A stretch of 64,000 bases of DNA from Klebsiella phage EI, in the sequence record MN106245.1; one strand, given 5' to 3'. This document shows, one piece after another, positions 1 through 64,000 of the stretch. Every line of letters starts with the position of its first letter. Positions within the stretch are counted from its first letter, which is position 1. The notes under the pieces are model-generated. The model was not told the origin of the DNA, did no database searches, and saw only the letters and a program-made list of their open reading frames with translations. The position numbers and the translations under genes are program-made.

Positions 1-2147
1 TATTTGGATTGTTCGGCTGCTTCGAGAGCAGCCATGATTTTAACGATATCGTCAATTTGGGCCTGTTCTAGATGCCATTCGTTCAGAACAGTATCAATAA
101 CCGGGTATTTTTCATTGAACTCTTTCATTTTAACAGTGAAAGCGGTCGTAGATGTTTCTTCCAGTTTATTATAAATCTGGTTACATAAAGCTAAATCAGT
201 ATTATCTTTCACCGTAACGTTGCTCAATCGCTGGTTCATATTAACCAGACGATTCAGTGAATCAGAGTTAGCATTACCTTCTACAAAGTAAGTCAGAAGG
301 AACCCAAGTTTTTTCTTATTAATAATGTGGTTAATCACACGGTTGCTACGGAAATTTCTTGGGAGATAGCAATCATAATCTACCTCATCAATAGCATCAA
401 TGTATCGCTCGATGATATAAGCCATCATATCAACAAGATTTTCATTTTCAAATAATGCTTTACGGCAGCCTGATGGACGCATAACCAAGAACTCTGTTAT
501 ACCGCATTCTTGAGCCAAGATACGAGCATCTGTATCACTAAAGCAGCTAATGGATGATTTGGCCGGAAAAGTCATGAAATCATCTCGGCTGCGAAGCAAC
601 ACAAAACCTTCAAGTTCAGAGAGTTCGCTAGAAGTTAATTTGAGATTTTCAATAGTCCAACCATTTTTCTCAGAGTACGTATATCGGGCACCATTAGGTG
701 AAGCTGGGCGTTTCTCTGCGGGCTCATCGCTTTCTACTTTAGGCAGTTTAGCACGCAGTTCTTCACATTCAGATACTTTATACGTGACAACTTCATCTTC
801 AGCCATTAATTCAATAGCTTTTTTCAGGAAGGCCTGTTGCAGTTCTGATTCTGGGTTGATAACTAGAACAAAATCATAACGTGCAATCTTACCGGCGTGT
901 TTAAGAGCCCGGATAGTCGCTACACGCTTAGAAGTCTTGTCATCAATAAGAACAGTCAATTTCTTTTTGTCCACACCTAAGATCGAATCTACATAAATCT
1001 TAGAACGTCCACCATAGCTGTTTTTGAAACGATACAATTTAACGTCATCGCCATCGTATGCTACCGCACCAGAGTTCATCGCCATATCACGAAGCTTGGA
1101 AACATCATACTTGGCCAGAATAGTTGCAATAGAACCTAACTTAGTTTTAACGCCTGAGTTAGCAATGATGTTACGCTCGGCTCGTCCGAACTCGTTGTAT
1201 TTACGAACCAGCTCACGCTCGTTAGTGATTTCATCTAGTTCTTGAATATCTCGTTCAAGATACTCTTGGTTAATCTTAGAGACACGGGCCTGGATATTTG
1301 CCACGGTGTCTGGATCAAGAGATAACTCTTCACGAGACGGAGTAATATCTAGTTCACCGAGAGGGAATTTAATATACACTCGTGAATACCGAGCACGAAG
1401 CCACGAATCTTTAACACCTGGGACGTCGTTCAAGGGATATACAATCTTACCATAGATTGCATAGATTCCGTTATTTTCATAGCCATTGTACTGATCTGTT
1501 GTGTGTACATCTTGGTCTGGGAAGAAATCAACTTCCATCTGGGTTCCTTTCAGAACTACAGAGCCAGCACCCATAGGACGAAGAACGTACTTGATTTCAT
1601 GCTGCCATGAGCTGATATCATCTGTTTTAACCGGAACAGTGATTTCCAGACCAGTCGTTTCGCCTTCAGCCATTTCTTCATCAAAGGTAGGACGAATTTT
1701 AGGCAGGCCGCCGTCCATCATTACTGTATAACCACGAGAGCGGCCGCCATGGTTAGATACTACTGTAAAGGTGTTAGTATAGCTTAATGGAGATTTAGAG
1801 CCAAGACCCAGAGCACCGATAAAGTCGTTGCTGTTGTTCTTAGTGGATTCGAAGAAAGTAGTGTACAGGTTAATCATGCCATCTTCATCAAGACCAGGGC
1901 CAAAGTCACGAATAACAAATCGCGGGTCAAGACGAGAAGGAACCTTAATTTCGAATGGACGAGTACAACCATTCAGGAAGTGAGCATCGATACAGTTAGT
2001 AGAGAGTTCACGAACAATTGCACGAATTTTGTTTTTGTACAGGTTAGAAGACAGAACACGGAACGCTTTGGCTGAGGCTTTAATCGTGAAGTCGGTTGAT
2101 TTACCACCAGAGCCCATTACAATTTCGTCATCAGTTACGAGTTTCAT
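1..2147 (-). CDS. rIIA: rIIA protein (membrane-associated rapid-lysis/RexAB-exclusion protein), N-terminal ~715 aa; C-terminus runs off window
   Basis: Translation MKLVTDDEIVMGSGGKSTDF...RAIVRELSTNCIDAH..RLDPRFVIRDFGPG matches recalled T4 rIIA N-terminal GHKL-like region; ATG at 2147; position upstream of topo gene as in T4. Confidence 0.75.
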   Translation of the reverse strand, partial: MKLVTDDEIVMGSGGKSTDFTIKASAKAFRVLSSNLYKNKIRAIVRELSTNCIDAHFLNGCTRPFEIKVPSRLDPRFVIRDFGPGLDEDGMINLYTTFFESTKNNSNDFIGALGLGSKSPLSYTNTFTVVSNHGGRSRGYTVMMDGGLPKIRPTFDEEMAEGETTGLEITVPVKTDDISSWQHEIKYVLRPMGAGSVVLKGTQMEVDFFPDQDVHTTDQYNGYENNGIYAIYGKIVYPLNDVPGVKDSWLRARYSRVYIKFPLGELDITPSREELSLDPDTVANIQARVSKINQEYLERDIQELDEITNERELVRKYNEFGRAERNIIANSGVKTKLGSIATILAKYDVSKLRDMAMNSGAVAYDGDDVKLYRFKNSYGGRSKIYVDSILGVDKKKLTVLIDDKTSKRVATIRALKHAGKIARYDFVLVINPESELQQAFLKKAIELMAEDEVVTYKVSECEELRAKLPKVESDEPAEKRPASPNGARYTYSEKNGWTIENLKLTSSELSELEGFVLLRSRDDFMTFPAKSSISCFSDTDARILAQECGITEFLVMRPSGCRKALFENENLVDMMAYIIERYIDAIDEVDYDCYLPRNFRSNRVINHIINKKKLGFLLTYFVEGNANSDSLNRLVNMNQRLSNVTVKDNTDLALCNQIYNKLEETSTTAFTVKMKEFNEKYPVIDTVLNEWHLEQAQIDDIVKIMAALEAAEQSK

Positions 2148-2155
2148 TTTTTACC

Positions 2156-2401
2156 TTAATCATTGTGTAATTTAATCAATTCGGCGCACTCTAAGAGCTC
2201 TTCGGCCGATGCACAGTCGTGGGTTATTTTAATACGAATATCTGTGAAGCGTTCTTTAAACAACTCAGCTTCGTCGATATCAAAGAACCGTTGAATCATT
2301 CTATACTCTTTGAATATAGCATTATCTAACAAGTTCAAGTTAACTCTATAGCTTCGCATTCTGGACCACCTTATGTTGAACATATTCACGGGTAGAACCA
2401 A
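2156..2401 (-). CDS. hypothetical small protein (rIIA.1-like position)
   Basis: 81-aa ORF in six-frame track; start uncertain (internal Met alternatives). Confidence 0.3.
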   Translation of the reverse strand: MVLPVNMFNIRWSRMRSYRVNLNLLDNAIFKEYRMIQRFFDIDEAELFKERFTDIRIKITHDCASAEELLECAELIKLHND

Positions 2402-2669
2402 GCTCAGCCAAGATTCGTCTCATTTCACCCATTGTACTCTTTTCTTCGCGGTGCATGTAAATGAGCTTTAAAGTTGAGTCACGTTCAACGCTGGTTAACT
2501 CCTGGTTCATTTTAATCTTATCGGCTATGTTTCTTACAGCCAACAGGTACTTTTTCTTCCTGGCGGCGTCTGAGTCTATAAATTCAACACGCCTAATTGC
2601 AGATTCCATTACCATTCTGGCTATGTTATCTAAATTAACTATAGAATTATTTTGCATTACCAGATTCAT
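2346..2669 (-). CDS. hypothetical protein, 107 aa (start refined from track ORF 2346..2714)
   Basis: ATG at 2669 preceded by GGAGG SD (plus 2671-2680 revcomp); upstream hairpin 2679-2696. Confidence 0.45.
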   Translation of the reverse strand: MNLVMQNNSIVNLDNIARMVMESAIRRVEFIDSDAARKKKYLLAVRNIADKIKMNQELTSVERDSTLKLIYMHREEKSTMGEMRRILAELGSTREYVQHKVVQNAKL

Positions 2670-2678
2670 ATAACCTCC

Positions 2679-2696
2679 AAAGGGCCGAAGCCCTTT
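2679..2696 (-). terminator. GC-rich hairpin AAAGGGC-cgaa-GCCCTTT immediately after topo gene stop
   Basis: Perfect 7-bp stem, 4-nt loop; located between gp39 stop (2699) and next SD. Confidence 0.4.
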
Positions 2697-2698
2697 AA

Positions 2699-4540
2699 TT
2701 AAGCGGCCATCCAAGCTTTACGCTTAGATGCATCTTTACCCATCAGCATTTCAAAAAGATCTTTCCAATTTTCAGGCAGTTTAACTACATCATAAACAGG
2801 TTCTTGGATAACTCGTTCATACTCGTCGCGGGTCAAAGAACCGAGCCCTTTAATATATCGAATACTATGCTTACCAAGAGATCCTTTAGCCTTATCGTAA
2901 GAAGGCAGATCATAGAACCATTCTTGTTTTTTACCGACTTGGGCGATAATAACAGGAGTTTTTACAAAACGAATTCGACCTTGCTCAAATAGTTCCGGCC
3001 ACTGAGTGAAGAAAGCCAGCAGTGAAGGATAGATTGAACCTGTGCCGTCAACGTCAGCATCAGTCATGATAGCAATATTTCTGTAGTTCATACCTTCAGC
3101 AGATTCGCCGATAGTTAATCCGGTGATTGCACAGATATCAAAGGCTTCTTTGTTCTTTAGGATATCTACAGCAGACATACCCCATGTATTCATAAACTTA
3201 CCACGTAAAGGATATCCACCGTGAAGTTCTCGATTGCGAACTTCAATCAAATAACCAATTGCAGAATCACCTTCTGTTAAGAACAGGGTTGTGTCGGCAT
3301 CTTTGCCATACATGTTAGCCTTGATATGCTTTTCTACTTTAGCTTTAGCAGCTTTTTTATTAGCTTTAGTTTCAGCGGCCTTTTCAGCAGCTAATTTTCG
3401 AGCTAAAGCAGCTTCGACGATAGGCATAATAAGGCCTTCATCTTTCAAAATGCTTTGTGCTATCTTTTTAGCATCAATTTTAATATGGCTACGAATCTCA
3501 CCGAAAGGAGAGGTCAAACGCTCTTTAGTCTGAGAATCGAATCGCATATTAGACATGTCACGAATGAACATAACCATAGTCATGCATTCTTTAACACGGG
3601 CCTTAGTTACTTCAATACCTTTATACTTACGCTTAATACCAGGCAGAAGATGTTCACAAATATCATCAAATACACATTCAATGTGGTGTCCGCCGTTCTT
3701 AGTATGGATGTTGTTCACATAAGTAAGATGCCGGAACCCGTCTTCAGAATTAGTGAATGCCATAGAAACGTTATCTGTTTCTTGAATTACTACACTCTCA
3801 CCGAACTGCTTAGCAAACTTTTTAAAGTTGCCATCGACCTTTTTGCCGTTGAAAGTAAATTTAACATCCGGATAAATTACAGCCAGAGTTTGAAGTCGGT
3901 CTAAAGTGATTTCACTATAAACATCGGTCAGATTACTTACTTCAAAGTTAACAAAGTCTGGAATAAATGAAACCACTGTTCCTGTTTTAGCTTTGACATG
4001 TTCTTTCTTAGAGGCCGGAACTTTATTCCAGCTTATAGAATCCATACCGTTAGAACACTGTACAGTAATCTCGTTCTTTCCATCACAGGTGGCGCCTGCG
4101 AACAAAACAGAGAAGATATTGGTTAAACTACTACCGACACCATTCATGCCGCCTGTCTTACGCTCAGCGTCATCGCCAAAGTTACCACCGGCCTTTGGAA
4201 TAGTCCATGCAGCTACCGGACCTGGGATCTGTTCACCCGTTTGGGTTTCAACTAAATCTTGAGGAATACCTCGGCCGTTATCTTCGACGATAACTTTATT
4301 TCCACGGATTTCAACATCAATTTTGTTGGCGAACTTAAAGCTTGTACGAATGGCTTCATCAACAGAGTTGTCAATGATTTCATCAATCAGCTTAACTACG
4401 CCAGGAACATACATCAGAGACATATGTTTACCGAACAGAAAGCGTTCATGGGCTTCATGCGCTGAGCTACCAATATACATCCCACTACGTTTCTTGATAT
4501 GTTCAACGTCTGAAAGTACTTTAATTTCGTTCTTAATCAT
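2699..4540 (-). CDS. 39: DNA topoisomerase II large subunit (GyrB-like ATPase), fused gp39+gp60 type, 613 aa
   Basis: MIKNEIKVLSDVEHIKKRSGMYIGSS.., EDNGRGIP GHKL N-box, GGMNGVGSS; near-colinear with recalled T4 gp39; true start ATG 4540 with GAGGAAA SD (track ORF extended to 4591). Confidence 0.85.
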   Translation of the reverse strand: MIKNEIKVLSDVEHIKKRSGMYIGSSAHEAHERFLFGKHMSLMYVPGVVKLIDEIIDNSVDEAIRTSFKFANKIDVEIRGNKVIVEDNGRGIPQDLVETQTGEQIPGPVAAWTIPKAGGNFGDDAERKTGGMNGVGSSLTNIFSVLFAGATCDGKNEITVQCSNGMDSISWNKVPASKKEHVKAKTGTVVSFIPDFVNFEVSNLTDVYSEITLDRLQTLAVIYPDVKFTFNGKKVDGNFKKFAKQFGESVVIQETDNVSMAFTNSEDGFRHLTYVNNIHTKNGGHHIECVFDDICEHLLPGIKRKYKGIEVTKARVKECMTMVMFIRDMSNMRFDSQTKERLTSPFGEIRSHIKIDAKKIAQSILKDEGLIMPIVEAALARKLAAEKAAETKANKKAAKAKVEKHIKANMYGKDADTTLFLTEGDSAIGYLIEVRNRELHGGYPLRGKFMNTWGMSAVDILKNKEAFDICAITGLTIGESAEGMNYRNIAIMTDADVDGTGSIYPSLLAFFTQWPELFEQGRIRFVKTPVIIAQVGKKQEWFYDLPSYDKAKGSLGKHSIRYIKGLGSLTRDEYERVIQEPVYDVVKLPENWKDLFEMLMGKDASKRKAWMAA

Positions 4541-4580
4541 TTCATTTCCTCTTGTAGTGGAAGCTATATTATCCCGTATT

Positions 4581-4607
4581 CTAAAAAGCAAAAGGGCCTA
4601 AGCCCTT
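4581..4607 (-). terminator. rho-independent terminator (AAGGGC-ttag-GCCCTT + TTTTGCTTTTT on minus strand)
   Basis: Hairpin 4591-4607 followed by U-tract on transcribed (minus) strand; downstream of 67-aa ORF. Confidence 0.55.
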
Positions 4608-4809
4608 ATTTAGATTTTTCTACCCACTTTGCAGCGTGTAAACCAGACTTAAGAAAGGACCTGAATTCTTTCTTAGCTTCTCGCTTTTGTTTAGCTGTCA
4701 ATTTAGTTGGACGATACATCATCCGTATTCGACCAGGACCTTTAAGAGTAAAGATGTGAGTCAAATGCTTGTAATATGGATGTATGCCAAATGATTCTGA
4801 AGTAGTCAT
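4606..4809 (-). CDS. hypothetical basic protein, 67 aa
   Basis: ORF track; followed by terminator. Confidence 0.4.
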   Translation of the reverse strand: MTTSESFGIHPYYKHLTHIFTLKGPGRIRMMYRPTKLTAKQKREAKKEFRSFLKSGLHAAKWVEKSK

Positions 4810-4899
4810 CGTTTTCTCACAATCACAGTGCGGCCATCATTAAGTTTAAATTCACGCATTTCACCCGATACCATATAGATACGACGTGCCCGCATTCTC

Positions 4900-5076
4900 A
4901 TTAATAATCACCTGATTTAAGACCGTCATAGTGAACTGCAGGAGCAGACACAGTACGGTGCATTTTACCTTCGCAATTCAGGAACGGGCACTCTACCGGC
5001 TCATCCCGTTCAGAGATTTTACGAATATACTCGCGCTCTTCGTCACAAGCTTCACATTTATAGTTATACGTTGGCA
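4900..5076 (-). CDS. possible small CxxC..CxxC zinc-ribbon protein (~58 aa) with TTG start
   Basis: Frame gives ..KCEACDEEREY..ECPFLNCEGK..; no in-frame ATG; TTG at 5076 after AAGGAA; below ORF-track size cutoff. Confidence 0.2.
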
Positions 5077-5768
5077 AAACGAGTTCCTTCTAAAAATTTA
5101 ATTGCTGCTAGACGAGATTTTTCATCTGACACGATTAGTTCAATCTTTGCAGGTCCTTCAAGGACTAGTGGAACCGGATCAACAGTACCGACGTCGTTCT
5201 CAGCATCTTGAGCTTCATCAAGTTCGTCAAGTTCATCGAGATGTTCTTGAACAACTACATCGCCTTCAATGTTGTTTTTGAAGTCCGTCCAACGTCTAAA
5301 GAACGAACGTTCGGCTTGAACTAATGCCAGATTAATTTTCTGGTTACCAACTTGAACAGTTTTCACACGAGGGCTGCCAAGGCTATGGTCAACAGCTAAA
5401 ACCGTAAACCGATTTAAATGAACTAGTTCAGCAAAACGGATGTTCAATTTACTACGTTGAACCAAACCTTTTAAATTAATACAGATATAGGTTTCACCTT
5501 CTTCCCACAGCCCTGAATCACCGTCAAAGCCGGAGACTTCGACAAAGAATTCTTCCATCTCACTGCAGGTTATGTAAAGGCCATCTTTACCATGCGTAAG
5601 AGTCGCACCACTTTTAAACTGGATAGCTACTACGTTATCAATGGCAACCTGAATAACTTTAAAAATGTTATTCTGGATAGCATTAGCGATATCAATGTTC
5701 GAAGAATAGTTGGCTTCAAACTGTGCACGGGCATCATCGCTGATGAAGCGAAAATATTTGTTTTGCAT
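5064..5768 (-). CDS. hypothetical protein, 234 aa (start refined; acidic C-terminal half)
   Basis: ATG 5768 one nt after TAA of upstream ORF (coupled); track ORF 5064..5834. Confidence 0.5.
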   Translation of the reverse strand: MQNKYFRFISDDARAQFEANYSSNIDIANAIQNNIFKVIQVAIDNVVAIQFKSGATLTHGKDGLYITCSEMEEFFVEVSGFDGDSGLWEEGETYICINLKGLVQRSKLNIRFAELVHLNRFTVLAVDHSLGSPRVKTVQVGNQKINLALVQAERSFFRRWTDFKNNIEGDVVVQEHLDELDELDEAQDAENDVGTVDPVPLVLEGPAKIELIVSDEKSRLAAIKFLEGTRFANV

Positions 5769-5769
5769 T

Positions 5770-5991
5770 TTAGGCCTCGTAAGTTTCTTTCCAGTAATCA
5801 GTACCGTTTTCAGAGATTTCACGGAAGATAGCATAAGCCGGAAGAGTATCGCCTAATTTGTTATAGACATACACGATTTGGGTACAGCATAAAAATTCAG
5901 TGATATCTTTCTGCACAACTACTAAGTCCGGGTTAAACAGAACATCTTCGAATTCATCACGATTTGAATTTGTGGTAGCTACAACTTTCAT
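5770..5991 (-). CDS. hypothetical protein, 73 aa
   Basis: ORF track; promoter cassette P1 just upstream. Confidence 0.4.
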   Translation of the reverse strand: MKVVATTNSNRDEFEDVLFNPDLVVVQKDITEFLCCTQIVYVYNKLGDTLPAYAIFREISENGTDYWKETYEA

Positions 5992-6010
5992 TTTGTTTTC
6001 CTCTCATTTA

Positions 6011-6052
6011 GTTGGTAGGAACATAGTATCATGCTCCTACCTGGATGTAAAC
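6011..6052 (-). promoter_or_regulatory. early promoter/stem-loop cassette (PeSL-like) P1: -35 GTTTACA, -10 GATACT, flanking IR GGTAGGAACAT/ATGCTCCTACC
   Basis: Minus-strand GTTTACA at 6047-6053; inverted repeat brackets -10. Confidence 0.55.
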
Positions 6053-6429
6053 TACTTAATAATATTTTTCACGGCGGAACGCGGAACCACGGAGTAATCA
6101 CCGTCGTGAACTACGTTCAGCAGTTCAACGCCATCTTCAACCCACTGGTCTGTAACCCAACCGCATACGCGGATGAATGGGGTTTCGATTTGAACTGTTT
6201 TACACAGAAGATCGTCACGGATATCGTAGTCATCATCATCGAGAGCCACGGTCCCAATCACTGATACATATTCAGGCGATACATAGCCAACGACCCCGTT
6301 AGAAGAAATAACGTATTCTTTAATTTCGCCAAGCCAACCAAAACGAACGGCCTCTATAACACCGGATTTACCGGCGATACGGGAACGGGACTGAGTGGAT
6401 ACATAGACCAGAGAGTCAATAGGGATCAT
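6052..6429 (-). CDS. hypothetical protein, 125 aa
   Basis: ORF track. Confidence 0.45.
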   Translation of the reverse strand: MIPIDSLVYVSTQSRSRIAGKSGVIEAVRFGWLGEIKEYVISSNGVVGYVSPEYVSVIGTVALDDDDYDIRDDLLCKTVQIETPFIRVCGWVTDQWVEDGVELLNVVHDGDYSVVPRSAVKNIIK

Positions 6430-6608
6430 TTTATTTCCTTAGCGAATACAGTTAGAAAGTTCAATACCGGTGTCAACACCAAAATTATAACCAGCTTCCC
6501 AACCTTTCGCCATAGTTGCTTTAACAACTAAAACCATACTTGGGGAGATTTCAGGAAGAATGGTCGAGTTAAACCATTCTTCAAAGTTTTCATCATACTC
6601 AAAATCGT

Positions 6609-7292
6609 TCATCGTGTTTTACTCAATGAGAGTGGATCGGCTTCAGCTTCAGACGGACATTCATCCAGACCAAGAGCATAACGTTGTGCATATTTTAACA
6701 TCAAAATATCTTTAGCACAATCATGAAGACTGTCATGAGCTACGAAGCCTTTTAGAGTACCGTTAGGCAGAGGAGTTGTGGTCATACCGCGTACCATACT
6801 GTATGCTTCAATAGCAGTACGGATATCACGCTGATTCCAGAACTTGACAGGCTCAAGCTTAAAGGTATCGATTTCATTTTCAGGAATGCCTTCAGAACGA
6901 TACAATTCACGAATCATATCTGTGAAAATAGGAATATCGAAGCTCATTCCACGGCACCACATCTGGCTGTTCCATGGATCTACACCTTGTTCTCGAATCC
7001 AATCCAGGACAATCTTAATGCCTTCGATAACTGTTTTATCTTCGTCAGATGGGATTAAGTTCTTACGGGCTTCTGGAGATTGGTCCTTCCACCAAGCTAA
7101 AGTTGACTTAGAGAATAATCTAGCCCCTTTCTGTGAGGTGAGATCGAATTTAACCCGCAGGCCTTTAGAGATAAGTTCATCTAAAGATTGAACCACTTCA
7201 GGGTCTGGGTTATAGGCAATTAAACTCAGGTCAATTGCCGCAGAGTTAGAAGTTGTAGCAAATGTTTCGTAGTCGATAATAATATCAATCAT
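6609..7292 (-). CDS. dexA: exonuclease A (DnaQ-like 3'-5' DNA exonuclease), 227 aa
   Basis: MIDIIIDYETF.. Exo motif; identical length to T4 DexA; position upstream of dda. Confidence 0.8.
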   Translation of the reverse strand: MIDIIIDYETFATTSNSAAIDLSLIAYNPDPEVVQSLDELISKGLRVKFDLTSQKGARLFSKSTLAWWKDQSPEARKNLIPSDEDKTVIEGIKIVLDWIREQGVDPWNSQMWCRGMSFDIPIFTDMIRELYRSEGIPENEIDTFKLEPVKFWNQRDIRTAIEAYSMVRGMTTTPLPNGTLKGFVAHDSLHDCAKDILMLKYAQRYALGLDECPSEAEADPLSLSKTR

Positions 7293-7510
7293 AGTTTACC
7301 TTCATAAGCAATTGTTGACATAACTTCAACTAAACTGCTCGGAATAATGATGTCTGGAGTTGCTCCTAGATAAGATGCAACACTAATAGCATTTTCACAA
7401 ATGCAACGAACCTTATACATTGCTTCAGCTTGATGAGGCATCATGGTTTCATGGCGAGTGTCATAAGATTCAATTAATTTGTTAGCTGTGTATTCGTTAA
7501 TACGTAACAT
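7289..7510 (-). CDS. hypothetical protein, 73 aa
   Basis: ORF track, ATGA overlap with dexA. Confidence 0.4.
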   Translation of the reverse strand: MLRINEYTANKLIESYDTRHETMMPHQAEAMYKVRCICENAISVASYLGATPDIIIPSSLVEVMSTIAYEGKL

Positions 7511-7517
7511 AGTTCAC

Positions 7518-8846
7518 CTATACATAATAAACATCATGGCGTCCGCGGGTAGTGCCGACGTACAATAATTGTTGAGCTAATTCAGCATCAGCTACATGAA
7601 TACAAGGTGTATACAAGAAACTCGTATCGACCGATAACCCTTGGGCTTTATGGAATGTTGAAGCCGGCAGAGGTTTTACTTTATGAAACATGCGTTTAGC
7701 GGCCCAGAAAGATTTCCATGGAGCTTTACCACCTTTCTGCCAGTTTCGATATGTATCAGCAGCCTTGGCCAAGAAGAATTGGAACTTATTTTGTTCTTGT
7801 TCATCAGAGATAACGTTTATAGTTTCTAGATGATAATCTTCATCTTTGTCGTAAGTTTCTACCGTTAATCGCCAGTGCCGAAGCATATACTCACCAGAGA
7901 CACCTTTACAAGAAACAAAAGATGAAGCGTATTCAGCACTTACAATACGAACATATTGCCCGTTATTAAATTTAAGGTCGTTAAACCTCTTACCTTCGAA
8001 TTCAAGCTCTTTGATCAAAGGCTCTTGCATTACTATAACTTCACCTGTGATAAAAGCATCTTCTGTCTCAAGAATTCGTCGCCTAATAATAGAGTTCAAT
8101 TTATCAACAGATTTGTTCGTGAAAGCAAACATCTTGTTTTCGAACATATCTTCAGGGTCTTTAACGATTTCAAAATATTTCATCATGAAATCTTTAAGAG
8201 CTGTTGTTGATGTGAATCCGTGAACACCATGACCGTCACGTTGGTGGTCGTAGATCCATTTACCATTACGGATATCTGTAGCTACTTTAATGATAGGAGC
8301 ATTACTACGCATCACTTCATCAAGTTCAAGCTGGTCAAAATCTTTATGGCTGAAGAACGGCGACAGAGCTGGTACAGTAGAGCCAGGTTCTACAGGACGA
8401 ATCTGAGCTTTATCGCCTATAGCAATGACAAGACAATACCGTGGAATGGTGGCCATCAGAATCTGGAACAGTTTTCGGTCGTACATAGAGGCTTCGTCGC
8501 AAACAACCACCCGTAGTTCAGATACGTCTACATCGCCTTTTTGCTCAAATGTTACAGAGTCTTCATATGTCGTCGGGTTAATTTTCAACAAGCTGTGGAT
8601 TGTCCGAGCTTCAATACCAGACAGTTTGCTTAATACTTTTTTAGCGGCATGCGTAGGAGCAGCTAAAACGACACCAGATACTCCTTGAGAAATCAAGTAA
8701 TCAACGATGAATTTGGTCATCGTGGTTTTACCAGTTCCAGCCGGGCCATTCAATGTGATATGGTTTCCTTTACCGGCTTTAATACGACTGATAATATAGT
8801 CAAAGGCTTTCTTCTGACCTTTGTTCAGCATATCGAACGTAATCAA
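7518..8846 (-). CDS. dda: Dda DNA helicase (SF1B), 442 aa
   Basis: LNGPAGTGKTT Walker A, VVCDEASMY Walker B; colinear with recalled T4 Dda. Confidence 0.85.
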   Translation of the reverse strand: MITFDMLNKGQKKAFDYIISRIKAGKGNHITLNGPAGTGKTTMTKFIVDYLISQGVSGVVLAAPTHAAKKVLSKLSGIEARTIHSLLKINPTTYEDSVTFEQKGDVDVSELRVVVCDEASMYDRKLFQILMATIPRYCLVIAIGDKAQIRPVEPGSTVPALSPFFSHKDFDQLELDEVMRSNAPIIKVATDIRNGKWIYDHQRDGHGVHGFTSTTALKDFMMKYFEIVKDPEDMFENKMFAFTNKSVDKLNSIIRRRILETEDAFITGEVIVMQEPLIKELEFEGKRFNDLKFNNGQYVRIVSAEYASSFVSCKGVSGEYMLRHWRLTVETYDKDEDYHLETINVISDEQEQNKFQFFLAKAADTYRNWQKGGKAPWKSFWAAKRMFHKVKPLPASTFHKAQGLSVDTSFLYTPCIHVADAELAQQLLYVGTTRGRHDVYYV

Positions 8847-9151
8847 GCTAATTTTACCCTTTTAACATGCAGTGTGCTAATGATTTGGCGGAGAGATTTA
8901 AGTTCATCGTCACTATAATGCGTTGTCACGATAAGCACTTTAGGGAACCACCACTTACGTGGAACTACTCGTCTCTCGACAGATTTAATTCGAGTATCGA
9001 ATCTATGTTCCAAGTAAGACTTTAAACCATTATATTCATTTTTGGCCGCTGCTTCATCAGAGAAGACATTGCAGCACCCGTTGTATTCATAAGGAAGCAC
9101 GAACCCGTGTTTGTCCTTATACACCAGAGCATATCCATAGTGCATCATCAT
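8843..9151 (-). CDS. hypothetical protein, 102 aa (dda.1 position)
   Basis: ORF track, overlaps dda start. Confidence 0.45.
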   Translation of the reverse strand: MMMHYGYALVYKDKHGFVLPYEYNGCCNVFSDEAAAKNEYNGLKSYLEHRFDTRIKSVERRVVPRKWWFPKVLIVTTHYSDDELKSLRQIISTLHVKRVKLA

Positions 9152-9891
9152 TACATTTTACCTTTAATTAATTGAAGCAGTGAACAATTCAATGGCAATC
9201 CTTTTTCCAACTTCTTAGTATCCAACCAGTTACGTTTTTCTAAACGTTTAAGAGCTTCAACAATTATACCATAATTACGAACCTGTTCCTCTGCTTTAGA
9301 GAGCTTAGTAGCGTTCTTAATGCTACGGCCGTCACGAAGAGCGAATAGGGTAGCTTCTTGCCGGCCAATCTCAGCCTTAGCGCCTTCAATTCTGGCTCTG
9401 AGAGAAGCTATCATTACCTTACGGGCTTCGTCAAGATATCCTTCAGAGAGAATAGAATTCAGAGCTGCAATACGACCTTCGCGGCGGCTTTTTATGCCTT
9501 CTATATTTTTCTCAATGAGCTTAATTTTAGCCTGAGTTTCTTCAGCCAATGTTACAGGCTTATTATCAGAACCACGGACTATGCGGGCCGATTTTTCTTT
9601 AGCAAGAGCTTCCATTTTCTCTATAGAATAATTGCCTCTAGCAGAGTTATATTTCTCTTTAACCGGAATAACATTGCCAATGACGTAGCCTTTGTCGTTA
9701 TCCCATCTTTCAAGAGTTAGTGAATCGAGACCTGTGCCTGAGAACTCTTCACCCGAGTAAGCACAGTGAGTCTGGGCTAATATATTAGCCAGGTATTCAA
9801 AGGTAAGGTTGAATTCTTTGCCTCTGGACTTAGCAGATTCAAAAGTTTTAGCCAGACGACGCGCTATGATAACTTGATTAGATGCTTGCAT
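9151..9891 (-). CDS. putative HNH_3-like (degenerate His-Me finger) endonuclease-domain protein with long C-terminal coiled coil, 246 aa
   Basis: CAYSGEEF..LTLERWDNDKGYVIGNVIPV..N motif typical of phage HNH_3-type domains; ATG 9891 with GAGGA SD (track start 9930 lies inside promoter cassette). Confidence 0.4.
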   Translation of the reverse strand: MQASNQVIIARRLAKTFESAKSRGKEFNLTFEYLANILAQTHCAYSGEEFSGTGLDSLTLERWDNDKGYVIGNVIPVKEKYNSARGNYSIEKMEALAKEKSARIVRGSDNKPVTLAEETQAKIKLIEKNIEGIKSRREGRIAALNSILSEGYLDEARKVMIASLRARIEGAKAEIGRQEATLFALRDGRSIKNATKLSKAEEQVRNYGIIVEALKRLEKRNWLDTKKLEKGLPLNCSLLQLIKGKM

Positions 9892-9910
9892 GATTTTATC
9901 CTCAATATTG

Positions 9911-9950
9911 GTGTAGAAGTATAGTAACACGCTCCTACACCACTGTAAAC
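9911..9950 (-). promoter_or_regulatory. early promoter/stem-loop cassette P2 (GTTTACA.. IR GTGTAGAAG/CTCCTACAC)
   Basis: GTTTAC revcomp at 9945-9950; IR brackets -10 TATACT. Confidence 0.55.
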
Positions 9951-10141
9951 TATTGTTTATGGCTTCCGTGCTCAGCGATTTTGCGGTCGCCTAAGAAGAT
10001 TTTGCACAGGCAGTTATCGTTGACTTCCGCGTACTGCTGGGCTACCCAGTGGACGTCAGGCCCGAAGATAGTTTTTTCGAAGCTGGAATGGTAGTGTTCG
10101 CCATCTATAGTGTACCACAGCATGATTAAGAACTTGTGCAT
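9950..10141 (-). CDS. hypothetical protein, 63 aa
   Basis: ORF track. Confidence 0.3.
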   Translation of the reverse strand: MHKFLIMLWYTIDGEHYHSSFEKTIFGPDVHWVAQQYAEVNDNCLCKIFLGDRKIAEHGSHKQ

Positions 10142-10209
10142 TTTGAACCCCTATTTGCTTTAGAATTTTTAACGGTATAATGGTTTCATGGATCTTTGGC
10201 TTCAGGCTA

Positions 10210-10812
10210 TTACCAGCTGATAAGTTCCAGATGAAGAATAGTATAATCCGTCGTGTTTGTATCTGGATTAGATTTATCTTCAATACGTAATATGCGGTAC
10301 GCTGCTTCCTTCGGAAGCATAAACTCGCACTCACCTTGAACCATATCTAACTTATCCTCGCGTTGATCTTCAGTTGACACCAAACCCATGTACTCTTCAT
10401 CAGGAGCACCAAGAAGAATATTAGTGATATCTTCTTGATAATTGTATGCCCACGGGCAGTTCTGTATGCTCAGAATCAGATTTGAATCATAATGCCATTT
10501 AGAAGCAAACTGCTTGGCAGTGGAGAAATCGGAGCTGAAGCTTGTAACACGTCCTAAAGTAAATGTATCACCTTCAGCTAGATTATAAAGTTTTTGCGCT
10601 TCAATCAGTGTCACCCCACGATACAATTCTGATGGTACCGTAGTAGACATGTGCTTACGTACTATTGGGTTCAGCCTGGAATGAATAAGTTCTTCATTCT
10701 TATCATTCAAACAAAGCCACAGAGTACTTTGCTCCATATCTGTGAATTTTTCTTCCACTTTAGACTGGATACTTTGACGAACTTTTTCTTCTGAACTGAT
10801 TTGGATAAGCAT
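10210..10812 (-). CDS. modA: ModA/ModB-like mono-ADP-ribosyltransferase, 200 aa
   Basis: R-S-ExE signature: ELYRG (Arg), SFSSDF (S-x-S), QGECEF (E-x-E); same length as T4 ModA; correct locus between dda and soc. Confidence 0.65.
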   Translation of the reverse strand: MLIQISSEEKVRQSIQSKVEEKFTDMEQSTLWLCLNDKNEELIHSRLNPIVRKHMSTTVPSELYRGVTLIEAQKLYNLAEGDTFTLGRVTSFSSDFSTAKQFASKWHYDSNLILSIQNCPWAYNYQEDITNILLGAPDEEYMGLVSTEDQREDKLDMVQGECEFMLPKEAAYRILRIEDKSNPDTNTTDYTILHLELISW

Positions 10813-10834
10813 GTTAGTATCTCCTGTTTGATGT

Positions 10835-10870
10835 AAAGAGATACTAACACGTTAAAAAGAGGATGTAAAC
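10835..10870 (-). promoter_or_regulatory. early promoter P3 (-35 GTTTACA, extended -10 TGtTAGTAT) upstream of modA
   Basis: GTTTAC revcomp at 10865-10870; different IR (TAGTATCTC/GAGATACTA) nearby. Confidence 0.5.
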
Positions 10871-10879
10871 ACCTTGGAT

Positions 10880-11068
10880 TTATTTCCAAGGTGCCCATGG
10901 CGGAGGGTCACGATAATATGAAGCCAGCTCTAACAAGGCGGCGGGAGGGAGATTTATTCCGTGTTTCTGTATGATCATATCAAGTTCGTTAATCAAGTCC
11001 TCAGGCGGCGATACAGGCTCTTGAGCGGCGGCCTCGAACATTTCAAACAGATCCATTACATAAACCAC
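10880..11068 (-). CDS. hypothetical protein, 62 aa
   Basis: ORF track. Confidence 0.3.
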   Translation of the reverse strand: MVYVMDLFEMFEAAAQEPVSPPEDLINELDMIIQKHGINLPPAALLELASYYRDPPPWAPWK

Positions 11069-11559
11069 TCTAACTTTTGGTGTTGACGGATAGCTGCAGC
11101 TTTTTCATAATCTTCTACAGCGCGTTTAAAGTTAGTAGATGGTACCCAGTCTGCAGCATCAGCATTCATATAGTTCCAGATCATCTTAGCAAAATACCGG
11201 ATATCATCAGGTGCTGTATTAAGAATAATCTTATTTCCTTTCTCAATAGTACCACTGCTATCGTAATCGAAAGGAGTTTCAAAGCAGCTGATATGTTTGT
11301 AGCCGTTCTTAATAAGAGCATCGTGAACACCCCATGGGCTACCTTTACGATAATTCACATCATACATGTGCATGATACGAACTTGCCCATATTCAATACT
11401 AGGCACCCAGCTTGTATCTAGGAATTTGTCAATTAAGACCCGGGCGTCGTCAGCATACATATTGTATAATGCCACATCAAAGGTTCGAATTGTATCTTCG
11501 ATACGCCCGTTTTTATCAGCTAAGCTAATACCGACTTTATAGATTTTTGCGTCTGCCAC
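11056..11559 (-). CDS. hypothetical protein, 167 aa
   Basis: ORF track; no clear motif. Confidence 0.45.
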   Translation of the reverse strand: MADAKIYKVGISLADKNGRIEDTIRTFDVALYNMYADDARVLIDKFLDTSWVPSIEYGQVRIMHMYDVNYRKGSPWGVHDALIKNGYKHISCFETPFDYDSSGTIEKGNKIILNTAPDDIRYFAKMIWNYMNADAADWVPSTNFKRAVEDYEKAAAIRQHQKLEWFM

Positions 11560-11821
11560 AATAGGCTCCTTCAGTCATTTTGTTTTCTTCAAACCACTTA
11601 TCATTCGCAGCCATTATAGCTGGTCCTGTCTTAAGCAGAAAAATCATTGCTCTGATACCTCTATACCAGGCGTCAAAGTTGGTTTTCTTAAGTGGGCTTT
11701 TGTAGATCGCGTGTTGATAATTAGGCTTAGTCGCAACTAACTGAGCCTGAGTCACAACTGGAGTAACTGCTACCAGAGTCATATGAACTTCCTGCATAAA
11801 CTGCTGCCGCCGTAGCAGCAA
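11537..11821 (-). CDS. hypothetical protein, 94 aa (start uncertain; overlaps upstream ORF by ~95 nt in other frame)
   Basis: ORF track. Confidence 0.3.
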   Translation of the reverse strand: MLLRRQQFMQEVHMTLVAVTPVVTQAQLVATKPNYQHAIYKSPLKKTNFDAWYRGIRAMIFLLKTGPAIMAANDKWFEENKMTEGAYCGRRKNL

Positions 11822-12122
11822 TTATTGGGGTAGAATCAACGTAGTGTGAAGTATAATTAGAGCTAGAACTAGAACCGGACAAAGGAACCATACTATTCCG
11901 GTTACGCTTTCTGGCCTGTTCCGCCTCTTCTTGGATTTTCTTAAATCTAGAGGCATTAGCAATAGTCACTTCATCTAAAGCTTTTTGTAATGGGGTACGA
12001 GGGTCTTTAATAACCTCTTCCATCATGCCATCACCGACATAAACATATTCACGCTCTTTAATGAATGTCTGCTTTTCAGGAACAGGCCGTGGTGCAAATA
12101 AATTCTTTAACCAATTAATCAT
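11727..12122 (-). CDS. hypothetical protein, 131 aa, Ser/Ala/Tyr-rich low-complexity C-terminus
   Basis: ORF track; ATG 12122 overlaps TGA of upstream small ORF. Confidence 0.35.
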   Translation of the reverse strand: MINWLKNLFAPRPVPEKQTFIKEREYVYVGDGMMEEVIKDPRTPLQKALDEVTIANASRFKKIQEEAEQARKRNRNSMVPLSGSSSSSNYTSHYVDSTPIIAATAAAVYAGSSYDSGSSYSSCDSGSVSCD

Positions 12123-12292
12123 GGAATCACCAGATATTTGTTAGCTAGTTCAATAACTTCCTTTTCACTGTACTTGATAAGTTTCTTCTTTGCTTTATTA
12201 TTGCGATCCTTTTCTAAAGCATCCCAGAAATCTTGGCCGGGAGATTTCTCGTTGGCCAGCGACCAATCTAAGAATCGTTTAATCCAATTCAT
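12119..12292 (-). CDS. hypothetical small protein, 57 aa (below track cutoff)
   Basis: MNWIKRFLDWSLANEKSPGQDFWDALEKD..; ATGA overlaps both neighbours. Confidence 0.3.
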   Translation of the reverse strand: MNWIKRFLDWSLANEKSPGQDFWDALEKDRNNKAKKKLIKYSEKEVIELANKYLVIP

Positions 12293-12534
12293 ACACGGAA
12301 GGTCTCAAACGAAATATGGGTTATTTTACGCTTGCCTTTAGAGAACATCCAGTACTGGACCTCAATAGAAGCTTCAAGAGATGTACCTACTTCACGGTAA
12401 GCATGGGTAATAACATCAAAATAACAAAAAGACTCTTTATCTTGGAGCAAGGTGTAATGACGCTCAATTAGTTCATTAATACCGCCGCAGTCACCAATAG
12501 GTTTACGCCATGGTGTACTTTTAACCATCTTCAT
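12289..12534 (-). CDS. hypothetical protein, 81 aa
   Basis: ORF track. Confidence 0.4.
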   Translation of the reverse strand: MKMVKSTPWRKPIGDCGGINELIERHYTLLQDKESFCYFDVITHAYREVGTSLEASIEVQYWMFSKGKRKITHISFETFRV

Positions 12535-12572
12535 TTCCTCATGTTGTTTTAAGTATTCTACCTACTCTACTA

Positions 12573-12603
12573 AAAGCAAAAAAGGACTCCCGAAGGAGTC
12601 CTT
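12573..12603 (-). terminator. rho-independent terminator downstream of soc (AAGGACTCC-ttcg-GGAGTCCTT + TTTTTTGCTTTT)
   Basis: 9-bp stem, tetraloop, U-tract on minus strand. Confidence 0.7.
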
Positions 12604-12607
12604 AATA

Positions 12608-12844
12608 TTATACCTCGCTATCAGCCGGGACGGCTTCAAACATTTTCGCATTGGCAGTAGCCCAAGCCGCTGCATCATCAATTACTGTAGAATAAGCAGG
12701 CTTTTCAGACGGGAAAGTTTGATACCGAGCATCAGCAATGCGGTGCGAGTTAGAGTATACCTTAAAATCAACCGATACCTCAATGCCTTTAACTTCGCCA
12801 CCGGCTACGGTATGATCAAAAGTTTTAATATTTACATAAGCCAT
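12608..12844 (-). CDS. soc: small outer capsid protein Soc, 78 aa
   Basis: YVNIKTF..HYQTFPSEK.AYSTV matches recalled T4 Soc; late promoter upstream, terminator downstream. Confidence 0.7.
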   Translation of the reverse strand: MAYVNIKTFDHTVAGGEVKGIEVSVDFKVYSNSHRIADARYQTFPSEKPAYSTVIDDAAAWATANAKMFEAVPADSEV

Positions 12845-12867
12845 ATTATACCCCTTTGTGATTAATA

Positions 12868-13083
12868 TCAGGAATATTTATAACTCATTTTTACTAACTC
12901 TTTTAGGAGCTCTTCATTGGCTTCATCAACCGCAATACGGAACACCTCATTTAAAGGGTCTAATGCTTTTAAGATTTCTCGGTCGATTTCACGAGTAATT
13001 TCTTCTTGAAGGACCTTTACTAAGGCCCTTTCTTTTTGTTTTCTTTTTATTTTTAAACGGCGCTTAGATATTCTTGCAGCCAT
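12868..13083 (-). CDS. hypothetical basic/acidic helical protein, 71 aa
   Basis: ORF track; ATGA overlap with gene 56. Confidence 0.4.
   Translation of the reverse strand: MAARISKRRLKIKRKQKERALVKVLQEEITREIDREILKALDPLNEVFRIAVDEANEELLKELVKMSYKYS
12875..12882 (-). promoter_or_regulatory. T4-type late promoter TATAAATA for soc
   Basis: plus-strand TATTTATA = minus TATAAATA ~30 nt upstream of soc ATG. Confidence 0.55.
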
Positions 13084-13601
13084 TAGTAACCACGGTCTTG
13101 TCGGGCAAAGTTTTCAGCATTTTTCAGATAGTACAGTTTGAAGATCTCTTCGGCCGTCATACCAAGACCCTGGAACATGTTCAGAACGAAATGTAGAATA
13201 TCGATCATTTCGAATTTAATTTCAAGTTGGTCTTCAGGAGACAGTTCGCTAATCAAAGTATTACGGCGTTCAGCATGTTGGGCTTTCCAAGGTTTCCAGA
13301 CTGCAGAGGCATCTTTCTCGCCGTTAGACATGCCACCTAATGAAGTCAGAAGTTCACGGAACTCGTCGTCAATGTAGTCTTTCTGATTGCGAAGCCAATC
13401 AACTACATCGCCAGCACGTGCTAATGCATCAGGATGAGCATTATGCTCAGGTTTATCAATAGCCAGACGGACCTGGAGAGATTTTTGCATATCAAGCATA
13501 ACCTGCAAAGCGTCTTGTTTATTAACCCACAAGTCATAGTAAGCTTCTTGGGCTTTATCAACGCCGTCAATCAGTTGAGAACATTCATTAAAATGTGCCA
13601 T
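13083..13601 (-). CDS. 56: dCTP pyrophosphatase (dCTPase/dUTPase, MazG-like), 172 aa
   Basis: Length and MazG-like all-alpha NTP-PPase features match T4 gp56; locus between soc and 61. Confidence 0.75.
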   Translation of the reverse strand: MAHFNECSQLIDGVDKAQEAYYDLWVNKQDALQVMLDMQKSLQVRLAIDKPEHNAHPDALARAGDVVDWLRNQKDYIDDEFRELLTSLGGMSNGEKDASAVWKPWKAQHAERRNTLISELSPEDQLEIKFEMIDILHFVLNMFQGLGMTAEEIFKLYYLKNAENFARQDRGY

Positions 13602-13602
13602 T

Positions 13603-13640
13603 TTATTCCTTTCAGTTCAGGTGGTAAGTAGAGTAATTAT
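13603..13640 (-). promoter_or_regulatory. candidate middle/early promoter with -10 TATATAAT and conserved leader TTACTCTAC (shared with uvsX upstream)
   Basis: minus strand TGAGTATATAATTACTCTAC; near-identical 20-mer at 20211-20235. Confidence 0.35.
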
Positions 13641-13644
13641 ATAC

Positions 13645-14397
13645 TCACTTCTTTTTAGCGTTTTCGAAGAATTCTTCAGTCAAACGCCGGTTTTCTTTTT
13701 CTTTTTCTAACCGAGCTTCTTCTTTCTTAAAGAGAACTTTACATGCATCTCGGAAAGAAGCCTCATCTTCTGGGGTTTCAACAAACACTGTATTCATGTT
13801 TGCTAAACCTATTACAACGGCTTCTTTGTTTGCATCAAGCCAAGCAACGTCTTTCATAGGAGCTGTGCGGTAAACTTCAGATTCGATCTGTTTAAATTGA
13901 TCATAAGCCATTTTTACGTTACAACGATCTAAATAAGCATCGCCAAACTTTTCTAAAACTTCTAAAGAAACTCTGTATCCGTCAGCTTCAATATAGCCTT
14001 TGGCGACGTGTTCTTTTAAGTTGTCTACTACGGATTTAGGCTTAGGCTTAGTTTCTTTAACTTCTTTCATTGGCTCTTTAGGCCCTTTATCCACTACAGT
14101 GTATGCGTACTTTTCATTATTGGCAAGTTCTTCTATACGAGAAGCATACACGTAAGCTAGGCCTTCCACGCTAGTTTGCTTGTTTCTGACGTTTTTAATC
14201 CAAGCCCGCTGGTCTTCAACGGGCTTTTCTTCGATTGCACTATAAACCTTGTTAAGGCTCGAATCCAGCTCAGAAACTAACGCATCCGAACAAATCAGCT
14301 TTTCTACTTTAGACGAAGCTTTAGAGCAATCAAACGAAGCAGCTTGGGCCGAAAAAGAAGCAATGGTTAAAGCAACTGCAGTTAAGATAATTTTCAT
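13645..14397 (-). CDS. secreted/periplasmic protein with LprI/DUF1311-like N-domain (lysozyme-inhibitor fold), 250 aa
   Basis: Signal peptide MKIILTAVALTIASFSAQA; CSKASS.VEKLICSD.L..LD..LN.VY....QRAWIKNVRNKQ pattern typical of LprI domain. Confidence 0.5.
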   Translation of the reverse strand: MKIILTAVALTIASFSAQAASFDCSKASSKVEKLICSDALVSELDSSLNKVYSAIEEKPVEDQRAWIKNVRNKQTSVEGLAYVYASRIEELANNEKYAYTVVDKGPKEPMKEVKETKPKPKSVVDNLKEHVAKGYIEADGYRVSLEVLEKFGDAYLDRCNVKMAYDQFKQIESEVYRTAPMKDVAWLDANKEAVVIGLANMNTVFVETPEDEASFRDACKVLFKKEEARLEKEKENRRLTEEFFENAKKK

Positions 14398-14414
14398 GAG
14401 GGTCTTCTCCTTTA

Positions 14415-14459
14415 GTGTGTAAGAGCAGCACTATATCATGCTCTTACAACGCTGTAAAC
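14415..14459 (-). promoter_or_regulatory. early promoter/stem-loop cassette P4 (IR GTGTAAGAGCA/TGCTCTTACAAC)
   Basis: GTTTAC revcomp 14454-14459; IR brackets -10. Confidence 0.55.
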
Positions 14460-14462
14460 TGT

Positions 14463-14744
14463 TTATTGGACGAACCCTAAGTTTTTAGAGATTTCTCGGT
14501 ACCGAGCCATTTTATCTACCTTAGCCCTCGTAGCATATGCATCTTCTGTGAACCTGAAATCAGTTTCTAAGGTCAAATTTAGAACAGCCCCTAGAATATC
14601 ATTGAGTTCTTCAGTCAGACGTTCTCTGTTGGTCTTACCGGCATATTCAGAGTCGAAGCCGAACTGCATAATCTTAGAGCAAATCTGAGCTACTTCATTG
14701 CACTCTTCTGATAGCTTAAGAAGAGCGTGTTGTGTACTATTCAT
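14463..14744 (-). CDS. hypothetical protein, 93 aa; possible small MazG/HisE-like NTP pyrophosphohydrolase
   Basis: LSEECNEV..ERLTEELNDILGAVLNL resembles MazG-like helix pair (weak). Confidence 0.35.
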   Translation of the reverse strand: MNSTQHALLKLSEECNEVAQICSKIMQFGFDSEYAGKTNRERLTEELNDILGAVLNLTLETDFRFTEDAYATRAKVDKMARYREISKNLGFVQ

Positions 14745-14746
14745 CT

Positions 14747-14754
14747 ATAAATAC
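14747..14754 (+). promoter_or_regulatory. plus-strand late promoter TATAAATA
   Basis: Exact TATAAATA followed 8 nt later by AGGAGGA SD and ATG 14773. Confidence 0.5.
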
Positions 14755-14772
14755 CTTTAACAGGAGGATAAC

Positions 14773-14973
14773 ATGGGAACATTATTTTATCAAATTTGGA
14801 AATTATCGGATAAAAGGGACAGGGAATTGATGGTAGGCTTCCTTGCCTTAGATGTATTCCTTTGGAACCTTTTGGTGGTCCCTATAGCAGCTACCCAAGG
14901 AGTGATACTCCCACAAGTTACTGTGGAGCACGTGCTGAGTATTATAAACTTTTTTGCCGGAGTTATAGATTAA
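14773..14973 (+). CDS. small hydrophobic (membrane) protein, 66 aa; only convincing plus-strand gene in window
   Basis: Late promoter + strong SD AGGAGG + ATG; TM-like LALDVFLWNLLVVPIAATQGVIL. Confidence 0.45.
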   Translation: MGTLFYQIWKLSDKRDRELMVGFLALDVFLWNLLVVPIAATQGVILPQVTVEHVLSIINFFAGVID

Positions 14974-15989
14974 ACTTTAGCATAACGACTTAACCTCATT
15001 TTAGCCATTAGCCCAGAAGCAATATTCGTATTCAGATATTTGAGTATTTCTTCAGGTGTAGCCCCTTCGTCCTTAATCATATCATTGATATCTTTAGATG
15101 CCCAAGGAGCATTGTCCCAGAACACGACACGTTCGCCAGCTTCTACCAACCTCTTCATACGTTTAATGGTATCCTCATGTCGAGGTTCATTATCCATAAT
15201 CCAAGCACGGTTCTCTTTAAAAGGAACCGTGTTCAAATCCATAGACCCGCCTGTAATAGCAATAGCATTATGTACAAACAATGAATCTATTGGTCCTTCC
15301 ATGACCCATACGAGTCTTGACTCATCCACTGTATCGAGCCCGTAGATTTTAGTTGCGTGTTCGTGTGCTTTGATTGTGATGTATTTCTGCGGAGCATCTT
15401 TTCGAAGTGCACGTCCTTGAAATGACTCGATGTCTCCTCGGGCGTTGAAGATTGGGATAACCAAGCGCGGTTCGCTCTTTTCATCTTTATATGTTCCTGG
15501 ATTAACTGAGTTAACAAGAGCAGGCCATTCCATAGTAAACCACAAACGTTTCCAGTTTACTTCAGGAATGCAGCGGGCCTTAACATACTTAACAATAGGG
15601 TGATCGGCTGGTAATCTATCCAGACGCTCACAATTTGGCAACTTCTCAATCACAGGCATCTTTGCTTTAATCTTTTCAGAGATAGATGGGGCCTTTTTCT
15701 CCCTATACATGTTCTCTTTACGACGTTCTAGCAAGAATTCACGGTACAGCATTTCATCGGTTTCTTTAAGGAACTTGGTGAACCAAGCCTTGTAGTCACA
15801 GTTGAAACATCCCACGCGTAGTCCACCCTCTACTTCAAAGCACCAAAAACGAGCTTTCATCTGGTTCTTCTGAGAGTCCCCGCATATAGGACAACGACAG
15901 TTTAATTTAAAAGTACTTCCTGGGAGTTTTCGGTAACGAGGCAGAACAGACAATGCCCGTTCTGCAAATTCATAGTCAACAAAGTTCAT
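14970..15989 (-). CDS. 61: DNA primase gp61 (zinc-binding + TOPRIM), 339 aa
   Basis: CRCPICGDS..CFNCDY zinc motif, PRLVIPIF..FQGRAL, colinear with recalled T4 gp61. Confidence 0.85.
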   Translation of the reverse strand: MNFVDYEFAERALSVLPRYRKLPGSTFKLNCRCPICGDSQKNQMKARFWCFEVEGGLRVGCFNCDYKAWFTKFLKETDEMLYREFLLERRKENMYREKKAPSISEKIKAKMPVIEKLPNCERLDRLPADHPIVKYVKARCIPEVNWKRLWFTMEWPALVNSVNPGTYKDEKSEPRLVIPIFNARGDIESFQGRALRKDAPQKYITIKAHEHATKIYGLDTVDESRLVWVMEGPIDSLFVHNAIAITGGSMDLNTVPFKENRAWIMDNEPRHEDTIKRMKRLVEAGERVVFWDNAPWASKDINDMIKDEGATPEEILKYLNTNIASGLMAKMRLSRYAKV

Positions 15990-16023
15990 ATTTACCTCTT
16001 GGAGTTATTATATCACTCTTCAG

Positions 16024-16180
16024 AAGGCTTATCTTTGCGCTTTTTCTGAGAAAGGGTTTCAGGGCCCTTATTGACAACATCACCAGTTGTTGTGCCGGAA
16101 GCGATGTTGGTTGGAGAGCCGCCAGAATCGCCGGCGACCATTTCGGATAAAGATTGTTTGTACTTTTCAAGTAAAGTCAT
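16024..16180 (-). CDS. hypothetical small protein ~57 aa (MTLLEKYKQSLSEMVAGDSGGSP...)
   Basis: ATG 16180 behind strong SD AAGGAGAAG; preferred over track ORF 15976..16170 which lacks SD. Confidence 0.3.
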
Positions 16181-16204
16181 GTAGCTTCTCCTTAAATGTT
16201 TTAT

Positions 16205-16495
16205 TTATAGCCCGATAACGTCGCAGTGGATTCCTTCCCAAGAATTCTCAAATTCCTGCCGTTGAATTATCTGTTCCCAGTCCTTTCGGAAAGCCCGGCG
16301 CATTTTTCTCAGTTGTCGCTTTGTAGGTTTACAGACAAATGTCTCAGACAGAACGTGTCCAAAGACAACTTTATCTGTGCTTCCACGGTCTAATACTACT
16401 TCCCAGTGAGCGTCAGACATAATAGGACGCTTAGTGTAGAGGCCAGAAATACAAGCCTTGTGGTACATAATATAAGTTCTCATAATCCAATCCAC
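16205..16495 (-). CDS. hypothetical protein, ~92-96 aa
   Basis: ORF track. Confidence 0.4.
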   Translation of the reverse strand: MDWIMRTYIMYHKACISGLYTKRPIMSDAHWEVVLDRGSTDKVVFGHVLSETFVCKPTKRQLRKMRRAFRKDWEQIIQRQEFENSWEGIHCDVIGL

Positions 16496-16761
16496 TCTAA
16501 AGTTTCTTTAGCACTAAGGTTTTCACAGAAAAGATTAGTTGCGGCTACAACTATCTCCCCGTTATTGATGTTTTTGATCTGGGTTAATTGATTTTTATCA
16601 GCGGCTTTTTCTAACTCTTTTATAACTACACCTCGTAGCACAGACATATCAGAAGATATGGCTAACTCGCACAGCGGAGAACTGTAGTCAGCTTTGGCAA
16701 AGGCCGGCTGTGCGCCACAGGCAGAAAGAGCGAAAATTAAAGAAAGAATAGCTTTTTTCAT
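16480..16761 (-). CDS. sp: spackle-like periplasmic protein (superinfection exclusion; inhibitor of gp5 lysozyme), 93 aa
   Basis: MKKAILSLIFALSACGAQPAFA signal peptide and size resemble recalled T4 Sp (61.3); adjacent to gene 61 as in T4. Confidence 0.5.
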   Translation of the reverse strand: MKKAILSLIFALSACGAQPAFAKADYSSPLCELAISSDMSVLRGVVIKELEKAADKNQLTQIKNINNGEIVVAATNLFCENLSAKETLEWIGL

Positions 16762-16783
16762 TACATTTTCCTCAAAATTAAGC

Positions 16784-17158
16784 TTATTCTACATCTAAAA
16801 GAGGTACGTCTGCACGAGAGTCCCGATCAAGGTTTCCGTCCTGGTCTGCCCACCATCCACAGACACGAACTTCAGAGTTCTCGTGTTTATACAGCTGCCG
16901 AACAAACACAGCTTTAGATTTCCCTTTTACTTTAACAGGAAAACCGTAGCGAATTTCTGGGCGGGTAAGATAATGGTAAGCACACTCGTACCCATCTAAC
17001 ACAAAGCCATTAGCCGAAAGACCTAAATTAATGAAAGCTCTTCCATTATACTTTTCTAAGTACTTGTTAGGAACTTTTTCTTGTTCACTAACATTATAAA
17101 GCCCGCCTTTTACTAAAGTAGCATCTTTATACCCAGGATAAGAATTTTCGTAGTTCAT
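16784..17158 (-). CDS. hypothetical protein, 124 aa
   Basis: ORF track; promoter cassette P5 upstream. Confidence 0.45.
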   Translation of the reverse strand: MNYENSYPGYKDATLVKGGLYNVSEQEKVPNKYLEKYNGRAFINLGLSANGFVLDGYECAYHYLTRPEIRYGFPVKVKGKSKAVFVRQLYKHENSEVRVCGWWADQDGNLDRDSRADVPLLDVE

Positions 17159-17177
17159 GTCAGTTCCTCACTTTGTT

Positions 17178-17218
17178 TGTGTAGAAGCATAGTATCATGC
17201 TCCTACACAGATGTAAAC
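17178..17218 (-). promoter_or_regulatory. early promoter/stem-loop cassette P5 (IR GTGTAGAAGCAT/ATGCTCCTACAC)
   Basis: minus: GTTTACA-tctg-TGTAGGAGCATG-ATACTAT-GCTTCTACAC. Confidence 0.6.
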
Positions 17219-18651
17219 TAGAATTTTAAATCTTCTGCCAGCTTATCAAGGTCAGCTCGTGATGAAACCTTTTTCTGTTGATTATCAGCGGCTTGCTTCA
17301 TCTGAGTGCCTTGGGCTTCACGCTGGGTATTAGTGTGAGACGGTCCACCTTCTTGGGCAATTTCTACCCACCGTTGGTTGCCTTTGCGAACGCCCATATT
17401 GAACTTGTTGTAGATGTTTTTATCACCATAACGAGATTTAATCTGTTTGATTAACTGTTGCTTCATCTCGGCTAGTTCAGGCGTTTCTATTACGGCCAGC
17501 ATAAAGTCTGCTGTAGCAGGTAGGCCTGCTGATTCTGCAACATCTGACATGTCAATATCACTCGAGTCCCAAGCACTACGACCGGTCTGAGCCGCTGACC
17601 ATACAGCTGTCTCGGTTTCAACTGCTAAACCACGAAGTTCTTCAGCAATTGCTTTAACTAAGGTATAGCTGTTTTCAGTGTACTGCTTAATACGGCAAGA
17701 AGCACAGATACCTAAGTAGTCGATAATGATGATTGTCGGGACGAAGTTCTTTTTAAGTTTCAGTTCATTTAATAACGCGCGGAAGTTATTGGCTGAAGCA
17801 CCACCAGTAGGGTATTGCTTGATAATCAAACGACCTAGAGTGGAGGTCTTACGCCATCTTTCCATCTTGGCTTTATATTCAGAGTATGATACACAGCCAT
17901 CATCAATATCATCAAGTGATACATCAAGAAGGTTAGCATCGATACGCTTAGCACATACTTCTTCGGCCATCTCCATGGAGATATAAAGGACATTATGACC
18001 AGTCTGAAGATAATCTGCAGCCAATGAACAAAGACCAAGAGACTTACCTACGTTGACCCCTGCCATCAAAATATTCAATGTGCCCGTTTCAACACCACCT
18101 TTGGTAATTTTGTTCAGGATACCCAGTTTAAATGGAATCTTACGAGATTTGTTTTGGTAAGCCAACCAACGAGCTTCATAGTCATCCATCCAGTCATGGC
18201 CTATATAACTATCGAAAGATACTGATAAGGCTTCACGCATGATGTCTGGAATGGCACCTAAACCAGGCAGACGTTTATCACGTTGCTTTTCGTCTAATTG
18301 GTCATTAGCCTGGATTTCAATAATTCGAGAAGTAGCATTATACATTGCCTTTTCTTGAACATATTTTTCTGTCTCTTTGGTGAGCCAGTTTAAATCTTCA
18401 GGAGCATCTGTAAGTTTAGATAGAAGTTCTTTAGCACCGCTCAATTCCACATCCGACATAGAAGACTTGTCTAATGCGATATTAACCGCAGTCTTCGACG
18501 GGATTCCATTATATTCATTAACATGGTGATGAATAGTCTTAAACAAAGTAAGAGCTGGGCCTCGTTCAAAATATTCATCTTTCATGTAAGGCCATACTTT
18601 ATTAAAGAAAGCCTGATTGAAAAGCAAATTAGCTAAAATTGTTTCTACCAC
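17218..18651 (-). CDS. 41: replicative DNA helicase gp41 (DnaB family), 477 aa
   Basis: NILMAGVNVGKSLG Walker A, IIIIDYLG, DnaB-like N-domain; T4 length match. Confidence 0.9.
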   Translation of the reverse strand: MVETILANLLFNQAFFNKVWPYMKDEYFERGPALTLFKTIHHHVNEYNGIPSKTAVNIALDKSSMSDVELSGAKELLSKLTDAPEDLNWLTKETEKYVQEKAMYNATSRIIEIQANDQLDEKQRDKRLPGLGAIPDIMREALSVSFDSYIGHDWMDDYEARWLAYQNKSRKIPFKLGILNKITKGGVETGTLNILMAGVNVGKSLGLCSLAADYLQTGHNVLYISMEMAEEVCAKRIDANLLDVSLDDIDDGCVSYSEYKAKMERWRKTSTLGRLIIKQYPTGGASANNFRALLNELKLKKNFVPTIIIIDYLGICASCRIKQYTENSYTLVKAIAEELRGLAVETETAVWSAAQTGRSAWDSSDIDMSDVAESAGLPATADFMLAVIETPELAEMKQQLIKQIKSRYGDKNIYNKFNMGVRKGNQRWVEIAQEGGPSHTNTQREAQGTQMKQAADNQQKKVSSRADLDKLAEDLKF

Positions 18652-18660
18652 ATTGACCTC

Positions 18661-19002
18661 TTAGAAAAATAATCCTCGCTTTTTAGGCACCATCTCAAAT
18701 TGTCTTTTAAGACACTGCATGACATGAGGATATAAAATGTCTTTATCGGATGGTGTACTGAATTTAACAGCCACTTCACCGTTTGGCTTAATGTCCAGTT
18801 CATGGATATAAACGATGTGTTCTTCACCGTCTAATCTTATCACCATTTCTTGGATAACACTAGCCATTGCTTCTTTGATTATACTATGGGATTTGTCGAA
18901 GATTCTTTGAGAGCGTTCAAACTCCCCTTCTTCAAGGGGAGCTTCAGCTTCAATTTCTTCGGCCAGAGACTCTAGGTCCAGGTCTTCGAAGTTATTCTTC
19001 AT
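18661..19002 (-). CDS. 40: gp40-like head vertex assembly chaperone, ~113 aa
   Basis: Position between uvsX and 41 as in T4; start refined to ATG 19002. Confidence 0.45.
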   Translation of the reverse strand: MKNNFEDLDLESLAEEIEAEAPLEEGEFERSQRIFDKSHSIIKEAMASVIQEMVIRLDGEEHIVYIHELDIKPNGEVAVKFSTPSDKDILYPHVMQCLKRQFEMVPKKRGLFF

Positions 19003-20161
19003 CAGCGAAATTGTCCAGTTCGTCTTCAATATCAGCAGCACTAGGGGCCGATTTGGCTTTTACTGGAATTTTAGTTGATGGCTTAGAAGATAACAGGTCA
19101 GCAACCGCATCATCAACTTCTTTAATAGAAGAAATAGCACCGAGTTTATACTTGGTTTCGATTGCATCACGGAACGGCTTATGTTTAAACAAAGGACCCC
19201 AGAATTCTACATCATCTGTGGCTTTAGCACGCCATGACTTTTCTTCTTGAACCATTTCACCAGTTTCTTCGTCTAAGAAAGCACGAGAATACCAGCCTGC
19301 TTTAGGTTTAACAACGAAGCCGATTTCCGTGGCCAGTTCAAGCAGTCCGGAGAACGGATCGATACCGCCTTTGAAGTTAACAGTGATCGGGAACGTGGAT
19401 TTCTCTTGAACTGTACGAGATTTCTCAGCTTTAAGAGTAAAATCATACCCAGTTAGTTCAGTACCTTCTTTAACCTGACGTTTAGAAATAAAGAATACGG
19501 TACTTGCAGAATAAAGAATGCCGGTACCACCGCCCATAACTTCTTTAGGATACATACTGCCGATTTCCATGGCTGTATGGTTAATAGCCACACAAGGGAT
19601 ATCTTTAATCGTCAAATAAGGTGTAACGATACGGAACAGAGATTTAAGAGACTTAGCACGAGTCATGTCACCAACCTGTTTCTCGTCTAAAGCATCTTGC
19701 GTTTCTTTCTTAGAAGCTGTGTTACCAATAGAGTCGATGAACATAATTACTTTGTCACCACGTTCTATAGCTTCCAGCTGGTTGACCATATCGATTTTCA
19801 GTTGTTCAACTGACTGAATTGGAGTATGGACAACACGTTCTAAGTCAACACCCATTGAACGGAAATAACTTTCAGAAGCACCAAATTCACTGTCGTAGAA
19901 CAGACAAATTGCATCTGGGTATTTCTTCATATATGCAGCGACCATAGTCAGACCAAACAGAGTTTTAAAGTGTTTGGACGGTGCTGCAAAGATTGTTAAG
20001 CCACTTTGTAAACCTGTATTCAATCCACCACCTAATGCAATATTCAGCATAGGAATTCGCGTCATAACTTCATCACGACCATTGAACAGTTTTGATTTAG
20101 TCAGATCAGCAGTCAGTTTAGTGGTAGAAGCTTTAATCAGGCGAGATTTCAAATCGGACAT
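18992..20161 (-). CDS. uvsX: UvsX recombinase (RecA/Rad51 family), 389 aa
   Basis: RecA-fold motifs (FAAPSKHFKTLFG, IMFIDSIG); length matches T4 UvsX. Confidence 0.9.
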   Translation of the reverse strand: MSDLKSRLIKASTTKLTADLTKSKLFNGRDEVMTRIPMLNIALGGGLNTGLQSGLTIFAAPSKHFKTLFGLTMVAAYMKKYPDAICLFYDSEFGASESYFRSMGVDLERVVHTPIQSVEQLKIDMVNQLEAIERGDKVIMFIDSIGNTASKKETQDALDEKQVGDMTRAKSLKSLFRIVTPYLTIKDIPCVAINHTAMEIGSMYPKEVMGGGTGILYSASTVFFISKRQVKEGTELTGYDFTLKAEKSRTVQEKSTFPITVNFKGGIDPFSGLLELATEIGFVVKPKAGWYSRAFLDEETGEMVQEEKSWRAKATDDVEFWGPLFKHKPFRDAIETKYKLGAISSIKEVDDAVADLLSSKPSTKIPVKAKSAPSAADIEDELDNFADEE

Positions 20162-20184
20162 TAATATTTACCATTAGTCACCAT

Positions 20185-20240
20185 TATATTTTTCTCACGT
20201 TGTTTATAAAGTAGAGTAATTATACACTCAAGGTTTAACA
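20185..20240 (-). promoter_or_regulatory. candidate MotA-dependent middle promoter for uvsX (MotA-box-like TTGCTG ~19 nt upstream of TATAAT)
   Basis: minus strand aaTTGCTGttaaaccttgagtgTATAATtactctac; shares 20-mer with gene 56 upstream. Confidence 0.35.
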
Positions 20241-20244
20241 GCAA

Positions 20245-20514
20245 TTAAATCTTTAAACTTGTTTGCTTTGCCTGCTCTTCAGCGATAAGAGCATCCATCT
20301 TAGCGTCGTGTTCTCGCTTCATAGCCATTGCTTCTTCATGGTCACTAGAGTAGTGAACTTGGTTAGAGTTTGCATTACGGACATAGCCTATATTGTTGCC
20401 GCCGACGGTAAAGATTGTACCAACATCAGAAAGACGGTATGTATTTCCGTCTTCATGTTGAGCACACCCATTAAGAGTTAATGCGGCCAGTACGAGAATT
20501 AATTTAAGTTTCAT
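20245..20514 (-). CDS. putative lipoprotein, 89 aa
   Basis: MKLKLILVLAALTLNGC lipobox; ATG 20514 with GGAGAA SD (track start 20547 inside promoter). Confidence 0.45.
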   Translation of the reverse strand: MKLKLILVLAALTLNGCAQHEDGNTYRLSDVGTIFTVGGNNIGYVRNANSNQVHYSSDHEEAMAMKREHDAKMDALIAEEQAKQTSLKI

Positions 20515-20527
20515 AGTTCTTCTCCAA

Positions 20528-20580
20528 GTGTAGGAACACTTTAACACATTCCTACACTATTGTAAACCGCACGGTTTACA
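20528..20580 (-). promoter_or_regulatory. early promoter/stem-loop cassette P6 plus palindromic -35 (GTAAACCGcACGGTTTAC)
   Basis: IR GTGTAGGAACA/CATTCCTACAC; GTTTAC present on both strands. Confidence 0.5.
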
Positions 20581-20588
20581 AAATAAAT

Positions 20589-21488
20589 TTATTCATTAAT
20601 TACTACTTGCTTATAAGCAGGAATATTATATGGAGAATTTATTTTAGCCTTAAAATAGATGAACTCTGCTAGCCCAGGATGGAACACTTTTTCAGGGTCT
20701 TCAAAGTACTGGATAGTTGGCTGACCCATTAGTACTTGGTAGTATTCTTTCTTGGTTAGGCGCAGAACGTGGATCTTGGCTTCTTTAGGATACTGTTCAC
20801 GTTTGAAACTCATGTTCGGGTCTGTGATATACAAGACACGATCTGCTGCAATAGCGCATTCAACAACTTGGTCAAAACGATAACAAGGGTCACTGATACG
20901 GAATGGATGAAAAATACCATCAAGATGGATTGGTTCCAGGCCTTCTGTATAACGTTCCATGACACTTGGGTTGACGACTCGTTGATCTACAAAGATACGG
21001 TCTGGAATTGCACCAGCCGCTACGAGAACGTCTTTCTGACCGTGATTAAGAACAAATGTTGCTACAGACTTGTTCACAGATTCAACGTCAATGTCAATAA
21101 ACTCGTCAATATAATACCGAGGATTCTCAGGGTCTTTAGTTATATTAAAAACAAAGAATACCTCATGGTTGCCTTGATATCCAGTAATATCTGTCACTAG
21201 ATAAGAGCAGTCGTAGTAATCAACCAAAGAATCAACTATAAACTGATTTTCTTCCCAGAAATGTTTACGAGTTTCATAAGCATTTTCCTTGTACCAAAGA
21301 GGAACAAATTCAAACTCTGGGAATAGTTCTTTACATTCTTCGATATCACTTGCGTTACGTGGAACCGCGATGATATCACCAGCACTAGCACGATTCAAAT
21401 GTAACTGGAAGTTGCCGTCCTTAAGGACGGCGTATTCACCAGTTTCATAGCTTCGCATACTAAAGATTGGTACACGGAAATAAGCCAT
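20589..21488 (-). CDS. hypothetical protein, 299 aa, occupying the T4 beta-glucosyltransferase slot; candidate DNA-modifying transferase
   Basis: ATGA-coupled to gene 42 stop; no recognisable motif by eye; position between 42 and uvsX. Confidence 0.5.
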   Translation of the reverse strand: MAYFRVPIFSMRSYETGEYAVLKDGNFQLHLNRASAGDIIAVPRNASDIEECKELFPEFEFVPLWYKENAYETRKHFWEENQFIVDSLVDYYDCSYLVTDITGYQGNHEVFFVFNITKDPENPRYYIDEFIDIDVESVNKSVATFVLNHGQKDVLVAAGAIPDRIFVDQRVVNPSVMERYTEGLEPIHLDGIFHPFRISDPCYRFDQVVECAIAADRVLYITDPNMSFKREQYPKEAKIHVLRLTKKEYYQVLMGQPTIQYFEDPEKVFHPGLAEFIYFKAKINSPYNIPAYKQVVINE

Positions 21489-22201
21489 CAGATAAAACCT
21501 CTTACATAATCAAAATCACGTTCAAAGACGTGGGCTGAAACCATAGTGTGAGAATACGTACCTAATTGTACACCACATTTATCGGCAATGTATTGCATTA
21601 ACTTGCCTTGCAGATAAAAGTCTAGCTGCATCACTACGGCACAGTTCTGTGAACGCATATGTGTATGGGCATAAAGCTTGCCTTCACGGATATAGTACGT
21701 TATAGAATCTGTACACGGGTATTCAAGTGATTCATCTGAATCTAGAAGTGCTTGGTCTTGCTCTTGGAGAATTTGGAACACAACACGTCGCGAGTTAGGC
21801 TTTTCTTTAAGCTCTTTAAGCAATGCAGGGAGTTGGGCAGCAATTCGAGGTCCATAGAAAGTGTTGAAGTTTGCAGGCAGTACGTCACTTTTCGGCTTAT
21901 CAATGAACTTAGCAACATTCGGGTATTCCTTAAATGCTTCAGCGGCATCAGTACCACCAGAAATCATGAATTGCCAGAATGCTTCAGCATAATCATAATC
22001 AATACGGTTGATACGAGAATCGGTGAATTTGAACGTTGTCGGATCGGTTACTTCGATTGAAGCAGAACCGATTTCATTACAACGGCCAATACGAGAATCA
22101 ATAACGAACTGCGGATTGTTGAGAATCTCTTCGTTCAGTACTTTGAATGCGGTTTGGAAAGACGGGTATGTAATATGTTTCATTCTGTTGTGCTCTGACA
22201 T
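21488..22201 (-). CDS. 42: thymidylate-synthase-fold deoxypyrimidylate hydroxymethylase (gp42-like dCMP hydroxymethylase), 237 aa
   Basis: TS-family core (PNSRRVVFQI, HTHMRSQNCAVVMQ vs T4 gp42 PDSRRGIMIY, AVVNMRSNDVV); locus next to 43. Confidence 0.65.
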   Translation of the reverse strand: MSEHNRMKHITYPSFQTAFKVLNEEILNNPQFVIDSRIGRCNEIGSASIEVTDPTTFKFTDSRINRIDYDYAEAFWQFMISGGTDAAEAFKEYPNVAKFIDKPKSDVLPANFNTFYGPRIAAQLPALLKELKEKPNSRRVVFQILQEQDQALLDSDESLEYPCTDSITYYIREGKLYAHTHMRSQNCAVVMQLDFYLQGKLMQYIADKCGVQLGTYSHTMVSAHVFERDFDYVRGFI

Positions 22202-22217
22202 TAAAAAATCCTATTAT

Positions 22218-22245
22218 ATACTAAAAGAGGCCGAAGCCTCTTTGC
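22218..22245 (-). terminator. rho-independent terminator (AAGAGGC-ttcg-GCCTCTT + TTTAG)
   Basis: Between U32-like gene stop and gene 42; followed on minus strand by TATATAAT. Confidence 0.6.
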
Positions 22246-23406
22246 TTATTCCGGGTACCGGAGTTCGTCGTCTGAACTAGTAACATCTACGATCTGGATA
22301 GAATCCAGAGGCCGGTCATTTTTAGATAACTGGCGCTTGTAGTAACGTTCGCAGTAAGTACAAGTACTACCGCAGACTTCATTAGCACAGTCAAATGTAG
22401 GATGTTTGAACCAACGTTTTTCAAGGAAGCCATCTAACAAAGAAGTCTCGATATTCACAGTATGGCTATAGTTAGCGTCAGATTCACCGTTGTAGATAGT
22501 TTCGAGAGGTTTCCACAACTCAAGAAGGTTACCTTCAAATTGCTCTGAAGAATACGCTTCAAGAACCTTCATGATGTATTCGGTTGAGCCTGTTCGACCA
22601 GAGACTTTGAACTGCGTGATGCCAATATCACGATACAGTTTTAGGTCTTGTGGACGCACAAAACGTGTGCGTAGCCAGTTGAAAGGGTCGGTGTCTCGAG
22701 CTTTAATGCAGTGCTGCATTGGATAACCGTCGAGCGATTTTGCATCTTCTGCAGTAATGTCGGTACTGTGGAAAATATAGCAAGAATCACGATAACTACA
22801 ATGAGTCGTGTAACCCTTGCCTGCGTTTGAGCAGAACTCATTAACGAGGACTTCAAAGATAATACCATTTTCATTACAAAATGCTGCGGCTTGTTTCAAG
22901 AAGTTAACTGATCTGTTCTTATGAATCCCACAGCACACTTTCTTAATGTTGTACTGATCATGAAGATATTTTATTTGAGTAACAGCATCAACATGCAGGA
23001 TAGTTGATACCTCAATTTCAATTTCTTTATTTACTTCACGAACAATTTCCATTACAACCGGGTTAGCTATAGTGATACGCCAAACACCAATAGAAGATAA
23101 GTACTGTACGTAATCTTGAATGGCTTGTTTTTTCCATTCTGTCAGTTCGCGTTTGGTCCCTGGGTTTATACTGTTTAAAGTATAATTAAAGCAAATACCG
23201 AGTTCGTTACAACGTCGAACGTAAGTTTCCAGCTGGCCATCTTTAACATCAGGCAAACGGAAGTCCGGTCGAGCAGCGACAAAGGCCATCGCTCGTGTAC
23301 TACCATAAACTTCATTAATCAGTGACTGTGGATTCTTAGCATTCAGCTCAACGATTTTATCCAGAAGAGCCAAGTCAAAATTAGTTCCGACCTTAAATAC
23401 GTTCAT
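22246..23406 (-). CDS. peptidase-U32-family protein (RlhA/TrhP/UbiU-like putative Fe-S, O2-independent hydroxylase-type enzyme), 386 aa
   Basis: U32 core pattern (ICFNYTLNSINPGT..; VWRITIANPVVMEIVREV..EVSTILHV) and Cys-rich E-x-F..C..C..C segment (NEFCSNAGKGYTTHCSYRDSC) plus C-terminal CANEVCGSTCTYC. Confidence 0.45.
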   Translation of the reverse strand: MNVFKVGTNFDLALLDKIVELNAKNPQSLINEVYGSTRAMAFVAARPDFRLPDVKDGQLETYVRRCNELGICFNYTLNSINPGTKRELTEWKKQAIQDYVQYLSSIGVWRITIANPVVMEIVREVNKEIEIEVSTILHVDAVTQIKYLHDQYNIKKVCCGIHKNRSVNFLKQAAAFCNENGIIFEVLVNEFCSNAGKGYTTHCSYRDSCYIFHSTDITAEDAKSLDGYPMQHCIKARDTDPFNWLRTRFVRPQDLKLYRDIGITQFKVSGRTGSTEYIMKVLEAYSSEQFEGNLLELWKPLETIYNGESDANYSHTVNIETSLLDGFLEKRWFKHPTFDCANEVCGSTCTYCERYYKRQLSKNDRPLDSIQIVDVTSSDDELRYPE

Positions 23407-23942
23407 TTAATACCTGTTTTATTTTCAATATATGCGAAAAGGCGTTTAGCTTCGTCTTCATTATATCTCAAAACCCGATTAAAGCCATCATGCTCTAAAA
23501 GCTTAAACACGTTTTCAAAGTTGCGCTCGTACTCGGTAATAGTCAGATTAAACTCATCTTTAGTCAGTTTAATCAAATCATCTTCGAAGTCTTCGTCAAG
23601 TTTGTTGCGTGACAAAATGACTTCAACTATGTCAAATTCTTGTTTGAATCGAATCCAATCTCTAAGGTGTTCATATGGGTCTATTTCACCACGAAGGAAT
23701 CCAGAATAAACTATATTACTAGGGTACCCTCGGTCAAGAATATAGACAAAATTAGGATCTAAGAACTTGTATAAGGTTTCGACCAAGGCTTTATCGTTAT
23801 CTGTACCTAATGAAATACACTTGCCATTAATTGATTTAGGAAAATCAATTAGTTTTACCTTAGGATTCCTAATAAGAGCCTTAATAAAAGATGACTTCCC
23901 TGAATTATCAGGGCCGTCTACAACAATAATTTTAGGACTCAT
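23403..23942 (-). CDS. P-loop (d)NMP/nucleoside-kinase-like protein, 179 aa
   Basis: IVVDGPDNSGKSS Walker A; LDRGYPSNIVYS (DRY/ERS-like lid motif of Tmk/dNK families). Confidence 0.5.
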   Translation of the reverse strand: MSPKIIVVDGPDNSGKSSFIKALIRNPKVKLIDFPKSINGKCISLGTDNDKALVETLYKFLDPNFVYILDRGYPSNIVYSGFLRGEIDPYEHLRDWIRFKQEFDIVEVILSRNKLDEDFEDDLIKLTKDEFNLTITEYERNFENVFKLLEHDGFNRVLRYNEDEAKRLFAYIENKTGIK

Positions 23943-24298
23943 GGATGATATGCCTTGTATGTTTCAAATGTGCCATCTTGAATCATTTTCTTAAAGTGAT
24001 CAGGTCGAATTGCTCGGTCGTCAATAATAAAATCATAACTTGGTTTATGTGTAAGCAGATTATGATACTTCAGACCAATTTTTTCAAGGTTCTTGACAAG
24101 AGCAGGGACAACTTCAGTCAGAATTCGACCTGGGCCGCAAGAGGTCATACCGCGAGCAGTGTACAAGGTTATCTCGTGGCCTTCATCATAGAGCTTGTTA
24201 ATTATGGCCACCATTTCATGGTCTGGTGCAAAGTTCAGATAATCACGATTGCTATTCCATACCGTGATTGTGTTGTCGATGTCGAAGCAGAGATTCAT
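23939..24298 (-). CDS. small HAD-superfamily phosphatase, 119 aa
   Basis: Motif I FDIDNT (DxDxT), TLYTARG (motif II Thr), K..IDD motif IV. Confidence 0.6.
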   Translation of the reverse strand: MNLCFDIDNTITVWNSNRDYLNFAPDHEMVAIINKLYDEGHEITLYTARGMTSCGPGRILTEVVPALVKNLEKIGLKYHNLLTHKPSYDFIIDDRAIRPDHFKKMIQDGTFETYKAYHP

Positions 24299-24345
24299 TA
24301 ATAGGCCTTATAGTTAAAGACGATTCACAGGTCAATACTTTATAA
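24299..24345 (-). promoter_or_regulatory. sigma70-like promoter TTGACC-N17-TATAAG upstream of HAD gene
   Basis: minus strand TTGACCtgtgaatcgtctttaacTATAAGgcctattaATG. Confidence 0.4.
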
Positions 24346-24354
24346 AGAAATGTA

Positions 24355-24392
24355 TCTTTAAAAGATTTAGGAGGAGGCATTTTAGCCTCCTT
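24355..24392 (-). terminator. hairpin AAGGAGGC-taaaat-GCCTCCTCC + T-rich tail downstream of NTase-kinase gene
   Basis: 6-8 bp GC stem; could alternatively be SD+ATG of a 42-aa ORF (MPPPKSF...). Confidence 0.4.
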
Positions 24393-24415
24393 AACAGTGT
24401 CATTACGAACTAGAA

Positions 24416-26080
24416 TCATCCGATTCGTTCCCACTGGTGGGCGATGTTACCGCCAATTGGTTTATATTTTACACCAGTTTCTTTATCAAGCAATTCCCAT
24501 TTATCAGGGCATCTGGTAATAATAGAAGCTGTGATTGGGTCTTTAACTTCAGTCACTTCGGTGCCATCGATAAGTTTACGTTTGCGAGGCCGCCTTTTAA
24601 GCAGCACACTCAGCTGATACAGACCATGATAATAAGCGCCAATAGCCTTAAGAGGGTTGTTCTTGAAATACCCTGCTAAAGCCATCCAAATAACGGCAAT
24701 CCACAGTTTATGCTTAAAGGTACACATAGGGATATCATCTAACGGCATTACTTTCTCAATGTCGACAAACATTCTAGGGCCATTCCGAGAAATACCACCC
24801 CATAGTGGATCTGCGTTAAATTTATCGTACCCATCAATAGAATAAAGCACTTTAGCTTCATCATAAATGGTAGGGCCGTACTGACTACTACCAAAATAAC
24901 CACGCGGGTCTATAATTTTAATATCACCCGAATCGGTAAACATAATGTTAGAATAATGCGGGTCGCCGTGGATCAACTGGTACGGTTCTTTATGCTCGGA
25001 TAGAATTTCTAATGCGTGTTCCAGCAGTTTTTCTGGTTTACCTACTTTAAAATCGTTAACATGGGTAATGCCTTGAGGTGCAAAACCTTCTAAAAGTTCT
25101 TTAATAGAATCGTTGCGGATTAATACCTTATCAAGAACTTCTTTCTTAACATCTGCATACCATTGCTCGTCGGTAGGAATATAGATATCGCCACCTAATG
25201 ATTTCAGAGCACTGATTACTTTATATACCATTAATACTTGGGTATCTTTGGTCATCAGAGGATATGCATCTGCCATGGTTTTACCGTAGATTCGTTCCAT
25301 CTTAATAAATTCACCTGGCGTGAAATCTACAATAGTAGGAATAAATTTCGATTGTACAGAATTATACCATTTAAGCTCTTTAGCTTGAATTTCTTTACCA
25401 TATTCATTAGTCGGGATTTTAATAGCATGTTGTTCTGTGAATTTGAGCTTGTTAAAGTCACGATTAATCTCTGAGGTTTTATGCGCTTCGGCTAATTTAA
25501 GCTTATCACCAATGTCAACAACTGACTCTAGCTTACGCTCGGTCATATAAACCATCGAATCTAAATTGTCGGCAAGGTCTTCGCCATAGTTACCTTCAAA
25601 AGAATAGAACCCGGGCCATTGAGCCACTTGATACATGCCAACCACGCCACCACCGGTCCCGATTTCACGGAAATACGGTTCTTCAAAAGTGAAACGACAA
25701 TCTGTACCAAAGGTATAGCAATAATCATTACCCCATTCTACTTCATGGCCTTCCGGAATAATGTCGCACCAATTGAACAGTACATTATGGCCTACAATAT
25801 CATCAGCAATACAATCAATAGCGTGCGCAGAACCTATAGATACATCAACATGACGAATGGTAATATCACTTATTCCAACAGACTTCATGTACCCACGAAC
25901 TAGCCCGTCAAATTTACTGTGAATTACTAGAATAATTTCATCTGATTGATTTTTATACAAATCAACCAAGTGTTTAAAAACTGTGTGCTGTTTGTAGTTT
26001 ACAAGCACTTTAGGGATTTCGTTTGTAATCGGGTATAAACGCGACCCAAGACCGGCACCCAAGATAACTACTTTACGCAT
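24416..26080 (-). CDS. bifunctional sugar-1-phosphate nucleotidyltransferase (N-term, GlmU/RmlA-like) / APH-fold sugar anomeric kinase (C-term), 554 aa
   Basis: N-term ILGAGLGSRLYPIT..PKVLV signature; C-term HGDPHYSNIMF..IKIIDPRG Brenner/APH catalytic + DxG motifs (NahK/AmgK-like). Confidence 0.6.
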   Translation of the reverse strand: MRKVVILGAGLGSRLYPITNEIPKVLVNYKQHTVFKHLVDLYKNQSDEIILVIHSKFDGLVRGYMKSVGISDITIRHVDVSIGSAHAIDCIADDIVGHNVLFNWCDIIPEGHEVEWGNDYCYTFGTDCRFTFEEPYFREIGTGGGVVGMYQVAQWPGFYSFEGNYGEDLADNLDSMVYMTERKLESVVDIGDKLKLAEAHKTSEINRDFNKLKFTEQHAIKIPTNEYGKEIQAKELKWYNSVQSKFIPTIVDFTPGEFIKMERIYGKTMADAYPLMTKDTQVLMVYKVISALKSLGGDIYIPTDEQWYADVKKEVLDKVLIRNDSIKELLEGFAPQGITHVNDFKVGKPEKLLEHALEILSEHKEPYQLIHGDPHYSNIMFTDSGDIKIIDPRGYFGSSQYGPTIYDEAKVLYSIDGYDKFNADPLWGGISRNGPRMFVDIEKVMPLDDIPMCTFKHKLWIAVIWMALAGYFKNNPLKAIGAYYHGLYQLSVLLKRRPRKRKLIDGTEVTEVKDPITASIITRCPDKWELLDKETGVKYKPIGGNIAHQWERIG

Positions 26081-26130
26081 TTCGTGTTCCTCATTTGTTG
26101 ACGAGCTATTGTACTACATAATAATTAAAG

Positions 26131-26160
26131 CGAAGCCCTAGAGTGATTCCAGGGCTTCAC
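26131..26160 (-). terminator. hairpin GAAGCCCT(11-nt loop)AGGGCTTC downstream of gene 43
   Basis: 8-bp stem; weak U-tract. Confidence 0.35.
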
Positions 26161-26173
26161 GGCCTAATCTATA

Positions 26174-28879
26174 CTACCATCCTAAGATATCATCTAAGGT
26201 TGCAACGTGCTCATAGTTGATTCTAGCCGCTGATGTAAAGCCAGACAGCGGTTTAACAAACGTTTTTTGGAACAGCGTTGAGTAGTCAAGGTACTTTAAC
26301 ACATCTTCACGAATGCTAGGATCGATCTGAGTACCTGATGGCCATGCTATGCATTTGTCACCAAACGGGTTCTGGTCCCGTAACGGTAGTACCATTACTT
26401 TAGACCCTTCAACAATCGCTTCTGCATCTGGGATGTTTTTAGTAGCACGGTTATAAGCCAAGATTCCACGAATATGGAACGGGCATTTGTACCCAGGATA
26501 ACCGTTATCATCGTACTGAGCAATATTGTTCGCAGAACTAACACCAGCAATAGTCATATAATGCTGTTTACGGAATTCTTGTTCAAACTCTTTATAGTAG
26601 TCCTGTAATGAGCTTTCACCTTCTTGAAGCATACGGCGAATACATTCTTTCAATGCTTTCTGGCATGCTTTAGGAGTACTTGACTTTTGAGTTTCAAGGC
26701 CCATAATTTTCATTTTAGGGTCCGCGTAGCGAGTCCCTTCCATGTCATACACGTTCAAAGCGTATCGCTTCTTACCAGTCCAGAAACCACCAAGACCTTT
26801 AGAACCTAATGGAGGACAAGCAATAGCTTCTCGGTCCATAAACATCAGCTGTTCTTTGTTGTTCATGTAGTCGCACATATCCTGGAATGCACGGCCGATA
26901 GCTGGCTCTAATTTTTCTTTAGCAAACTTATCTAAGAAGTCTACTAAATGGTTCGTATCACGGAACTTGTCTTCACCGATCTTCTCGATTAATGGGTCTA
27001 CACACATATAGATTGAGTCTGTGTCACCATAGATAACATACTTATGGTTATCAGTCTTCAGTGTTTCATTGTAGAACTCGTTCACGCGGCGTTCAATCCA
27101 TTGCAAGGCTAATTGTCCGAACAAAGTGATTGCAGTTGCGTTACGAAGGTCGTAATAACGGAAGTGTACGTTACCAAGAGCACCATAAAGTGAGTTGATA
27201 AGTAGCTTACGACAGATCTGAGCTGTCATACCAGCGATTTCAGTACGAGTTGCTTTATCAAGCATACTCATCAAGATAGCTTCGTTAAAATCGTGAAGCT
27301 GCGCCTTAATACTTTCTTCCATATCGAAACGATAATCAAGAGTCGGTTCTGGCTTATCAGAGCTCTTTGGATTATGCAATGCTTCTTTAATCAGTTCTGC
27401 ATTACGTTGAGCCGCCAACATAAATCCTTTATGAAGTTTACGCTGGTCGAATACTTTCTTAATTTCAACAGGTACAACGCCATCAATATCTTTACGATAC
27501 ATCCAGCCATTAGGAGAACAAGAGTATTCTTCACTCGGTTTTGGAGCAGTACCAGCAATGTATTCATGAAGTGGGCGGACAGCAAACTGGCTATGCAAAG
27601 TTTCCGGGCTTATGTTAACTTGTCGAATAATACTCGGATACAGAGACGTCAGGTCAGCAGATACAACGTACTTATAACTATTAGGAGTAGGCTCTTTAAC
27701 AAATGCACCTGGGTAACTTTGTGGAATGTGGTGCTTTTTCTGAGGAATGACTTTATTGTCGTTCTTCAACGAGTTAAAGATGATTGCGTCCCATGTCTTA
27801 ATAGGGCTGAATACCGACTGCATCTGCATTTTAGCGTAATAAGCCATATCTAACGACAGGTTCAAGAACTGGCGTTTTTTATCGATTTGTTGTACTCGAG
27901 CAACGTCAATAATGTTATACGAAATATACCGTTGGTGGTTAGTTTCACGAAGTTTGTTGATAGGGCCGTCATATTCTAATTTACCCACGCCAAGTTCATA
28001 CTCAGCTACATAGTCAAGACGATACGAAGGCTGGTTCGTAAAACTAAATTTCTTGTATAAGTCTAAGTAATCAAGAACACTGATACCCATCGGTGTGATA
28101 ATTTCACGTTCATCACCAAAGTTATCTGCAATAATTTTGCTATTGACTTTACGAAGAGGGCTTAAACGCCTAGCGGTCTTTTCACCAAACACGTTCTTCA
28201 GTCGATTATAAACGTACGGGTTATCGAAACCTTCTACGTTCCAACCAGTTAGAATAACAGGGGTCTGTTGTTCCCACAGATTCAAGTATTCGAGAAGAAG
28301 TTCTTGTTCGTTATCAAACGGCAGATAAACAACTCGGTCAAGAATATCCTGAGGGATTTCATCACCACCTTCAGCTTCTGATTTACCGGCTAATACCGGG
28401 TCCCACTTAGTTACTTTGCCGTAAGGAGAATTCAAAAGGTCAAACACATAGAACTTATCAGCAATACTATCATAATGAGTTAATGCATCGATAGGATACT
28501 TGGCTTCATTAGGCTTCGGAAATTCTGGAGCTGTTACTTCGATGTCATAGTTACACTGGCGAACTAATGTCGGGTCAAAATGAATTTCACCTGGGTACCT
28601 ATCAGACAAATAAGCCAGCTTAAAGTCATCCATACCCATTGCATCTTGCCCGATGTCTTCCATTCTACGAATCCAGTTACGGGCTTCCTTCATATCTAAG
28701 AAATGTTTTTTCTTACAATTCATTCCGTAGATATCTTTGTACTTTGATTCAGTATCAGAATGATAGAACAGGGTTGGTTTATAATCAATCTGACGGGTCT
28801 GTTCAACCCCGTTTGAATCAATATATCGTTCGTGAAGTGTATTGCCAAGCTGTTCGATAGTTAAAAAGAATTCTTTCAT
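26174..28879 (-). CDS. 43: DNA polymerase gp43 (family B, with 3'-5' exonuclease), 901 aa
   Basis: Exo I FDIE, pol motifs DxxSLYPS, YGDTDS; length ~T4 gp43. Confidence 0.9.
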   Translation of the reverse strand: MKEFFLTIEQLGNTLHERYIDSNGVEQTRQIDYKPTLFYHSDTESKYKDIYGMNCKKKHFLDMKEARNWIRRMEDIGQDAMGMDDFKLAYLSDRYPGEIHFDPTLVRQCNYDIEVTAPEFPKPNEAKYPIDALTHYDSIADKFYVFDLLNSPYGKVTKWDPVLAGKSEAEGGDEIPQDILDRVVYLPFDNEQELLLEYLNLWEQQTPVILTGWNVEGFDNPYVYNRLKNVFGEKTARRLSPLRKVNSKIIADNFGDEREIITPMGISVLDYLDLYKKFSFTNQPSYRLDYVAEYELGVGKLEYDGPINKLRETNHQRYISYNIIDVARVQQIDKKRQFLNLSLDMAYYAKMQMQSVFSPIKTWDAIIFNSLKNDNKVIPQKKHHIPQSYPGAFVKEPTPNSYKYVVSADLTSLYPSIIRQVNISPETLHSQFAVRPLHEYIAGTAPKPSEEYSCSPNGWMYRKDIDGVVPVEIKKVFDQRKLHKGFMLAAQRNAELIKEALHNPKSSDKPEPTLDYRFDMEESIKAQLHDFNEAILMSMLDKATRTEIAGMTAQICRKLLINSLYGALGNVHFRYYDLRNATAITLFGQLALQWIERRVNEFYNETLKTDNHKYVIYGDTDSIYMCVDPLIEKIGEDKFRDTNHLVDFLDKFAKEKLEPAIGRAFQDMCDYMNNKEQLMFMDREAIACPPLGSKGLGGFWTGKKRYALNVYDMEGTRYADPKMKIMGLETQKSSTPKACQKALKECIRRMLQEGESSLQDYYKEFEQEFRKQHYMTIAGVSSANNIAQYDDNGYPGYKCPFHIRGILAYNRATKNIPDAEAIVEGSKVMVLPLRDQNPFGDKCIAWPSGTQIDPSIREDVLKYLDYSTLFQKTFVKPLSGFTSAARINYEHVATLDDILGW

Positions 28880-28927
28880 TTGGTTCCTTAGACGAGTAAT
28901 TGTCTTTTATTTGGTGAATGAATTATA

Positions 28928-28953
28928 CTCCAAAATGGGACCGAAGTCCCATT
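28928..28953 (-). terminator. rho-independent terminator after regA (AATGGGAC-ttcg-GTCCCATT + TTGG..)
   Basis: 8-bp stem tetraloop. Confidence 0.55.
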
Positions 28954-28963
28954 GCTTAAATCT

Positions 28964-29332
28964 TTAACTACCGATAGTGTACTTAGATTTCAGAGTCCAT
29001 TCAGGTTTCTGCTTAAATCCTATAACACGGAAGTTATTAGTCATTTCGTGCATGAACGTACGTTGACCTGGGGCAATCTCAATCAGACCCCAGTCTTCAA
29101 GCAGCCAAGCAATTGAGTCACGACGTTGTTCATCTTCTTCAGAAATAACTACAGGTCGACCGTCCAGTTTCAGCATTTCTTTAAAATGAACGATGTAGTA
29201 CAGGCCTTGCTTCTGAAGAATGTGACAGCTCTGATATAATACCTTATCACGATTATTAGCAATACCCATACGGGTCAAGGTTTCTTTGACCTTCAGAAAA
29301 TCCTCAGGCTGTTTTAATGTAATTTCAATCAT
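28964..29332 (-). CDS. regA: RegA translational repressor, 122 aa
   Basis: MIEITLKQPEDFLKVKETLTRMGIANNRDKVLYQSCHILQKQGLYYIVHFKEM.. near-identical to recalled T4 RegA; start refined to ATG 29332. Confidence 0.9.
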   Translation of the reverse strand: MIEITLKQPEDFLKVKETLTRMGIANNRDKVLYQSCHILQKQGLYYIVHFKEMLKLDGRPVVISEEDEQRRDSIAWLLEDWGLIEIAPGQRTFMHEMTNNFRVIGFKQKPEWTLKSKYTIGS

Positions 29333-29334
29333 AT

Positions 29335-29907
29335 CTACCATTCCAATGCTTGTTTTTTGAGTTGTTTTTGTTCTTTCACATTTTTAGTAATACTCTTAAC
29401 CATTTCATCTGTAACAAGAGCTTTAGCCTGTTTTAAGAAAGAAAGTAGATTACCTTTAGCGAACATTGTCTTATGATACATATCAGCATCATAGACGTTG
29501 ATTTTATAAAATGCTTGAATTACTTTAAGCACAAGCATTTTATTTGAATCTTCAGTTAGTTTAGCCCACTTACCATACCGCTTACCTTTAGGAACAGCAT
29601 GCTTCATATAGTTAAAGTGTGCTTGGTCTGAGAGACCTTGTCCCACCAGGTTCATTACATAAACGGCTGGCATACAATCAGCGTGTTGACTTAAAGCATT
29701 TTCAATCATGAACTTGCTGTAGTCCATTTGAGACACGTTGATTTGTTGCTTGGTATCATTAATTGCACCGATCAATCTGAAGAACTCGCTTTCAGCCGAT
29801 TCTTTAAACTGGTCTGCACATTTCTGAACCGCCGACCAATCCTTAGTCAGCCATGCGATTTGGTGTTCATTATATTCTGGTTCATCATCAAAAAAGAATA
29901 AACTCAT
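29335..29907 (-). CDS. 62: clamp-loader small subunit gp62, 190 aa
   Basis: NEHQIAWLTKDWSAVQ..FYKINVYD matches T4 gp62; ATGA overlap with 44. Confidence 0.85.
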   Translation of the reverse strand: MSLFFFDDEPEYNEHQIAWLTKDWSAVQKCADQFKESAESEFFRLIGAINDTKQQINVSQMDYSKFMIENALSQHADCMPAVYVMNLVGQGLSDQAHFNYMKHAVPKGKRYGKWAKLTEDSNKMLVLKVIQAFYKINVYDADMYHKTMFAKGNLLSFLKQAKALVTDEMVKSITKNVKEQKQLKKQALEW

Positions 29908-30863
29908 TTCCACTGCATCTCGATAGCTAATTGAATGAACATATACACGATGTGAAGTTCGGTTGAAGCCGCCACACCTTTGTATTGGTTGTTTTCACCA
30001 ATAATTTCATACATACGTACGATACTTGGTCCTGTGACCATAGTATACAGTTCAGACGATAGCTTATCTACGAACCATGCATAATCGGCTGCATATTTCG
30101 GGGCCAAAGCACGAAGAGATTTGATATCTTTATTTCGAAGTGCTTCGATAACTGCTTCGATTGAATCAGAGGCCTTAGTGACAATGTTTAAGATGCCTGC
30201 ATCAATAATTCCTTTAGAACTATAATGGTCTAGCATATTAATTGTCTTGCGAAGTTCAGGAAAGTTCTTAGATACTAACGCAGCCAGAACTTTACGGTCT
30301 TCAACAACAATACCTTCGTTTTCACAAATGGCAATACAGCGTTTCAACATTTCGCGTTGCATCGATTTGGCGTCTTCTTCAGAAGGAGAACCAAATGTGA
30401 TTACACGACAGCGAGACTGAAGTGGCTTGATAATACCATCAAGGTCGTTAGCAGTAATAATGATTGAACAGTTACTTGAGTATTGTTCCATGAAAGAACG
30501 TAAGTGACGCTGGGCTTCAGCTAAGCCACTACGGTCGAATTCATCGATAACGATGATTTTCTGACGACCTTCCATAGAGATAGAACTTGCAAATCGAGTT
30601 AATTCGTTACGAACAAAATCGATCTTACAATCAGAACCGTTGACAAACAACATCTCAGCGTTAACATCATGACACAATGCTTTAGCTACGGTAGTTTTGC
30701 CTGTTCCTGGTGAATTACTTTGGAGGATTAAGTGAGGAATCTGCCCTTTCTTAATAAGAGCCTGAAATATTTCTTTATCACGAGCCGGAAGAATACACTC
30801 TTCAATAGTGCTTGGACGATAACGTTGTTCAAACATGAACTCATTTTTATTTACTGTCAGCAT
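29904..30863 (-). CDS. 44: clamp-loader large subunit gp44 (AAA+), 319 aa
   Basis: SPGTGKTT Walker A, IIVIDEFD, SRC motif; start refined to 30863 with GAGGAAAA SD; same length as T4 gp44. Confidence 0.9.
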   Translation of the reverse strand: MLTVNKNEFMFEQRYRPSTIEECILPARDKEIFQALIKKGQIPHLILQSNSPGTGKTTVAKALCHDVNAEMLFVNGSDCKIDFVRNELTRFASSISMEGRQKIIVIDEFDRSGLAEAQRHLRSFMEQYSSNCSIIITANDLDGIIKPLQSRCRVITFGSPSEEDAKSMQREMLKRCIAICENEGIVVEDRKVLAALVSKNFPELRKTINMLDHYSSKGIIDAGILNIVTKASDSIEAVIEALRNKDIKSLRALAPKYAADYAWFVDKLSSELYTMVTGPSIVRMYEIIGENNQYKGVAASTELHIVYMFIQLAIEMQWK

Positions 30864-30909
30864 CAATATTTTCCTCAGTTCAGAGGGAGCCGTAGCTCCC
30901 ATTTAAATT

Positions 30910-31614
30910 TTATTGAAAGTCGAAAGTCGAATCGATTTCCATTGCTGTGATGTAAGTGTAGTTATCACTTTCAAATTTAGCAGCGGTTTGTTTCTTGCCA
31001 TCAGCCAGGTTTTTACCCCATAGCATCAGTTTGTAATCGGCAGGAACCATTTTCAAGTTATCGCGGTTAATAACAAAGTTGAAGTTTTCAGTACCATCAT
31101 ACTCACCAAGAGTTAATGCGTATTTAGGTTTAACCAGTTCCGGATCTTCAGTTTTGTTATAAGCCTGCATAACGATTTCACCAGACTTATTAGAAATGGT
31201 AATCGTGTCGAGGTTCAGACCGCTTGCAACACGTTTCAGCTGTTGAAGATCTTCAGCCTTCAGTTCAGTGATAACGTTTGCTACTGGGAAGCTTGCTTTG
31301 GCTTTCGGTACGACGATGGTAGATTTATCAGCACCGGCCCAGTACACCGCAGAACGATTGCTCTTGATTGCAATTTGGCCATCGTCTTGAAGAGTTACTT
31401 CGGCATCGTCGCCGACCAGAGACAGAACACTTAAAAAGCCAGACAGGTCATAGATTGCCAACTCGTTATCAATTTCATCTTGAATTGTTGTGTCTGCATA
31501 AGTCGTTCCGATAATAGAACGAGTCATAACAAAATTACCTGGAGTCAGAACGATACCAGAGTTAATGGTTGCAAAGTTTTTCAGTACTGCGATGGTTTCT
31601 TTAGAAAATTTCAT
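30910..31614 (-). CDS. 45: sliding clamp gp45, 234 aa
   Basis: MKFSKETIAVLKNFATINSGI.. colinear with recalled T4 gp45. Confidence 0.9.
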   Translation of the reverse strand: MKFSKETIAVLKNFATINSGIVLTPGNFVMTRSIIGTTYADTTIQDEIDNELAIYDLSGFLSVLSLVGDDAEVTLQDDGQIAIKSNRSAVYWAGADKSTIVVPKAKASFPVANVITELKAEDLQQLKRVASGLNLDTITISNKSGEIVMQAYNKTEDPELVKPKYALTLGEYDGTENFNFVINRDNLKMVPADYKLMLWGKNLADGKKQTAAKFESDNYTYITAMEIDSTFDFQ

Positions 31615-31632
31615 TTTATACCTTTCAAATCA

Positions 31633-32028
31633 TTATTTAGAGAATTCAGCGATAACTTCTTCAGCGACGAACCGGCCAGCAATAACCAGCTGTTCATCTG
31701 CATCTACGCAGTAGTCGTCTTCAAGACGTTCGCCGCCATTACGATCTACAACGGTCTTAGCACCGGCTTTAATAGAATCGGCATAATGAGCTCGCATCAA
31801 TTCTAACCATTTGTCGTTTACAGCAGAATCAAGAGCTTCATAATACGCCCAGCGAGCTCCAGGGGTTTTGATTTTAGCTTTAATAGCGGCTTGAGTGCCT
31901 TCGTCAAGAGCCAAAACCCAAGACTTACGAATTTTGTTCTGATTGTTAGGGTTCGAATCAGTACGCACGTTTTTAACTTGGATATCTTTAGCGGCCAGAA
32001 TGTTCATAGTATACTTATACCTTATCAA
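31633..32028 (-). CDS. rpbA: RNA polymerase-binding protein RpbA, 131 aa
   Basis: Size/position after 45 as in T4. Confidence 0.6.
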   Translation of the reverse strand: MIRYKYTMNILAAKDIQVKNVRTDSNPNNQNKIRKSWVLALDEGTQAAIKAKIKTPGARWAYYEALDSAVNDKWLELMRAHYADSIKAGAKTVVDRNGGERLEDDYCVDADEQLVIAGRFVAEEVIAEFSK

Positions 32029-32226
32029 TTAATCAATGTAGTCTTCAAGGAACCATGCAGAATGTCTGTTTGACATGATGCGATTATAATCTGTTTCTTT
32101 AAAAGCATTTTTAATCATTTGTTCAGTAACGATATGTTCATCGCCACTGAACGCGTTTGTAAGCCTGAAACGTTTCACTTCAGGCCAGGCCAGCAACCAC
32201 TGGCCTGTAATTGCATCTTCATTCAT
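32029..32226 (-). CDS. gp45.2-like small protein, 65 aa
   Basis: Position between rpbA and 46. Confidence 0.45.
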   Translation of the reverse strand: MNEDAITGQWLLAWPEVKRFRLTNAFSGDEHIVTEQMIKNAFKETDYNRIMSNRHSAWFLEDYID

Positions 32227-33905
32227 TCCATCACCGTAAAACGACCAACTTTCTTCATCTGTAGATGCTGGCCGTAAGCTTGTGGGTCATGGTCTCGGTG
32301 ACTGATAATAAACACATTAACATCAGCCATAGTATTCAGTATAGAACCTATAGATTTTATACCTTCAGCATCCGCGGCAGAGTCAAAAATCTCATCGAGG
32401 AAAAGACAGTTTATTTTAACACCGGATACCTTTTCGGCAATATCACGCCAGGTAAACAACAAGGCTATATCAATACGTGCTTTTTCACCTTGACTAAATG
32501 ACGCATAACTAAATTCTTCTCGACCTCTAGACTTAATAGTCTCAGAGAACTCTTCATTCAGTGTGAATGAGTAATCAGCTTCCATTACTTTCAAATACTG
32601 ATTAATATGTTTATTAAACAGTGGGATATATTTCTTGATAATAGCGCCTTTAATGCCAGTATCTTTCAACATGTCAGTGAGAATACCACGGTGATATTTT
32701 TCCATCACTAACTTAGTTTTCTCGGCCACCATTTTATCTAGTTCTACTTGGAGCAAAGCAATCTCTGAAGCGTGGTCAATGAATTCTGAAGCCGCTTGGT
32801 CTAGAGCCGCTTTAACCTTCTTAGCTTTCTCAACCGTGGATACTAACGCCTGTTTCTTAGAGCGAATATCTTGGGCGAGAGATTGCTGGGTCCTAACATT
32901 AGCTTCGTATTCGGCGACTAGCGTCTCCAGTGACTCTCTGTGGGCTTCTAAACTAGCGGCTGATGATTCACATTCATGAACCTTATCCGCTATCTTAGTG
33001 ACAACAGGATCGCCTGGGTGCAGTAAGCTCATACAGCTAGGACATTCGCCACCAGCATGATACATTTTAACAACTTTATTGAAAGAATTTATCTTACTCT
33101 GTAAGGTTGCAGTTTTCTGCTGAATCTCTTGCAGTGCAATTCTAGGGTCTTCATCTAAAACGATATCAGCTAAACGTGTAGCAGATTTTTCGATATCAGA
33201 TTTAATTTGACGAGCTTCAGAAGCAAGGTCATCATACATAGATTGCAAACGAGCCACATTTTCGCCGGATAGTTTCTTTTGGCGTTCTACGTTATCGTTA
33301 TAGATTTTAATCTGTTGAATGATGCCTTCTTGGCGGGCATCTATAACTTGGACTTGTGAGTTAATCTCACGGATTGAACTCTTATTTAGCTTATCCATAT
33401 CTGCTAGTAGAGATACTTCAAGAAGGTCTTCAACTAGTTTTCTTCGAGCTGGAGTTGATAGGCCCATGAATGGAGTATAGCCGGCAGTTCCAAGTACGAC
33501 AATTTGCTTAAAAGATGAATACGTCATTCCAATAAGCTCTTCGAAGTAAGCCTGGAAATCCTTTGAACTTGCGCTTTCGTCAAGTTTATCACCGTCTCGT
33601 ACAATTTCAAAAATATTAGGCTTCTGACCACGCTTGATGTGGAATGTGTGCCCGTCGTACTCCATCCAGAGTTCAACAACCAGATTCTTCTTATTGAAGG
33701 AATTAATTAACTGGCCTTTCTTGATATCACGGAAAGGTTTGCCGAATAAAGCAAATGTGATAGCTTCGAGCATAGTACTCTTACCGCCGCCATTTTTACC
33801 TGTAATTAACGTCTTATGGCATTTATCAAGTTGGATATCGATAGGTGCCTGACCTACCGACATAATGTTTTGGTACTTGACCCTATTTAACTTAAAAACT
33901 TTCAT
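32223..33905 (-). CDS. 46: recombination endonuclease subunit gp46 (Rad50/SbcC-like ATPase), 560 aa
   Basis: GKNGGGKST Walker A, long coiled coil, C-terminal LFLDEIFDS signature/D-loop; same length as T4 gp46. Confidence 0.85.
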   Translation of the reverse strand: MKVFKLNRVKYQNIMSVGQAPIDIQLDKCHKTLITGKNGGGKSTMLEAITFALFGKPFRDIKKGQLINSFNKKNLVVELWMEYDGHTFHIKRGQKPNIFEIVRDGDKLDESASSKDFQAYFEELIGMTYSSFKQIVVLGTAGYTPFMGLSTPARRKLVEDLLEVSLLADMDKLNKSSIREINSQVQVIDARQEGIIQQIKIYNDNVERQKKLSGENVARLQSMYDDLASEARQIKSDIEKSATRLADIVLDEDPRIALQEIQQKTATLQSKINSFNKVVKMYHAGGECPSCMSLLHPGDPVVTKIADKVHECESSAASLEAHRESLETLVAEYEANVRTQQSLAQDIRSKKQALVSTVEKAKKVKAALDQAASEFIDHASEIALLQVELDKMVAEKTKLVMEKYHRGILTDMLKDTGIKGAIIKKYIPLFNKHINQYLKVMEADYSFTLNEEFSETIKSRGREEFSYASFSQGEKARIDIALLFTWRDIAEKVSGVKINCLFLDEIFDSAADAEGIKSIGSILNTMADVNVFIISHRDHDPQAYGQHLQMKKVGRFTVME

Positions 33906-34924
33906 GCACTGGCCTCGATATACAGTTGAGTAGCTAATGCTTTAAGAGCATCGATGTCATCTTGAGATGTCGCGTCAGGAAGAGCTTCAATATATTCCAT
34001 CATCATATCAAGCAGACCCACTACTTCTTCTTCGTCGGCTTCTTCAGTGTCAACAGAGTTATCTACTTTAGAAACTGTGCGAAGTTCATGAACTACTTTT
34101 TCAAGCTCACTTTCGAAGGCTGGTAGTTTATCGTCTACCTTGGTAATAACTACACGAACTGCTAGATTTTTAAATTCATTTGCATTAAATGGCCCTGTTA
34201 CAGGGTAGAAGATTTTCCTGTGCCATGTTGTTTCGTTAGGGATGAAATCAAATGTTTGTAGCCGAGTGTCTTGAACCCAGAATCCTCGCGGGTCGTTCTC
34301 GTCACCCGCTGTAAGCGTCCAAGGCGTTCCGATGTACTTAACGTTTGCTGCGCTTGATATTGTGTGGAAGTGCCCAGACCATACTTGTTTGTACTTTTTG
34401 AGGAAATCTGGTTCGAGCCCATGAGATTTCATACCTTTATAAAAATAGAAGCCATTTAGCTCCCAGTGACCAATACAGTATTCAGCGCTAGACTGCTTGA
34501 TATGGTCCATGATTTGAGTTGTGTTTTCATCGCACATCCATGGAATCAAATCAATCAGGGTTCCATCGAAGTCTAAAGTCGTAGGCTTTTCAATAACCGT
34601 AACGTTATCGTATTTTCCCATTACTTCTTGAGCCGCGTTAGGAGTTAGAGTATTTTTATAGTGGCAGTCATGGTTCCCAACAATTGTAATAAGCTTAATA
34701 TTAGCATCATCAAGCTCTTTAATAATTTGTCGAGCAAACTCCATACACTTGTGAGTAATTGCTTTACGGACGTCAAAGATATCGCCGTATTGGATGATTG
34801 TGTCAATACCATTATCTTTAGCGTATTGAATATGGTCTCTGATGCCTTTCAATTGTATTTCTTGGACCCATGGGTCGTCAGCTTTAACACCTAAGTGCCA
34901 ATCGCCGCTATGAATTATTTTCAT
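33902..34924 (-). CDS. 47: recombination nuclease subunit gp47 (Mre11/SbcD-like phosphoesterase), 340 aa
   Basis: MKIIHSGDWHLG, GDIFD, GNHD phosphoesterase motifs; start refined to ATG 34924. Confidence 0.85.
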   Translation of the reverse strand: MKIIHSGDWHLGVKADDPWVQEIQLKGIRDHIQYAKDNGIDTIIQYGDIFDVRKAITHKCMEFARQIIKELDDANIKLITIVGNHDCHYKNTLTPNAAQEVMGKYDNVTVIEKPTTLDFDGTLIDLIPWMCDENTTQIMDHIKQSSAEYCIGHWELNGFYFYKGMKSHGLEPDFLKKYKQVWSGHFHTISSAANVKYIGTPWTLTAGDENDPRGFWVQDTRLQTFDFIPNETTWHRKIFYPVTGPFNANEFKNLAVRVVITKVDDKLPAFESELEKVVHELRTVSKVDNSVDTEEADEEEVVGLLDMMMEYIEALPDATSQDDIDALKALATQLYIEASA

Positions 34925-35525
34925 TTCGAATTCGTTCCCACATTTTAGTAGCTGCTGCAGAAGCAGAGCCTGGAAGTTTACCTTTAACCCACCCATCAGG
35001 AACATTATCAGGATGAATCATCTTATGTTCTATTCCGTTATTATACCACTTCTTACCCTTATTGTGGCAAGATGCTTTATACTTCGGAGAACGGCCTTCT
35101 ATAAATCCTTCTGGGATAAATGGTGCAAACGACTGTTCTAAAGTTTCAGGATGATAAGAATGGATATTACCAGAACCGTTATGGCTTCCATATAGAGGGT
35201 GCTTTTCTTTAGAAACATCTCTCCCAAAACAACCGTTAGGTACAGCAAAAGACATATTCATGAAAAGAGGAGAACGAACTACGTCATGAAGTTTTTGATA
35301 GTGCAACTCATTTGCAATAGCTTCTTGCCTGGTTTCAAATTGCTCTAAAAGAATTGTATCGAATAATTCAGGATGCTCTTCTTTCTCTTTATCATAAATT
35401 TCTTTGTATGCTTTAGAAATAACAGTACCGGTATAGCCTTCCATATGTTTCTTTAAGGAAGAAGAGCCAATGTAGAAAGGAGGGAGTTTATCTCCAGAAT
35501 AAATTGTTAGATAAGTTATATACAT
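34908..35525 (-). CDS. GIY-YIG homing-endonuclease-like protein (Seg-like), 205 aa
   Basis: N-terminal YITYLTIYSGDKLPPFYIGSS GIY-YIG motif; inserted where T4 carries alpha-gt. Confidence 0.55.
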   Translation of the reverse strand: MYITYLTIYSGDKLPPFYIGSSSLKKHMEGYTGTVISKAYKEIYDKEKEEHPELFDTILLEQFETRQEAIANELHYQKLHDVVRSPLFMNMSFAVPNGCFGRDVSKEKHPLYGSHNGSGNIHSYHPETLEQSFAPFIPEGFIEGRSPKYKASCHNKGKKWYNNGIEHKMIHPDNVPDGWVKGKLPGSASAAATKMWERIRNENNS

Positions 35526-35530
35526 AGTTA

Positions 35531-35556
35531 CCCTAAAAGGGCCGAAGCCCTTTAAA
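35531..35556 (-). terminator. terminator hairpin AAAGGGC-ttcg-GCCCTTT
   Basis: Overlaps stop of 62-aa ORF. Confidence 0.45.
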
Positions 35557-35740
35557 TTTTACGATACGTGATAGTACCTTCAGCTTTAGCTTTATCGTAA
35601 GCGAAATTGAACCGGTTAATCATTTCATTCTTATCGCTACGAATCTTTGCATAATCAATTGCTTTTTCCAAAGCTTCAGGAGAATACATAGCCCCGTTAC
35701 GAGATAATGTATTCGCTTTAGCTATTACAGCTTCCATCAA
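35552..35740 (-). CDS. hypothetical protein, 62 aa
   Basis: ORF track. Confidence 0.35.
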   Translation of the reverse strand: MMEAVIAKANTLSRNGAMYSPEALEKAIDYAKIRSDKNEMINRFNFAYDKAKAEGTITYRKI

Positions 35741-35822
35741 CCTTCACCGAAGCCGACCTTGGTTTCTACAACGCCAAGATCGTCTACATCATGGATAAAG
35801 TATTCAGAAGAATCAGGTTCTC

Positions 35823-36020
35823 TTACCATTTATACCACCTTTTAATTTGTGCAGTGTCAGCCCATACAAGCTCTTTCGGATCAGCTTTAATAATCACCCC
35901 TGTTGAGCCTAGAATGCGATAGTGCGTTTCTGATATTTTAACAGCCATAGTACCATTAGCTATAGACAGAGTGAATCCTGCGTTAACCTGCAAACGTTTA
36001 AATTTTACCTGCTTGATCAT
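35823..36020 (-). CDS. hypothetical protein, 65 aa
   Basis: ORF track. Confidence 0.35.
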   Translation of the reverse strand: MIKQVKFKRLQVNAGFTLSIANGTMAVKISETHYRILGSTGVIIKADPKELVWADTAQIKRWYKW

Positions 36021-36366
36021 TGATAATGTCCCAAATGATTTTGCGAGAGGTCTGCCAACCGGTCAGAATAATCTCATCAGTGTATGGTTGGCGTAAGATG
36101 TCACGAGATTTCTCGATAGCATACTTATACGCCGGGAAGTTATTGTCAAGAACAGCTACTTGAGCGTGTTTATACAAACGGTCAAGTTCATGACGGTTCT
36201 TACGGTAAATTTTATTAGCTTTTGCCTGCGCCTGACTTTCAGCAATAGCTTGCTGAGCCAGAATCGCTTCTTCAATTTCGTCCTTCTTGACACCACGTTT
36301 TTCTAGTGCTTCAGTGATGCTATCAATTTCAATCTCAGTCATTTTATACCTTAGGAATGTAATCAA
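35998..36366 (-). CDS. hypothetical protein, 122 aa
   Basis: ORF track. Confidence 0.4.
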   Translation of the reverse strand: MITFLRYKMTEIEIDSITEALEKRGVKKDEIEEAILAQQAIAESQAQAKANKIYRKNRHELDRLYKHAQVAVLDNNFPAYKYAIEKSRDILRQPYTDEIILTGWQTSRKIIWDIINDQAGKI

Positions 36367-36601
36367 TTACTACGCTAAATCCGTCATCAGAAACATTATA
36401 CTGATGGTTAATTAAAGCAGTTTCGGATGTGATATCCGTATCGTGTGGGTTCTTAGGGTCAATGTGAATATCAAGGTCAAGTATTTCCCTTAGATACATT
36501 TTAAGCAAATAAGGGATAGCATCTTGGTCTTGCACTTCTTCTAAAAATCCTTCGAGGTTAATCTTGAGCCTCATATAAAAATTCCAATTCATTACCTTCA
36601 A
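36344..36601 (-). CDS. hypothetical acidic protein, 85 aa
   Basis: ORF track. Confidence 0.4.
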
Positions 36602-37097
36602 CTACCGGTTCACTCTTTTTATCAGACCCAGGTGCCTTGTATGCTGAGGTTTCGTATTGCGTCATTTTATCGTAGATGTCCTGAATAAAGGTTTCATCTG
36701 CTAACGCAACCATATCATCGTCACGACTATCATAAACGTTGTGAACGAAGTAGCTATATTTCTTTGCCATTTCTTTGCGTTCTTTTTTGATACGCTGGAC
36801 GAAGGCATTAAAACAAGCCATTGTAATATATGCATGAGGGTTGGTGTATTTGGTTTCGTCGAAGTTATGAAGACCTTTAATTGCGGCTTCAATACCGTCT
36901 GCAATCATTTCTTGCTTCCAAGACTGGGTATATCCTGAGAAGTTGAATCGTTTGCTCAGACCTTCGGCTATTAACATGATGGCAAGGCCAATCGTGTCAT
37001 TTTGTCGCGCTTTAGTCCCTTCGGGAGCATTTCTAACCTGTTCCTTCCAAGCACAAATAGCTTTGTACAACTCCTTATTATTTACGTAATCACTCAT
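36558..37097 (-). CDS. 55: late sigma factor gp55, 179 aa
   Basis: [51 protein letters not shown].. near-identical to recalled T4 gp55; start refined to ATG 37097. Confidence 0.85.
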
Positions 37098-37163
37098 AAT
37101 TGGCCTCATCAAATAGTATATATTCATTATATCATCGGATGCGAAGAGGCCGCTTAAAGCATA

Positions 37164-37430
37164 TTACAGCTTACGAAGAATGCAGTACATTTCAAATAAA
37201 CGTTCACAGATACTAAGGAACTGTTCATAGTTTAAAGAAAAAGTTATTCCGTTTTCTTGTTGGTATTGTACCAAGCCTTTATATAAGCGTTGATAATGGC
37301 TGTGGTTCAGTTCAGACACGTGGAAATTATACGAATCATCTGATGCATCACCAAATGGTAAATAATACACACCCATGTAACTATCTACAATAAAATGTTC
37401 ATCGTTAGCAATCAAAGTTAAGCTGTTCAT
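37164..37430 (-). CDS. hypothetical protein, 88 aa
   Basis: ORF track. Confidence 0.4.
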   Translation of the reverse strand: MNSLTLIANDEHFIVDSYMGVYYLPFGDASDDSYNFHVSELNHSHYQRLYKGLVQYQQENGITFSLNYEQFLSICERLFEMYCILRKL

Positions 37431-37702
37431 AACATACCATAGATTTCAGAGAATTTACGAATCATGAATTTCCAGTCCAGAACAGTTATTGCATATTCAG
37501 TATCAGGGTTTTCTTCATGAAGATAATCTAAAAGTTCTTTTAAAGATTCAGCGAACTCAGCATCTAGCATCTCATAGATGTCCATAACGTTGCGTTGCCA
37601 ATTCCCACACATCAGTTCGCCATCTTCAAATATTGTGAACTTTAATCCAAGGTTCTCAAAATAATAATCAACGTAATCCATCAGCGTAGATTCCTTGCAC
37701 AT
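37427..37702 (-). CDS. hypothetical acidic protein, 91 aa
   Basis: ORF track, ATGA overlap. Confidence 0.4.
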   Translation of the reverse strand: MCKESTLMDYVDYYFENLGLKFTIFEDGELMCGNWQRNVMDIYEMLDAEFAESLKELLDYLHEENPDTEYAITVLDWKFMIRKFSEIYGML

Positions 37703-37908
37703 TCATGAGCGTGTTCAAATACACCGAAAGCGTCAACAGAAATAAATGTATCTGAAGAAGTGTATTCGTATACCCACCAGGCATCAAAGTCTTCTTCAAT
37801 GAGCCAATCGATACCATTGGATGAACCTTCAATCAAAACACGCCCATCTTCGGTATGACTTATCAGATAACCAAGGTATCCGAGTTCAGCTAGTTGTTCT
37901 TCAGTCAT
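37681..37908 (-). CDS. hypothetical protein, ~75 aa (start refined)
   Basis: ATG 37908 just after upstream stop. Confidence 0.35.
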   Translation of the reverse strand: MTEEQLAELGYLGYLISHTEDGRVLIEGSSNGIDWLIEEDFDAWWVYEYTSSDTFISVDAFGVFEHAHECARNLR

Positions 37909-38182
37909 TAAGATAATCCTCAAGCTCTTTAAGTGTAAGACCTTCGGTCCAGCTTTTACTAAGACCTGAATAATCAGGGTGGTCCGCACTCATCATATAG
38001 AATCGGCACTTAACCGGAAGCCCGTGTTCTTTGTGCGTGAGACCAGATGTATGCAGGTTAACGTATCGTTGAACCATTATGATAGAAGCATAGCTATCAA
38101 CTAAATAAGGTTCACCGTTTCTTAGTTCTAAGATACGGAATCGTACACGTTTCGGGCAGCCTCGTTGATTAAGAACAATCAT
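37901..38182 (-). CDS. hypothetical protein, 93 aa
   Basis: ORF track, ATGA overlap. Confidence 0.4.
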   Translation of the reverse strand: MIVLNQRGCPKRVRFRILELRNGEPYLVDSYASIIMVQRYVNLHTSGLTHKEHGLPVKCRFYMMSADHPDYSGLSKSWTEGLTLKELEDYLND

Positions 38183-38511
38183 TTTGCCGCCTTAACGATC
38201 TTCAGATCGTTGAAACCTTTTTTACGCTGATTTTTCATTTTACGAATACAGGTATCAGAAATTTCGCCGGCTTTCTTGACAACTGACTGGACACCAAAAG
38301 CATCAATATCAAATTCGTCAATGATATAGCAGACTAGTAGTTCACGAATACGAGCTTTACCAATTTTCTGCTCATTTTCAACCATAGTTCCGTGAAGGTC
38401 TTTTTCCCACTGATCTAAAATTTCAGGAGTAACAATGCCACCCTTCTTACGGATTTCTTCGACTTTGTCAAAAGCAAAAGAGTGCAGAACATTTTTGATA
38501 GCCTGAGACAT
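38179..38511 (-). CDS. hypothetical protein, 110 aa
   Basis: ORF track. Confidence 0.45.
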   Translation of the reverse strand: MSQAIKNVLHSFAFDKVEEIRKKGGIVTPEILDQWEKDLHGTMVENEQKIGKARIRELLVCYIIDEFDIDAFGVQSVVKKAGEISDTCIRKMKNQRKKGFNDLKIVKAAK

Positions 38512-38548
38512 AGTATTTTCCTCTGTGGTTTAAATTTTATTATCCAAG

Positions 38549-38575
38549 GAGGACATTATACTAGGTCCTCACGAG
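38549..38575 (-). promoter_or_regulatory. inverted repeat GAGGAC..GTCCTC bracketing TATAAT (promoter -10 inside stem-loop)
   Basis: minus: GAGGACctagTATAATGTCCTCC 30 nt upstream of 38511 start. Confidence 0.35.
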
Positions 38576-38583
38576 TTCTTAAA

Positions 38584-38868
38584 TTACGAGTGTTGCCAGC
38601 CTTCGTTGGCTTTGCGAGCGTAGTATTTGTCAGTTTTGAGTTCAGTTTCAGAATCGTAGTTCAGTTTCAGACGACGTTTGTCGGCCCGTGCATAGCGATT
38701 CTGATCTTCTTTAACTGCAGAGTCCAGGCCTTTCCACCGCTTAGGCTTATCAGAGTGGAAGATGTTATCTGCCACAGTTTCATCAGAGATGCCTGCTGGA
38801 GCCTGACGGCGCCCTGACCAGTATTCACCTTTCGATTTGATATCTTTACGACGGTATGTTTTACCCAT
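38584..38868 (-). CDS. hypothetical basic protein, 94 aa
   Basis: ORF track; TAATG overlap. Confidence 0.4.
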   Translation of the reverse strand: MGKTYRRKDIKSKGEYWSGRRQAPAGISDETVADNIFHSDKPKRWKGLDSAVKEDQNRYARADKRRLKLNYDSETELKTDKYYARKANEGWQHS

Positions 38869-39125
38869 TAAAATATTTCCAAATGTTGATTAATTACACT
38901 AGCCATATGCGAAGCTTCATCTTCAGTTATTTTAACGCCGATTTCTTTAAGCTTAGTTTGAAGATGGACGTATTGACCCTTTTTAATAAAGCATACTTTT
39001 GAACCAATAGAGAATTCAATCTGGATTCGGCCTAGTTCAGCAGTGGGCCACATAGTGATGAACATAACTTTGCATTCATCAACGATACAACGAATAATTA
39101 CCTTTGCATCTTCAATTTTAATCAT
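38868..39125 (-). CDS. hypothetical protein, 85 aa (start refined)
   Basis: ATG 39125 overlapping TAA of upstream ORF. Confidence 0.4.
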   Translation of the reverse strand: MIKIEDAKVIIRCIVDECKVMFITMWPTAELGRIQIEFSIGSKVCFIKKGQYVHLQTKLKEIGVKITEDEASHMASVINQHLEIF

Positions 39126-39382
39126 TAGATTAACCCCAATACTAAACGGCCGATCTCGTTTCGCTCGTAATCGCACATCTCAGGAATCAAAGCAACCACG
39201 GCATTAATCGCTTTGCCAACATGAGCTTTAGCAGCCATGGTATTGCACTCAGTACACTTCCCACGACTACGGAAGAAGATTGTAGAACCGCGAACCTCGA
39301 TCATAAGGTCCTGAGTATACCCGTTTGAAACTTCGACTTGCACGTGAGCAATGATGTGGCGTTGGATTTCGACAGTTTTCAC
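39125..39382 (-). CDS. hypothetical protein, 85 aa
   Basis: ORF track; promoter cassette P7 upstream. Confidence 0.4.
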   Translation of the reverse strand: MKTVEIQRHIIAHVQVEVSNGYTQDLMIEVRGSTIFFRSRGKCTECNTMAAKAHVGKAINAVVALIPEMCDYERNEIGRLVLGLI

Positions 39383-39400
39383 ATTGTATCTCCGTTGTTA

Positions 39401-39440
39401 GTGTAGGAGTATACTAACATGACTAAAGGGCGTTGTAAAC
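39401..39440 (-). promoter_or_regulatory. early promoter P7 (GTTTACA -35, TTAGTAT -10; partial IR)
   Basis: GTTTAC revcomp 39435-39440. Confidence 0.45.
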
Positions 39441-39443
39441 ACC

Positions 39444-39749
39444 CTAATCTTCAATTAAATCTCGGTCATAGCCTTTGTCAATAAGGAACTGCTGGAAATC
39501 TTTAAGAGATGGGATGAACTGATTATCTACAAAGATAACAGGATACTTGATAGAGAGTGAAGGGAATTGGCCTAGACGTTTAGCCAGAGATTCGATGAGT
39601 GGTTTATCATAAACAGGCCCGGTGTCACCAGGACTTATTACGTCGATAAAAGTATATTCAACGTTCAAAGAGGCCAAAAGGCCTCTTATCCAATGACATC
39701 CAGGACATCTCCAGACTTGTTCTGGGATGCCGTAGATTTCTATATTCAT
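39444..39749 (-). CDS. glutaredoxin/NrdH-like redoxin, 101 aa
   Basis: CPGC active-site CxxC near N-terminus, thioredoxin-fold length. Confidence 0.45.
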   Translation of the reverse strand: MNIEIYGIPEQVWRCPGCHWIRGLLASLNVEYTFIDVISPGDTGPVYDKPLIESLAKRLGQFPSLSIKYPVIFVDNQFIPSLKDFQQFLIDKGYDRDLIED

Positions 39750-39946
39750 TTGAAAAGCTTTTCAATCTTATTAGTAAGCTCTTCCATTCGACGAGTCATT
39801 TCTTCTTTAGAAACACTCGGTTGCTTAGTACCACGAATAGCTTCAGCAACCATAATCAGTGCAATGGCTGGGACTGCAACCAGTGCAGAGAAGAACAGAA
39901 CGATATAAACGATGATGTTTGCTACGATATCACGGAACTTAGTCAT
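39746..39946 (-). CDS. small membrane protein, 66 aa
   Basis: Single TM (IVYIVLFFSALVAVPAIALIMVA). Confidence 0.4.
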   Translation of the reverse strand: MTKFRDIVANIIVYIVLFFSALVAVPAIALIMVAEAIRGTKQPSVSKEEMTRRMEELTNKIEKLFK

Positions 39947-40061
39947 TTTAATCCTTAGTAAGAGAAAAAGAACAGGAAGGAAAACATCGCTGGGAATTCA
40001 GAGCCGAAACGTAGAACAGTTTCATTGCCGCAGTCGATAAAGTCGTTCACAAAGTTCATAA

Positions 40062-40535
40062 TCATTTTAACGATTTCCTCAGTTGTTTTTTGAATGAAGC
40101 TTGAAGCTTCGTTTTAGTGTCGGATTCATTATATACAAATCCGGCTTTAAGCATTTCTTGAACCATCTCTTCTTTACTGAGACGTCCAAATTCTTTTGAC
40201 TTATCAGTCACATACTCTGGGTGGATGTTAGCTCCAGAGTAGTCTTTTTCGAGGTACGCCACTAATTCTTTCAACCAAACGAGGTAGTCGATATCTTGAC
40301 CTTTCAGACCTGAACGGTTGAACTTGTGTTTCATCATACCTTCGGTTACGTTACATAGATTGCAGAGCAATGCACGCACCTTACCAGCTTGAGGACCTGA
40401 TAAAGCATGGTCGTGGTCCAAGTGATTGGCTTGTACGTCATTATCTAGAGGGCGTTTACATAAAGGACATACACCGCCCTGCAAATCAAATAGTCTTTGT
40501 TTTTCTTCTTTGTAGAGTTTACCAGCCAATAACAT
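40062..40535 (-). CDS. 49: endonuclease VII (Holliday junction resolvase) gp49, 157 aa
   Basis: MLLAGKLYKEEKQ..CPLCKR..DVQANHLDHDH..GKVRALLCNLCN..KHKFNRSGLKGQ near-identical to recalled T4 gp49. Confidence 0.85.
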   Translation of the reverse strand: MLLAGKLYKEEKQRLFDLQGGVCPLCKRPLDNDVQANHLDHDHALSGPQAGKVRALLCNLCNVTEGMMKHKFNRSGLKGQDIDYLVWLKELVAYLEKDYSGANIHPEYVTDKSKEFGRLSKEEMVQEMLKAGFVYNESDTKTKLQASFKKQLRKSLK

Positions 40536-40570
40536 AGATTCACCTCATAAGTAGATGAATCTATTTATTA

Positions 40571-41011
40571 TTAGAACGGTCTGTCAGAAAATCTCAACTG
40601 AGCTTCAAGCCACTTAATGTGTTCAATAGTAGCTTTAATTACATTTGCATCGTAATAGTTATACTCAGCGTCAAATTCCCTTTCAATACGTTTTAAGCGG
40701 TCAGGCAGATATTGCCCGTCAAAATAACCCGTGCTAGCTATAGAACCAAAAGATTCTGGCGGGATTTCTTTAATTTCGTCCATAGAGGCCGGGGCCCAAA
40801 GACACCAGAAAGATGAATCTACAGAATCGATATCAATAACGGTTCCGTCTTCTAAAATAATACTTTTAATGCCGTGGTGATGGCATGATTCTTCAGCACC
40901 AGTACGCAGAACCTTGAATTTGACGCCTACCTTCAGTTGTGGAAACAACACTGAAGTGCCGTAACCGTCTTCATTATCTTCTTTAACGATTTCAAAACAT
41001 TTACCGATCAT
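40571..41011 (-). CDS. hypothetical protein, 146 aa
   Basis: ORF track. Confidence 0.45.
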   Translation of the reverse strand: MIGKCFEIVKEDNEDGYGTSVLFPQLKVGVKFKVLRTGAEESCHHHGIKSIILEDGTVIDIDSVDSSFWCLWAPASMDEIKEIPPESFGSIASTGYFDGQYLPDRLKRIEREFDAEYNYYDANVIKATIEHIKWLEAQLRFSDRPF

Positions 41012-41127
41012 AGTAATCCTCTAAATCAAGTAGATCATTTACCGTAGGTTCATCATAACATGATTCAGACTCAGTGTAAACTGGTTCTTCAGGCTCGAGA
41101 GTTTCCCAACGAGCGCTGTACCATGGC

Positions 41128-41445
41128 TTACTCATCACGCCAATAGCTAGAAACTTCGAAGTCAGGACCGCCGTAATCCCATGACCAAGGGCCAACAGGA
41201 TCGTAGTCTACTTCACCTGTTTCTTTATTACGGATTTCTTTATAGTCGGCCGGTTCAAGACCCACGTATTGCCACTGAACTGTGTAAGCTACGCCTTTAA
41301 TAACAACTTCATTTTCGCCGTACGCGTTTTGGACGGCCCAGTCAATACCGAATTCGTTAGCGCGCTTGACCATGAATTCATAAAGCATCCATTCAAGGTC
41401 TTCTTCACCTTTGGCTTCATTTAAAACAATTATTTCATCTTTCAT
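41128..41445 (-). CDS. hypothetical acidic protein, 105 aa
   Basis: ORF track. Confidence 0.4.
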   Translation of the reverse strand: MKDEIIVLNEAKGEEDLEWMLYEFMVKRANEFGIDWAVQNAYGENEVVIKGVAYTVQWQYVGLEPADYKEIRNKETGEVDYDPVGPWSWDYGGPDFEVSSYWRDE

Positions 41446-41630
41446 AGTGATTCCATAAATTCACAAAGTTCTTCACGAACTACAGTATCAGACCAACCCC
41501 ATTGTTTGGCTTCATCTTTAATAGACTGTGGACAATGGAAGAACACTGTACCGACCTTATGGTCGGTTTCCAGTTCACAGTTAAGAAAATCTACTGTATC
41601 TTTAAATTCGGCAAATTCTAGATCATTCAT
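41442..41630 (-). CDS. hypothetical protein, 62 aa
   Basis: ORF track; ATGA overlaps. Confidence 0.4.
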   Translation of the reverse strand: MNDLEFAEFKDTVDFLNCELETDHKVGTVFFHCPQSIKDEAKQWGWSDTVVREELCEFMESL

Positions 41631-41794
41631 TTGAAGTTCCAGAAAGAAGCGATGATTAAAGCAATTGGCCAGAACAAGAAGCCTGCGATGAAAACTGTGC
41701 CTTGAGCAGAGCCGTCATCTAAAGCAACTAGAGTTTTACCGTAGCCAATACCGATAACAAAATAAGCAATAAGAATTAAGAAAGCTATAGTCAT
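41627..41794 (-). CDS. small two-TM membrane protein, 55 aa (below track cutoff)
   Basis: MTIAFLILIAYFVIGIGYGK..FIAGFLFWPIALIIASFWNFK; ATGA-coupled to both neighbours. Confidence 0.45.
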   Translation of the reverse strand: MTIAFLILIAYFVIGIGYGKTLVALDDGSAQGTVFIAGFLFWPIALIIASFWNFK

Positions 41795-42054
41795 TTATAA
41801 GTTGCTCGTAATTCGTCAAAACCGCCAATATGGGTGCCATCAGGTGCAAAAATCTGAGGCATCGTTAATCCTACTTTGCTCTCGCGATTAAGGCGTTTAA
41901 GTAGGTCATCAATAACAGCATCGTCAAAAACACCTTTTGAAGGCATGACATTGATGAATTCGAATGGCTCCTTTTTGATTGTAAGGAAGCGTTTCGCATT
42001 GTCGCAATACGGGCAGCGATGGATAGTTGAATCATAACCGAATACTGTGTACAC
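41791..42054 (-). CDS. nrdC: thioredoxin NrdC, 87 aa
   Basis: MYTVFGYDSTIHRCPYCDNAKRFLTIKKEPFEFINVMPSKGVFDD.. near-identical to recalled T4 NrdC (CVYC->CPYC). Confidence 0.85.
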   Translation of the reverse strand: MYTVFGYDSTIHRCPYCDNAKRFLTIKKEPFEFINVMPSKGVFDDAVIDDLLKRLNRESKVGLTMPQIFAPDGTHIGGFDELRATYK

Positions 42055-42331
42055 TTTTCTGTTCCTTAACTTGAATCATGAATTCTTTATAAGCGTCTTT
42101 ATACGCAGGACTAGAGATAGCGTCCCAATACGATTGGATCGGGGCCGTTTTAATTTTCAAACTACGACGAATTTCGTCATGGATATCTGAATGAATTTTA
42201 TTATAACTCTTAGTCAATGCAGATTTTAATACGCTGAAATCAGGAATCTGATCGTGCTCTTCAGAATAAGCAATTAATAAGCGAACAATAGCTCGTTCAG
42301 CTTCTTCCAGATATTTTTTACGTTTAGCCAT
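42032..42331 (-). CDS. hypothetical protein, 99 aa
   Basis: ORF track. Confidence 0.4.
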   Translation of the reverse strand: MAKRKKYLEEAERAIVRLLIAYSEEHDQIPDFSVLKSALTKSYNKIHSDIHDEIRRSLKIKTAPIQSYWDAISSPAYKDAYKEFMIQVKEQKSVHSIRL

Positions 42332-42837
42332 TATAACCCCGGGAAAGCTTTCTTGATTTTCTCTGCTACAGCCTGGTCGATGATTGAAGCAAAGTTCTGA
42401 TTAACACGGTCAACAATGATTTTCTCGATACGACGAGTAGCAGATTCTATTTTGTATTCGATATCTTTCATTGCTTTATCGGTAGCATTCTTAATTACAT
42501 CGCTAATAATAGAGTCAATAGCATTACGTGCTTCGCGGTTAGCAGCTTCGCGAAGACGATCTTTAAGAACACTAGAGGTTTCATAAGGAGCCCCATAACC
42601 ACGACGGCTGAACCATGATTCGACTTCTTTCTGAACAGCTGTCGATACATCAGGAACAACTAAGCCGTAAGCATTGATTTCATCTTGAATCAGTTTACGA
42701 ACTTTGTTGCCTGTATCTTTAACGATAAGGTCTTTAGCAATGTTAGAGATAACAGATTGCTGTAACTGAGAATAAGCTTCAGTGCCTTCTGGGAACATCT
42801 GTCGTACTGCGTGGGTGTCTAATTTAATACTAATCAT
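42331..42837 (-). CDS. hypothetical protein, 168 aa
   Basis: ORF track. Confidence 0.45.
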   Translation of the reverse strand: MISIKLDTHAVRQMFPEGTEAYSQLQQSVISNIAKDLIVKDTGNKVRKLIQDEINAYGLVVPDVSTAVQKEVESWFSRRGYGAPYETSSVLKDRLREAANREARNAIDSIISDVIKNATDKAMKDIEYKIESATRRIEKIIVDRVNQNFASIIDQAVAEKIKKAFPGL

Positions 42838-43058
42838 TTTAATGTTCTCTCAAACTTGTGTTTGCAGGTCCGACATTTCATTTTCAGAATATCAGAGCTC
42901 CAGTCAACTAATTGTACTTGCATACTACTACATTTTTCACAAGGGACAACTTGTTTTGCTGCAGCTTCGCGTCTATCAACCATTTCTAAGGCTGCTTTCC
43001 AGTCAATTTCAAAATCCTCGTCATCCGTGACAAGGTCGGCTTTCAGTTGGTTTCTCAT
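42834..43058 (-). CDS. zinc-ribbon protein, 74 aa
   Basis: CEKCSS..(x)..CRTCKH four-Cys ribbon. Confidence 0.4.
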   Translation of the reverse strand: MRNQLKADLVTDDEDFEIDWKAALEMVDRREAAAKQVVPCEKCSSMQVQLVDWSSDILKMKCRTCKHKFERTLK

Positions 43059-44002
43059 TTCAGTGCCTGAATTGCGCGCAACAGCTTGCCGCGCTGGGTT
43101 GTAATGTTGGTAAGATGCTTACGGGCATCTTCCACCTTCTGTTCTGCTTCTTTAACCATATCATCGAGCTTAGACACTACTTCAAGCATCTGGGAAGCAA
43201 AGTGGCGTTCAGCTGGAACTAACTCAGGCTGAGCAACAGTAGCAATAAAGGATTTATCTACTGTATATTTTGATGAAGAGACTTTACCATTTAGAATTTC
43301 TTCGTCAAACTCTTTAACCGGTTTTGTATCTTTCAAGAACACCATATAAGTACCGCTATGGCCATTAGCCGGTTTCCATTCATAAGAAGCTACGTTAGGA
43401 ATAATGCACAGTGCCTGTGCAACCTGCTCTTTAATGACCTGTAGAGCACGAAAATCTTTGTATGCTTTGTCTTTGTTGATGCGAATATCAATACAAACCG
43501 AATCATTCAGACCTAACATAGAAGGTCGACGAGCAATTACTTCAACAGTTTTCTGGTGATCGAACAGTTGATGGCGGTTAGTATCACGCATCGTTTTAGA
43601 AGCAAGCTTCAGAATCAGATCACGATCATAGTTGAATTGGCCGATGAAGTACTCAACATGGTTAGTAATAACTGCTTCAGCGCCACGATATTCTGCTGCT
43701 CGCAGGTCATAACGTTGGCGAGTGCTTGAAATAGTTCCAAAATTGCTGAGACGTTTACGAGCCATGATGTTAGACAGAATACGAGAGTGCTTGAAGAACT
43801 CTTTGAAGTCGTAATGATGAGTAAATCCTACGCGCCACTTCCGACTCTGGGTCGAGTTAAACAGATGGGCAAAGTCGCCGAACTCGTTCTTCAGACGATT
43901 AGACAGAACATCAATACGTTTTGCCTTAGGGAACCCTACCGTTTCAGCCTGAACGTTGATAAAAATTTCGTGTGCTTTTTCAATAACTTCGTTACGGGTC
44001 AT
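43055..44002 (-). CDS. hypothetical protein, 315 aa
   Basis: ORF track; coiled-coil C-terminus. Confidence 0.5.
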   Translation of the reverse strand: MTRNEVIEKAHEIFINVQAETVGFPKAKRIDVLSNRLKNEFGDFAHLFNSTQSRKWRVGFTHHYDFKEFFKHSRILSNIMARKRLSNFGTISSTRQRYDLRAAEYRGAEAVITNHVEYFIGQFNYDRDLILKLASKTMRDTNRHQLFDHQKTVEVIARRPSMLGLNDSVCIDIRINKDKAYKDFRALQVIKEQVAQALCIIPNVASYEWKPANGHSGTYMVFLKDTKPVKEFDEEILNGKVSSSKYTVDKSFIATVAQPELVPAERHFASQMLEVVSKLDDMVKEAEQKVEDARKHLTNITTQRGKLLRAIQALK

Positions 44003-44012
44003 GCTATTTTCC

Positions 44013-44285
44013 TCAGAATATTTTACGAATTAAAGCTAACAGTGGCAGTCCTGCAATAGCTACTACCCAGAACACAGCAAAGATAGGCCAGAAAGTTACA
44101 ATCCATGCTATCTCAGTGTCTTCAGTGACGTCATCATAGATACCAGTCCAACCTGATGTAGCGATGAACAACTTCGTCATCAGGATTCCTATCATAACAT
44201 AGCAGAATACACAAAGTAAACCAAATAAAATTTCCATTCTTTTTTCACCGAGTATAGAGTGTAATGGAATCATCCATGAAACCAT
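44013..44285 (-). CDS. membrane protein, 90 aa
   Basis: Two+ TM helices. Confidence 0.4.
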   Translation of the reverse strand: MVSWMIPLHSILGEKRMEILFGLLCVFCYVMIGILMTKLFIATSGWTGIYDDVTEDTEIAWIVTFWPIFAVFWVVAIAGLPLLALIRKIF

Positions 44286-44296
44286 TATACCGACAT

Positions 44297-44731
44297 TTAT
44301 TTTAAAGCAAAACGACTGTTGTCAATGATACGAAGTTGGGCCTGTTTGTAGGTGTAAATGCCTTCTTTAATCTGAGCATTAGACACTTTAAGATGGTCAT
44401 TGTACCACTTGTTCAGGTCTTGGTGCTTTTTGAACACGGTCTGAAGCTTGTTATTGGCTTCAATGAGGGCTGCTTGTAAATCATCGAAATATTTTTCGAT
44501 TACTTCACGTTTAACCGAACCGTCGTAATTAGTAGAACATAAAACACTGGTATGGCGCCAGAGCTCCCTGAGGTCGCCTAGGACGTTTTTGTCTTTACCC
44601 CAATTAAACTTATACAGTTCTTCACAAATGGCCTCAGCCTGCTTCTCTTGCTTTCCTTTAGGCATTCCGGCGTAGATATATGCCGGAGGGTATAAAGCAG
44701 TGTTTTCGATCCAATTAGATAAAATAATCAT
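44297..44731 (-). CDS. hypothetical protein, 144 aa
   Basis: ORF track. Confidence 0.45.
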   Translation of the reverse strand: MIILSNWIENTALYPPAYIYAGMPKGKQEKQAEAICEELYKFNWGKDKNVLGDLRELWRHTSVLCSTNYDGSVKREVIEKYFDDLQAALIEANNKLQTVFKKHQDLNKWYNDHLKVSNAQIKEGIYTYKQAQLRIIDNSRFALK

Positions 44732-44961
44732 TTGCGCTTGTCCATGAAACGATAGATGCCGCCGAACGGAAATGTTACGATTTTAATGAGTGATTCCAAA
44801 ATACCCAAAATAACAGGAGCAGGCCAAAGGGCTATTACTATCTTGAAATCATGCTCTGTATCAGTCATTATGTGACCACGTAACTTCATGCAGCAGGCAA
44901 CAATATTACCGATAACAAGGTAGCCAATGAAGGCTACCAGAACCCATACTACTATTTCCAT
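44728..44961 (-). CDS. membrane protein, 77 aa
   Basis: TM helices; ATGA overlap. Confidence 0.4.
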   Translation of the reverse strand: MEIVVWVLVAFIGYLVIGNIVACCMKLRGHIMTDTEHDFKIVIALWPAPVILGILESLIKIVTFPFGGIYRFMDKRK

Positions 44962-45734
44962 CAGATTTTAACCTTAGTTGGTCGTTTGAAGAATGCGTGA
45001 GTTTTATCATCACGAGCCTGTTCGAATGTAGCACTGAATTCGATTTCACCACGATGGTCCAGTGGTACACATTTCGGCAATGTTCCGTAGACAGTAGATT
45101 TGTTTTCTAACACTACAGTCATCTTAGAAACAATACCATAGTAATCTTCGAAGGTCTTAACAGATACAACACGTCCTTTTACTACCTGTTTGCCCACAGG
45201 AGCTTCGCCTTTGTCCTGTTTCATACTCTCGAATAGGTTATTAAACCATTCATTAGAGTATTCCTGGATCGCTTTCAGGATGTCCTGGTGAGCTCGTACT
45301 TTAACCATTAGAACTTCGGTATTCGTCTGTTCCATAGTCCAACGCTTATAAGGAATTTGGAACTGGATACCGTAGATATCGAAGATCTCGTCGTACATTT
45401 CTTGTGTTAAACGAAGCTTCCACCATCCGTGGTCACCTGTATACTCAGGTTTATCCATGTTATCAAGTTCAGTAACATATGGGAGATAACTCCCGGCATG
45501 ATAAGCTTCTACTTCACCCAGTTCGTTTTCCCACAGATATCCGTCAAATGGAGCATGCGGACGGTCATCGACTCCCCAGGTAGGTGCAACTACTTTATCG
45601 AATCCGTCACGTCCGAAACGGGACTTGCACCATCCAGCATTCAACTCCTCGGCGCGTTTTTCAACTTTCGCTCGGTGTGCTTGGCGGGCTTTACGATTTT
45701 CTTCAATAATTTTCATTACGATTTCGTTTAACAT
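44961..45734 (-). CDS. hypothetical protein, 257 aa
   Basis: ORF track; GGAGAT SD; promoter P8 upstream. Confidence 0.5.
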   Translation of the reverse strand: MLNEIVMKIIEENRKARQAHRAKVEKRAEELNAGWCKSRFGRDGFDKVVAPTWGVDDRPHAPFDGYLWENELGEVEAYHAGSYLPYVTELDNMDKPEYTGDHGWWKLRLTQEMYDEIFDIYGIQFQIPYKRWTMEQTNTEVLMVKVRAHQDILKAIQEYSNEWFNNLFESMKQDKGEAPVGKQVVKGRVVSVKTFEDYYGIVSKMTVVLENKSTVYGTLPKCVPLDHRGEIEFSATFEQARDDKTHAFFKRPTKVKI

Positions 45735-45749
45735 TTTTGCATCTCCGTG

Positions 45750-45792
45750 TTGGTGTAAGATGATAGTATCACCATCCTACACCGTTGTAAAC
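45750..45792 (-). promoter_or_regulatory. early promoter/stem-loop cassette P8
   Basis: GTTTAC revcomp 45787-45792; IR GGTGTAAGATGAT/ATCACCATCCTACACC. Confidence 0.5.
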
Positions 45793-45977
45793 TACTTTGT
45801 TAGGCACTTTAAGAAAATTAGTGGCCAACCTAAGACAATACTGATAAAGGTTAAAATTGACTTAAGCTGGCTTTGTTTGCCATAGGCCCACCAGATTTTA
45901 GTGTATAAATTAAACCCATACCATAAGTACACCGAACACAGTACAACAGCTGCAAACAAACTTAAAATGAGTTCCAT
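45792..45977 (-). CDS. small membrane protein, 61 aa
   Basis: TM helices. Confidence 0.35.
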   Translation of the reverse strand: MELILSLFAAVVLCSVYLWYGFNLYTKIWWAYGKQSQLKSILTFISIVLGWPLIFLKCLTK

Positions 45978-45980
45978 AAT

Positions 45981-46190
45981 TTACATCACCGTTAAGATAT
46001 ACCAGCACCAAAGGGGCCAAAACAGGATAATCAAAATGTTCTTCGGTAGACGCTCTACCGCAGTCCGACCTTTGACCCAGCCGGACGTCATTATTGCTAT
46101 TACACAACCGGCGGCCATCCACACAATCAAGAGCAAACTTGCCAAAGCTAAACCTAGAGCAGTAAACATTACCGGTCTCCTGTGAACCAA
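45981..46190 (-). CDS. small membrane protein, 69 aa
   Basis: TM helices. Confidence 0.35.
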   Translation of the reverse strand: MVHRRPVMFTALGLALASLLLIVWMAAGCVIAIMTSGWVKGRTAVERLPKNILIILFWPLWCWYILTVM

Positions 46191-46522
46191 ACGGATTTAT
46201 GAGCCTTAAGTTGTGCTTCATTCATTTTAGCTTCAATCTCTAAATCCAGCTCATCTAAAGCTTCTTTGAAGTCTTTTGCTGCTTGGATCTGGTCGTGATC
46301 CATAATAATAAGATGAATTGCTTTAGACTTCAAGATATGTCTTTTTCTAAACTCGATCATACCATGTGGATACATTCTCACATAGTGATAGGCTAGATTA
46401 ACAGCCTGCGCATACTTGATTGCAGCTGCAATCATATCAGATGCAAAGACATCTCGGATTTTAAGGTATTTTCTTACACAGCTCATTAGTAGAACTCCAC
46501 TGCTAAGTACCAGATAAGCCAT
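46169..46522 (-). CDS. hypothetical protein, 117 aa
   Basis: ORF track. Confidence 0.4.
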   Translation of the reverse strand: MAYLVLSSGVLLMSCVRKYLKIRDVFASDMIAAAIKYAQAVNLAYHYVRMYPHGMIEFRKRHILKSKAIHLIIMDHDQIQAAKDFKEALDELDLEIEAKMNEAQLKAHKSVWFTGDR

Positions 46523-46689
46523 AAAGGCCAGGTGAACATGTTTAACGCCAAAAAGAAATTTCTTACTTTCTGGTCGTTACGCCCTGGCATAGCCCAATCG
46601 GTCTTATGGTTGATACAAAAACCTACAGACATCCAAAGCATCAAAAACAGTAAAGCACCCATTATGATTTCCTTTCCATGATGTAGCAA
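46486..46689 (-). CDS. small membrane protein, 67 aa
   Basis: TM helices. Confidence 0.35.
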   Translation of the reverse strand: MLHHGKEIIMGALLFLMLWMSVGFCINHKTDWAMPGRNDQKVRNFFLALNMFTWPLWLIWYLAVEFY

Positions 46690-47120
46690 TAAGGGTCGTC
46701 AATGTCCATACGGAGCCAGAATACACCGAGCTGAATATTTCCAGGATCCGAAGTCTTAGAGCCGGTGCAACGACCACGATCTCGACGAGAGTAGCGGTGG
46801 TGGCCATTTTCGTCCATCACGGTTTCATAGCCAGTACGCTTTTCTTTAACGTTAAGGTCTTTGAACTCGACGATTTTAACTTTCTTGCCTTCTAGAGTTT
46901 CGTAGGTATGGCCTACTTCAAAGTAAGAATGCTGACCGCCTGAGACCATCACGATAACATCTTCAACATTCTGCTCTGGGAAAGATACCCCATTTGTCTG
47001 GCCGTGTTGGAACACCGCTTGGTATTCGTTTTCGGCGCTGATAGAAACTTTACGGAACTTGCCGTCCCATATACCGTCAACAAAACGTTTGAATTTGATT
47101 TCATATACATATAATTTCAT
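46662..47120 (-). CDS. hypothetical protein, 152 aa (start refined)
   Basis: ATG 47120 with GAGGAA SD; track ORF extended to 47186. Confidence 0.45.
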   Translation of the reverse strand: MKLYVYEIKFKRFVDGIWDGKFRKVSISAENEYQAVFQHGQTNGVSFPEQNVEDVIVMVSGGQHSYFEVGHTYETLEGKKVKIVEFKDLNVKEKRTGYETVMDENGHHRYSRRDRGRCTGSKTSDPGNIQLGVFWLRMDIDDPYCYIMERKS

Positions 47121-47296
47121 AAGTTCCTCACATAAATGTAAAGTCTGATTCCTGGAGTGTGTAGCAACGCCCTGTGGCTTTTTCAAGAAAAGTGTAATAC
47201 ATTACACCTTCTACCTCACGTTGTTCCTGGAGCACACCTATAATCTTATTAGGGCCAAAGCACCACATAATAGCTTTCATATTTACCTCTTTAGTT

Positions 47297-47334
47297 GTGT
47301 AGGTCTATAATATCATGACATACGAGGATGTAAA
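47297..47334 (-). promoter_or_regulatory. early promoter P9 (GTTTACA -35, TATTAT -10)
   Basis: GTTTAC revcomp 47329-47334. Confidence 0.5.
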
Positions 47335-47340
47335 CACCTA

Positions 47341-47368
47341 AACGAAAAAAGGCTCCCGAAGGAGCCTT
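47341..47368 (-). terminator. rho-independent terminator (AAGGCTCC-ttcg-GGAGCCTT + TTTTTTCG)
   Basis: 8-bp stem, U-tract on minus strand, right after stop of 47373..47633. Confidence 0.7.
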
Positions 47369-47372
47369 ACTT

Positions 47373-47633
47373 TTATTTGAAAGGACGAGGACCTTTCGGC
47401 AGATGCTTTTTGATTTGGCTCTCAGCTAAATTAGCCGGAATAGAAATTAGCCAACCGATAGCGTGGTAGAAGCCAGACCAGATAACAATAGGAAGCCAGA
47501 ACAGAACGTACGTCCACCACCCTAAAGAAGATTCGATGTAGTCAGTAGCAACCATCTTGTTAGCAATGATGAACCCAACTACAAAGTACGCAATAGCAAT
47601 CACGATAGGCATAGCAATCCAAAATAAGCTCAT
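47373..47633 (-). CDS. membrane protein, 86 aa
   Basis: Three hydrophobic segments. Confidence 0.45.
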   Translation of the reverse strand: MSLFWIAMPIVIAIAYFVVGFIIANKMVATDYIESSLGWWTYVLFWLPIVIWSGFYHAIGWLISIPANLAESQIKKHLPKGPRPFK

Positions 47634-47646
47634 AATATTTCCTCTT

Positions 47647-47691
47647 GTGTGGTAGAAGATTATACTACCACACGTTAAAAGCTTTGTAAAC
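47647..47691 (-). promoter_or_regulatory. early promoter/stem-loop cassette P10 (perfect IR GTGTGGTAG/CTACCACAC around TATAAT)
   Basis: GTTTAC revcomp 47686-47691. Confidence 0.55.
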
Positions 47692-48716
47692 TACCGATAA
47701 TAAGACCGGTGGTTCTCAAGATAAACTTTCTCGACGAAGTCGTTCCAGAAAGTCATGTCGACTTTATCGCGCATTCCGTTCTTATGAGCAAGTGCTGCTA
47801 AGCGTTCAACCTGGTCAACAGTGTCTTCTAGAAGTTCTTGAACATATTTGAACGGTAACTTACCAGCTTTGATTTCTTTAATCAAATCTGCTGATGATAG
47901 AGGGAATACTAAATCACCGGTGTGGTAAATTTCACGTAACTGGATGCCAGCACGATATGCGTGGCTCAAAGCTTTCCAGTCAACACCTTCGTTAGCTTCT
48001 GCTTTGCGAGCACGTTCACCGTATTCGGATTCAAGCTTAGTCAGACTGTACTTAATTTCAGCAACAGTGATTGTATCTTGGAACTTACGGCCTAGAACGT
48101 TATAGAAACGCTGAACACCCATTTTAGAGTCAACGTCGTCTTTCCAGAACAAGAATTCTGACGTAGGCAGAAGGTGTTCAATTTCGCCTAATTTCCAGCG
48201 TTGGTTGTGAGCCTTATCTTTAGGCCGATCAGCATATTTCCATTCTGGATATTGGTTCAGAACTTCTAATACGCGTTTCAGTTCAGCTAATCGAGAACCC
48301 TTTACACCATACTTAGCGGCTTGCTTACGGACATACCCTAAATATGACTTCATGTCTGTAGTATAGAACCGAGAACGGTTGTCTTGGATGAATTTCCAGA
48401 CATCAGGCAAATCAGATTTAACAACCAGGTCTGATGGAGTATGCAGCATATCAAGTGCTACGGTTTCACCAGACTGAGCCAGTTCAAAGAAGTATTTCAG
48501 ACTATAAAGCTCATGGTCAACATCATCATGAGTGTTCTTAGTAGCCGTGTTGTTGGTGTTCATGTTAAAGTGATTCGGTGCTCGTCCCATTAGAATATCA
48601 CGAGGGTGCGGAACGAAGATTTCTTTGAAATCTACATCACTTTCCGGAGTAGAGGTCCCATAAAGATGAGACCCGAAGTAAGCTTTTACAATTGTTTTCA
48701 ATCTGGTGTACCCCAA
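47691..48716 (-). CDS. Pol-beta-superfamily nucleotidyltransferase-domain protein, 341 aa
   Basis: N-terminal FGSHLYGTSTPESDVDF = hG[GS]-x9-13-D-h-D NTase signature. Confidence 0.5.
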   Translation of the reverse strand: MGYTRLKTIVKAYFGSHLYGTSTPESDVDFKEIFVPHPRDILMGRAPNHFNMNTNNTATKNTHDDVDHELYSLKYFFELAQSGETVALDMLHTPSDLVVKSDLPDVWKFIQDNRSRFYTTDMKSYLGYVRKQAAKYGVKGSRLAELKRVLEVLNQYPEWKYADRPKDKAHNQRWKLGEIEHLLPTSEFLFWKDDVDSKMGVQRFYNVLGRKFQDTITVAEIKYSLTKLESEYGERARKAEANEGVDWKALSHAYRAGIQLREIYHTGDLVFPLSSADLIKEIKAGKLPFKYVQELLEDTVDQVERLAALAHKNGMRDKVDMTFWNDFVEKVYLENHRSYYR

Positions 48717-49255
48717 CGAAGACCATGGAATTTTTCAATCATACACTTGTCAGTAAAGTTAATCTGCAGACCGCCGCCATCCGGGGTGCTTGCAAACATC
48801 ATCTGACCATTAGAACTAATCGCCAAGATTTCAAACGTGTTGCCGGATTTAACGAATGAATCACCTACTTCAACTGGGGCCCAGACATACTGTTCACCTG
48901 CACGATTGTAGCTAAGGTCTTTAGGACTTACCTCTTCACGGAAGTTACGAGCCGTCCGATGCATGCATTTTACACGGTGGCAAGATACTTTATATTCTGT
49001 AAAGATAGCAATTTCACAGTACCCAGTATTACTTCCTTTAACTAAATACCGGGCACCAGATTCAGCCAAGAAAATATTATAAGTACCGTGGTTGTTAAAA
49101 GAGATAAAGTCGACGTTACATTCGATTTTATATCCGTCTTCAGTAAGAATCTCAAGAGAATCCTGTCGAGCCAAAGTATCTTTCAGCTGGACTTTAGATT
49201 TGACCTGTTTAATAAACATGTTAACCTCGTTTACCTGAGTGCCATTGGCCGTCAA
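48698..49255 (-). CDS. hypothetical protein, 185 aa
   Basis: ORF track. Confidence 0.45.
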   Translation of the reverse strand: MTANGTQVNEVNMFIKQVKSKVQLKDTLARQDSLEILTEDGYKIECNVDFISFNNHGTYNIFLAESGARYLVKGSNTGYCEIAIFTEYKVSCHRVKCMHRTARNFREEVSPKDLSYNRAGEQYVWAPVEVGDSFVKSGNTFEILAISSNGQMMFASTPDGGGLQINFTDKCMIEKFHGLRWGTPD

Positions 49256-49454
49256 AATAAATGTCTAAATCAAATGGCTTATTGTCTTCAACATACTGTT
49301 TAGAAGAAATAGTATTATGAATTACCTTAAGCACTTCACCGTTGTCTTTAAAGACAAATACAGCAACAGGGAAATAGAACATGCCACTTTTAATCACTGT
49401 TGCATTAAAAACGGCCTCTCGGCCGTTTACTACATAAGTTTGATCGTTTTTCAT
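49221..49454 (-). CDS. hypothetical protein, 77 aa
   Basis: ORF track. Confidence 0.35.
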   Translation of the reverse strand: MKNDQTYVVNGREAVFNATVIKSGMFYFPVAVFVFKDNGEVLKVIHNTISSKQYVEDNKPFDLDIYFDGQWHSGKRG

Positions 49455-49885
49455 TTGAACTCGATAAAATGACAGGTTTTGTCTTTGAATGATTTATACG
49501 CTGACTTAATGAAGCCTGGCTCAGGTTTAACATACGTACCATTTGCACGAGCTTCGTATTCTTCAGCTTCTTTACGAGATCTACGTTTTTCGTAAAGATA
49601 CCAAATACAGTAGATAGGACTGGCGATAAGTCCAAGAATTAACACAATCGCCATCAGACCGGTTAATGTTGCTGGCAGAAGCATAAAACCTGCCGAGCTA
49701 ATACCAAGTGCAGTAAAAATACTTACACCCGTGGATCCGAACCACAGAAGTAAACATACTGCTAAAGCAATAAACACCATCAGAAGCCAGAGCACTTGAC
49801 GAATGTATCCGCAGAGATCTCTCTTAGGAGAATCTAGCAGATAAGTGACCATTTTGCAGTGCCAAGAATCACGTTTGATAATCAT
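49451..49885 (-). CDS. membrane protein, 144 aa
   Basis: Multiple TM segments. Confidence 0.45.
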   Translation of the reverse strand: MIIKRDSWHCKMVTYLLDSPKRDLCGYIRQVLWLLMVFIALAVCLLLWFGSTGVSIFTALGISSAGFMLLPATLTGLMAIVLILGLIASPIYCIWYLYEKRRSRKEAEEYEARANGTYVKPEPGFIKSAYKSFKDKTCHFIEFK

Positions 49886-49887
49886 TT

Positions 49888-50139
49888 TTATTTGTCCATA
49901 GTTGGAATAACAGAATTCAGATAAGCAACAAGTGCCTGAGCTTCAGCTTTAGTAAAGGTGACCCAGTTAAGTTCATCTTCCTTTTCATCAAACTGCTTTA
50001 CATGAATGACGTCGCAGTTAAGTTCTGCAAAATTAGAAGTAGGAAATACCGACAGATCTGTGTCGGATTCACCGGGAAAGTCTGATTCAATTTTAGCCGC
50101 AGAAGATGATGTTGGGTACTGCCACTTTAGTAAACTCAT
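49888..50139 (-). CDS. hypothetical acidic protein, 83 aa (start refined)
   Basis: ATG 50139 with GAGGAAAA SD. Confidence 0.4.
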   Translation of the reverse strand: MSLLKWQYPTSSSAAKIESDFPGESDTDLSVFPTSNFAELNCDVIHVKQFDEKEDELNWVTFTKAEAQALVAYLNSVIPTMDK

Positions 50140-50159
50140 TTTGTTTTCCTCGTTTGTTT

Positions 50160-50199
50160 GTGTAGGAATACTATACCACAACATTACCAGCTTGTAAAC
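50160..50199 (-). promoter_or_regulatory. early promoter P11
   Basis: GTTTAC revcomp 50194-50199, -10 TATAGTAT. Confidence 0.45.
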
Positions 50200-50452
50200 T
50201 CTCTGCTGCACGAGTCATTACTTCAGCCCAAGCATCAGCATTGCTTATACGAACGATACGGACGCTAGCCGGTTGGCTATCAATATCTTTAACAAACCTT
50301 TCTTGGTTATATTTCAAGATAGCTTCAGGGTGATATACCATATACATTAAACTTCCTGTAGCGCCGCGGTACTGGCAGATTTCTACAGATTCATCGCCTG
50401 TGTAAGTACGGGTTAAAATCAAATCACCAACTTCAAGTTTACCAATGCTCAT
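50171..50452 (-). CDS. hypothetical protein, 93 aa
   Basis: ORF track. Confidence 0.4.
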   Translation of the reverse strand: MSIGKLEVGDLILTRTYTGDESVEICQYRGATGSLMYMVYHPEAILKYNQERFVKDIDSQPASVRIVRISNADAWAEVMTRAAESLQAGNVVV

Positions 50453-50706
50453 CTCATGCTCCTATGCCAGCAGTTACGTGGCTCACGTTTAAAAATTTCA
50501 TCGTTCATCTCCTGACAACTGATGCAGTATATCACACCTTTAATTGCCTGGCGTCTTGCTTCAGGAATAGGTTCTTCACACTCAAAGCAACGATAAAGCG
50601 ATTCACGTTCGGTATTGAACTGGGAGCGAGCGTGAACTACTGCAGCCTGTACAACTGCAGCGATTTCATCTTGCTCAGCTCCGTCTTTAGCAAACCCAAC
50701 AGCCAT
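50449..50706 (-). CDS. DksA/TraR-type C4 zinc-finger protein, 85 aa
   Basis: CFECEEPIPEARRQAIKGVIYCISCQ = CxxC-x17-CxxC. Confidence 0.5.
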   Translation of the reverse strand: MAVGFAKDGAEQDEIAAVVQAAVVHARSQFNTERESLYRCFECEEPIPEARRQAIKGVIYCISCQEMNDEIFKREPRNCWHRSMR

Positions 50707-50746
50707 TACAGCTCCTTAAGATAATCGAAAGGTTTTTGATCTGTGG

Positions 50747-50932
50747 TCATAGCCGTTCCACAATTTCGTTAACGCGTTTCTGGAGTTTTTCCATACGAGC
50801 TTTATGCTCTAAAGCTGGGAACGTAGGAGTAACTGCGGCGCCAAACAGAACGGAAGCTTCTTTAAGCTCGAAAATAGCTTTAATCAATTCTGCTTTTACA
50901 GAGGAATTTACCATATTCATTAGAGCACCCAC
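50747..50932 (-). CDS. hypothetical protein, 61 aa
   Basis: ORF track. Confidence 0.35.
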   Translation of the reverse strand: MGALMNMVNSSVKAELIKAIFELKEASVLFGAAVTPTFPALEHKARMEKLQKRVNEIVERL

Positions 50933-51186
50933 TCAGCGATTTCTTTAGCAACACGTTCAGCTTCACCATCGGCTAGCCAACTGAACTCATCTTCAATAAG
51001 AGTAGTTTTCTCTTCTACCGAAGCAGAAGTTTCTACCCAGAATCCGAACGACGCATTAACTGAAAAATCTTCAGTGCAGATGCCGACTTCATCGATAGCT
51101 GGGATGAACTTAAAGTTAAGAGTCAACGGTCTGCCGTCTTTGTGAAGCACTTTCATTTCGCCATACTTACGGAATGTGTTAATCAT
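50920..51186 (-). CDS. hypothetical protein, 88 aa
   Basis: ORF track; promoter P12 upstream. Confidence 0.4.
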   Translation of the reverse strand: MINTFRKYGEMKVLHKDGRPLTLNFKFIPAIDEVGICTEDFSVNASFGFWVETSASVEEKTTLIEDEFSWLADGEAERVAKEIAEWVL

Positions 51187-51204
51187 AATATTCTCCTCAT
51201 GTTT

Positions 51205-51244
51205 GTGTAAGGATATACTAACATGTCCTACTACCGTTGTAAAC
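51205..51244 (-). promoter_or_regulatory. early promoter/stem-loop cassette P12 (IR GTAAGGA/TCCTAC)
   Basis: GTTTAC revcomp 51239-51244. Confidence 0.5.
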
Positions 51245-51248
51245 CCCT

Positions 51249-51272
51249 AAAGGGACCAAAAAGGTCCCCTTA
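51249..51272 (-). terminator. hairpin AGGGGACC-ttttt-GGTCCCT
   Basis: Downstream of 51277..51663. Confidence 0.4.
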
Positions 51273-51276
51273 AGAT

Positions 51277-51663
51277 TTAATCTAATGAAAGCAAGTACTT
51301 AGTTTGATAGCAAAGAGCATTAATCTCATCAATGATGTTTTTAATGGCCCCAGGCATAGTTTCATAGATGCGTTCTGACTCACTTATGATGTGATCAAGC
51401 ATCTTTATTGCATCAGGCGGGAGATCTTTTTGAGCAGGAATAGCAGGAGAGTATTTCTTTCCAGAAAATCCTAACCAAGTTTCTCCAAAAGAATCTGTTA
51501 ACGCCGGAATGTTGCTAAAAAAGTTATCGTATGCTTTGTGTCGCGAGTAACTTTTGGTTTCAAAATGCGCCGAGTGAAAATATGACGCAGAAGCCATTAA
51601 AAGACCTAAGTAATTATCTGCCTCATTAGGTTTACCAGATGTTACAAACTCATTGAACTTCAT
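51277..51663 (-). CDS. hypothetical protein, 128 aa
   Basis: ORF track. Confidence 0.45.
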   Translation of the reverse strand: MKFNEFVTSGKPNEADNYLGLLMASASYFHSAHFETKSYSRHKAYDNFFSNIPALTDSFGETWLGFSGKKYSPAIPAQKDLPPDAIKMLDHIISESERIYETMPGAIKNIIDEINALCYQTKYLLSLD

Positions 51664-51931
51664 GGTCTAATGGTATCCTCATTTGGGATGCATACTGTAG
51701 TCCGGCGTTGATGCCGGTAACAGAGCATTCACTAGTACAATTTACAGTTGACCATTTGTTTTTAATAAAGCTATAGAACTGCTCTGACTCTTGTTTACTT
51801 GGTTTTTGGAACTGGGCGTAAACCTTTAAAGCGCCTTCGACGTATTGATTAAATCCTTCTGTTTCTGTTGCTACAACAGGAAGACTAATACAAACACCTA
51901 CGGCGAGACAAAGTGAGTGTTTAAAGGCCAT
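51650..51931 (-). CDS. secreted protein, 93 aa
   Basis: Signal peptide MAFKHSLCLAVGVCISLPVVA. Confidence 0.4.
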   Translation of the reverse strand: MAFKHSLCLAVGVCISLPVVATETEGFNQYVEGALKVYAQFQKPSKQESEQFYSFIKNKWSTVNCTSECSVTGINAGLQYASQMRIPLDHEVQ

Positions 51932-51939
51932 AAGGCCTC

Positions 51940-52158
51940 CTATTTTTGACCAGTATTACGTTTATGCTGTAAAACAGCCTTAACTGCATCGAGGTATCTT
52001 TCGTGAGAACGCATACGCTTATAGTCCGCTTCAGAATCAGTTTCTTTATAAGAAATACGAAGTGCTGAAATAATGTGCCCAACCTCAAGTCGAATTTCGT
52101 CTAATTGAGAAATGGTCAAATTACGGAGTTGCTTATGTGACAAATGCTTCATATACAC
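51940..52158 (-). CDS. hypothetical protein, 72 aa
   Basis: ORF track. Confidence 0.4.
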
Positions 52159-52310
52159 CTCTTGAGTTAGTTTACAAACGTATTTATCAGCTAAAAATTA
52201 ATTTGCATTTACATTTAGGTTCTTTATTTTTAAGACGCTTGGTAGCAGTCCTAGGCGCCTTATTATAATCATAGACGTGTAGACAACGATAGCACATCAC
52301 CCATTTCATA

Positions 52311-52892
52311 TTATTTTCCAGTCACTAATTCGAACCAATGTTTACGGCAAAGAGAAACATATCTGTCTTCACCACCTAATTCAATTTTATCACCTTCTAG
52401 TACAGCATTACCTTCTTCATCAATACGCGCTACCATTGTTGCTTTACGACCGCAATGACAAACACCTTTAAGTTCTACCAACTTATCGGCAACTGCTAAT
52501 AAAGTTTCTGATCCTTCAAATAGATTACCTTGGAAATCTGTACGAAGGCCGTAGGCCATCACAGGAACGTTGTATTGGTCTACAATTTTACACAGTTCTA
52601 TCACGTGGTGCCGAGTTAAGAACTGGGCTTCATCGACAAATACACAGTGGATGTCACGCTGCGTTTGGGCCCATTTAAAGAATTCGAATATATCCATATC
52701 AGGAGTAATGATATTCGCTTCCTGTCTAAGCCCGAGTCTAGATACAACTTCAGTAGATGAATCACGGCCATCAACGCCAGGCTTAAGAATCAATGTACCC
52801 ATACCACGTTCTTTGTAGTTATGAGCGGCCGTCAACAGGTTGGCGGACTTACCAGCGTTCATTGCTGCGTAGTTAAAGTACAATTGAGCCAT
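52311..52892 (-). CDS. tk: thymidine kinase, 193 aa
   Basis: MNAGKSANLL P-loop, VDEAQF, C-terminal CxCG..C zinc ribbon; same length as T4 Tk. Confidence 0.85.
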   Translation of the reverse strand: MAQLYFNYAAMNAGKSANLLTAAHNYKERGMGTLILKPGVDGRDSSTEVVSRLGLRQEANIITPDMDIFEFFKWAQTQRDIHCVFVDEAQFLTRHHVIELCKIVDQYNVPVMAYGLRTDFQGNLFEGSETLLAVADKLVELKGVCHCGRKATMVARIDEEGNAVLEGDKIELGGEDRYVSLCRKHWFELVTGK

Positions 52893-52893
52893 T

Positions 52894-53066
52894 AGTTACC
52901 TCGAAGTTCTTCGATTTTATTTTCTATTTGCTGCCAAAGAGTTTCGTATTCTTCTTGAAGTTCTTTAATGTACCGACGGGATTTATTCCACTTATTTTCT
53001 TCAAAAGCGATATCAGACGCCAAAGAAGAATAAGATTGAATCATTTCTTTTAATTCACAGCCCATT
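52894..53066 (-). CDS. hypothetical small protein ~55 aa (MGCELKEMIQSY...)
   Basis: TAATG overlap with tk start; below track cutoff. Confidence 0.3.
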
Positions 53067-53230
53067 AATAAAATCCTTCAAAGCGTTCCAGGCATTAGCG
53101 TGGTCAAGACCTTCATCGTCGCAGTCCCAACCACCATCTGCTAGCCAGGTATAAGCATAATGAGCACCAACGTACTCATCGATTAAACGAAACATCTCGG
53201 CCTTTTGTTCAGTAGTCACCTTCGATGCCA
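53054..53230 (-). CDS. hypothetical small acidic protein ~58 aa (MASKVTTEQKAEMFRLIDEY...)
   Basis: fills gap 53071-53208; below track cutoff. Confidence 0.3.
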
Positions 53231-53409
53231 TCCATACTTAAAACTTGTAGACGTTGTTTATCTAAAGCTATAATAGATTGGATATATGCATCATCTGTAC
53301 CGATGATAGAAGCAGTACCAACCTTTTTAGCTAAACGGATTAGTTCATCGATGTTTTCGATGATATACTCTTTTTCTTCTTCAGACATATTCATTATGAA
53401 CCGTCCCAA
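53209..53409 (-). CDS. hypothetical protein, 66 aa
   Basis: ORF track. Confidence 0.35.
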   Translation of the reverse strand: MGRFIMNMSEEEKEYIIENIDELIRLAKKVGTASIIGTDDAYIQSIIALDKQRLQVLSMDGIEGDY

Positions 53410-53858
53410 TCTACTACAATAATGTTAGTATGGTCGGTGAACATATTAATGATTGTTTCGATTTTAGCCCAATCACCACCAGCTATACCGGCTCCAATCC
53501 GAGGAATATAAACTGTTAGAGGAGTGATTTGATTTTCAGATATCATATCAAGACGTCTGAAGGCGTTCAACAAGGCCCCGTAATCTAGATTCCGACCAGG
53601 ATTATATTGGGTATATAAATTGAAGCAATACGCCTTTCCTTCAGGCTGGCTATTTGCTGCTATAGTAATAAGGCCGAGTTTTTCTCGGTCGCCAAGCTCA
53701 GTTTCACGGATATCTGCTTCTAATACTTGTGGAAAGGCTTTAGCAAGCTGACCAGCTATACCAGCGCCCATTTGGTGATGGCAATTACAGCCATGCGCGA
53801 TATGATGCCCGGTTTTAAACAGTTCTACGATATTGCCGGAGATGTATTGGGTTATCAT
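53394..53858 (-). CDS. macro-domain protein (ADP-ribose binding / O-acetyl-ADP-ribose deacetylase or ADP-ribosylhydrolase-like), 154 aa
   Basis: GNIVELFKTGHHIAHGCNCHHQMGAGIAGQ..IGAGIAGGDW classic macro motifs. Confidence 0.6.
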   Translation of the reverse strand: MITQYISGNIVELFKTGHHIAHGCNCHHQMGAGIAGQLAKAFPQVLEADIRETELGDREKLGLITIAANSQPEGKAYCFNLYTQYNPGRNLDYGALLNAFRRLDMISENQITPLTVYIPRIGAGIAGGDWAKIETIINMFTDHTNIIVVDWDGS

Positions 53859-54205
53859 TTAGAGTTTAAACCTCTATTGTATGAGTCGACTAAACGGTCG
53901 ACCATAGATTCGCATATTTCTTTATACTTGACATCAGATGGAATACATTCTGTTGTAAGCAGCCTATTTTCATAACGATCCGAAAGTGAATTTTCACGGA
54001 ATCGAGATCTCGAGTCCATCTGACCGTCTTTAAAAGCCATAATAACTTGGTTAGAGAACTCTGTTATGCATTGAACGTTTTTTGGCGAACAGTAGTCTTT
54101 AGCGGTCCTGTGTGCGTATTCGAGGATGCTGGATTTATCGGTACTCTGTGCCGCATTAACTCCCAAACATAAAAATAATCCAAGGGCTAAAGATAATTTT
54201 TTCAT
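53855..54205 (-). CDS. secreted protein, 116 aa
   Basis: Signal peptide MKKLSLALGLFLCLGVNAAQS. Confidence 0.4.
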   Translation of the reverse strand: MKKLSLALGLFLCLGVNAAQSTDKSSILEYAHRTAKDYCSPKNVQCITEFSNQVIMAFKDGQMDSRSRFRENSLSDRYENRLLTTECIPSDVKYKEICESMVDRLVDSYNRGLNSK

Positions 54206-54207
54206 AT

Positions 54208-54747
54208 CTATCCACTAATTAAAATTTCATGCGATTTAAGATAATTCGCCTTTTCTATAACTTGGGAGGCGTATTTATTACCTGCCTTTACGTTCCACCC
54301 CGCATTATAACTAGAGATAGCTTTACGAATATCTCCGTTATGTATATTTAACCAATAACTCAGTTCAATATACGCCCAGCGGGCCGAATGCTTACGATCT
54401 GATAGCATTCTTTTGATTTCTGTATCAGAAAGATTCCAGTTATTTTGTGCAGCCCTATTGCGAACTGTAGGCAAGTAATTTTGAAACACTCCATAAGCGT
54501 GGTGTTTCTTTTTATTCTTACTGGTGTTAATGCCTGCACTTGACTCTTGCCAAGCTATCGCGGCCATAATGTAGCCAAGTCCTTTCTTATCACGAGTCTC
54601 GTGAGTTTTATACTTACCGTCCTTAGTGAATTGTTCCCCGAATTGATATGCGTATTGCAAATTATCGAGTTGGACACTACTGAAGTGGTGCTCAGCACTA
54701 AAAACAGATGCAGAAAGCATCGTAAGTGCCAGGATCGCTTTTTTCAT
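54208..54747 (-). CDS. periplasmic SLT-domain lytic transglycosylase-like protein, 179 aa
   Basis: Signal peptide; AIAWQESS (catalytic E-S), YGVFQ, SSYNAGW motifs of family-1 lytic transglycosylases. Confidence 0.5.
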   Translation of the reverse strand: MKKAILALTMLSASVFSAEHHFSSVQLDNLQYAYQFGEQFTKDGKYKTHETRDKKGLGYIMAAIAWQESSAGINTSKNKKKHHAYGVFQNYLPTVRNRAAQNNWNLSDTEIKRMLSDRKHSARWAYIELSYWLNIHNGDIRKAISSYNAGWNVKAGNKYASQVIEKANYLKSHEILISG

Positions 54748-54756
54748 GTTTTCCTC

Positions 54757-55215
54757 TTAGAGATTAATAACGTATGTGCTGATCTTACCTTTTAAACGTT
54801 TATTGTTAACAAAAGCCATTCGGCATTTCAATGAATACCAACGACCTGGAATATGGTTATCCACAGTCATACCCAGCCATAAGGTGCCATCAGTGACTTC
54901 AAGTCTCTGAGGACGATACACCACATCAGGATCGATATCAGCAGTATCTATAGGCAGAGGTGGTAATTTCAAGAATTCTGAGATCTCTTCGACATGAAGA
55001 TGAATCTTTTTGAAGAGGGCGAATACATACTCTTCATCGATATCGCGTTGGATAGCACGGTCCAACAGATGATTAGAGTATTTAATAAAGAAAGGTTGAA
55101 TTCCAGCCTTGATAGCGGCAGACTTCACAGAAGAATTGATATCTCTGAAAGTAGTTTCAAAGACACGACGGAGCTTATTGCGGCGGATGAAAACGCTTGG
55201 ATCGATGTTAGTCAT
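54757..55215 (-). CDS. regB: RegB endoribonuclease, 152 aa
   Basis: VFIRRNKLRR.FE..FR.IN..YS.HLLDRAIQR.IDE.YVF.LF.KI.. matches recalled T4 RegB. Confidence 0.8.
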   Translation of the reverse strand: MTNIDPSVFIRRNKLRRVFETTFRDINSSVKSAAIKAGIQPFFIKYSNHLLDRAIQRDIDEEYVFALFKKIHLHVEEISEFLKLPPLPIDTADIDPDVVYRPQRLEVTDGTLWLGMTVDNHIPGRWYSLKCRMAFVNNKRLKGKISTYVINL

Positions 55216-55234
55216 TTTAATTTCCTCTCATTTT

Positions 55235-55275
55235 GGTGTAGAAGTACTATACCATACTCCTACACACTTGTAAAC
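55235..55275 (-). promoter_or_regulatory. early promoter/stem-loop cassette P13 (IR GTGTAGAAGTA/TACTCCTACAC) upstream of regB
   Basis: GTTTAC revcomp 55270-55275. Confidence 0.55.
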
Positions 55276-55571
55276 TAGTACTTTTCTTCAGGCCGGAACA
55301 CTGCTCGGCAGGCCCACATAGAAGCTTCTTTAAGACGGTCTTTAGCGAGCACTATAGCACTTAATGCCTGAACATCAGAATTAAAATCTTCATCGCTTTG
55401 ACCTGGGACATGTTCACGCAGTTCGTCTTCGATGGCTGAGAAGATCAGTCCAAGACGGACTTCAGCATCTTTGATGGCATTAACACGGTTAATCTTTTCG
55501 GCGGTGTGCGGTTTGTAACCTTTGATATCTTCAACGGCCATAAGGAATTTCCTCATCTGTTTCTTTGTCAT
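55275..55571 (-). CDS. hypothetical protein, 98 aa
   Basis: ORF track. Confidence 0.4.
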   Translation of the reverse strand: MTKKQMRKFLMAVEDIKGYKPHTAEKINRVNAIKDAEVRLGLIFSAIEDELREHVPGQSDEDFNSDVQALSAIVLAKDRLKEASMWACRAVFRPEEKY

Positions 55572-55848
55572 ATTCGACTAGCTCGATTTCTGACGAGTAG
55601 CCACGAGTGCCAAGGTATGAAGTTGCTTCTTCATACTTCATGGTTTCTGGGTTCCAGTCGTCGGCCCAGGCTTCCATCAGCCCTTGCTCACCACTGTTAC
55701 TGAACCAATCACAAAAGGCTTTAATAGCCTTATCTGAACCTTTAATAATAACCTGGGCCATGTTAACCACCGGTTGTGTAGCGGATAGAAATGTCCAACT
55801 TGATAGGCTTTTTAAACAATTCGATAGCTCGAATAAGTTTACGATCAT
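55531..55848 (-). CDS. hypothetical acidic protein, 105 aa
   Basis: ORF track. Confidence 0.4.
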   Translation of the reverse strand: MIVNLFELSNCLKSLSSWTFLSATQPVVNMAQVIIKGSDKAIKAFCDWFSNSGEQGLMEAWADDWNPETMKYEEATSYLGTRGYSSEIELVEYDKETDEEIPYGR

Positions 55849-55999
55849 AACAAATCAGACTACGAGATACTAGACCACAAAGTGGCCCAGTAACAAATAT
55901 GATTTCAATATCTGGCTTAGAATTCAGCTCTTCAATAGTCGCTTCTGTCTGAATAACAGACCGTTCAAAAGGACCATCCATAAACATATAACGCGTCAT
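55763..55999 (-). CDS. hypothetical protein, 78 aa
   Basis: ORF track. Confidence 0.35.
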   Translation of the reverse strand: MTRYMFMDGPFERSVIQTEATIEELNSKPDIEIIFVTGPLCGLVSRSLICYDRKLIRAIELFKKPIKLDISIRYTTGG

Positions 56000-56514
56000 T
56001 ACTGAATCCCCAAAACGAAAAATAAAGGTAACTTAGGCTTATTTACAGAGTAGCAAACAGAAAGGTCGTCCCAAGCTTCGTAGAACTTATACATCTCTGG
56101 AATACGAATAGGTTCTTCAATTATAAAGAGTGTCCTCTTAAGCGAAATGCCTCGGAATTTATCTTTTCCACTGAGGAAACTGCGCACAGTATCATGCATC
56201 AGTACGCCATTTTCTTTATCAATATTTTCTAAAACTTTCCAGCGGCGTTTAATACGGTCGCAAGTATCTCGAGCGTATTCGCTTTTGTTTGCAATGACTA
56301 CAACAGAATTGCCTTCTGAAAGCCAGTCTGCAGCGAATTGAGAGACTGCTTCAGTTTTGCCGGTTTGACGGCCGCCATCAAGACGTAGTGTTCCATATTC
56401 TTGAAGCATAGCAATAGGGTATTGCCACGAATTTTCTGGGTTATCTAAACGACTGATTGCGTGGTCTGTGAAAGCATGCATCAGAGATAGATATTGAGCT
56501 GTTAAGTATTTCAT
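55999..56514 (-). CDS. P-loop-containing protein, 171 aa
   Basis: DGGRQTGKTEAV Walker-A-like. Confidence 0.4.
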   Translation of the reverse strand: MKYLTAQYLSLMHAFTDHAISRLDNPENSWQYPIAMLQEYGTLRLDGGRQTGKTEAVSQFAADWLSEGNSVVVIANKSEYARDTCDRIKRRWKVLENIDKENGVLMHDTVRSFLSGKDKFRGISLKRTLFIIEEPIRIPEMYKFYEAWDDLSVCYSVNKPKLPLFFVLGIQ

Positions 56515-56587
56515 GATAGTTCTCAGTTAGTAGGGCCGTTCCTTGGCACGTGGTAGTCCTTGGCAAAGGGAATTCTCTACACTAAAC

Positions 56588-56887
56588 TTATAGAGAACCG
56601 CGACCTTTAATTGTATTCATTCGACCTTTAGCTTGAAGTTCAGCATCATCTAATTCGAATGCACCCATAACACCCCAAGCCTTTTTAATTTTAGCCAAAG
56701 AGCCTTTAGATACAACGATATTAAAAGTGTTGCCTTTAGTAAAATCAACGAAATCTACTTCTACACCCTGTTTAGTGATGCTTGACACAATAGCATCGAC
56801 GTAGTCTTTGTCTAAATTTCCTTGAGCAGCAATTTGAAAAACCTTTGGGGCTTTTGCTTCAGTGATAAATTCTTTATAAGTTTTCAT
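56588..56887 (-). CDS. internal-protein-like capsid-targeted protein (IPI-like), 99 aa
   Basis: N-terminal capsid targeting sequence [11 protein letters not shown] shared with the two other IP genes (T4 IPs: MKTYQEFIAEA); start refined to ATG 56887. Confidence 0.55.
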   Translation of the reverse strand: MKTYKEFITEAKAPKVFQIAAQGNLDKDYVDAIVSSITKQGVEVDFVDFTKGNTFNIVVSKGSLAKIKKAWGVMGAFELDDAELQAKGRMNTIKGRGSL

Positions 56888-57078
56888 TTTATATCCTAGG
56901 ATGGTAAGATTTAAATTAAATGGGGCCATTCCTTGGCACATGTTTAATCCATCGACACACTATGTAAACCCCTTACCGCACTTGCGCTCGACCTTATTAC
57001 AGGTAGGGAAAGCTACTTCACTCAGAGGACTCGACGTTCATGAGGAGAGGTCGTGTTCAGCTTTATTAGGAATTAGTT

Positions 57079-57651
57079 TTAATTACGGGCTGCATTAGCA
57101 ACGGCGTAAGCGTACTGAATATTAGCGTCTTTAAACGTACCTTTAGTGGTATCTAGATCTGCCTTAAACCCGCCTTTAGCCATAACCTCGGCGAATTCTT
57201 TACGGAAAGCCATTGCATCAAGACCTTTCCATGCTGATTTGTGTTTGGCGAATTCAAGACCGGCAAAGTTGACGGCCTTAGCCAATTTATTGTCAATAAC
57301 CCATTTACCAGCTTTAGGCACAAACACCGGGCCTTTCTGTTTGGAGAACAATTTTAAATTCCAGCGGCGAAGGTCTGCATCGGCTTTAACAAAAGCTGAG
57401 TCCAAGTTACTAGCAACAACATCTTGAATATGGGCAAATTTAAGTCCGCCAGCTTCAATATTTAGATCGTTACGCCAGCGAAGTCCTTCCCAAGCGAAGC
57501 TTTTAAAGTCAGAAGCCTTTGTAGCTAAATATCGTTCAATAGGAGCTGTTTTAGGGTCAAAGCCGTTTCCTCGGTAGGTCCACTCATCTTTATTAATGCC
57601 ATTGACCTTTCCTGCAGAAGCTTCAGTGATAAATTCTTTATATGTTTTCAT
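57079..57651 (-). CDS. ipIII: internal protein III-like, 190 aa
   Basis: [15 protein letters not shown]; length ~T4 IPIII; start refined to 57651 (AAAGGA SD). Confidence 0.6.
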   Translation of the reverse strand: MKTYKEFITEASAGKVNGINKDEWTYRGNGFDPKTAPIERYLATKASDFKSFAWEGLRWRNDLNIEAGGLKFAHIQDVVASNLDSAFVKADADLRRWNLKLFSKQKGPVFVPKAGKWVIDNKLAKAVNFAGLEFAKHKSAWKGLDAMAFRKEFAEVMAKGGFKADLDTTKGTFKDANIQYAYAVANAARN

Positions 57652-57695
57652 TTTATATCCTTTAAGTTGATAGAAGCATTCTATCAAAGCTTATC

Positions 57696-58103
57696 TTAGT
57701 TGTAAATAGCCTTACCATAATGTTTATACCACTGAGGCCTTTGTGCAATTTTTTCATCCAAACGAGCCTGACTTAAAGCGATGTCAGCTTCAGATGGAGT
57801 AAAATCATTCATTAAACATAGCGGGATATCCGATACGTCAACATGGGTATTTTGAATCTGGAACCCGCGCTTTAAAAGTTCCTCAATAATAGCATTTTGC
57901 CGCAAGAACAAAAAGCCAATTTTATCGTAGAAGAACTTAACATGACCTGCGCCGAGGCGGAAGTCTTTAGGAATATCGCTGAAGCCTTGTCCTTTAGCCA
58001 AACGATCACGAACAGCACCGAAAATGCGTGGCAGTTCACGATACTCAGCCATCAGGTGTTGATCAGCGAGTTCAGAAACAAGAGTTAAGTTAATACGTGT
58101 CAT
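57696..58103 (-). CDS. denV: endonuclease V (pyrimidine-dimer DNA glycosylase/AP lyase) DenV, 135 aa
   Basis: [31 protein letters not shown].. and ..[21 protein letters not shown] near-identical to recalled T4 DenV. Confidence 0.85.
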
Positions 58104-58104
58104 A

Positions 58105-58133
58105 GTAGCCTCCATTAAGTTTGTAAGGCTACT
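58105..58133 (-). promoter_or_regulatory. hairpin AGTAGCCT(13-nt loop)AGGCTACT overlapping denV Shine-Dalgarno
   Basis: 8-bp perfect IR; SD GGAGG partly in 3' arm (mRNA sense). Confidence 0.35.
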
Positions 58134-58161
58134 ATATCACAGCTATCGTAAAAGTAAATTG

Positions 58162-58464
58162 TTATTTACCTTTAATTGCTTTAGCTGCTTCGATAGCCGC
58201 TTGCTGAAGGTCATCCATAGACATACCGAACTTAGAAGCAAAGTTATCAATTTTCTTTTCGACAGAATTCAAAGGCTTGGCCTGTTTACCTTCATTAGCG
58301 CCAGGGAGAGCGAGAATACGCTCTTTGTCAATATAAAGGCTTACAAGTTTCTTACGGTCTTTATCGGGCAAATCATTAAATGAATGGGCCTTTTTATTTA
58401 CGGCGGCTTCTAATTTACCCGCACTTACTCGCGCTTCGGCGATAAATTCTTTATAGGTTTTCAT
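58162..58464 (-). CDS. ipII: internal protein II-like, 100 aa
   Basis: [29 protein letters not shown].. CTS; same length as T4 IPII. Confidence 0.6.
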
Positions 58465-58945
58465 ATGCTTTCCAAGTTCCTGTTTTAAATGTCGAAATAA
58501 CCCGTTTAGCTCTGTTAGGAGTCTGATTATACCACCTAGATTTGGCTAAATTAATTGCTGCATCGTCCCAACGTTTCTCTTTAAGCATACGCAAAGAATT
58601 GGTGAACCCTGCGACGCCAGTAACGCCCATTTGGAAGACCATATTAATTAATGCCGCTTTACGTACAGCATCAAGAGATTCATATACAGGCTTCAGAACT
58701 GGGTTGCCTAAGATACCACGGGTGGCTTTGTCTACTGAATTCAAGAACAATTTCTCTGCTTCAGCACGAGTGATAACGCCATTACACTTACGGCCAATTA
58801 GTTTATCAAGCTCAGCTTTAGCAACATTAATATCAGGGCTCTTGGTTAAGAGCTGGCCAATACCGATTGTGTAATAACCTTCAGTGTCTTTATAAATTTT
58901 GTTGTCGTATCCTTCATCGATACGAAGCATGTCAAAAATGTCCAT
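58451..58945 (-). CDS. e: lysozyme (endolysin) e, 164 aa
   Basis: [30 protein letters not shown] (catalytic E11, D20, T26) ~75% identical to recalled T4 lysozyme. Confidence 0.9.
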
Positions 58946-58951
58946 ATGGAC

Positions 58952-58979
58952 CTCCTATCTATTGATAGGAGTATTTATC
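58952..58979 (-). promoter_or_regulatory. gene e translational-control hairpin (CTCCTATC-aata-GATAGGAG sequestering SD) with adjacent late-promoter-like GATAAATA
   Basis: Perfect 8-bp palindrome 58952-58971; SD AGGAGG in 3' arm; TATTTATC (minus GATAAATA) at 58972-58979. Confidence 0.5.
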
Positions 58980-59424
58980 ATGCTACATTAGGATACAACT
59001 TCTGCATAATACGGTAAAGAGACAGCCCCATTACATGTTTCCACATCTCAGGTTTAATGCATGCGAATGCATCCATTTCAGGAATAGAAGACCCATCTTC
59101 AAACGTGTGATAAGCGGTGCATTTGCAATTCCTGAAGCTCTCGATGTCCACGAAGCGCATATAACTAAACAGATGAATATTCTTATTCCGAGCGTACTCG
59201 TGCTCGCCTAGGTCATACAGGGCTTCAGGATTAAAGTCTGTGAATCCAGTTTCTTCTTGGCATTCACGGATTGCTGCTTCTTTAGGAGATTCGCCCGGTT
59301 CTACGTGACCTTTAGGAATGTCCCATCGAGAACTTCCGTCTTTACGCTTAATGCCGGTCATACGAGCCATGAACAGACGATGGTCTTTAGTAAAGAACAT
59401 AATCCCGGCGCTTAATTCTTTCAT
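58978..59424 (-). CDS. nudE: Nudix hydrolase NudE, 148 aa
   Basis: Nudix box GHVEPGESPKEAAIRECQEETG. Confidence 0.8.
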   Translation of the reverse strand: MKELSAGIMFFTKDHRLFMARMTGIKRKDGSSRWDIPKGHVEPGESPKEAAIRECQEETGFTDFNPEALYDLGEHEYARNKNIHLFSYMRFVDIESFRNCKCTAYHTFEDGSSIPEMDAFACIKPEMWKHVMGLSLYRIMQKLYPNVA

Positions 59425-59723
59425 TCAAAATAATCCTTCACGTTAAATTCGCCATCATAAAGGCCGTAGTGAATAGCCTTCAGCACATCATACATATCAT
59501 AGTACTTTTCACGTTTCAGAGTACCATAATACTTTTCTTTAATGGTATCCCATTCACCGAGTTTACCACTTGCTAATTGGCCAGGTTGAATGCCGAGTTC
59601 AATGAACTTCAGAATTTTAATCCCGACTTCCTGGTGAGAAGGAGGAACCCATCCCCAGTTAAAGTAGATTCGACCTGTTTCCTGGCCATCTTTAAATGAA
59701 ATCAAATAAGTTGGAGCACTCAT
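59421..59723 (-). CDS. hypothetical protein, 100 aa
   Basis: ORF track. Confidence 0.4.
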   Translation of the reverse strand: MSAPTYLISFKDGQETGRIYFNWGWVPPSHQEVGIKILKFIELGIQPGQLASGKLGEWDTIKEKYYGTLKREKYYDMYDVLKAIHYGLYDGEFNVKDYFE

Positions 59724-60019
59724 TTTCTACACCCTTTGACCCAGTTCATAAAGTTACGTTCTTCAATATATTTCTTGTATTTTTTCGAGTACAACTTATC
59801 AAGAACAACCGTGAAAATGTATGCAAGAATAGCAGCGGCTAACGGGAACCCTAAGATACTTACCGCTGTAACAAATACCCATACAAGAGGAATCGGACTA
59901 AACAGGCCGTATATGCCTAAGGCTCCTAAGTTAATAAAAATAAGAGCAAAGCCAATCTTAAATCCTGCCTCGTCATCATCAATCCAAGTACGTGGACGGC
60001 GACTACTCATAGTATTCAT
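59720..60019 (-). CDS. membrane protein, 99 aa
   Basis: Two TM helices; ..WVKGCRK-like paralogous tail with next ORF (NFMNWVKGCRK / FANWIKGCRK). Confidence 0.4.
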   Translation of the reverse strand: MNTMSSRRPRTWIDDDEAGFKIGFALIFINLGALGIYGLFSPIPLVWVFVTAVSILGFPLAAAILAYIFTVVLDKLYSKKYKKYIEERNFMNWVKGCRK

Positions 60020-60432
60020 TTTCTACATCCTTTAATCCAGTTAGCAAACTCGGCTTCTTTAGCTTGTTCAAGCTTAAGTTTGTCGTGCTTGGTTTTTCTG
60101 AACCCAGCGATGGTTCCAGCAATACCACATCCTATAGCGCCACCAATCAACAACCCACTAAGAGTACCCATAACACTCACTAAAACAGAAAGCAAAACCA
60201 GTTCCAGTGCTGTAAAAACAGTCCAATTACAATAGAGAAATAAAGATACACTTAAAAACGGTCCGATAAAACTACCTACTTTAGAGCAATTATCTACAAA
60301 GGTATGAGGATATTCTACGCTGTATTCTTTATATTCGGCCATTTCTTTCAAGACTCCAGTCATTCTCGGGTCAATATGACGGACGCCAATAGCGTCCTTA
60401 TCATACTCGTTACGATAGATTGTCATTACCAA
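60016..60432 (-). CDS. membrane protein, 138 aa (paralogue of previous: shared C-terminal ..NWIKGCRK)
   Basis: TM helices; conserved C-terminal motif. Confidence 0.4.
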   Translation of the reverse strand: MVMTIYRNEYDKDAIGVRHIDPRMTGVLKEMAEYKEYSVEYPHTFVDNCSKVGSFIGPFLSVSLFLYCNWTVFTALELVLLSVLVSVMGTLSGLLIGGAIGCGIAGTIAGFRKTKHDKLKLEQAKEAEFANWIKGCRK

Positions 60433-61115
60433 CCTTCCATAGGGAACTCAAGATAAACCTGAGCATTCACTCGGATTTCGTTCGTAATTTTCTTAACGCG
60501 GTCAGTATTGCGGGAGACTCGTCCGAACCAGCGCCAGCCGTTAAGAACCGCTTTAGAACCAGTGTGCCAGGTATCATGGTTGAATTGAAGAAGTGTACGG
60601 TCCGGAGCTTCCCATTGCTTAAGTGTACCTTCTTCGATGTGACGTAAGACTTCTGGATGCAAGTGTTTGTAGACCGTAGCACCTTCAGGAACTTCAGAAA
60701 ACTCAGCCACACCAGTAGCAAAATGAGTGGGACAAATATAGGCATTAGCAAGACCAATAATATGCTCGGCACGATAGCGAGGGTTGTCATAATCAGGTTG
60801 ACCCGCAGTTAAGAAATGTTGACCGGCCGGAATATCAGGACGCGGTACGTCATCGTGGTGATAACCTGGAATAGCAGGATACCAGCCAGGCATCAGCATG
60901 TGGATACGAGTGTCAATTACTAAATCAGGTCCGCACTGCCAATCTTCTGGAAGGTTTTCAATAAAGCTACGAGTGATAGGACCGCCATGTTTCCAGGCAA
61001 AATACACATCACAGTTAAAGAACATTGTTTCATTTTTGATCACTTCGTTGGAAATACCCATAGCGAAACGACCTACATCTTTGGCTTGGCTGTTAAAAGT
61101 TTTTGGACCGTTCAT
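60426..61115 (-). CDS. hypothetical protein, ~229 aa (start refined to MNGPKTF..)
   Basis: Track ORF start 61199 lies inside promoter cassette P14; ATG 61115. Confidence 0.45.
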   Translation of the reverse strand: MNGPKTFNSQAKDVGRFAMGISNEVIKNETMFFNCDVYFAWKHGGPITRSFIENLPEDWQCGPDLVIDTRIHMLMPGWYPAIPGYHHDDVPRPDIPAGQHFLTAGQPDYDNPRYRAEHIIGLANAYICPTHFATGVAEFSEVPEGATVYKHLHPEVLRHIEEGTLKQWEAPDRTLLQFNHDTWHTGSKAVLNGWRWFGRVSRNTDRVKKITNEIRVNAQVYLEFPMEGW

Positions 61116-61136
61116 AATATTTTTCTCTCTAGTGTG

Positions 61137-61177
61137 GGTGTAGGAGTATAGTAACACGTTCCTACAGCTGTGTAAAC
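61137..61177 (-). promoter_or_regulatory. early promoter/stem-loop cassette P14 (IR GTAGGAGTATA/CGTTCCTACAG)
   Basis: GTTTAC revcomp 61172-61177. Confidence 0.55.
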
Positions 61178-61179
61178 AC

Positions 61180-61584
61180 TTATCGCAAATCTTTTGCAAA
61201 GCCTAACGCAAGTTCACGTTCGCGGAGAGCTAATTCACGCTCTTTGAGTTCCAGTTCTTTCTTGCGGACCTTATATTCTTCTTTGTCAAGCCGTTTACCT
61301 TTGGCATCCATCTTATTAGTTGCTTCTAGCTTCAGATGATAACACCAACGCAGTATCCAGTAAACTACCGTACATGCTACTACGCAAAGACTAATAAACC
61401 AGACTTGTGGTAGCAATAAAGTTGAAACAAAAATTAAAAGCCCGTTAAACGTTAAAACACCAAATCCTACTGAAGTAATCGCCATAACTAAAAGATATAA
61501 AAAGAACTTCTCCTGTTTATAAAGATTCCCGCTATTGGTCCAGTACAAATATAATGCTTTAGTAATCATCTTGGGTTCTGCCAT
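61180..61584 (-). CDS. membrane protein with C-terminal coiled coil, 134 aa
   Basis: TM helices then KELELKERELALRERELAL. Confidence 0.4.
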   Translation of the reverse strand: MAEPKMITKALYLYWTNSGNLYKQEKFFLYLLVMAITSVGFGVLTFNGLLIFVSTLLLPQVWFISLCVVACTVVYWILRWCYHLKLEATNKMDAKGKRLDKEEYKVRKKELELKERELALRERELALGFAKDLR

Positions 61585-61656
61585 GTAATTTTATCGGCTT
61601 GACAATAGCGAACATGCTCTACAAAGTAATTGTTGCTATTGTACCTGATTCTAATG

Positions 61657-61689
61657 ACCTGCCCACACTTGGGGCAGGTTTTTTCTGTA
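61657..61689 (+). terminator. plus-strand-oriented rho-independent terminator (CCTGCCC-acactt-GGGGCAGG + TTTTTTCTG); A-tract upstream makes it potentially bidirectional
   Basis: 8-bp GC stem with U-tract on plus strand, A6 on other side. Confidence 0.45.
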
Positions 61690-61702
61690 AACGGCTTAGG
61701 CA

Positions 61703-62665
61703 TCATTTCTGAAACGGCAGAATCAAATGCTCATTTTTGTGAAAGCGATCAATATAATCGTTCACACCCAGAGTTTTGTACATATGAACTACCTTATGGT
61801 AGTTCTCCCAAGCGTATTCACGGAACCAGCCTGAAGTAATCGACGTACACACTTTCTCAAGAGCCATCATGAAGGAATGCTCAGAACTTACATTCTGGAA
61901 GTTATTAGGGACCTGAGAACGCTCCAAGGCCAAGACACAGGTTTCTTCGTAAACGCCGGCCAGTTTAATAGCCTCTGGTAGCGACTCGAACTTCTCGCGA
62001 GAAGTCATGACTTCAGAGCCATCTTTCATGTAGAAAGTATAAGCGGGACGGTCTGCCAGAGCTACAGCCCGGTGGATGCTGTCATGGTCAAGCGTATAAA
62101 TGGTATCATTAAAGAACGTACTTTTGTTCACATCCAGCTTAGGATGGTTGTAGTTCAGAGTTTCTTTCTGACGAAGGAGCATAATCTCTTCCATAGCCAA
62201 AGAGAGTTTAACCCCTTTGTTACGCAAGAAGCGAATATGATGCATTGTTTTACGGAAGAATGGGTTATTCTTTTTGAAACGATGGCTCATTTTGATAGCC
62301 AAGCACATTTCTGGAGTAGCCCAGTAAAATCCAGAAATATTGTCCTTAGTGAGGAACTCTTCAGAATAACGTAAGAGTTCAAAGCTCGAAGTGAAATCCT
62401 CTGGTAGCATCTTATTAACTTCCTGGCGGATTCGAGTAATAGAAGGAACGATATATGCTTCAAAGTGAGTTTCACGGCCATTATGCATGCATTTGAATGC
62501 ACGTACATCAGGATTATTGACTGCTACTTCAATACCTAACATTTGGGCCTTAAAGGCATTCCAAGAACCTTGATCTGCGATGAAGTCCCAATCGCTGTTT
62601 TTGATGTCATCGTAACCGATAAGACCGTGGTGTTCAAGAGCGCGAGAACCGATAACTAGCATCAT
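61703..62665 (-). CDS. hypothetical protein, 320 aa
   Basis: ORF track; promoter P15 upstream. Confidence 0.5.
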   Translation of the reverse strand: MMLVIGSRALEHHGLIGYDDIKNSDWDFIADQGSWNAFKAQMLGIEVAVNNPDVRAFKCMHNGRETHFEAYIVPSITRIRQEVNKMLPEDFTSSFELLRYSEEFLTKDNISGFYWATPEMCLAIKMSHRFKKNNPFFRKTMHHIRFLRNKGVKLSLAMEEIMLLRQKETLNYNHPKLDVNKSTFFNDTIYTLDHDSIHRAVALADRPAYTFYMKDGSEVMTSREKFESLPEAIKLAGVYEETCVLALERSQVPNNFQNVSSEHSFMMALEKVCTSITSGWFREYAWENYHKVVHMYKTLGVNDYIDRFHKNEHLILPFQK

Positions 62666-63042
62666 AATATTTTCCTCAGTTGGTTTGTAGGAGCATTATA
62701 CTGATTTTTAAGGCGGTTGTAAACTCTTTTACGGCATAAAGCTAAAAACATTTCATGCTCTGAAGGAGGCTCTTTCCAACGCTGTTCTTCAAAGTCGTAG
62801 ATTAGAACGGGAAGAGATGTACCACGCAGAACAGGATACTGGTCATGCATATCGTATAGTAGTTTACGACCTATAGACATATGTTCTAAGGCTCTTGAAA
62901 TCTCTCCAGCCCAATTGAACAGATTCAGACATAGGTTGTGGTGCTTATCTCTTTCCCACCAATGGATATACCCGTTCTTATGGAACGGGGTTTGAGTTTC
63001 GATACAGTAATCAACAGTCAAGTGAGCTACTCTGCCAGCCAA
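62662..63042 (-). CDS. hypothetical protein, 126 aa (possibly continuous with 63011..63208 via frameshift)
   Basis: ORF track; 32-nt out-of-frame overlap with upstream 65-aa ORF. Confidence 0.35.
   Translation of the reverse strand: MAGRVAHLTVDYCIETQTPFHKNGYIHWWERDKHHNLCLNLFNWAGEISRALEHMSIGRKLLYDMHDQYPVLRGTSLPVLIYDFEEQRWKEPPSEHEMFLALCRKRVYNRLKNQYNAPTNQLRKIL
62684..62723 (-). promoter_or_regulatory. early promoter cassette P15 (within 3' end of upstream ORF)
   Basis: GTTTAC revcomp 62718-62723; GTAGGAGCATTATACT. Confidence 0.45.
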
Positions 63043-63208
63043 GGATTGAAATATTATTGTAGCCTACTTGAACAGCGCTATGAATATTCAGGCCACTTCG
63101 GTCGTCGAAGTAAATATCGACATTTTCATTTTCTTCTGCACAAAGCTGGAACAGATTTTCCAGAGCAGCTTTGGCAATGCGTACAGCACAATCTAATTCA
63201 CGAGACAT
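63011..63208 (-). CDS. hypothetical protein, 65 aa
   Basis: ORF track. Confidence 0.3.
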   Translation of the reverse strand: MSRELDCAVRIAKAALENLFQLCAEENENVDIYFDDRSGLNIHSAVQVGYNNISILGWQSSSLDC

Positions 63209-63482
63209 GTTTACCTCTGCAATATTTGATGAAGCGGTTAATTTCAGCTTCAGTGATTTGTTGGTTTTCTACTATGATCCATTCACCGTCAATGAATTTA
63301 GCATCAGGATAAGTGAATCCATCTAATTCTTGGATAAGCTTTTCATAAAGATATGCGGCCGCTTTTACCTTTTCACGAACAGTGTACTGGGTGTACAGCA
63401 TATGCAAATACGCTACAGAACAAGTGCTTTCGAAGCCATGTTCATTTTGGTAATGCAAATAGCAATTTTTAACGAAAATCAT
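63198..63482 (-). CDS. hypothetical protein, 94 aa (start refined; AGGAGGA SD)
   Basis: ATG 63482; track start 63503 inside promoter. Confidence 0.45.
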   Translation of the reverse strand: MIFVKNCYLHYQNEHGFESTCSVAYLHMLYTQYTVREKVKAAAYLYEKLIQELDGFTYPDAKFIDGEWIIVENQQITEAEINRFIKYCRGKHVS

Positions 63483-63491
63483 TGTTCCTCC

Positions 63492-63531
63492 TGTAAGGGT
63501 CACTATAACATGACCCTTAGTGAATGTAAAC
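63492..63531 (-). promoter_or_regulatory. early promoter/stem-loop cassette P16 (perfect IR TAAGGGTCA/TGACCCTTA around TATAGT)
   Basis: GTTTAC revcomp 63526-63531. Confidence 0.55.
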
Positions 63532-63767
63532 TAGCAGTTCTGCATAGAGCTGGAATACCAGAAGCCTTGGTCGTGAGGCAGATAGTTATCATCACGAATC
63601 CATTTGTAGCTTTCCCACTCATCAGAGGTTACAGGGATATACTCTTCATTGCCAGCGCAGAAATGCTCGCCCGTTGCTTCTGCCATAGCTTCACCTTCAG
63701 AGATCAGTTTAGAAATGGCTTGTTCGACATCGCGGATTGTTCCAAGCTTAAATTCTGCTTTAATCAT
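63531..63767 (-). CDS. hypothetical acidic protein, 78 aa
   Basis: ORF track. Confidence 0.4.
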   Translation of the reverse strand: MIKAEFKLGTIRDVEQAISKLISEGEAMAEATGEHFCAGNEEYIPVTSDEWESYKWIRDDNYLPHDQGFWYSSSMQNC

Positions 63768-63777
63768 TTTATTTCCT

Positions 63778-63933
63778 TAACAAGAGCTAGGATGCCAAAT
63801 ACGACCATCTGCTTCTACATTAAATTCACGTCCAGCTTCTTCGCCATAACAAGAACTGTTCAGCCAATCTTCGAAACGAATAGAACCGTCGTAGGTGTCA
63901 AATTCAATACCGAAGTTCTGTTCACTAGCCATT
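63778..63933 (-). CDS. hypothetical small protein ~51 aa (MASEQNFGIEFDTYDGSIRFEDW...)
   Basis: below track cutoff; ATG 63933. Confidence 0.25.
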
Positions 63934-64000
63934 TTAGAAACTTTGTTAAACAGGATAGCCAGTTCTTTTGCAGCTGCTTCTAATTCGGTTACATTACTCA

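Follow-up and report, generated by a model that had tools for sequence, protein, structure and literature searches.

Why should a phage that already owns one cytosine hydroxylase carry, right beside it, a gene of the so-called U32 peptidases? This question is raised by the DNA-modification genes of Klebsiella phage EI, which were analysed in a window of 64 kb (the whole stretch of DNA under study). The gene in question runs from 22246 to 23406 on the minus strand; it begins with ATG and, as an earlier note made from the sequence had described, encodes 386 aa. Its product is the orthologue of RB69 gp50 and, in our reading, a candidate O2-independent, prephenate-dependent pyrimidine C5-hydroxylase. 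He et al. 2026 and Mahler et al. 2025 aside, no biochemical or genetic test of the protein or its orthologues was found in the literature, and a search for work tying U32, prephenate or shikimate to phage DNA modification returned nothing relevant. A paper on Thanatos phages modelled the U32 orthologue TH1_065 without comment on it, and a transposon-mutagenesis preprint holds no gene-level data for the modification genes of LC53 or Bas46.

Identity and conserved residues of the U32 protein

By both profile and fold, the 386-aa protein belongs to the U32 superfamily. The core and cysteine strings picked out in the earlier note are present (FNYTLNSINP, WRITIANPVVMEIVRE, EVSTILHV and NEFC...THC...DSC), and the Pfam scan that it called for matches PF01136 Peptidase_U32 over residues 95-286 (E 8.6e-12; 45.3 bits against a gathering score of 22.4 bits). 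PHROG 5757 matches the protein end to end. Fold comparison reveals the U32 TIM barrel as in Mk0906 (PDB 5d88), a structure recovered only in this way; a sequence search of the PDB gave nothing meaningful, its best match being a plant bHLH protein (E 0.28). RB69 gp50 (NP_861740.1) is a direct orthologue with 86% identity. The gene is under purifying selection: relative to RB69 gp50, 180 codon changes are synonymous and 53 non-synonymous, and third positions account for 207 of the 306 base differences; for Entb_45 the figures are 143 and 18. The database annotation as a peptidase was rejected, as no feature of the protein supports it.

Glu185 aligns with E161 of RlhA, is invariant across the four E. 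coli paralogues and is at least 90% conserved within the phage family. In RlhA, very little ho5C2501 was regained with the E161A mutant (PMC5727448). Four cysteines are invariant in the phage family (C192, C203, C209 and C233) and lie in the segment equivalent to the Fe-S one. The proposal that these are Fe-S ligands holds in so far as the right segment is Cys-rich, but the one-to-one pairing shifts with the alignment method: MAFFT pairs C192 with UbiU C176 and C203 with UbiU C193, whereas HMMER pairs CSYRDSCYIFHS with RlhA CVAYSGQCYISHA. The [4Fe-4S] clusters are held by C169, C176, C193 and C232 in UbiU and by C39, C180, C193 and C197 in UbiV. The phage protein also has a family-specific C-terminal Cys motif, CX4CX3CX2C.

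At the subfamily level, the description of the protein as RlhA/TrhP/UbiU-like was not borne out. A profile of the phage family scores TrhP at 14.6 bits (spread over three short fragments), RlhA at 8.7, UbiU at 4.7 and UbiV at -1.6, and the best NCBIfam match, UbiU NF047963, reaches 18.5 bits against a cut-off of 440. The RlhA subfamily is recognized by a U32 domain, DUF3656 and essential C-terminal cysteines in about 650 aa; the Pfam scan finds no DUF3656 in the 386-aa protein. The UbiU/UbiV subfamily is recognized by an equivalog-level score, which the phage protein does not reach, and by a UbiU-UbiV heterodimer with the accessory factor UbiT; the genes of the modification cluster (window positions about 20.2-26.2 kb) include no second U32 gene. 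Given this great distance from RlhA, TrhP, UbiU and UbiV, function can be transferred at the superfamily level only.

The modification cluster

The placement of the U32 gene inside a DNA-modification operon is confirmed by the synthase, arabinosyltransferase and sugar-activation genes around it, all on the minus strand. Directly upstream lies a gene for a thymidylate-kinase-like nucleotide kinase (23403-23942; 179 aa; PHROG 761 thymidylate kinase, E 1.4e-34), a homologue of RB69 gp45 with 40% identity. The ATGA overlap between the two genes (23403-23406) is real, as had been noticed, and couples U32 translation to that of the kinase. Next comes a HAD-type sugar phosphatase (23939-24298; 119 aa; TIGR01689 capsule biosynthesis phosphatase, E 1.9e-13), a homologue of HY126 AfhF and of RB69 gp51 (66% identical); the sugar phosphatase role of such homologues comes from published work (PMC13326640). 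It is followed by a bifunctional sugar-1-phosphate nucleotidyltransferase and sugar kinase (24416-26080; 554 aa; PF00483, PF01636 and several NCBIfam nucleotidyltransferase models), a homologue of RB69 gp52:53 and of HY126 AfhE, the type of enzyme that makes UDP-arabinofuranose (PMC13326640). On the other side of the U32 gene, beyond a thymidylate-synthase homologue (21488-22201; 237 aa), is putative DNA arabinosyltransferase 1 (20589-21488; 299 aa; PHROG 3891), a homologue of RB69 gp46:47 that is 66-72% identical to gp47 and gp46. A gp56-like dCTP/dUTP pyrophosphatase (13083-13601, also on the minus strand; PHROG 173 nucleoside triphosphate pyrophosphohydrolase, E 1.2e-45) would prevent unmodified dCTP from being built into the phage genome. 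With AfhE-like, AfhF-like, arabinosyltransferase and dCTPase genes all present and RB69 homologues at 40-72% identity, the locus is, judged by sequence, an RB69-type arabinosyl-5-hydroxycytosine cluster. A tblastn search of the whole 64-kb window with RB69 gp55 and the Entb_45 SIS protein found no arabinose-5-phosphate isomerase, so arabinose-5-phosphate may come from host KdsD/GutQ, or the gene may lie beyond the window.

The thymidylate-synthase homologue had been taken for a pyrimidine hydroxymethylase, a reading that fails on two counts. The protein is 79% identical to RB69 gp48, and its signature RSQN...QLD corresponds to ThyA D169 changed to N and N177 changed to D; T4 gp42 retains D169. 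Both place it with the 5-hydroxy-dCMP synthases. The RB69-type enzyme is flavin-bound and O2-dependent and incorporates 18O from O2 (PMC13326640), so no synthase activity is to be expected in strict anoxia. Because the neighbour is the 5-hydroxy-dCMP synthase reported to need O2, the phage already owns a cytosine hydroxylase; rather than adding a further decoration, the U32 protein is better read as the O2-independent partner of that enzyme.

A genomic link to prephenate

The U32 and synthase genes are separated by a 44-nt spacer that contains a hairpin with an 8-bp stem and a UUCG loop (22223-22242, minus strand). A clear intrinsic terminator, as had been called at 22218-22245, is not upheld: the fold of -13.9 kcal/mol has a z of -1.3, and a scan for consensus terminators made no call at 22223-22242. 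Comparison with PWKp16 places the hairpin at the site that holds a chorismate mutase gene in sister phages. Chorismate mutase is the enzyme that makes prephenate. Its gene (PF01817, 39-41 bits) lies between the U32 and synthase genes in 51 related phage genomes from at least 11 host genera, and in PWKp16 and Entb_45 it overlaps the ends of both. The 64-kb window has no such gene at this site and has lost it. In RB69-like phages the site is taken by an unrelated small ORF, RB69 ORF049c; the idea that this is a diverged chorismate mutase was rejected, given no Pfam match and no alignable similarity.

The same link appears far from the T4-like phages. We examined 10 kb on each side of U32 homologues (37-54% identical) in 29 distinct uncultured viral loci, some of them on contigs of 190-470 kb. 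A DAHP-synthase/chorismate-mutase fusion adjoins U32 in six of the 29, and one lineage adds DHQ synthase, shikimate kinase, DHQase-EPSP synthase, chorismate synthase and shikimate dehydrogenase, which is most of the shikimate pathway. The fusion has only one credible full-length match in 50,697 phage records; MT837090, the one GenBank phage record with the fusion, carries no U32 gene within its 11.6 kb. Glycosylation genes recur as well, with homologues of the window's 299-aa glycosyltransferase directly upstream of U32 in 9 distant loci and homologues of its sugar nucleotidyltransferase/kinase in about 9-11. Thymidylate_kin is the commonest Pfam family upstream of the distant homologues (8 of 86 proteins); genes for SIS-domain proteins (four), dCMP deaminase, NT5C, deoxynucleoside kinase and dUTPase are also found nearby. 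No gene of the 5-hydroxy-dCMP-synthase type lies within 10 kb of U32 in these loci. As they share glycosylation and kinase genes and lack a synthase over that distance, U32 seems to fill the hydroxylase slot. GP88/methyltransferase clusters also occur among the uncultured U32 loci.

Distribution across phages

Phage records with the synthase and without U32 include 57 from Acinetobacter and 22 from Rhizobium phages, and U32 occurs only in records from phages of Enterobacterales and Shewanella; this pattern of aerobes versus facultative anaerobes stands on just two or three independent phage clades. Among Escherichia phage records, 177 have the synthase and 137 have U32, leaving about 40 without it, Dhakaviruses such as WG01 included. 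WG01 has the same cluster and no U32, so U32 is a module that can be added or left out, as a conditional backup should be. Where it occurs, T4-like genera and unrelated uncultured phages alike keep it within the DNA-modification operon. Arabinosylated 5-hydroxycytosine has been reported for the Acinetobacter phages DLP3 and Maestro (PMC13326640); no report on the virion DNA of Marfavirus or Potts1 was found.

Proposed function and alternatives

We propose, at about even confidence, that the U32 protein is an O2-independent, prephenate-dependent dCMP C5-hydroxylase. An iron-sulfur U32 enzyme would form 5-hydroxy-dCMP from a cytosine mononucleotide, dCMP being the likeliest, with no need of O2; prephenate would give the oxygen atom, with phenylpyruvate and CO2 as by-products. 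We infer this substrate, this oxygen donor, the Fe-S content and the independence of O2 from the family and its gene associations: the recurrent neighbours, which serve prephenate supply, nucleotide metabolism and glycosylation, agree with a prephenate-dependent hydroxylase whose substrate is a nucleotide base. Against this reading weigh the distance from the characterized U32 subfamilies, the loss of chorismate mutase in the window and the synthase-bearing Escherichia phages that lack U32. This route would run parallel to the adjacent O2-needing synthase, and the two together could replace all cytosine with arabinosyl-5-hydroxycytosine even in an anoxic, facultatively anaerobic host. The later steps would follow those shown for homologues elsewhere. 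Kinases would raise 5-hydroxy-dCMP to the triphosphate while the dCTPase removes dCTP, the polymerase would incorporate 5-hydroxy-dC, and the 299-aa glycosyltransferase would add arabinose from UDP-arabinofuranose, a donor made by the 554-aa and 119-aa proteins. Of the earlier note's choice between hydroxylation of a base and of a sugar, the first fits these associations of the U32 subfamily; the second is not needed for the known RB69 product.

The protein could instead act in the UDP-arabinose branch and reduce, epimerize or otherwise modify pentoses or sugar nucleotides, a reading that we consider unlikely. Its gene does sit amid sugar-activation genes, the distant loci pair it with sugar nucleotidyltransferase/kinase, SIS-domain and glycosyltransferase genes, and labels point the same way ('epimerase' in some GenBank records; 'sugar or heterocycle reductase' for the RB69 orthologue in Table 1 of PMC13326640). 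However, the recurrent linkage to chorismate mutase and shikimate genes would have no role in sugar chemistry. To our knowledge, no U32 protein has a sugar substrate. The published route from ribulose-5-phosphate to UDP-arabinofuranose is also complete without U32 (PMC13326640), and the Acinetobacter phages and WG01 have the modification-cluster genes and no U32, with DLP3 and Maestro DNA nonetheless arabinosylated.

About equally doubtful is that the same prephenate-dependent C5 hydroxylation takes place on a polynucleotide, the target being cytosine of the phage's DNA or tRNA/rRNA of either host or phage. Both characterized nucleic-acid U32 enzymes, RlhA and TrhP, work on RNA polymers, and the C-terminal Cys domain of the phage family could bind nucleic acid, but RlhA's DUF3656 region is absent. 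Cytosine should not enter the DNA of a phage that encodes a gp56-like dCTPase. The translational coupling to a nucleotide kinase gene and the thymidylate kinase, dCMP deaminase, NT5C, deoxynucleoside kinase and dUTPase genes beside distant homologues further argue for mononucleotide metabolism.

Improbable is an auxiliary metabolic gene unrelated to DNA modification, whose product would hydroxylate some other aromatic host metabolite (e.g., a quinone precursor) and sustain anaerobic host energy. UbiU/V hydroxylate ubiquinone precursors anaerobically and UbiU gives the best NCBIfam match, although its score is far under the cut-off; no UbiV-like partner is found in the modification cluster, and the gene keeps its place in the operon even in unrelated phages. 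Very improbable is a real peptidase or collagenase, which the family's historical name and the labels in GenBank and PHROG imply, since U32 proteolysis has no established catalytic mechanism, every genetically characterized U32 member is tied to hydroxylation, and the genomic context is one of nucleotide, sugar and prephenate metabolism.

Implications

More broadly, and with somewhat less than even confidence, U32 proteins may be a widespread and so far unrecognized means by which phages obtain 5-hydroxypyrimidine DNA without O2. Many uncultured phages would have U32 as their sole base hydroxylase, feeding glycosylation or, in the GP88/methyltransferase clusters, O-methylation, at a cost of one prephenate per modified base. 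Such a stoichiometric demand would account for the chorismate mutase, DAHP synthase and shikimate genes of phages, and would give aromatic-pathway genes in phage genomes their first rationale. The proposal, if true, would add DNA precursors, the first U32 substrate of this kind, to the RNA and quinones already known as targets of prephenate-dependent U32 hydroxylation. It would also explain why replication in the anoxic gut stays open to phages in which O2-dependent hydroxy-C has supplanted folate-based hydroxymethyl-C. In therapeutic phages of Klebsiella, E. coli and Serratia, the state of DNA modification would then be governed by the oxygen level and by how the host metabolizes aromatic amino acids, and a shift in that state would change how sensitive these phages are to restriction, CRISPR and type IV systems.

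Comparison with known systems

The RB69 cluster is the closest known system, with gp50 encoded between the HAD phosphatase and synthase genes, the same place as the U32 gene here. Lee et al. (NAR 2026, PMC13326640) reported structural matches of gp50 to 5d88 and the reductase label quoted above, nothing more, and their paper makes no mention of prephenate, chorismate mutase or an anaerobic role. RB69 differs from the sister phages in carrying the unrelated ORF049c where they have chorismate mutase.

RlhA (YdcP) of E. coli makes 5-hydroxycytidine at C2501 of 23S rRNA, needs Fe-S biogenesis and prephenate, and has essential Glu and Cys residues in its catalytic region (PMC5727448). The U32 core is common to both proteins, and hydroxylation at C5 of cytosine is proposed for the phage protein as well. 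However, RlhA has 653 aa, DUF3656 and an rRNA-precursor target, whereas the phage protein lacks DUF3656 and differs at the C terminus by its CX4CX3CX2C motif, and its likely substrate is a deoxynucleotide.

T4-like phages are known to carry O2-dependent and O2-independent enzymes for a single nucleotide-metabolic step, namely NrdAB and NrdDG, although these are unrelated in protein family and chemistry to the U32/synthase pair. The anaerobic reductase gene has been cited as a landmark (PMC13390438).

Pairs of an O2-dependent route and a prephenate-dependent U32 route are known for tRNA 5-hydroxyuridine (TrhO and TrhP) and for ubiquinone (UbiI/H/F and UbiU-UbiV), and prephenate is the oxygen donor for UbiU/V (PMC10990095). 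The phage pair would likewise provide one route of each kind to the same product. Unlike UbiU, the phage U32 protein stands alone within its modification cluster. Whereas the known pairs belong to cells and modify tRNA or a lipid, the O2-dependent partner in the phage is a flavin-carrying thymidylate-synthase homologue, and the product would go into viral DNA.

A U32 gene beside a 5-hydroxy-dCMP synthase

The window comes from a T4-like (Straboviridae) Klebsiella phage; over positions 20200-26200 it shares 98.6% identity with vB_KpnM_Potts1, and identity with Marfavirus F48 relatives is about 97%. All genes of the cluster, from DNA polymerase gp43 through uvsX, are encoded on the minus strand. 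Read in the direction of transcription, gp43 (26174-28879) is followed by a 554-aa nucleotidyltransferase/kinase (24416-26080; homologue of RB69 gp52:53), a 119-aa HAD phosphatase (23939-24298; gp51), a 179-aa thymidylate-kinase-like protein (23403-23942; gp45), the 386-aa U32 protein (22246-23406; orthologue of gp50, 86% identical), a 237-aa thymidylate-synthase homologue (21488-22201; gp48, 79% identical), a 299-aa PHROG 3891 protein, a glycosyltransferase (20589-21488; gp46:47), and uvsX. A gp56-like dCTPase is encoded at 13083-13601. Directly past the polymerase gene, at 26130-26160, a strong 13-bp hairpin precedes a T-run; no other site near the cluster clearly resembles an intrinsic terminator, so the start of the modification operon is probably just after this one. 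A 60-aa ORF (24252-24434) bridges the 554-aa and HAD genes, overlapping the former at its end and the latter at its start, and its counterpart in phage PWKp16 is annotated as a 55-aa hypothetical protein; a 100-aa ORF (20245-20547) with a lipoprotein-like N terminus sits between the glycosyltransferase gene and uvsX. Searching the 64-kb window with RB69 gp55 and the Entb_45 SIS protein returned no arabinose-5-phosphate isomerase homologue. In RB69, Entb_45, and Acinetobacter phage Lazarus the cluster comes with this gene, so here the precursor must be host-made or come from a gene beyond the window.

In the DNA of RB69 and Acinetobacter phage DLP3 the modified base is arabosylated 5-hydroxycytosine rather than hydroxymethylcytosine; hydroxylation of dCMP is carried out by RB69 gp48, a flavin-bound thymidylate-synthase homologue that takes up 18O from O2, and the change of ThyA D169 to N is the diagnostic signature of such synthases (PMC13326640). 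The window's enzyme reads RSQN...QLD (D169N/N177D) versus RSND in T4 gp42. Together with the identity to gp48, this marks it as a 5-hydroxy-dCMP synthase, and the earlier note's description of this neighbour as a pyrimidine hydroxymethylase was a misreading; public records annotate the gene as thymidylate synthase or dCMP hydroxymethylase. Because of the signature, the DNA of this Klebsiella phage is predicted to carry arabinosyl-5-hydroxycytosine rather than hydroxymethylcytosine.

The U32 protein and its distribution

The ORF at 22246-23406 contains the motifs first recognized in it and overlaps the kinase-like gene by ATGA (23403-23406), as the earlier note had stated. Its assignment to the U32 family is borne out by PF01136 (45.3 bits, cut-off 22.4), and an AlphaFold2 model built from 62 homologues is of high confidence, with a pLDDT of 92.5 and a pTM of 0.91. 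Relative to RB69 gp50, the gene differs by 180 synonymous and 53 non-synonymous codon changes and is under purifying selection. The proposed likeness to RlhA, TrhP, and UbiU holds at family level but not more closely: scored with the phage-family profile, TrhP reaches 14.6 bits, RlhA 8.7, UbiU 4.7, and UbiV -1.6, and the NCBIfam UbiU model gives the phage protein 18.5 bits against a cut-off of 440. By these scores it is distant from all four E. coli paralogues. Its clade is large all the same: 1.84 billion proteins include 1169 cluster representatives that match at E<=1e-3, 99 of them at E<=1e-30.

Nine cysteines (C158, C192, C203, C209, C233, C340, C345, C349, and C352) are invariant across 62 members of 47-95% identity, the last four forming a C-terminal CX4CX3CX2C motif. 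The [4Fe-4S] ligands of UbiU are C169, C176, C193, and C232, with those of UbiV in the equivalent segment. The core cysteines fall in this segment, in line with the Fe-S ligands proposed earlier, but MAFFT and HMMER differ in register, so individual pairing depends on the aligner. Glu185 pairs with RlhA E161, whose alanine mutant restores ho5C2501 in very small quantity only (PMC5727448).

The synthase occurs in 379 records of isolated phages, including 57 Acinetobacter and 22 Rhizobium phages, and U32 in 221, with identities of 79% or more and hosts confined to Enterobacterales and Shewanella. Lazarus has no U32 in its cluster, DLP3 likewise lacks one in the table of Lee et al. (PMC13326640), and in the E. 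coli Dhakavirus WG01 the cluster matches the window's exactly except that U32 is missing. These clusters and the host range identify U32, with or without a mutase, as an optional cassette. Its confinement to phages of hosts able to grow without oxygen is suggestive but draws on few independent clades.

Prephenate supply

Between their U32 and synthase genes, PWKp16 (U32 protein 99.7% identical to the window's) and Kanagawavirus Entb_45 carry a gene for an 80-aa chorismate mutase, whose product is prephenate; in F48-type Marfavirus phages the mutase encoded at this position (locus L001, 4980-5225) has 81 aa. The gene matches PF01817 at 39-41 bits (cut-off 27) and overlaps the ends of both neighbours in PWKp16 and Entb_45. 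By tblastn it is found in 51 phage records, adjoining the synthase or U32 gene in 40 of the 40 listed, with hosts in Klebsiella, Serratia, Yersinia, Enterobacter, Edwardsiella, Erwinia, Pectobacterium, Providencia, Morganella, and Shewanella, plus Escherichia phage EcS1. The window, Marfa, and Potts1 lack the gene, while the 97% identical F48-type phages have it; it has been lost in the window, as in Marfa. In its place (22202-22245) is a 44-nt spacer with a TATATAATA stretch and an 8-bp UUCG hairpin (22223-22242); this hairpin had been called a terminator, a label that a consensus terminator scan does not give it. The window and F48-type phages thus form a natural presence/absence pair for the mutase's contribution. 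RB69-like Mosigviruses have an unrelated 79-aa ORF, ORF049c (RB69 locus, 8158-8397), exactly at this site, with no Pfam match. Prephenate is required for 5-hydroxycytidine synthesis by RlhA (PMC5727448) and has been proven to supply the oxygen in the UbiU/V pathway (PMC10990095).

Distant U32 homologues (37-54% identity) were collected from 29 distinct uncultured loci in IMG/VR and other assemblies, and their neighbours identified by local tblastn and Pfam scans. Six of the 29 carry a DAHP-synthase/chorismate-mutase fusion. In the L007/L008 lineage (ENA contigs of 50-107 kb) the fusion is followed by DHQ synthase, shikimate kinase, DHQase-EPSP synthase, chorismate synthase, and shikimate dehydrogenase, which gives a putative phage genome the greater part of a shikimate pathway; fusion, U32, and the five shikimate genes lie within 10 kb (7068-17107). 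Across 50,697 phage records the fusion has a single credible full-length match, so finding it next to U32 cannot be put down to background. In 9 loci the gene immediately upstream of U32 encodes a homologue of the 299-aa glycosyltransferase, and homologues of the 554-aa enzyme occur in about 9-11. Upstream neighbours include 8 thymidylate kinase and 4 SIS domain matches; the vicinity also holds genes for dCMP deaminase, dUTPase, NT5C, and deoxynucleoside kinase, as well as the replication module (Pol III alpha, RecA). No gene of the 5-hydroxy-dCMP-synthase type lies within 10 kb of U32 in the 29 loci, the lone thymidylate-synthase match (L035) keeping D169 and N177, and an IMG/VR scan with the synthase alignment recovered none of these contigs. 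Glycosylation and prephenate-supply genes without a synthase suggest that U32 holds the base-hydroxylase slot, apparently replacing the synthase.

Three contigs (L010, 5135-9098; L011, 5188-9053; L057, 7156-11071) share a four-gene block of GP88 (PF17338), a methyltransferase (fused to guanylate kinase in L011), a ~250-265-aa protein, and U32, with NT5C, deoxynucleoside kinase, radical-SAM, and SAM-synthetase genes nearby. Such a block may serve to make a 5-methoxy pyrimidine or one O-alkylated in some other way. At 13227-14360, L010 encodes another U32 paralogue, divergent from the first. In L006, a 466-kb JGI contig, U32 directly follows a dCMP-deaminase-family gene (7447-9086), close to Pol III alpha, UDG, thymidylate kinase, and a radical-SAM/SPASM gene; here the enzyme could act on a uracil nucleotide instead of a cytosine nucleotide.

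Proposed mechanism and alternatives

In homologues the synthase requires O2, and kinases, dCTPase, polymerase, and arabinosyltransferases finish the pathway (PMC13326640). Under anoxia, the U32 Fe-S cluster(s) would oxidise the cytosine ring of dCMP, and prephenate would then decarboxylate and hand hydroxide to C5, giving 5-hydroxy-dCMP and phenylpyruvate, as in the scheme proposed for UbiU/V (PMC10990095). The C-terminal four-cysteine motif may carry a second cluster for electron transfer, in place of a UbiV-like partner. At ~40% G+C a 169-kb genome holds roughly 68,000 cytosines, and a burst of 100 phage would use several million prephenate molecules; in rich media, PheA and TyrA are under feedback inhibition. 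Such demand and inhibition would be why phages carry an unregulated mutase or a whole pathway. The classic hydroxymethylcytosine route works without O2; the switch to hydroxycytosine brought an oxygen dependency, which the U32 module would lift.

Other roles can be considered. Lee et al. mention gp50 in a table only, where it is labelled 'sugar or heterocycle reductase' and 5d88 is given as its structural match, and U32, prephenate, chorismate mutase, and hydroxylase are absent from their text (PMC13326640). A sugar-pathway enzyme, as that label has it, an enzyme acting on polynucleotides or RNA, and an auxiliary metabolic role unconnected with DNA modification each fail to account together for the prephenate-supply genes and the missing synthase in the distant clusters. 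A true peptidase fails on the same two points. We give an O2-independent, prephenate-dependent dCMP hydroxylase about an even chance of being correct.

The proposed U32 role, its chorismate mutase/shikimate linkage, and the apparent synthase replacement in uncultured phages were not found in the searchable literature. Already known are the prephenate-dependent hydroxylases of the U32 family and the arabinosyl-5-hydroxycytosine pathway, in which the U32 gene had itself been noticed.

Follow-up and report, generated by a model that had tools for sequence, protein, structure and literature searches.

A stand-alone macrodomain is encoded by a Klebsiella T4-like phage (Marfavirus), and the gene is the orthologue of T4 tk.4 (adfM). 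Its product is most likely an enzyme that counters DarTG2 defence by removing ADP-ribose from thymidine, a reading to which we assign a probability of about 0.68. The window, i.e., the whole stretch of 64,000 nt that was analysed, is 99% identical to the phages PWKp16, P545 and F48, and the same gene is annotated as "macro domain-containing protein" or "phosphatase" in genomes of this type. Near-identical GenBank genomes already carry the annotation, and the T4 counterpart, catalogued for more than 20 years, now has a defence phenotype; the gene is therefore real but ordinary and adds little that is new.

Fold, orthology and gene neighbourhood

The 154-aa ORF encodes a genuine macrodomain, far beyond what chance would produce, and its fold is established in this analysis. 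The original prediction of a macro-domain ORF holds: the reading frame is present with both glycine-rich motifs (GCNCHHQMGAGIAGQ, residues 23-37, and IGAGIAGGDW, residues 121-130), and Pfam PF01661 (Macro) matches the protein with E=3e-8 and 34.1 bits (curated gathering cut-off 22), in an alignment that spans profile positions 2-117 of 118. In addition, PHROG 335 is matched with E=6e-60. The AF2 model (mean pLDDT 92.8, pTM 0.88) contains six strands and six helices and displays the three-layer alpha/beta macro fold, which is supported by Foldseek: numerous macrodomains of solved structure are matched at probability 1.00, with TM of 0.67-0.79, including TARG1 (E=3e-9), Poa1p (1e-8), Thermus aquaticus (Taq) DarG (2e-7), SCO6735 (3e-7), BT1257 (7e-7) and Mycobacterium tuberculosis (Mtb) DarG (2e-6). 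A profile of the phage family searched against PDB sequences retrieves BT1257 (8e-18), TARG1 (3e-15), SCO6735 (2e-14), Poa1p (4e-14) and Mtb DarG (2e-10). In PADLOC and NCBIfam, the protein matches DarG models only, and weakly (27 and 26.5 bits). A homology search placing the protein in a non-macro fold had been named as the refuting outcome; the search was run, and Pfam, AF2 and Foldseek all return macro and exclude another fold. The comparison with DarG that had been proposed was likewise fruitful, DarG/TARG1-type enzymes being the closest relatives.

Three plus-strand ORFs that overlap the gene (53225-53422, 53620-53751 and 53727-53975) were treated as shadow ORFs; the annotations of related phages contain no CDS at these positions. 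A terminator-like match within the gene (53688..53674, minus strand), with a 5-bp stem and located in coding sequence, was taken as a chance occurrence.

Orthology with T4 tk.4 is established by similarity and by gene order. T4 Tk.4 (NP_049723, annotated "phosphatase; contains A1pp phosphatase motif") and the macro protein, with lengths of 155 and 154 aa, share 51% identity over 152 aa (E=5e-61), and a tblastn search with Tk.4 matches a single region of the window, the macro gene. The order in the window (tk, three small ORFs, macro, vs-like, SLT/vs.1-like, regB) places the gene in the same slot as in T4 (tk, tk.1-3, tk.4, vs, vs.1, regB), while tblastn detected no similarity between the three small ORFs and T4 tk.1-tk.3. 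H22, N25, Q84 and the PRIGAGI loop are identical in the two proteins; half of the residues differ. The earlier suggestion that T4 has no macro-domain gene is therefore mistaken, and with it falls the premise that made the gene look unusual. Phage records with a relative of the protein number 2795, among them phages of Pseudomonas, Vibrio, Acinetobacter, Aeromonas, Listeria and Bacillus.

The gene lies in a tightly packed minus-strand operon and overlaps its neighbours at both ends (Table 1): the TGA stop of the vs-like gene overlaps its ATG start (ATGA), and its own stop overlaps the start of the 61-aa ORF downstream (TAATG), which PWKp16 and kv_tblp2 both list as a CDS. The Pfam SLT match of the vs.1-like product (E=2e-4, 21.2 bits) falls barely below the cut-off of 21.3. 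Upstream of regB, a sigma-70-like consensus match could serve as an early promoter of the regB-vs.1-vs-macro genes; the region holds 24 promoter-like sites, compared with 18.1 +/- 4.1 in shuffled sequences, which is not a clear excess. The macro protein is probably produced early in infection, from the translationally coupled regB-vs.1-vs-tk.4 run.

Table 1. Positions in the window of the macro gene, its conserved motifs, its neighbours and the Mod-type gene.
Feature	Position	Strand	Evidence or remark
Sigma-70-like promoter match TTTACA-17-TATAGT, TG before -10	55246..55274	minus	10/12 consensus; in the gap upstream of regB
regB endoribonuclease gene, first of the packed run	54757..55215	minus	Pfam REGB_T4 E=1e-68
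vs.1-like gene, SLT (lytic transglycosylase) domain	54208..54747	minus	T4 Vs.1 69% identity, E=3e-80
vs-like gene (valyl-tRNA synthetase modifier), upstream of macro	53855..54205	minus	PHROG 1256 and 38498; T4 Vs tblastn 46% identity, E=1e-27
Macrodomain gene, 154 aa, T4 tk.4 (adfM) orthologue	53394..53858	minus	ATG-to-stop ORF
Codons H22-G23-C24-N25-C26	53781..53795	minus	H22, G23, N25, C26 invariant (40-sequence family alignment)
Codons M30-G-A-G-I-A-G36, first glycine-rich loop	53751..53771	minus	G31, G33 conserved in phage family, BT1257, TARG1 and DarG
Codon Gln84	53607..53609	minus	Invariant in family; position of TARG1 K84, DarG K80, SCO6735 Gln85
Codons P119-RIGAGIAGGD-W130, second glycine-rich loop	53469..53504	minus	P119, G122, G124, W130 invariant
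Small ORF, 61 aa from ATG, tk.3 position, downstream of macro	53209..53394	minus	PHROG 3452 E=8e-25
Thymidine kinase gene tk, anchor of the gene order shared with T4	52311..52892	minus	Pfam TK E=3e-53
Mod-type ADP-ribosyltransferase gene, 200 aa	10210..10812	minus	PHROG 832 E=9e-41

Active-site residues and proposed chemistry

The active-site residues are established by alignment, and Q84, N25 and G124 are invariant across 40 homologues. H22 aligns with a His of Poa1p, TARG1, SCO6735 and BT1257, where the Poa1p position follows the "H23A" title of 6lfs with our own numbering offset. N25 is the conserved active-site Asn, equivalent to N27 of SCO6735, to N22 of Taq DarG and to the residue replaced in the N23A variant of PhiKZ gp104; in SCO6735, N27 plays a role in catalysis and the N27S variant is almost inactive (PMC9411070). 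Two glycine-rich loops are present, MGAGIAG (30-36) and IGAGIAGG (121-128), whose residues G31, G33, G122 and G124 are conserved between the phage proteins, TARG1 and DarG. In macrodomains, a GxG loop that follows the second conserved strand contributes to the cleft in which ADP-ribose is bound (PMC9503650), and in our reading the first loop may be equated with it. The aligned counterpart of the second loop in SCO6735 and BT1257 is PRIGCGLAGGxW, and from this alignment G124 is taken to match G128 of SCO6735.

Q84, in the motif LYTQ, aligns with the LITK motif of TARG1, FPTK of DarG and IGQ of SCO6735 and BT1257 (MAFFT and hhalign in the case of DarG, with the PDB-derived sequences of Mtb 5M3I, 149 aa, and of Taq DarG). 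The aligned phage macro family thus lacks the catalytic Lys of DarG and TARG1, in whose place the invariant Gln84 stands, and Asp125 of TARG1 is also absent, its position being occupied by A126. In SCO6735, the substitution Q85A abolishes activity (PMC9411070). We tentatively assign Q84, N25 and G124 to the positions of SCO6735 Q85, N27 and G128.

A further feature is the mobile loop, which in the macro protein and all aligned phage homologues is six residues shorter than in BT1257 and about as long as in DarG and TARG1; P0110, alone among these homologues, ends the loop with a small additional insertion. The mobile loop of SCO6735 has five more residues than those of DarG and TARG1, is said to mark a subclass, and carries Lys89 and Lys94, the authors linking it to DNA binding (PMC9411070). 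Since its loop is shorter than those of BT1257 and SCO6735, the macro protein is no straightforward copy of SCO6735.

The mechanism proposed for the phage protein is the following: host DarT2 of a DarTG2-type toxin-antitoxin system would ADP-ribosylate thymidines of single-stranded phage DNA, whereby replication would be blocked, and the macrodomain, once bound to the ADP-ribose, would split the thymine-ribose bond by hydrolysis, restoring normal DNA and releasing free ADP-ribose. With Asn25 holding it in place, Gln84 would orient the distal ribose so that water can attack, no catalytic lysine being involved; the chemistry is expected to be SCO6735-like rather than DarG- or TARG1-like.

Probable removal of DarT2-made ADP-ribose and its alternatives

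The invariant Gln84, as in SCO6735, and the phenotype of T4 tk.4 together make the removal of DarT2-made ADP-ribose the most likely function. T4 that lacks adfA and adfN is still resistant to DarTG2, and a further factor was therefore expected (PMC11825919). According to a 2025 preprint on one DarTG2 system in E. coli, a transposon screen of T4 on a DarTG2 host returned tk.4, named adfM, as the sole significant gene, and a clean tk.4 knockout makes T4 sensitive to DarTG2; the preprint says that enzymatic removal "seems likely" (bioRxiv 10.1101/2025.11.20.689424). Countering DarT-type DNA ADP-ribosylation was among the options listed in the original prediction, and these genetics provide such a role for the T4 orthologue. 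Two macrodomains offer biochemical precedents: on thymidine-ADPr DNA, SCO6735 is a faster hydrolase than DarG or TARG1, and it rescues DarT toxicity (PMC9411070); PhiKZ gp104 strips off in vitro the ADP-ribose that DarT2 has placed on DNA, and it also protects the phage (PMC13309987). On these grounds, we infer that the macro protein and T4 Tk.4 hydrolyse ADP-ribosylated DNA. The net charge of the protein (pI 5.6) is uninformative about a DNA substrate because PhiKZ gp104, which is proven to act on DNA, has a pI of 5.1. A literature search for DarTG in Klebsiella yielded nothing decisive. T4-like Klebsiella phages under consideration for therapy probably come equipped with a means of countering DarTG2 defence.

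Protection against DarT2, or another ADP-ribosyltransferase, might instead be achieved mainly by binding, with the toxin sequestered or the adduct shielded and little or no hydrolysis. The canonical catalytic Lys is indeed missing in the macro protein, and DarT is inhibited in vitro even by the catalytically dead variants SCO6735 Q85A, which acts by binding and has the strongest effect, DarG K80A and TARG1 K84A (PMC9411070); part of the protection could thus be non-enzymatic. However, none of the aligned phage homologues departs from the SCO6735-type hydrolysis residues (Gln, Asn and the Gly loop), which argues for selection on catalysis, and the protein is a bare macrodomain that lacks the DarT-binding C-terminal domain of DarG; a mainly binding role is accordingly regarded as quite improbable.

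The protein could also be a hydrolase of small ADP-ribose derivatives, either a Poa1p-like ADP-ribose-1''-phosphate phosphatase or an O-acetyl-ADP-ribose deacetylase, that clears soluble NAD-derived toxins or immune signals instead of repairing DNA. Its best single-sequence PDB matches are structures of yeast Poa1p (6LFQ-6LFU; E=2e-7), found through the N-terminal IAHGCNC / LIHSCNC stretch, and the two share an H-x-C-N-C motif, which includes the His mutated in 6lfs, and a G-I-x-G loop. T4 Tk.4 and many relatives are annotated as "phosphatase / A1pp motif" or "O-acetyl-ADP-ribose deacetylase", and in some Vibrio phages the homologue adjoins a ribose-phosphate pyrophosphokinase gene. These annotations, however, are homology transfers and not tests, and the family profile ranks BT1257, TARG1 and SCO6735 above Poa1p. 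The similarity to Poa1p, which is longer (180-residue chains) and acts on a small molecule as an ADP-ribose-1''-phosphate phosphatase, is concentrated in the N-terminal 55 residues, and the top PDB match is its F152A mutant. Among the Poa1p residues named in the PDB titles, H23 is kept as H22, but S30 and F152 (6lft, 6lfu) align with Q29 and A126 in our own mapping and numbering offset. In addition, sensitivity to DarTG2 is the sole known genetic phenotype of the orthologue tk.4. A small-molecule role in place of DNA repair is therefore considered unlikely. Macrodomains are often promiscuous, and a small-molecule side activity would thus not exclude a role on DNA.

The headline of the original prediction had connected the macro gene with the phage's own ADP-ribosyltransferase, encoded by a gene that it called ModA-like. 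A Mod-type transferase is indeed present, yet the label is imprecise because the product is nearer to ModB (35% identity, E=9e-31) than to ModA (31%, E=2e-13), and its LYRG, SFSS and ECEF motifs align with those of ModB. Reversal or tuning of the phage's own protein, or RNA-linked, ADP-ribosylation by Alt/Mod-type transferases would draw on the presence of this gene in the same genome and on the ability of SCO6735 and TARG1 to strip also Glu/Asp-linked ADP-ribose from proteins (PMC9411070). Against it, the macro family extends over 2795 phage records from many unrelated groups, compared with 1019 records for relatives of the Mod-like transferase (mainly enterobacterial among the organism names listed), so that most macro carriers lack a detectable Mod homologue, and the two genes lie 43 kb apart with no operon link. 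T4 Alt, ModA and ModB are arginine-specific R-S-EXE enzymes, and their product, Arg-ADP-ribose, is removed by ARH/DraG-type hydrolases and is not known to be removed by macrodomains of this class. The proposed link is thus not supported, a function in self-modification being very improbable.

Comparison with known macrodomains

Human TARG1/OARD1 (4J5R/4J5S), the top Foldseek match and the second-ranked of the family-profile matches given above, also cleaves thymidine-ADPr DNA (PMC9411070); it differs from the phage protein in its catalytic dyad, Lys84/Asp125, which corresponds to Gln84/Ala126. The DarG macrodomains of T. aquaticus (5M31/5M3E) and M. tuberculosis (5M3I) share the fold (TM about 0.75, hhalign 97%), the Asn, both Gly-rich loops and, presumably, the substrate. 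Unlike the phage protein, DarG has its catalytic Lys80 (FPTK) where Gln84 stands, as well as a C-terminal DarT-binding domain (154 aa compared with 329-338 positions in DarG models). Scores of 26.5 bits for NCBIfam NF048014 (cut-off 250) and 27.1 bits for PADLOC PDLC02990, together with the missing Lys80 and the missing second domain, rule out DarG proper. No darT gene adjoins the macro gene, whose neighbours are vs and the small PHROG 3452 ORF.

The gp104 "AdfM" of PhiKZ (chimalliviruses; Cell Rep 2026, PMC13309987) is likewise a stand-alone phage macrodomain directed against DarTG2 and bears the same name. It belongs to another subfamily, in which the DarG lysine is kept (FPTK, read from the construct sequence), and it scores 133-138 bits with DarG models (132.9 with PDLC02990) compared with 27 bits for the macro protein. 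A tblastn search of gp104 against the window gave no match, and hhalign reached just 94.6% probability over a partial alignment; close kinship is thereby ruled out. The T4-type and PhiKZ-type proteins look like independent recruitments, and the name AdfM now covers two unrelated macrodomain subfamilies. As a more speculative and rather doubtful extension, the T4-type macrodomains (PHROG 335) might constitute a distinct, phage-adapted third version of thymidine-ADP-ribose hydrolase, in which an SCO6735-like Gln site is combined with a DarG/TARG1-like short loop and which would have been recruited independently of the Lys-type, DarG-like AdfM of nucleus-forming jumbo phages. If so, their substrate range may be broader than or different from that of DarG and include ADP-ribosylated RNA bases, for instance, or ADP-ribose linked to Glu/Asp of proteins, and the published T4 phenotype would be just one part of their role.

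Since the T4-type family lacks the DarG lysine, its chemistry should be modelled on SCO6735 and not on DarG, a point that was not met in the accessible text of either AdfM account (bioRxiv 10.1101/2025.11.20.689424; PMC13309987). SCO6735 and BT1257, the latter deposited in the PDB as a conserved hypothetical protein, are cellular proteins and not phage counter-defence genes, and their identity to the macro protein is about 23-26%. The features of this Gln-type ALC1-like subgroup are found in part: the phage proteins lack the extended mobile loop bearing Lys89 and Lys94, but they share with both enzymes the Gln at the position of TARG1 K84 and DarG K80, the conserved Asn and the PRIG(A/C)G(I/L)AGGxW loop.

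Gene neighbourhood, relatives and distribution

The macro gene is a member of a tightly packed minus-strand run, since its ATG shares bases with the stop codon of the upstream gene (ATGA) and its stop codon overlaps the start of the next gene (TAATG); with both overlaps, the run is probably also translationally coupled. The plus strand opposite the gene holds short ORFs only, and the annotations of relatives place no CDS there. The macro gene would probably be expressed early, along with regB, vs.1 and vs; the gap ahead of regB holds a good sigma-70-like consensus match. In a transposon study, vs was the strongest conditionally essential gene of T4 in minimal medium (bioRxiv 10.1101/2025.11.20.689424). 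Upstream of the vs.3-like gene, two listed ORFs overlap; their starts are probably placed too far upstream, because the CDSs annotated in relatives are shorter and do not overlap.

The 6 kb around the gene are 99% identical to Klebsiella phages PWKp16 (classified as Marfavirus F48), vB_Kpn_P545, vB_Kpn_F48 and others, whose records label the product 'macro domain-containing protein', 'Appr-1-p processing domain protein' or 'phosphatase'. The gene had been flagged on the premise that no macro-domain gene is known in T4, but T4 carries tk.4 (NP_049723; 'phosphatase; contains A1pp phosphatase motif'), and the two proteins are 51% identical over 152 residues with zero gaps (E=5e-61). T4 and the window share the order tk, three small ORFs, macro gene, vs, vs.1 (SLT domain) and regB; on sequence and conserved position, the macro gene is the orthologue of tk.4. 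Relatives were detected by tblastn in 2795 of 50,697 phage records; among them are T4-like phages from many hosts, Felixounavirus and phi92-like phages, others that infect Vibrio, Pseudomonas and Acinetobacter, and also Listeria and Bacillus phages. In a published survey, 41% of myoviruses had macro domains (PMC9503650). The gene is an ordinary T4-like gene, already catalogued. In Vibrio phages Achelous, Ceto, Hades and VPMCC14 the homologue adjoins a ribose-phosphate pyrophosphokinase gene, which hints at a link to NAD/ADP-ribose salvage, not DNA repair, in that lineage.

Features of the window considered in this analysis
Feature	Position	Strand	Remarks
Dmd-like short match	9971..10078	-	47% identical to T4 Dmd; flanked by srd and the mod gene
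Mod-type ADP-ribosyltransferase	10210..10812	-	PHROG 832, E=9e-41
Macrodomain gene	53394..53858	-	ATG-to-stop ORF, 154 aa
vs (valyl-tRNA synthetase modifier) orthologue	53855..54205	-	overlaps macro gene start
Sigma-70-like match TTTACA-17-TATAGT	55274..55246	-	gap upstream of regB; consensus match only
Overlapping ORFs	55531..55848 and 55763..55999	-	upstream of vs.3-like gene
Putative Nudix hydrolase ORF	58978..59424	-	148 aa; downstream of lysozyme gene

Macrodomain fold and active site

The window protein is a macrodomain. Pfam PF01661 (Macro) matches it end to end (34.1 bits, E=3e-8; curated cut-off 22), PHROG 335 matches with E=6e-60, and the two motifs cited in the original prediction are found at residues 23-37 and 121-130. 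An AlphaFold2 model computed from an alignment of 40 homologues is confident (pTM 0.88, mean pLDDT 92.8), and its best solved-structure matches are all macrodomains of one class: human TARG1 (3e-9) and the yeast ADP-ribose-1''-phosphate phosphatase Poa1p (1e-8), then Thermus DarG (2e-7), SCO6735 (3e-7), BT1257 (7e-7) and M. tuberculosis DarG (2e-6). A non-macro fold is ruled out by the Pfam match, the model and these structures. Searching the PDB with a family profile placed BT1257 on top (8e-18), followed by TARG1 (3e-15), SCO6735 (2e-14), Poa1p (4e-14) and DarG proteins (2e-10 and 3e-8). The top hit of a single-sequence search was the Poa1p mutant F152A (6LFU), not the wild type; its engineered alanine reproduces the G-I-A-G loop of the phage family, so that a mutant entry can inflate the ranking.

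Sequences from the PDB searches were aligned with the window protein, with T4 Tk.4 and with further homologues from phages. The catalytic lysine of TARG1 (Lys84) and Thermus DarG (Lys80, FPTK) is replaced by Gln84 (LYTQ), which is invariant (40/40 family members), and TARG1 Asp125 by Ala126; with glutamine in place of lysine, the active site is not of the DarG or TARG1 type. This arrangement has published precedent in SCO6735, where Gln85 corresponds to Gln84 (BT1257 also has Gln), and Asn27 and Gly128, numbered from aligned motifs, to Asn25 and Gly124. In SCO6735, activity is abolished by Q85A and nearly abolished by N27S, Asn27 keeping Gln85 in place; the enzyme clears DNA of thymidine-linked ADP-ribose more rapidly than DarG or TARG1 do, and it rescues cells from DarT (PMC9411070). 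As aligned, one trait sets the phage proteins apart from the SCO6735 subgroup: their 'mobile loop' after the glutamine is 6 residues shorter than that of BT1257 and close to DarG and TARG1 in length. The SCO6735 authors linked this loop to DNA handling (PMC9411070).

Proposed counter-defence role and alternatives

DarTG2 is a toxin-antitoxin defence whose toxin, DarT2, puts ADP-ribose on thymidines. T4 without adfA and the NADAR gene adfN (30.3) stayed DarTG2-resistant (PMC11825919), which implied a further factor, and the tk.4 knockout fits. As described in a preprint, transposon sequencing of T4 was performed on a DarTG2-expressing host, tk.4 alone came out as a significant hit, a clean tk.4 knockout was DarTG2-sensitive, the gene was renamed adfM (anti-DarT factor Macrodomain), and enzymatic ADP-ribose removal from DNA 'seems likely' to its authors (bioRxiv 10.1101/2025.11.20.689424). 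The macrodomain assignment of the original prediction stands, and its suggestion of DarT counter-defence matches T4 genetics. No homologue of T4 gp61.2 (AdfA, anti-DarT1 factor) was detected by tblastn anywhere in the window, which covers the primase-to-helicase interval (gene 61 to gene 41, about 15000..17500) that holds AdfA in T4; a relative's annotation lists small ORFs only there.

We consider it probable (roughly 0.68) that the macrodomain counters DarT2 by enzymatic removal of its adducts from phage DNA. The protein would bind ADP-ribose set by host DarT2 on thymidines of single-stranded phage DNA, and water would hydrolyse the bond, the distal ribose being positioned by Gln84 and Asn25 as modelled for SCO6735; free ADP-ribose would be released and replication could go on. 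At the position of the 148-aa ORF, PWKp16 annotates a Nudix hydrolase and T4 presumably has e.1/NudE; this putative ADP-ribose-cleaving enzyme could dispose of the ADP-ribose freed.

Protection chiefly through binding of DarT or the adduct is conceivable, as dead mutants of SCO6735, DarG and TARG1 inhibit DarT in vitro (PMC9411070), but the invariant catalytic residues argue for hydrolysis and make this an improbable account. A small-molecule hydrolase of the Poa1p kind, slightly less improbable though still unlikely, would agree with the N-terminal motif, which matches Poa1p, and with the traditional 'phosphatase' label; however, such labels are putative, and the window protein appears to lack two of the residues that Poa1p structures have probed.

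The gene had also been tied to the phage's own 'ModA-like' transferase. That product is indeed Mod-type, yet nearer ModB (35%, E=9e-31) than ModA (31%, E=2e-13), and its LYRG, SFSS and ECEF motifs align with ModB counterparts; the mod slot has one annotated gene in a close relative, whereas T4 has modA and modB in tandem. The neighbouring match resembles Dmd, the antitoxin against RnlA/LsoA; in T4, genes 61.4 and 41 flank dmd, which suggests that the gene has moved. No tie was found between the macro and mod genes, and reversal of the phage's own ADP-ribosylation is the weakest alternative and very unlikely: 43 kb separate the genes, and Mod-like genes occur in 1019 records (with mainly enterobacterial phages among the organisms listed) against 2795 for the macro family. 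Moreover, T4 transferases modify arginine, and arginine-linked ADP-ribose is, to our knowledge, removed by ARH/DraG-type enzymes, outside the reach of this macrodomain class.

Two proteins named AdfM

PhiKZ gp104 was independently named AdfM in a 2026 Cell Reports article, which showed that it takes DarT2-made ADP-ribose off DNA in vitro (PMC13309987). Its sequence, translated from the construct sequence in that article, keeps the DarG lysine (MFPTKDNW), whereas T4 Tk.4 is SCO6735-like with Gln; DarG family models score gp104 at 133-138 bits, against 26-36 bits for the window protein and T4 Tk.4, and tblastn with gp104 gave no match in the window. Judged by these comparisons, AdfM is a name shared by two macrodomain subfamilies that differ in key residues and were probably recruited by phages separately. 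It is worth passing on that AdfM proteins of the T4 type have Gln, as SCO6735 does, where DarG has its lysine.
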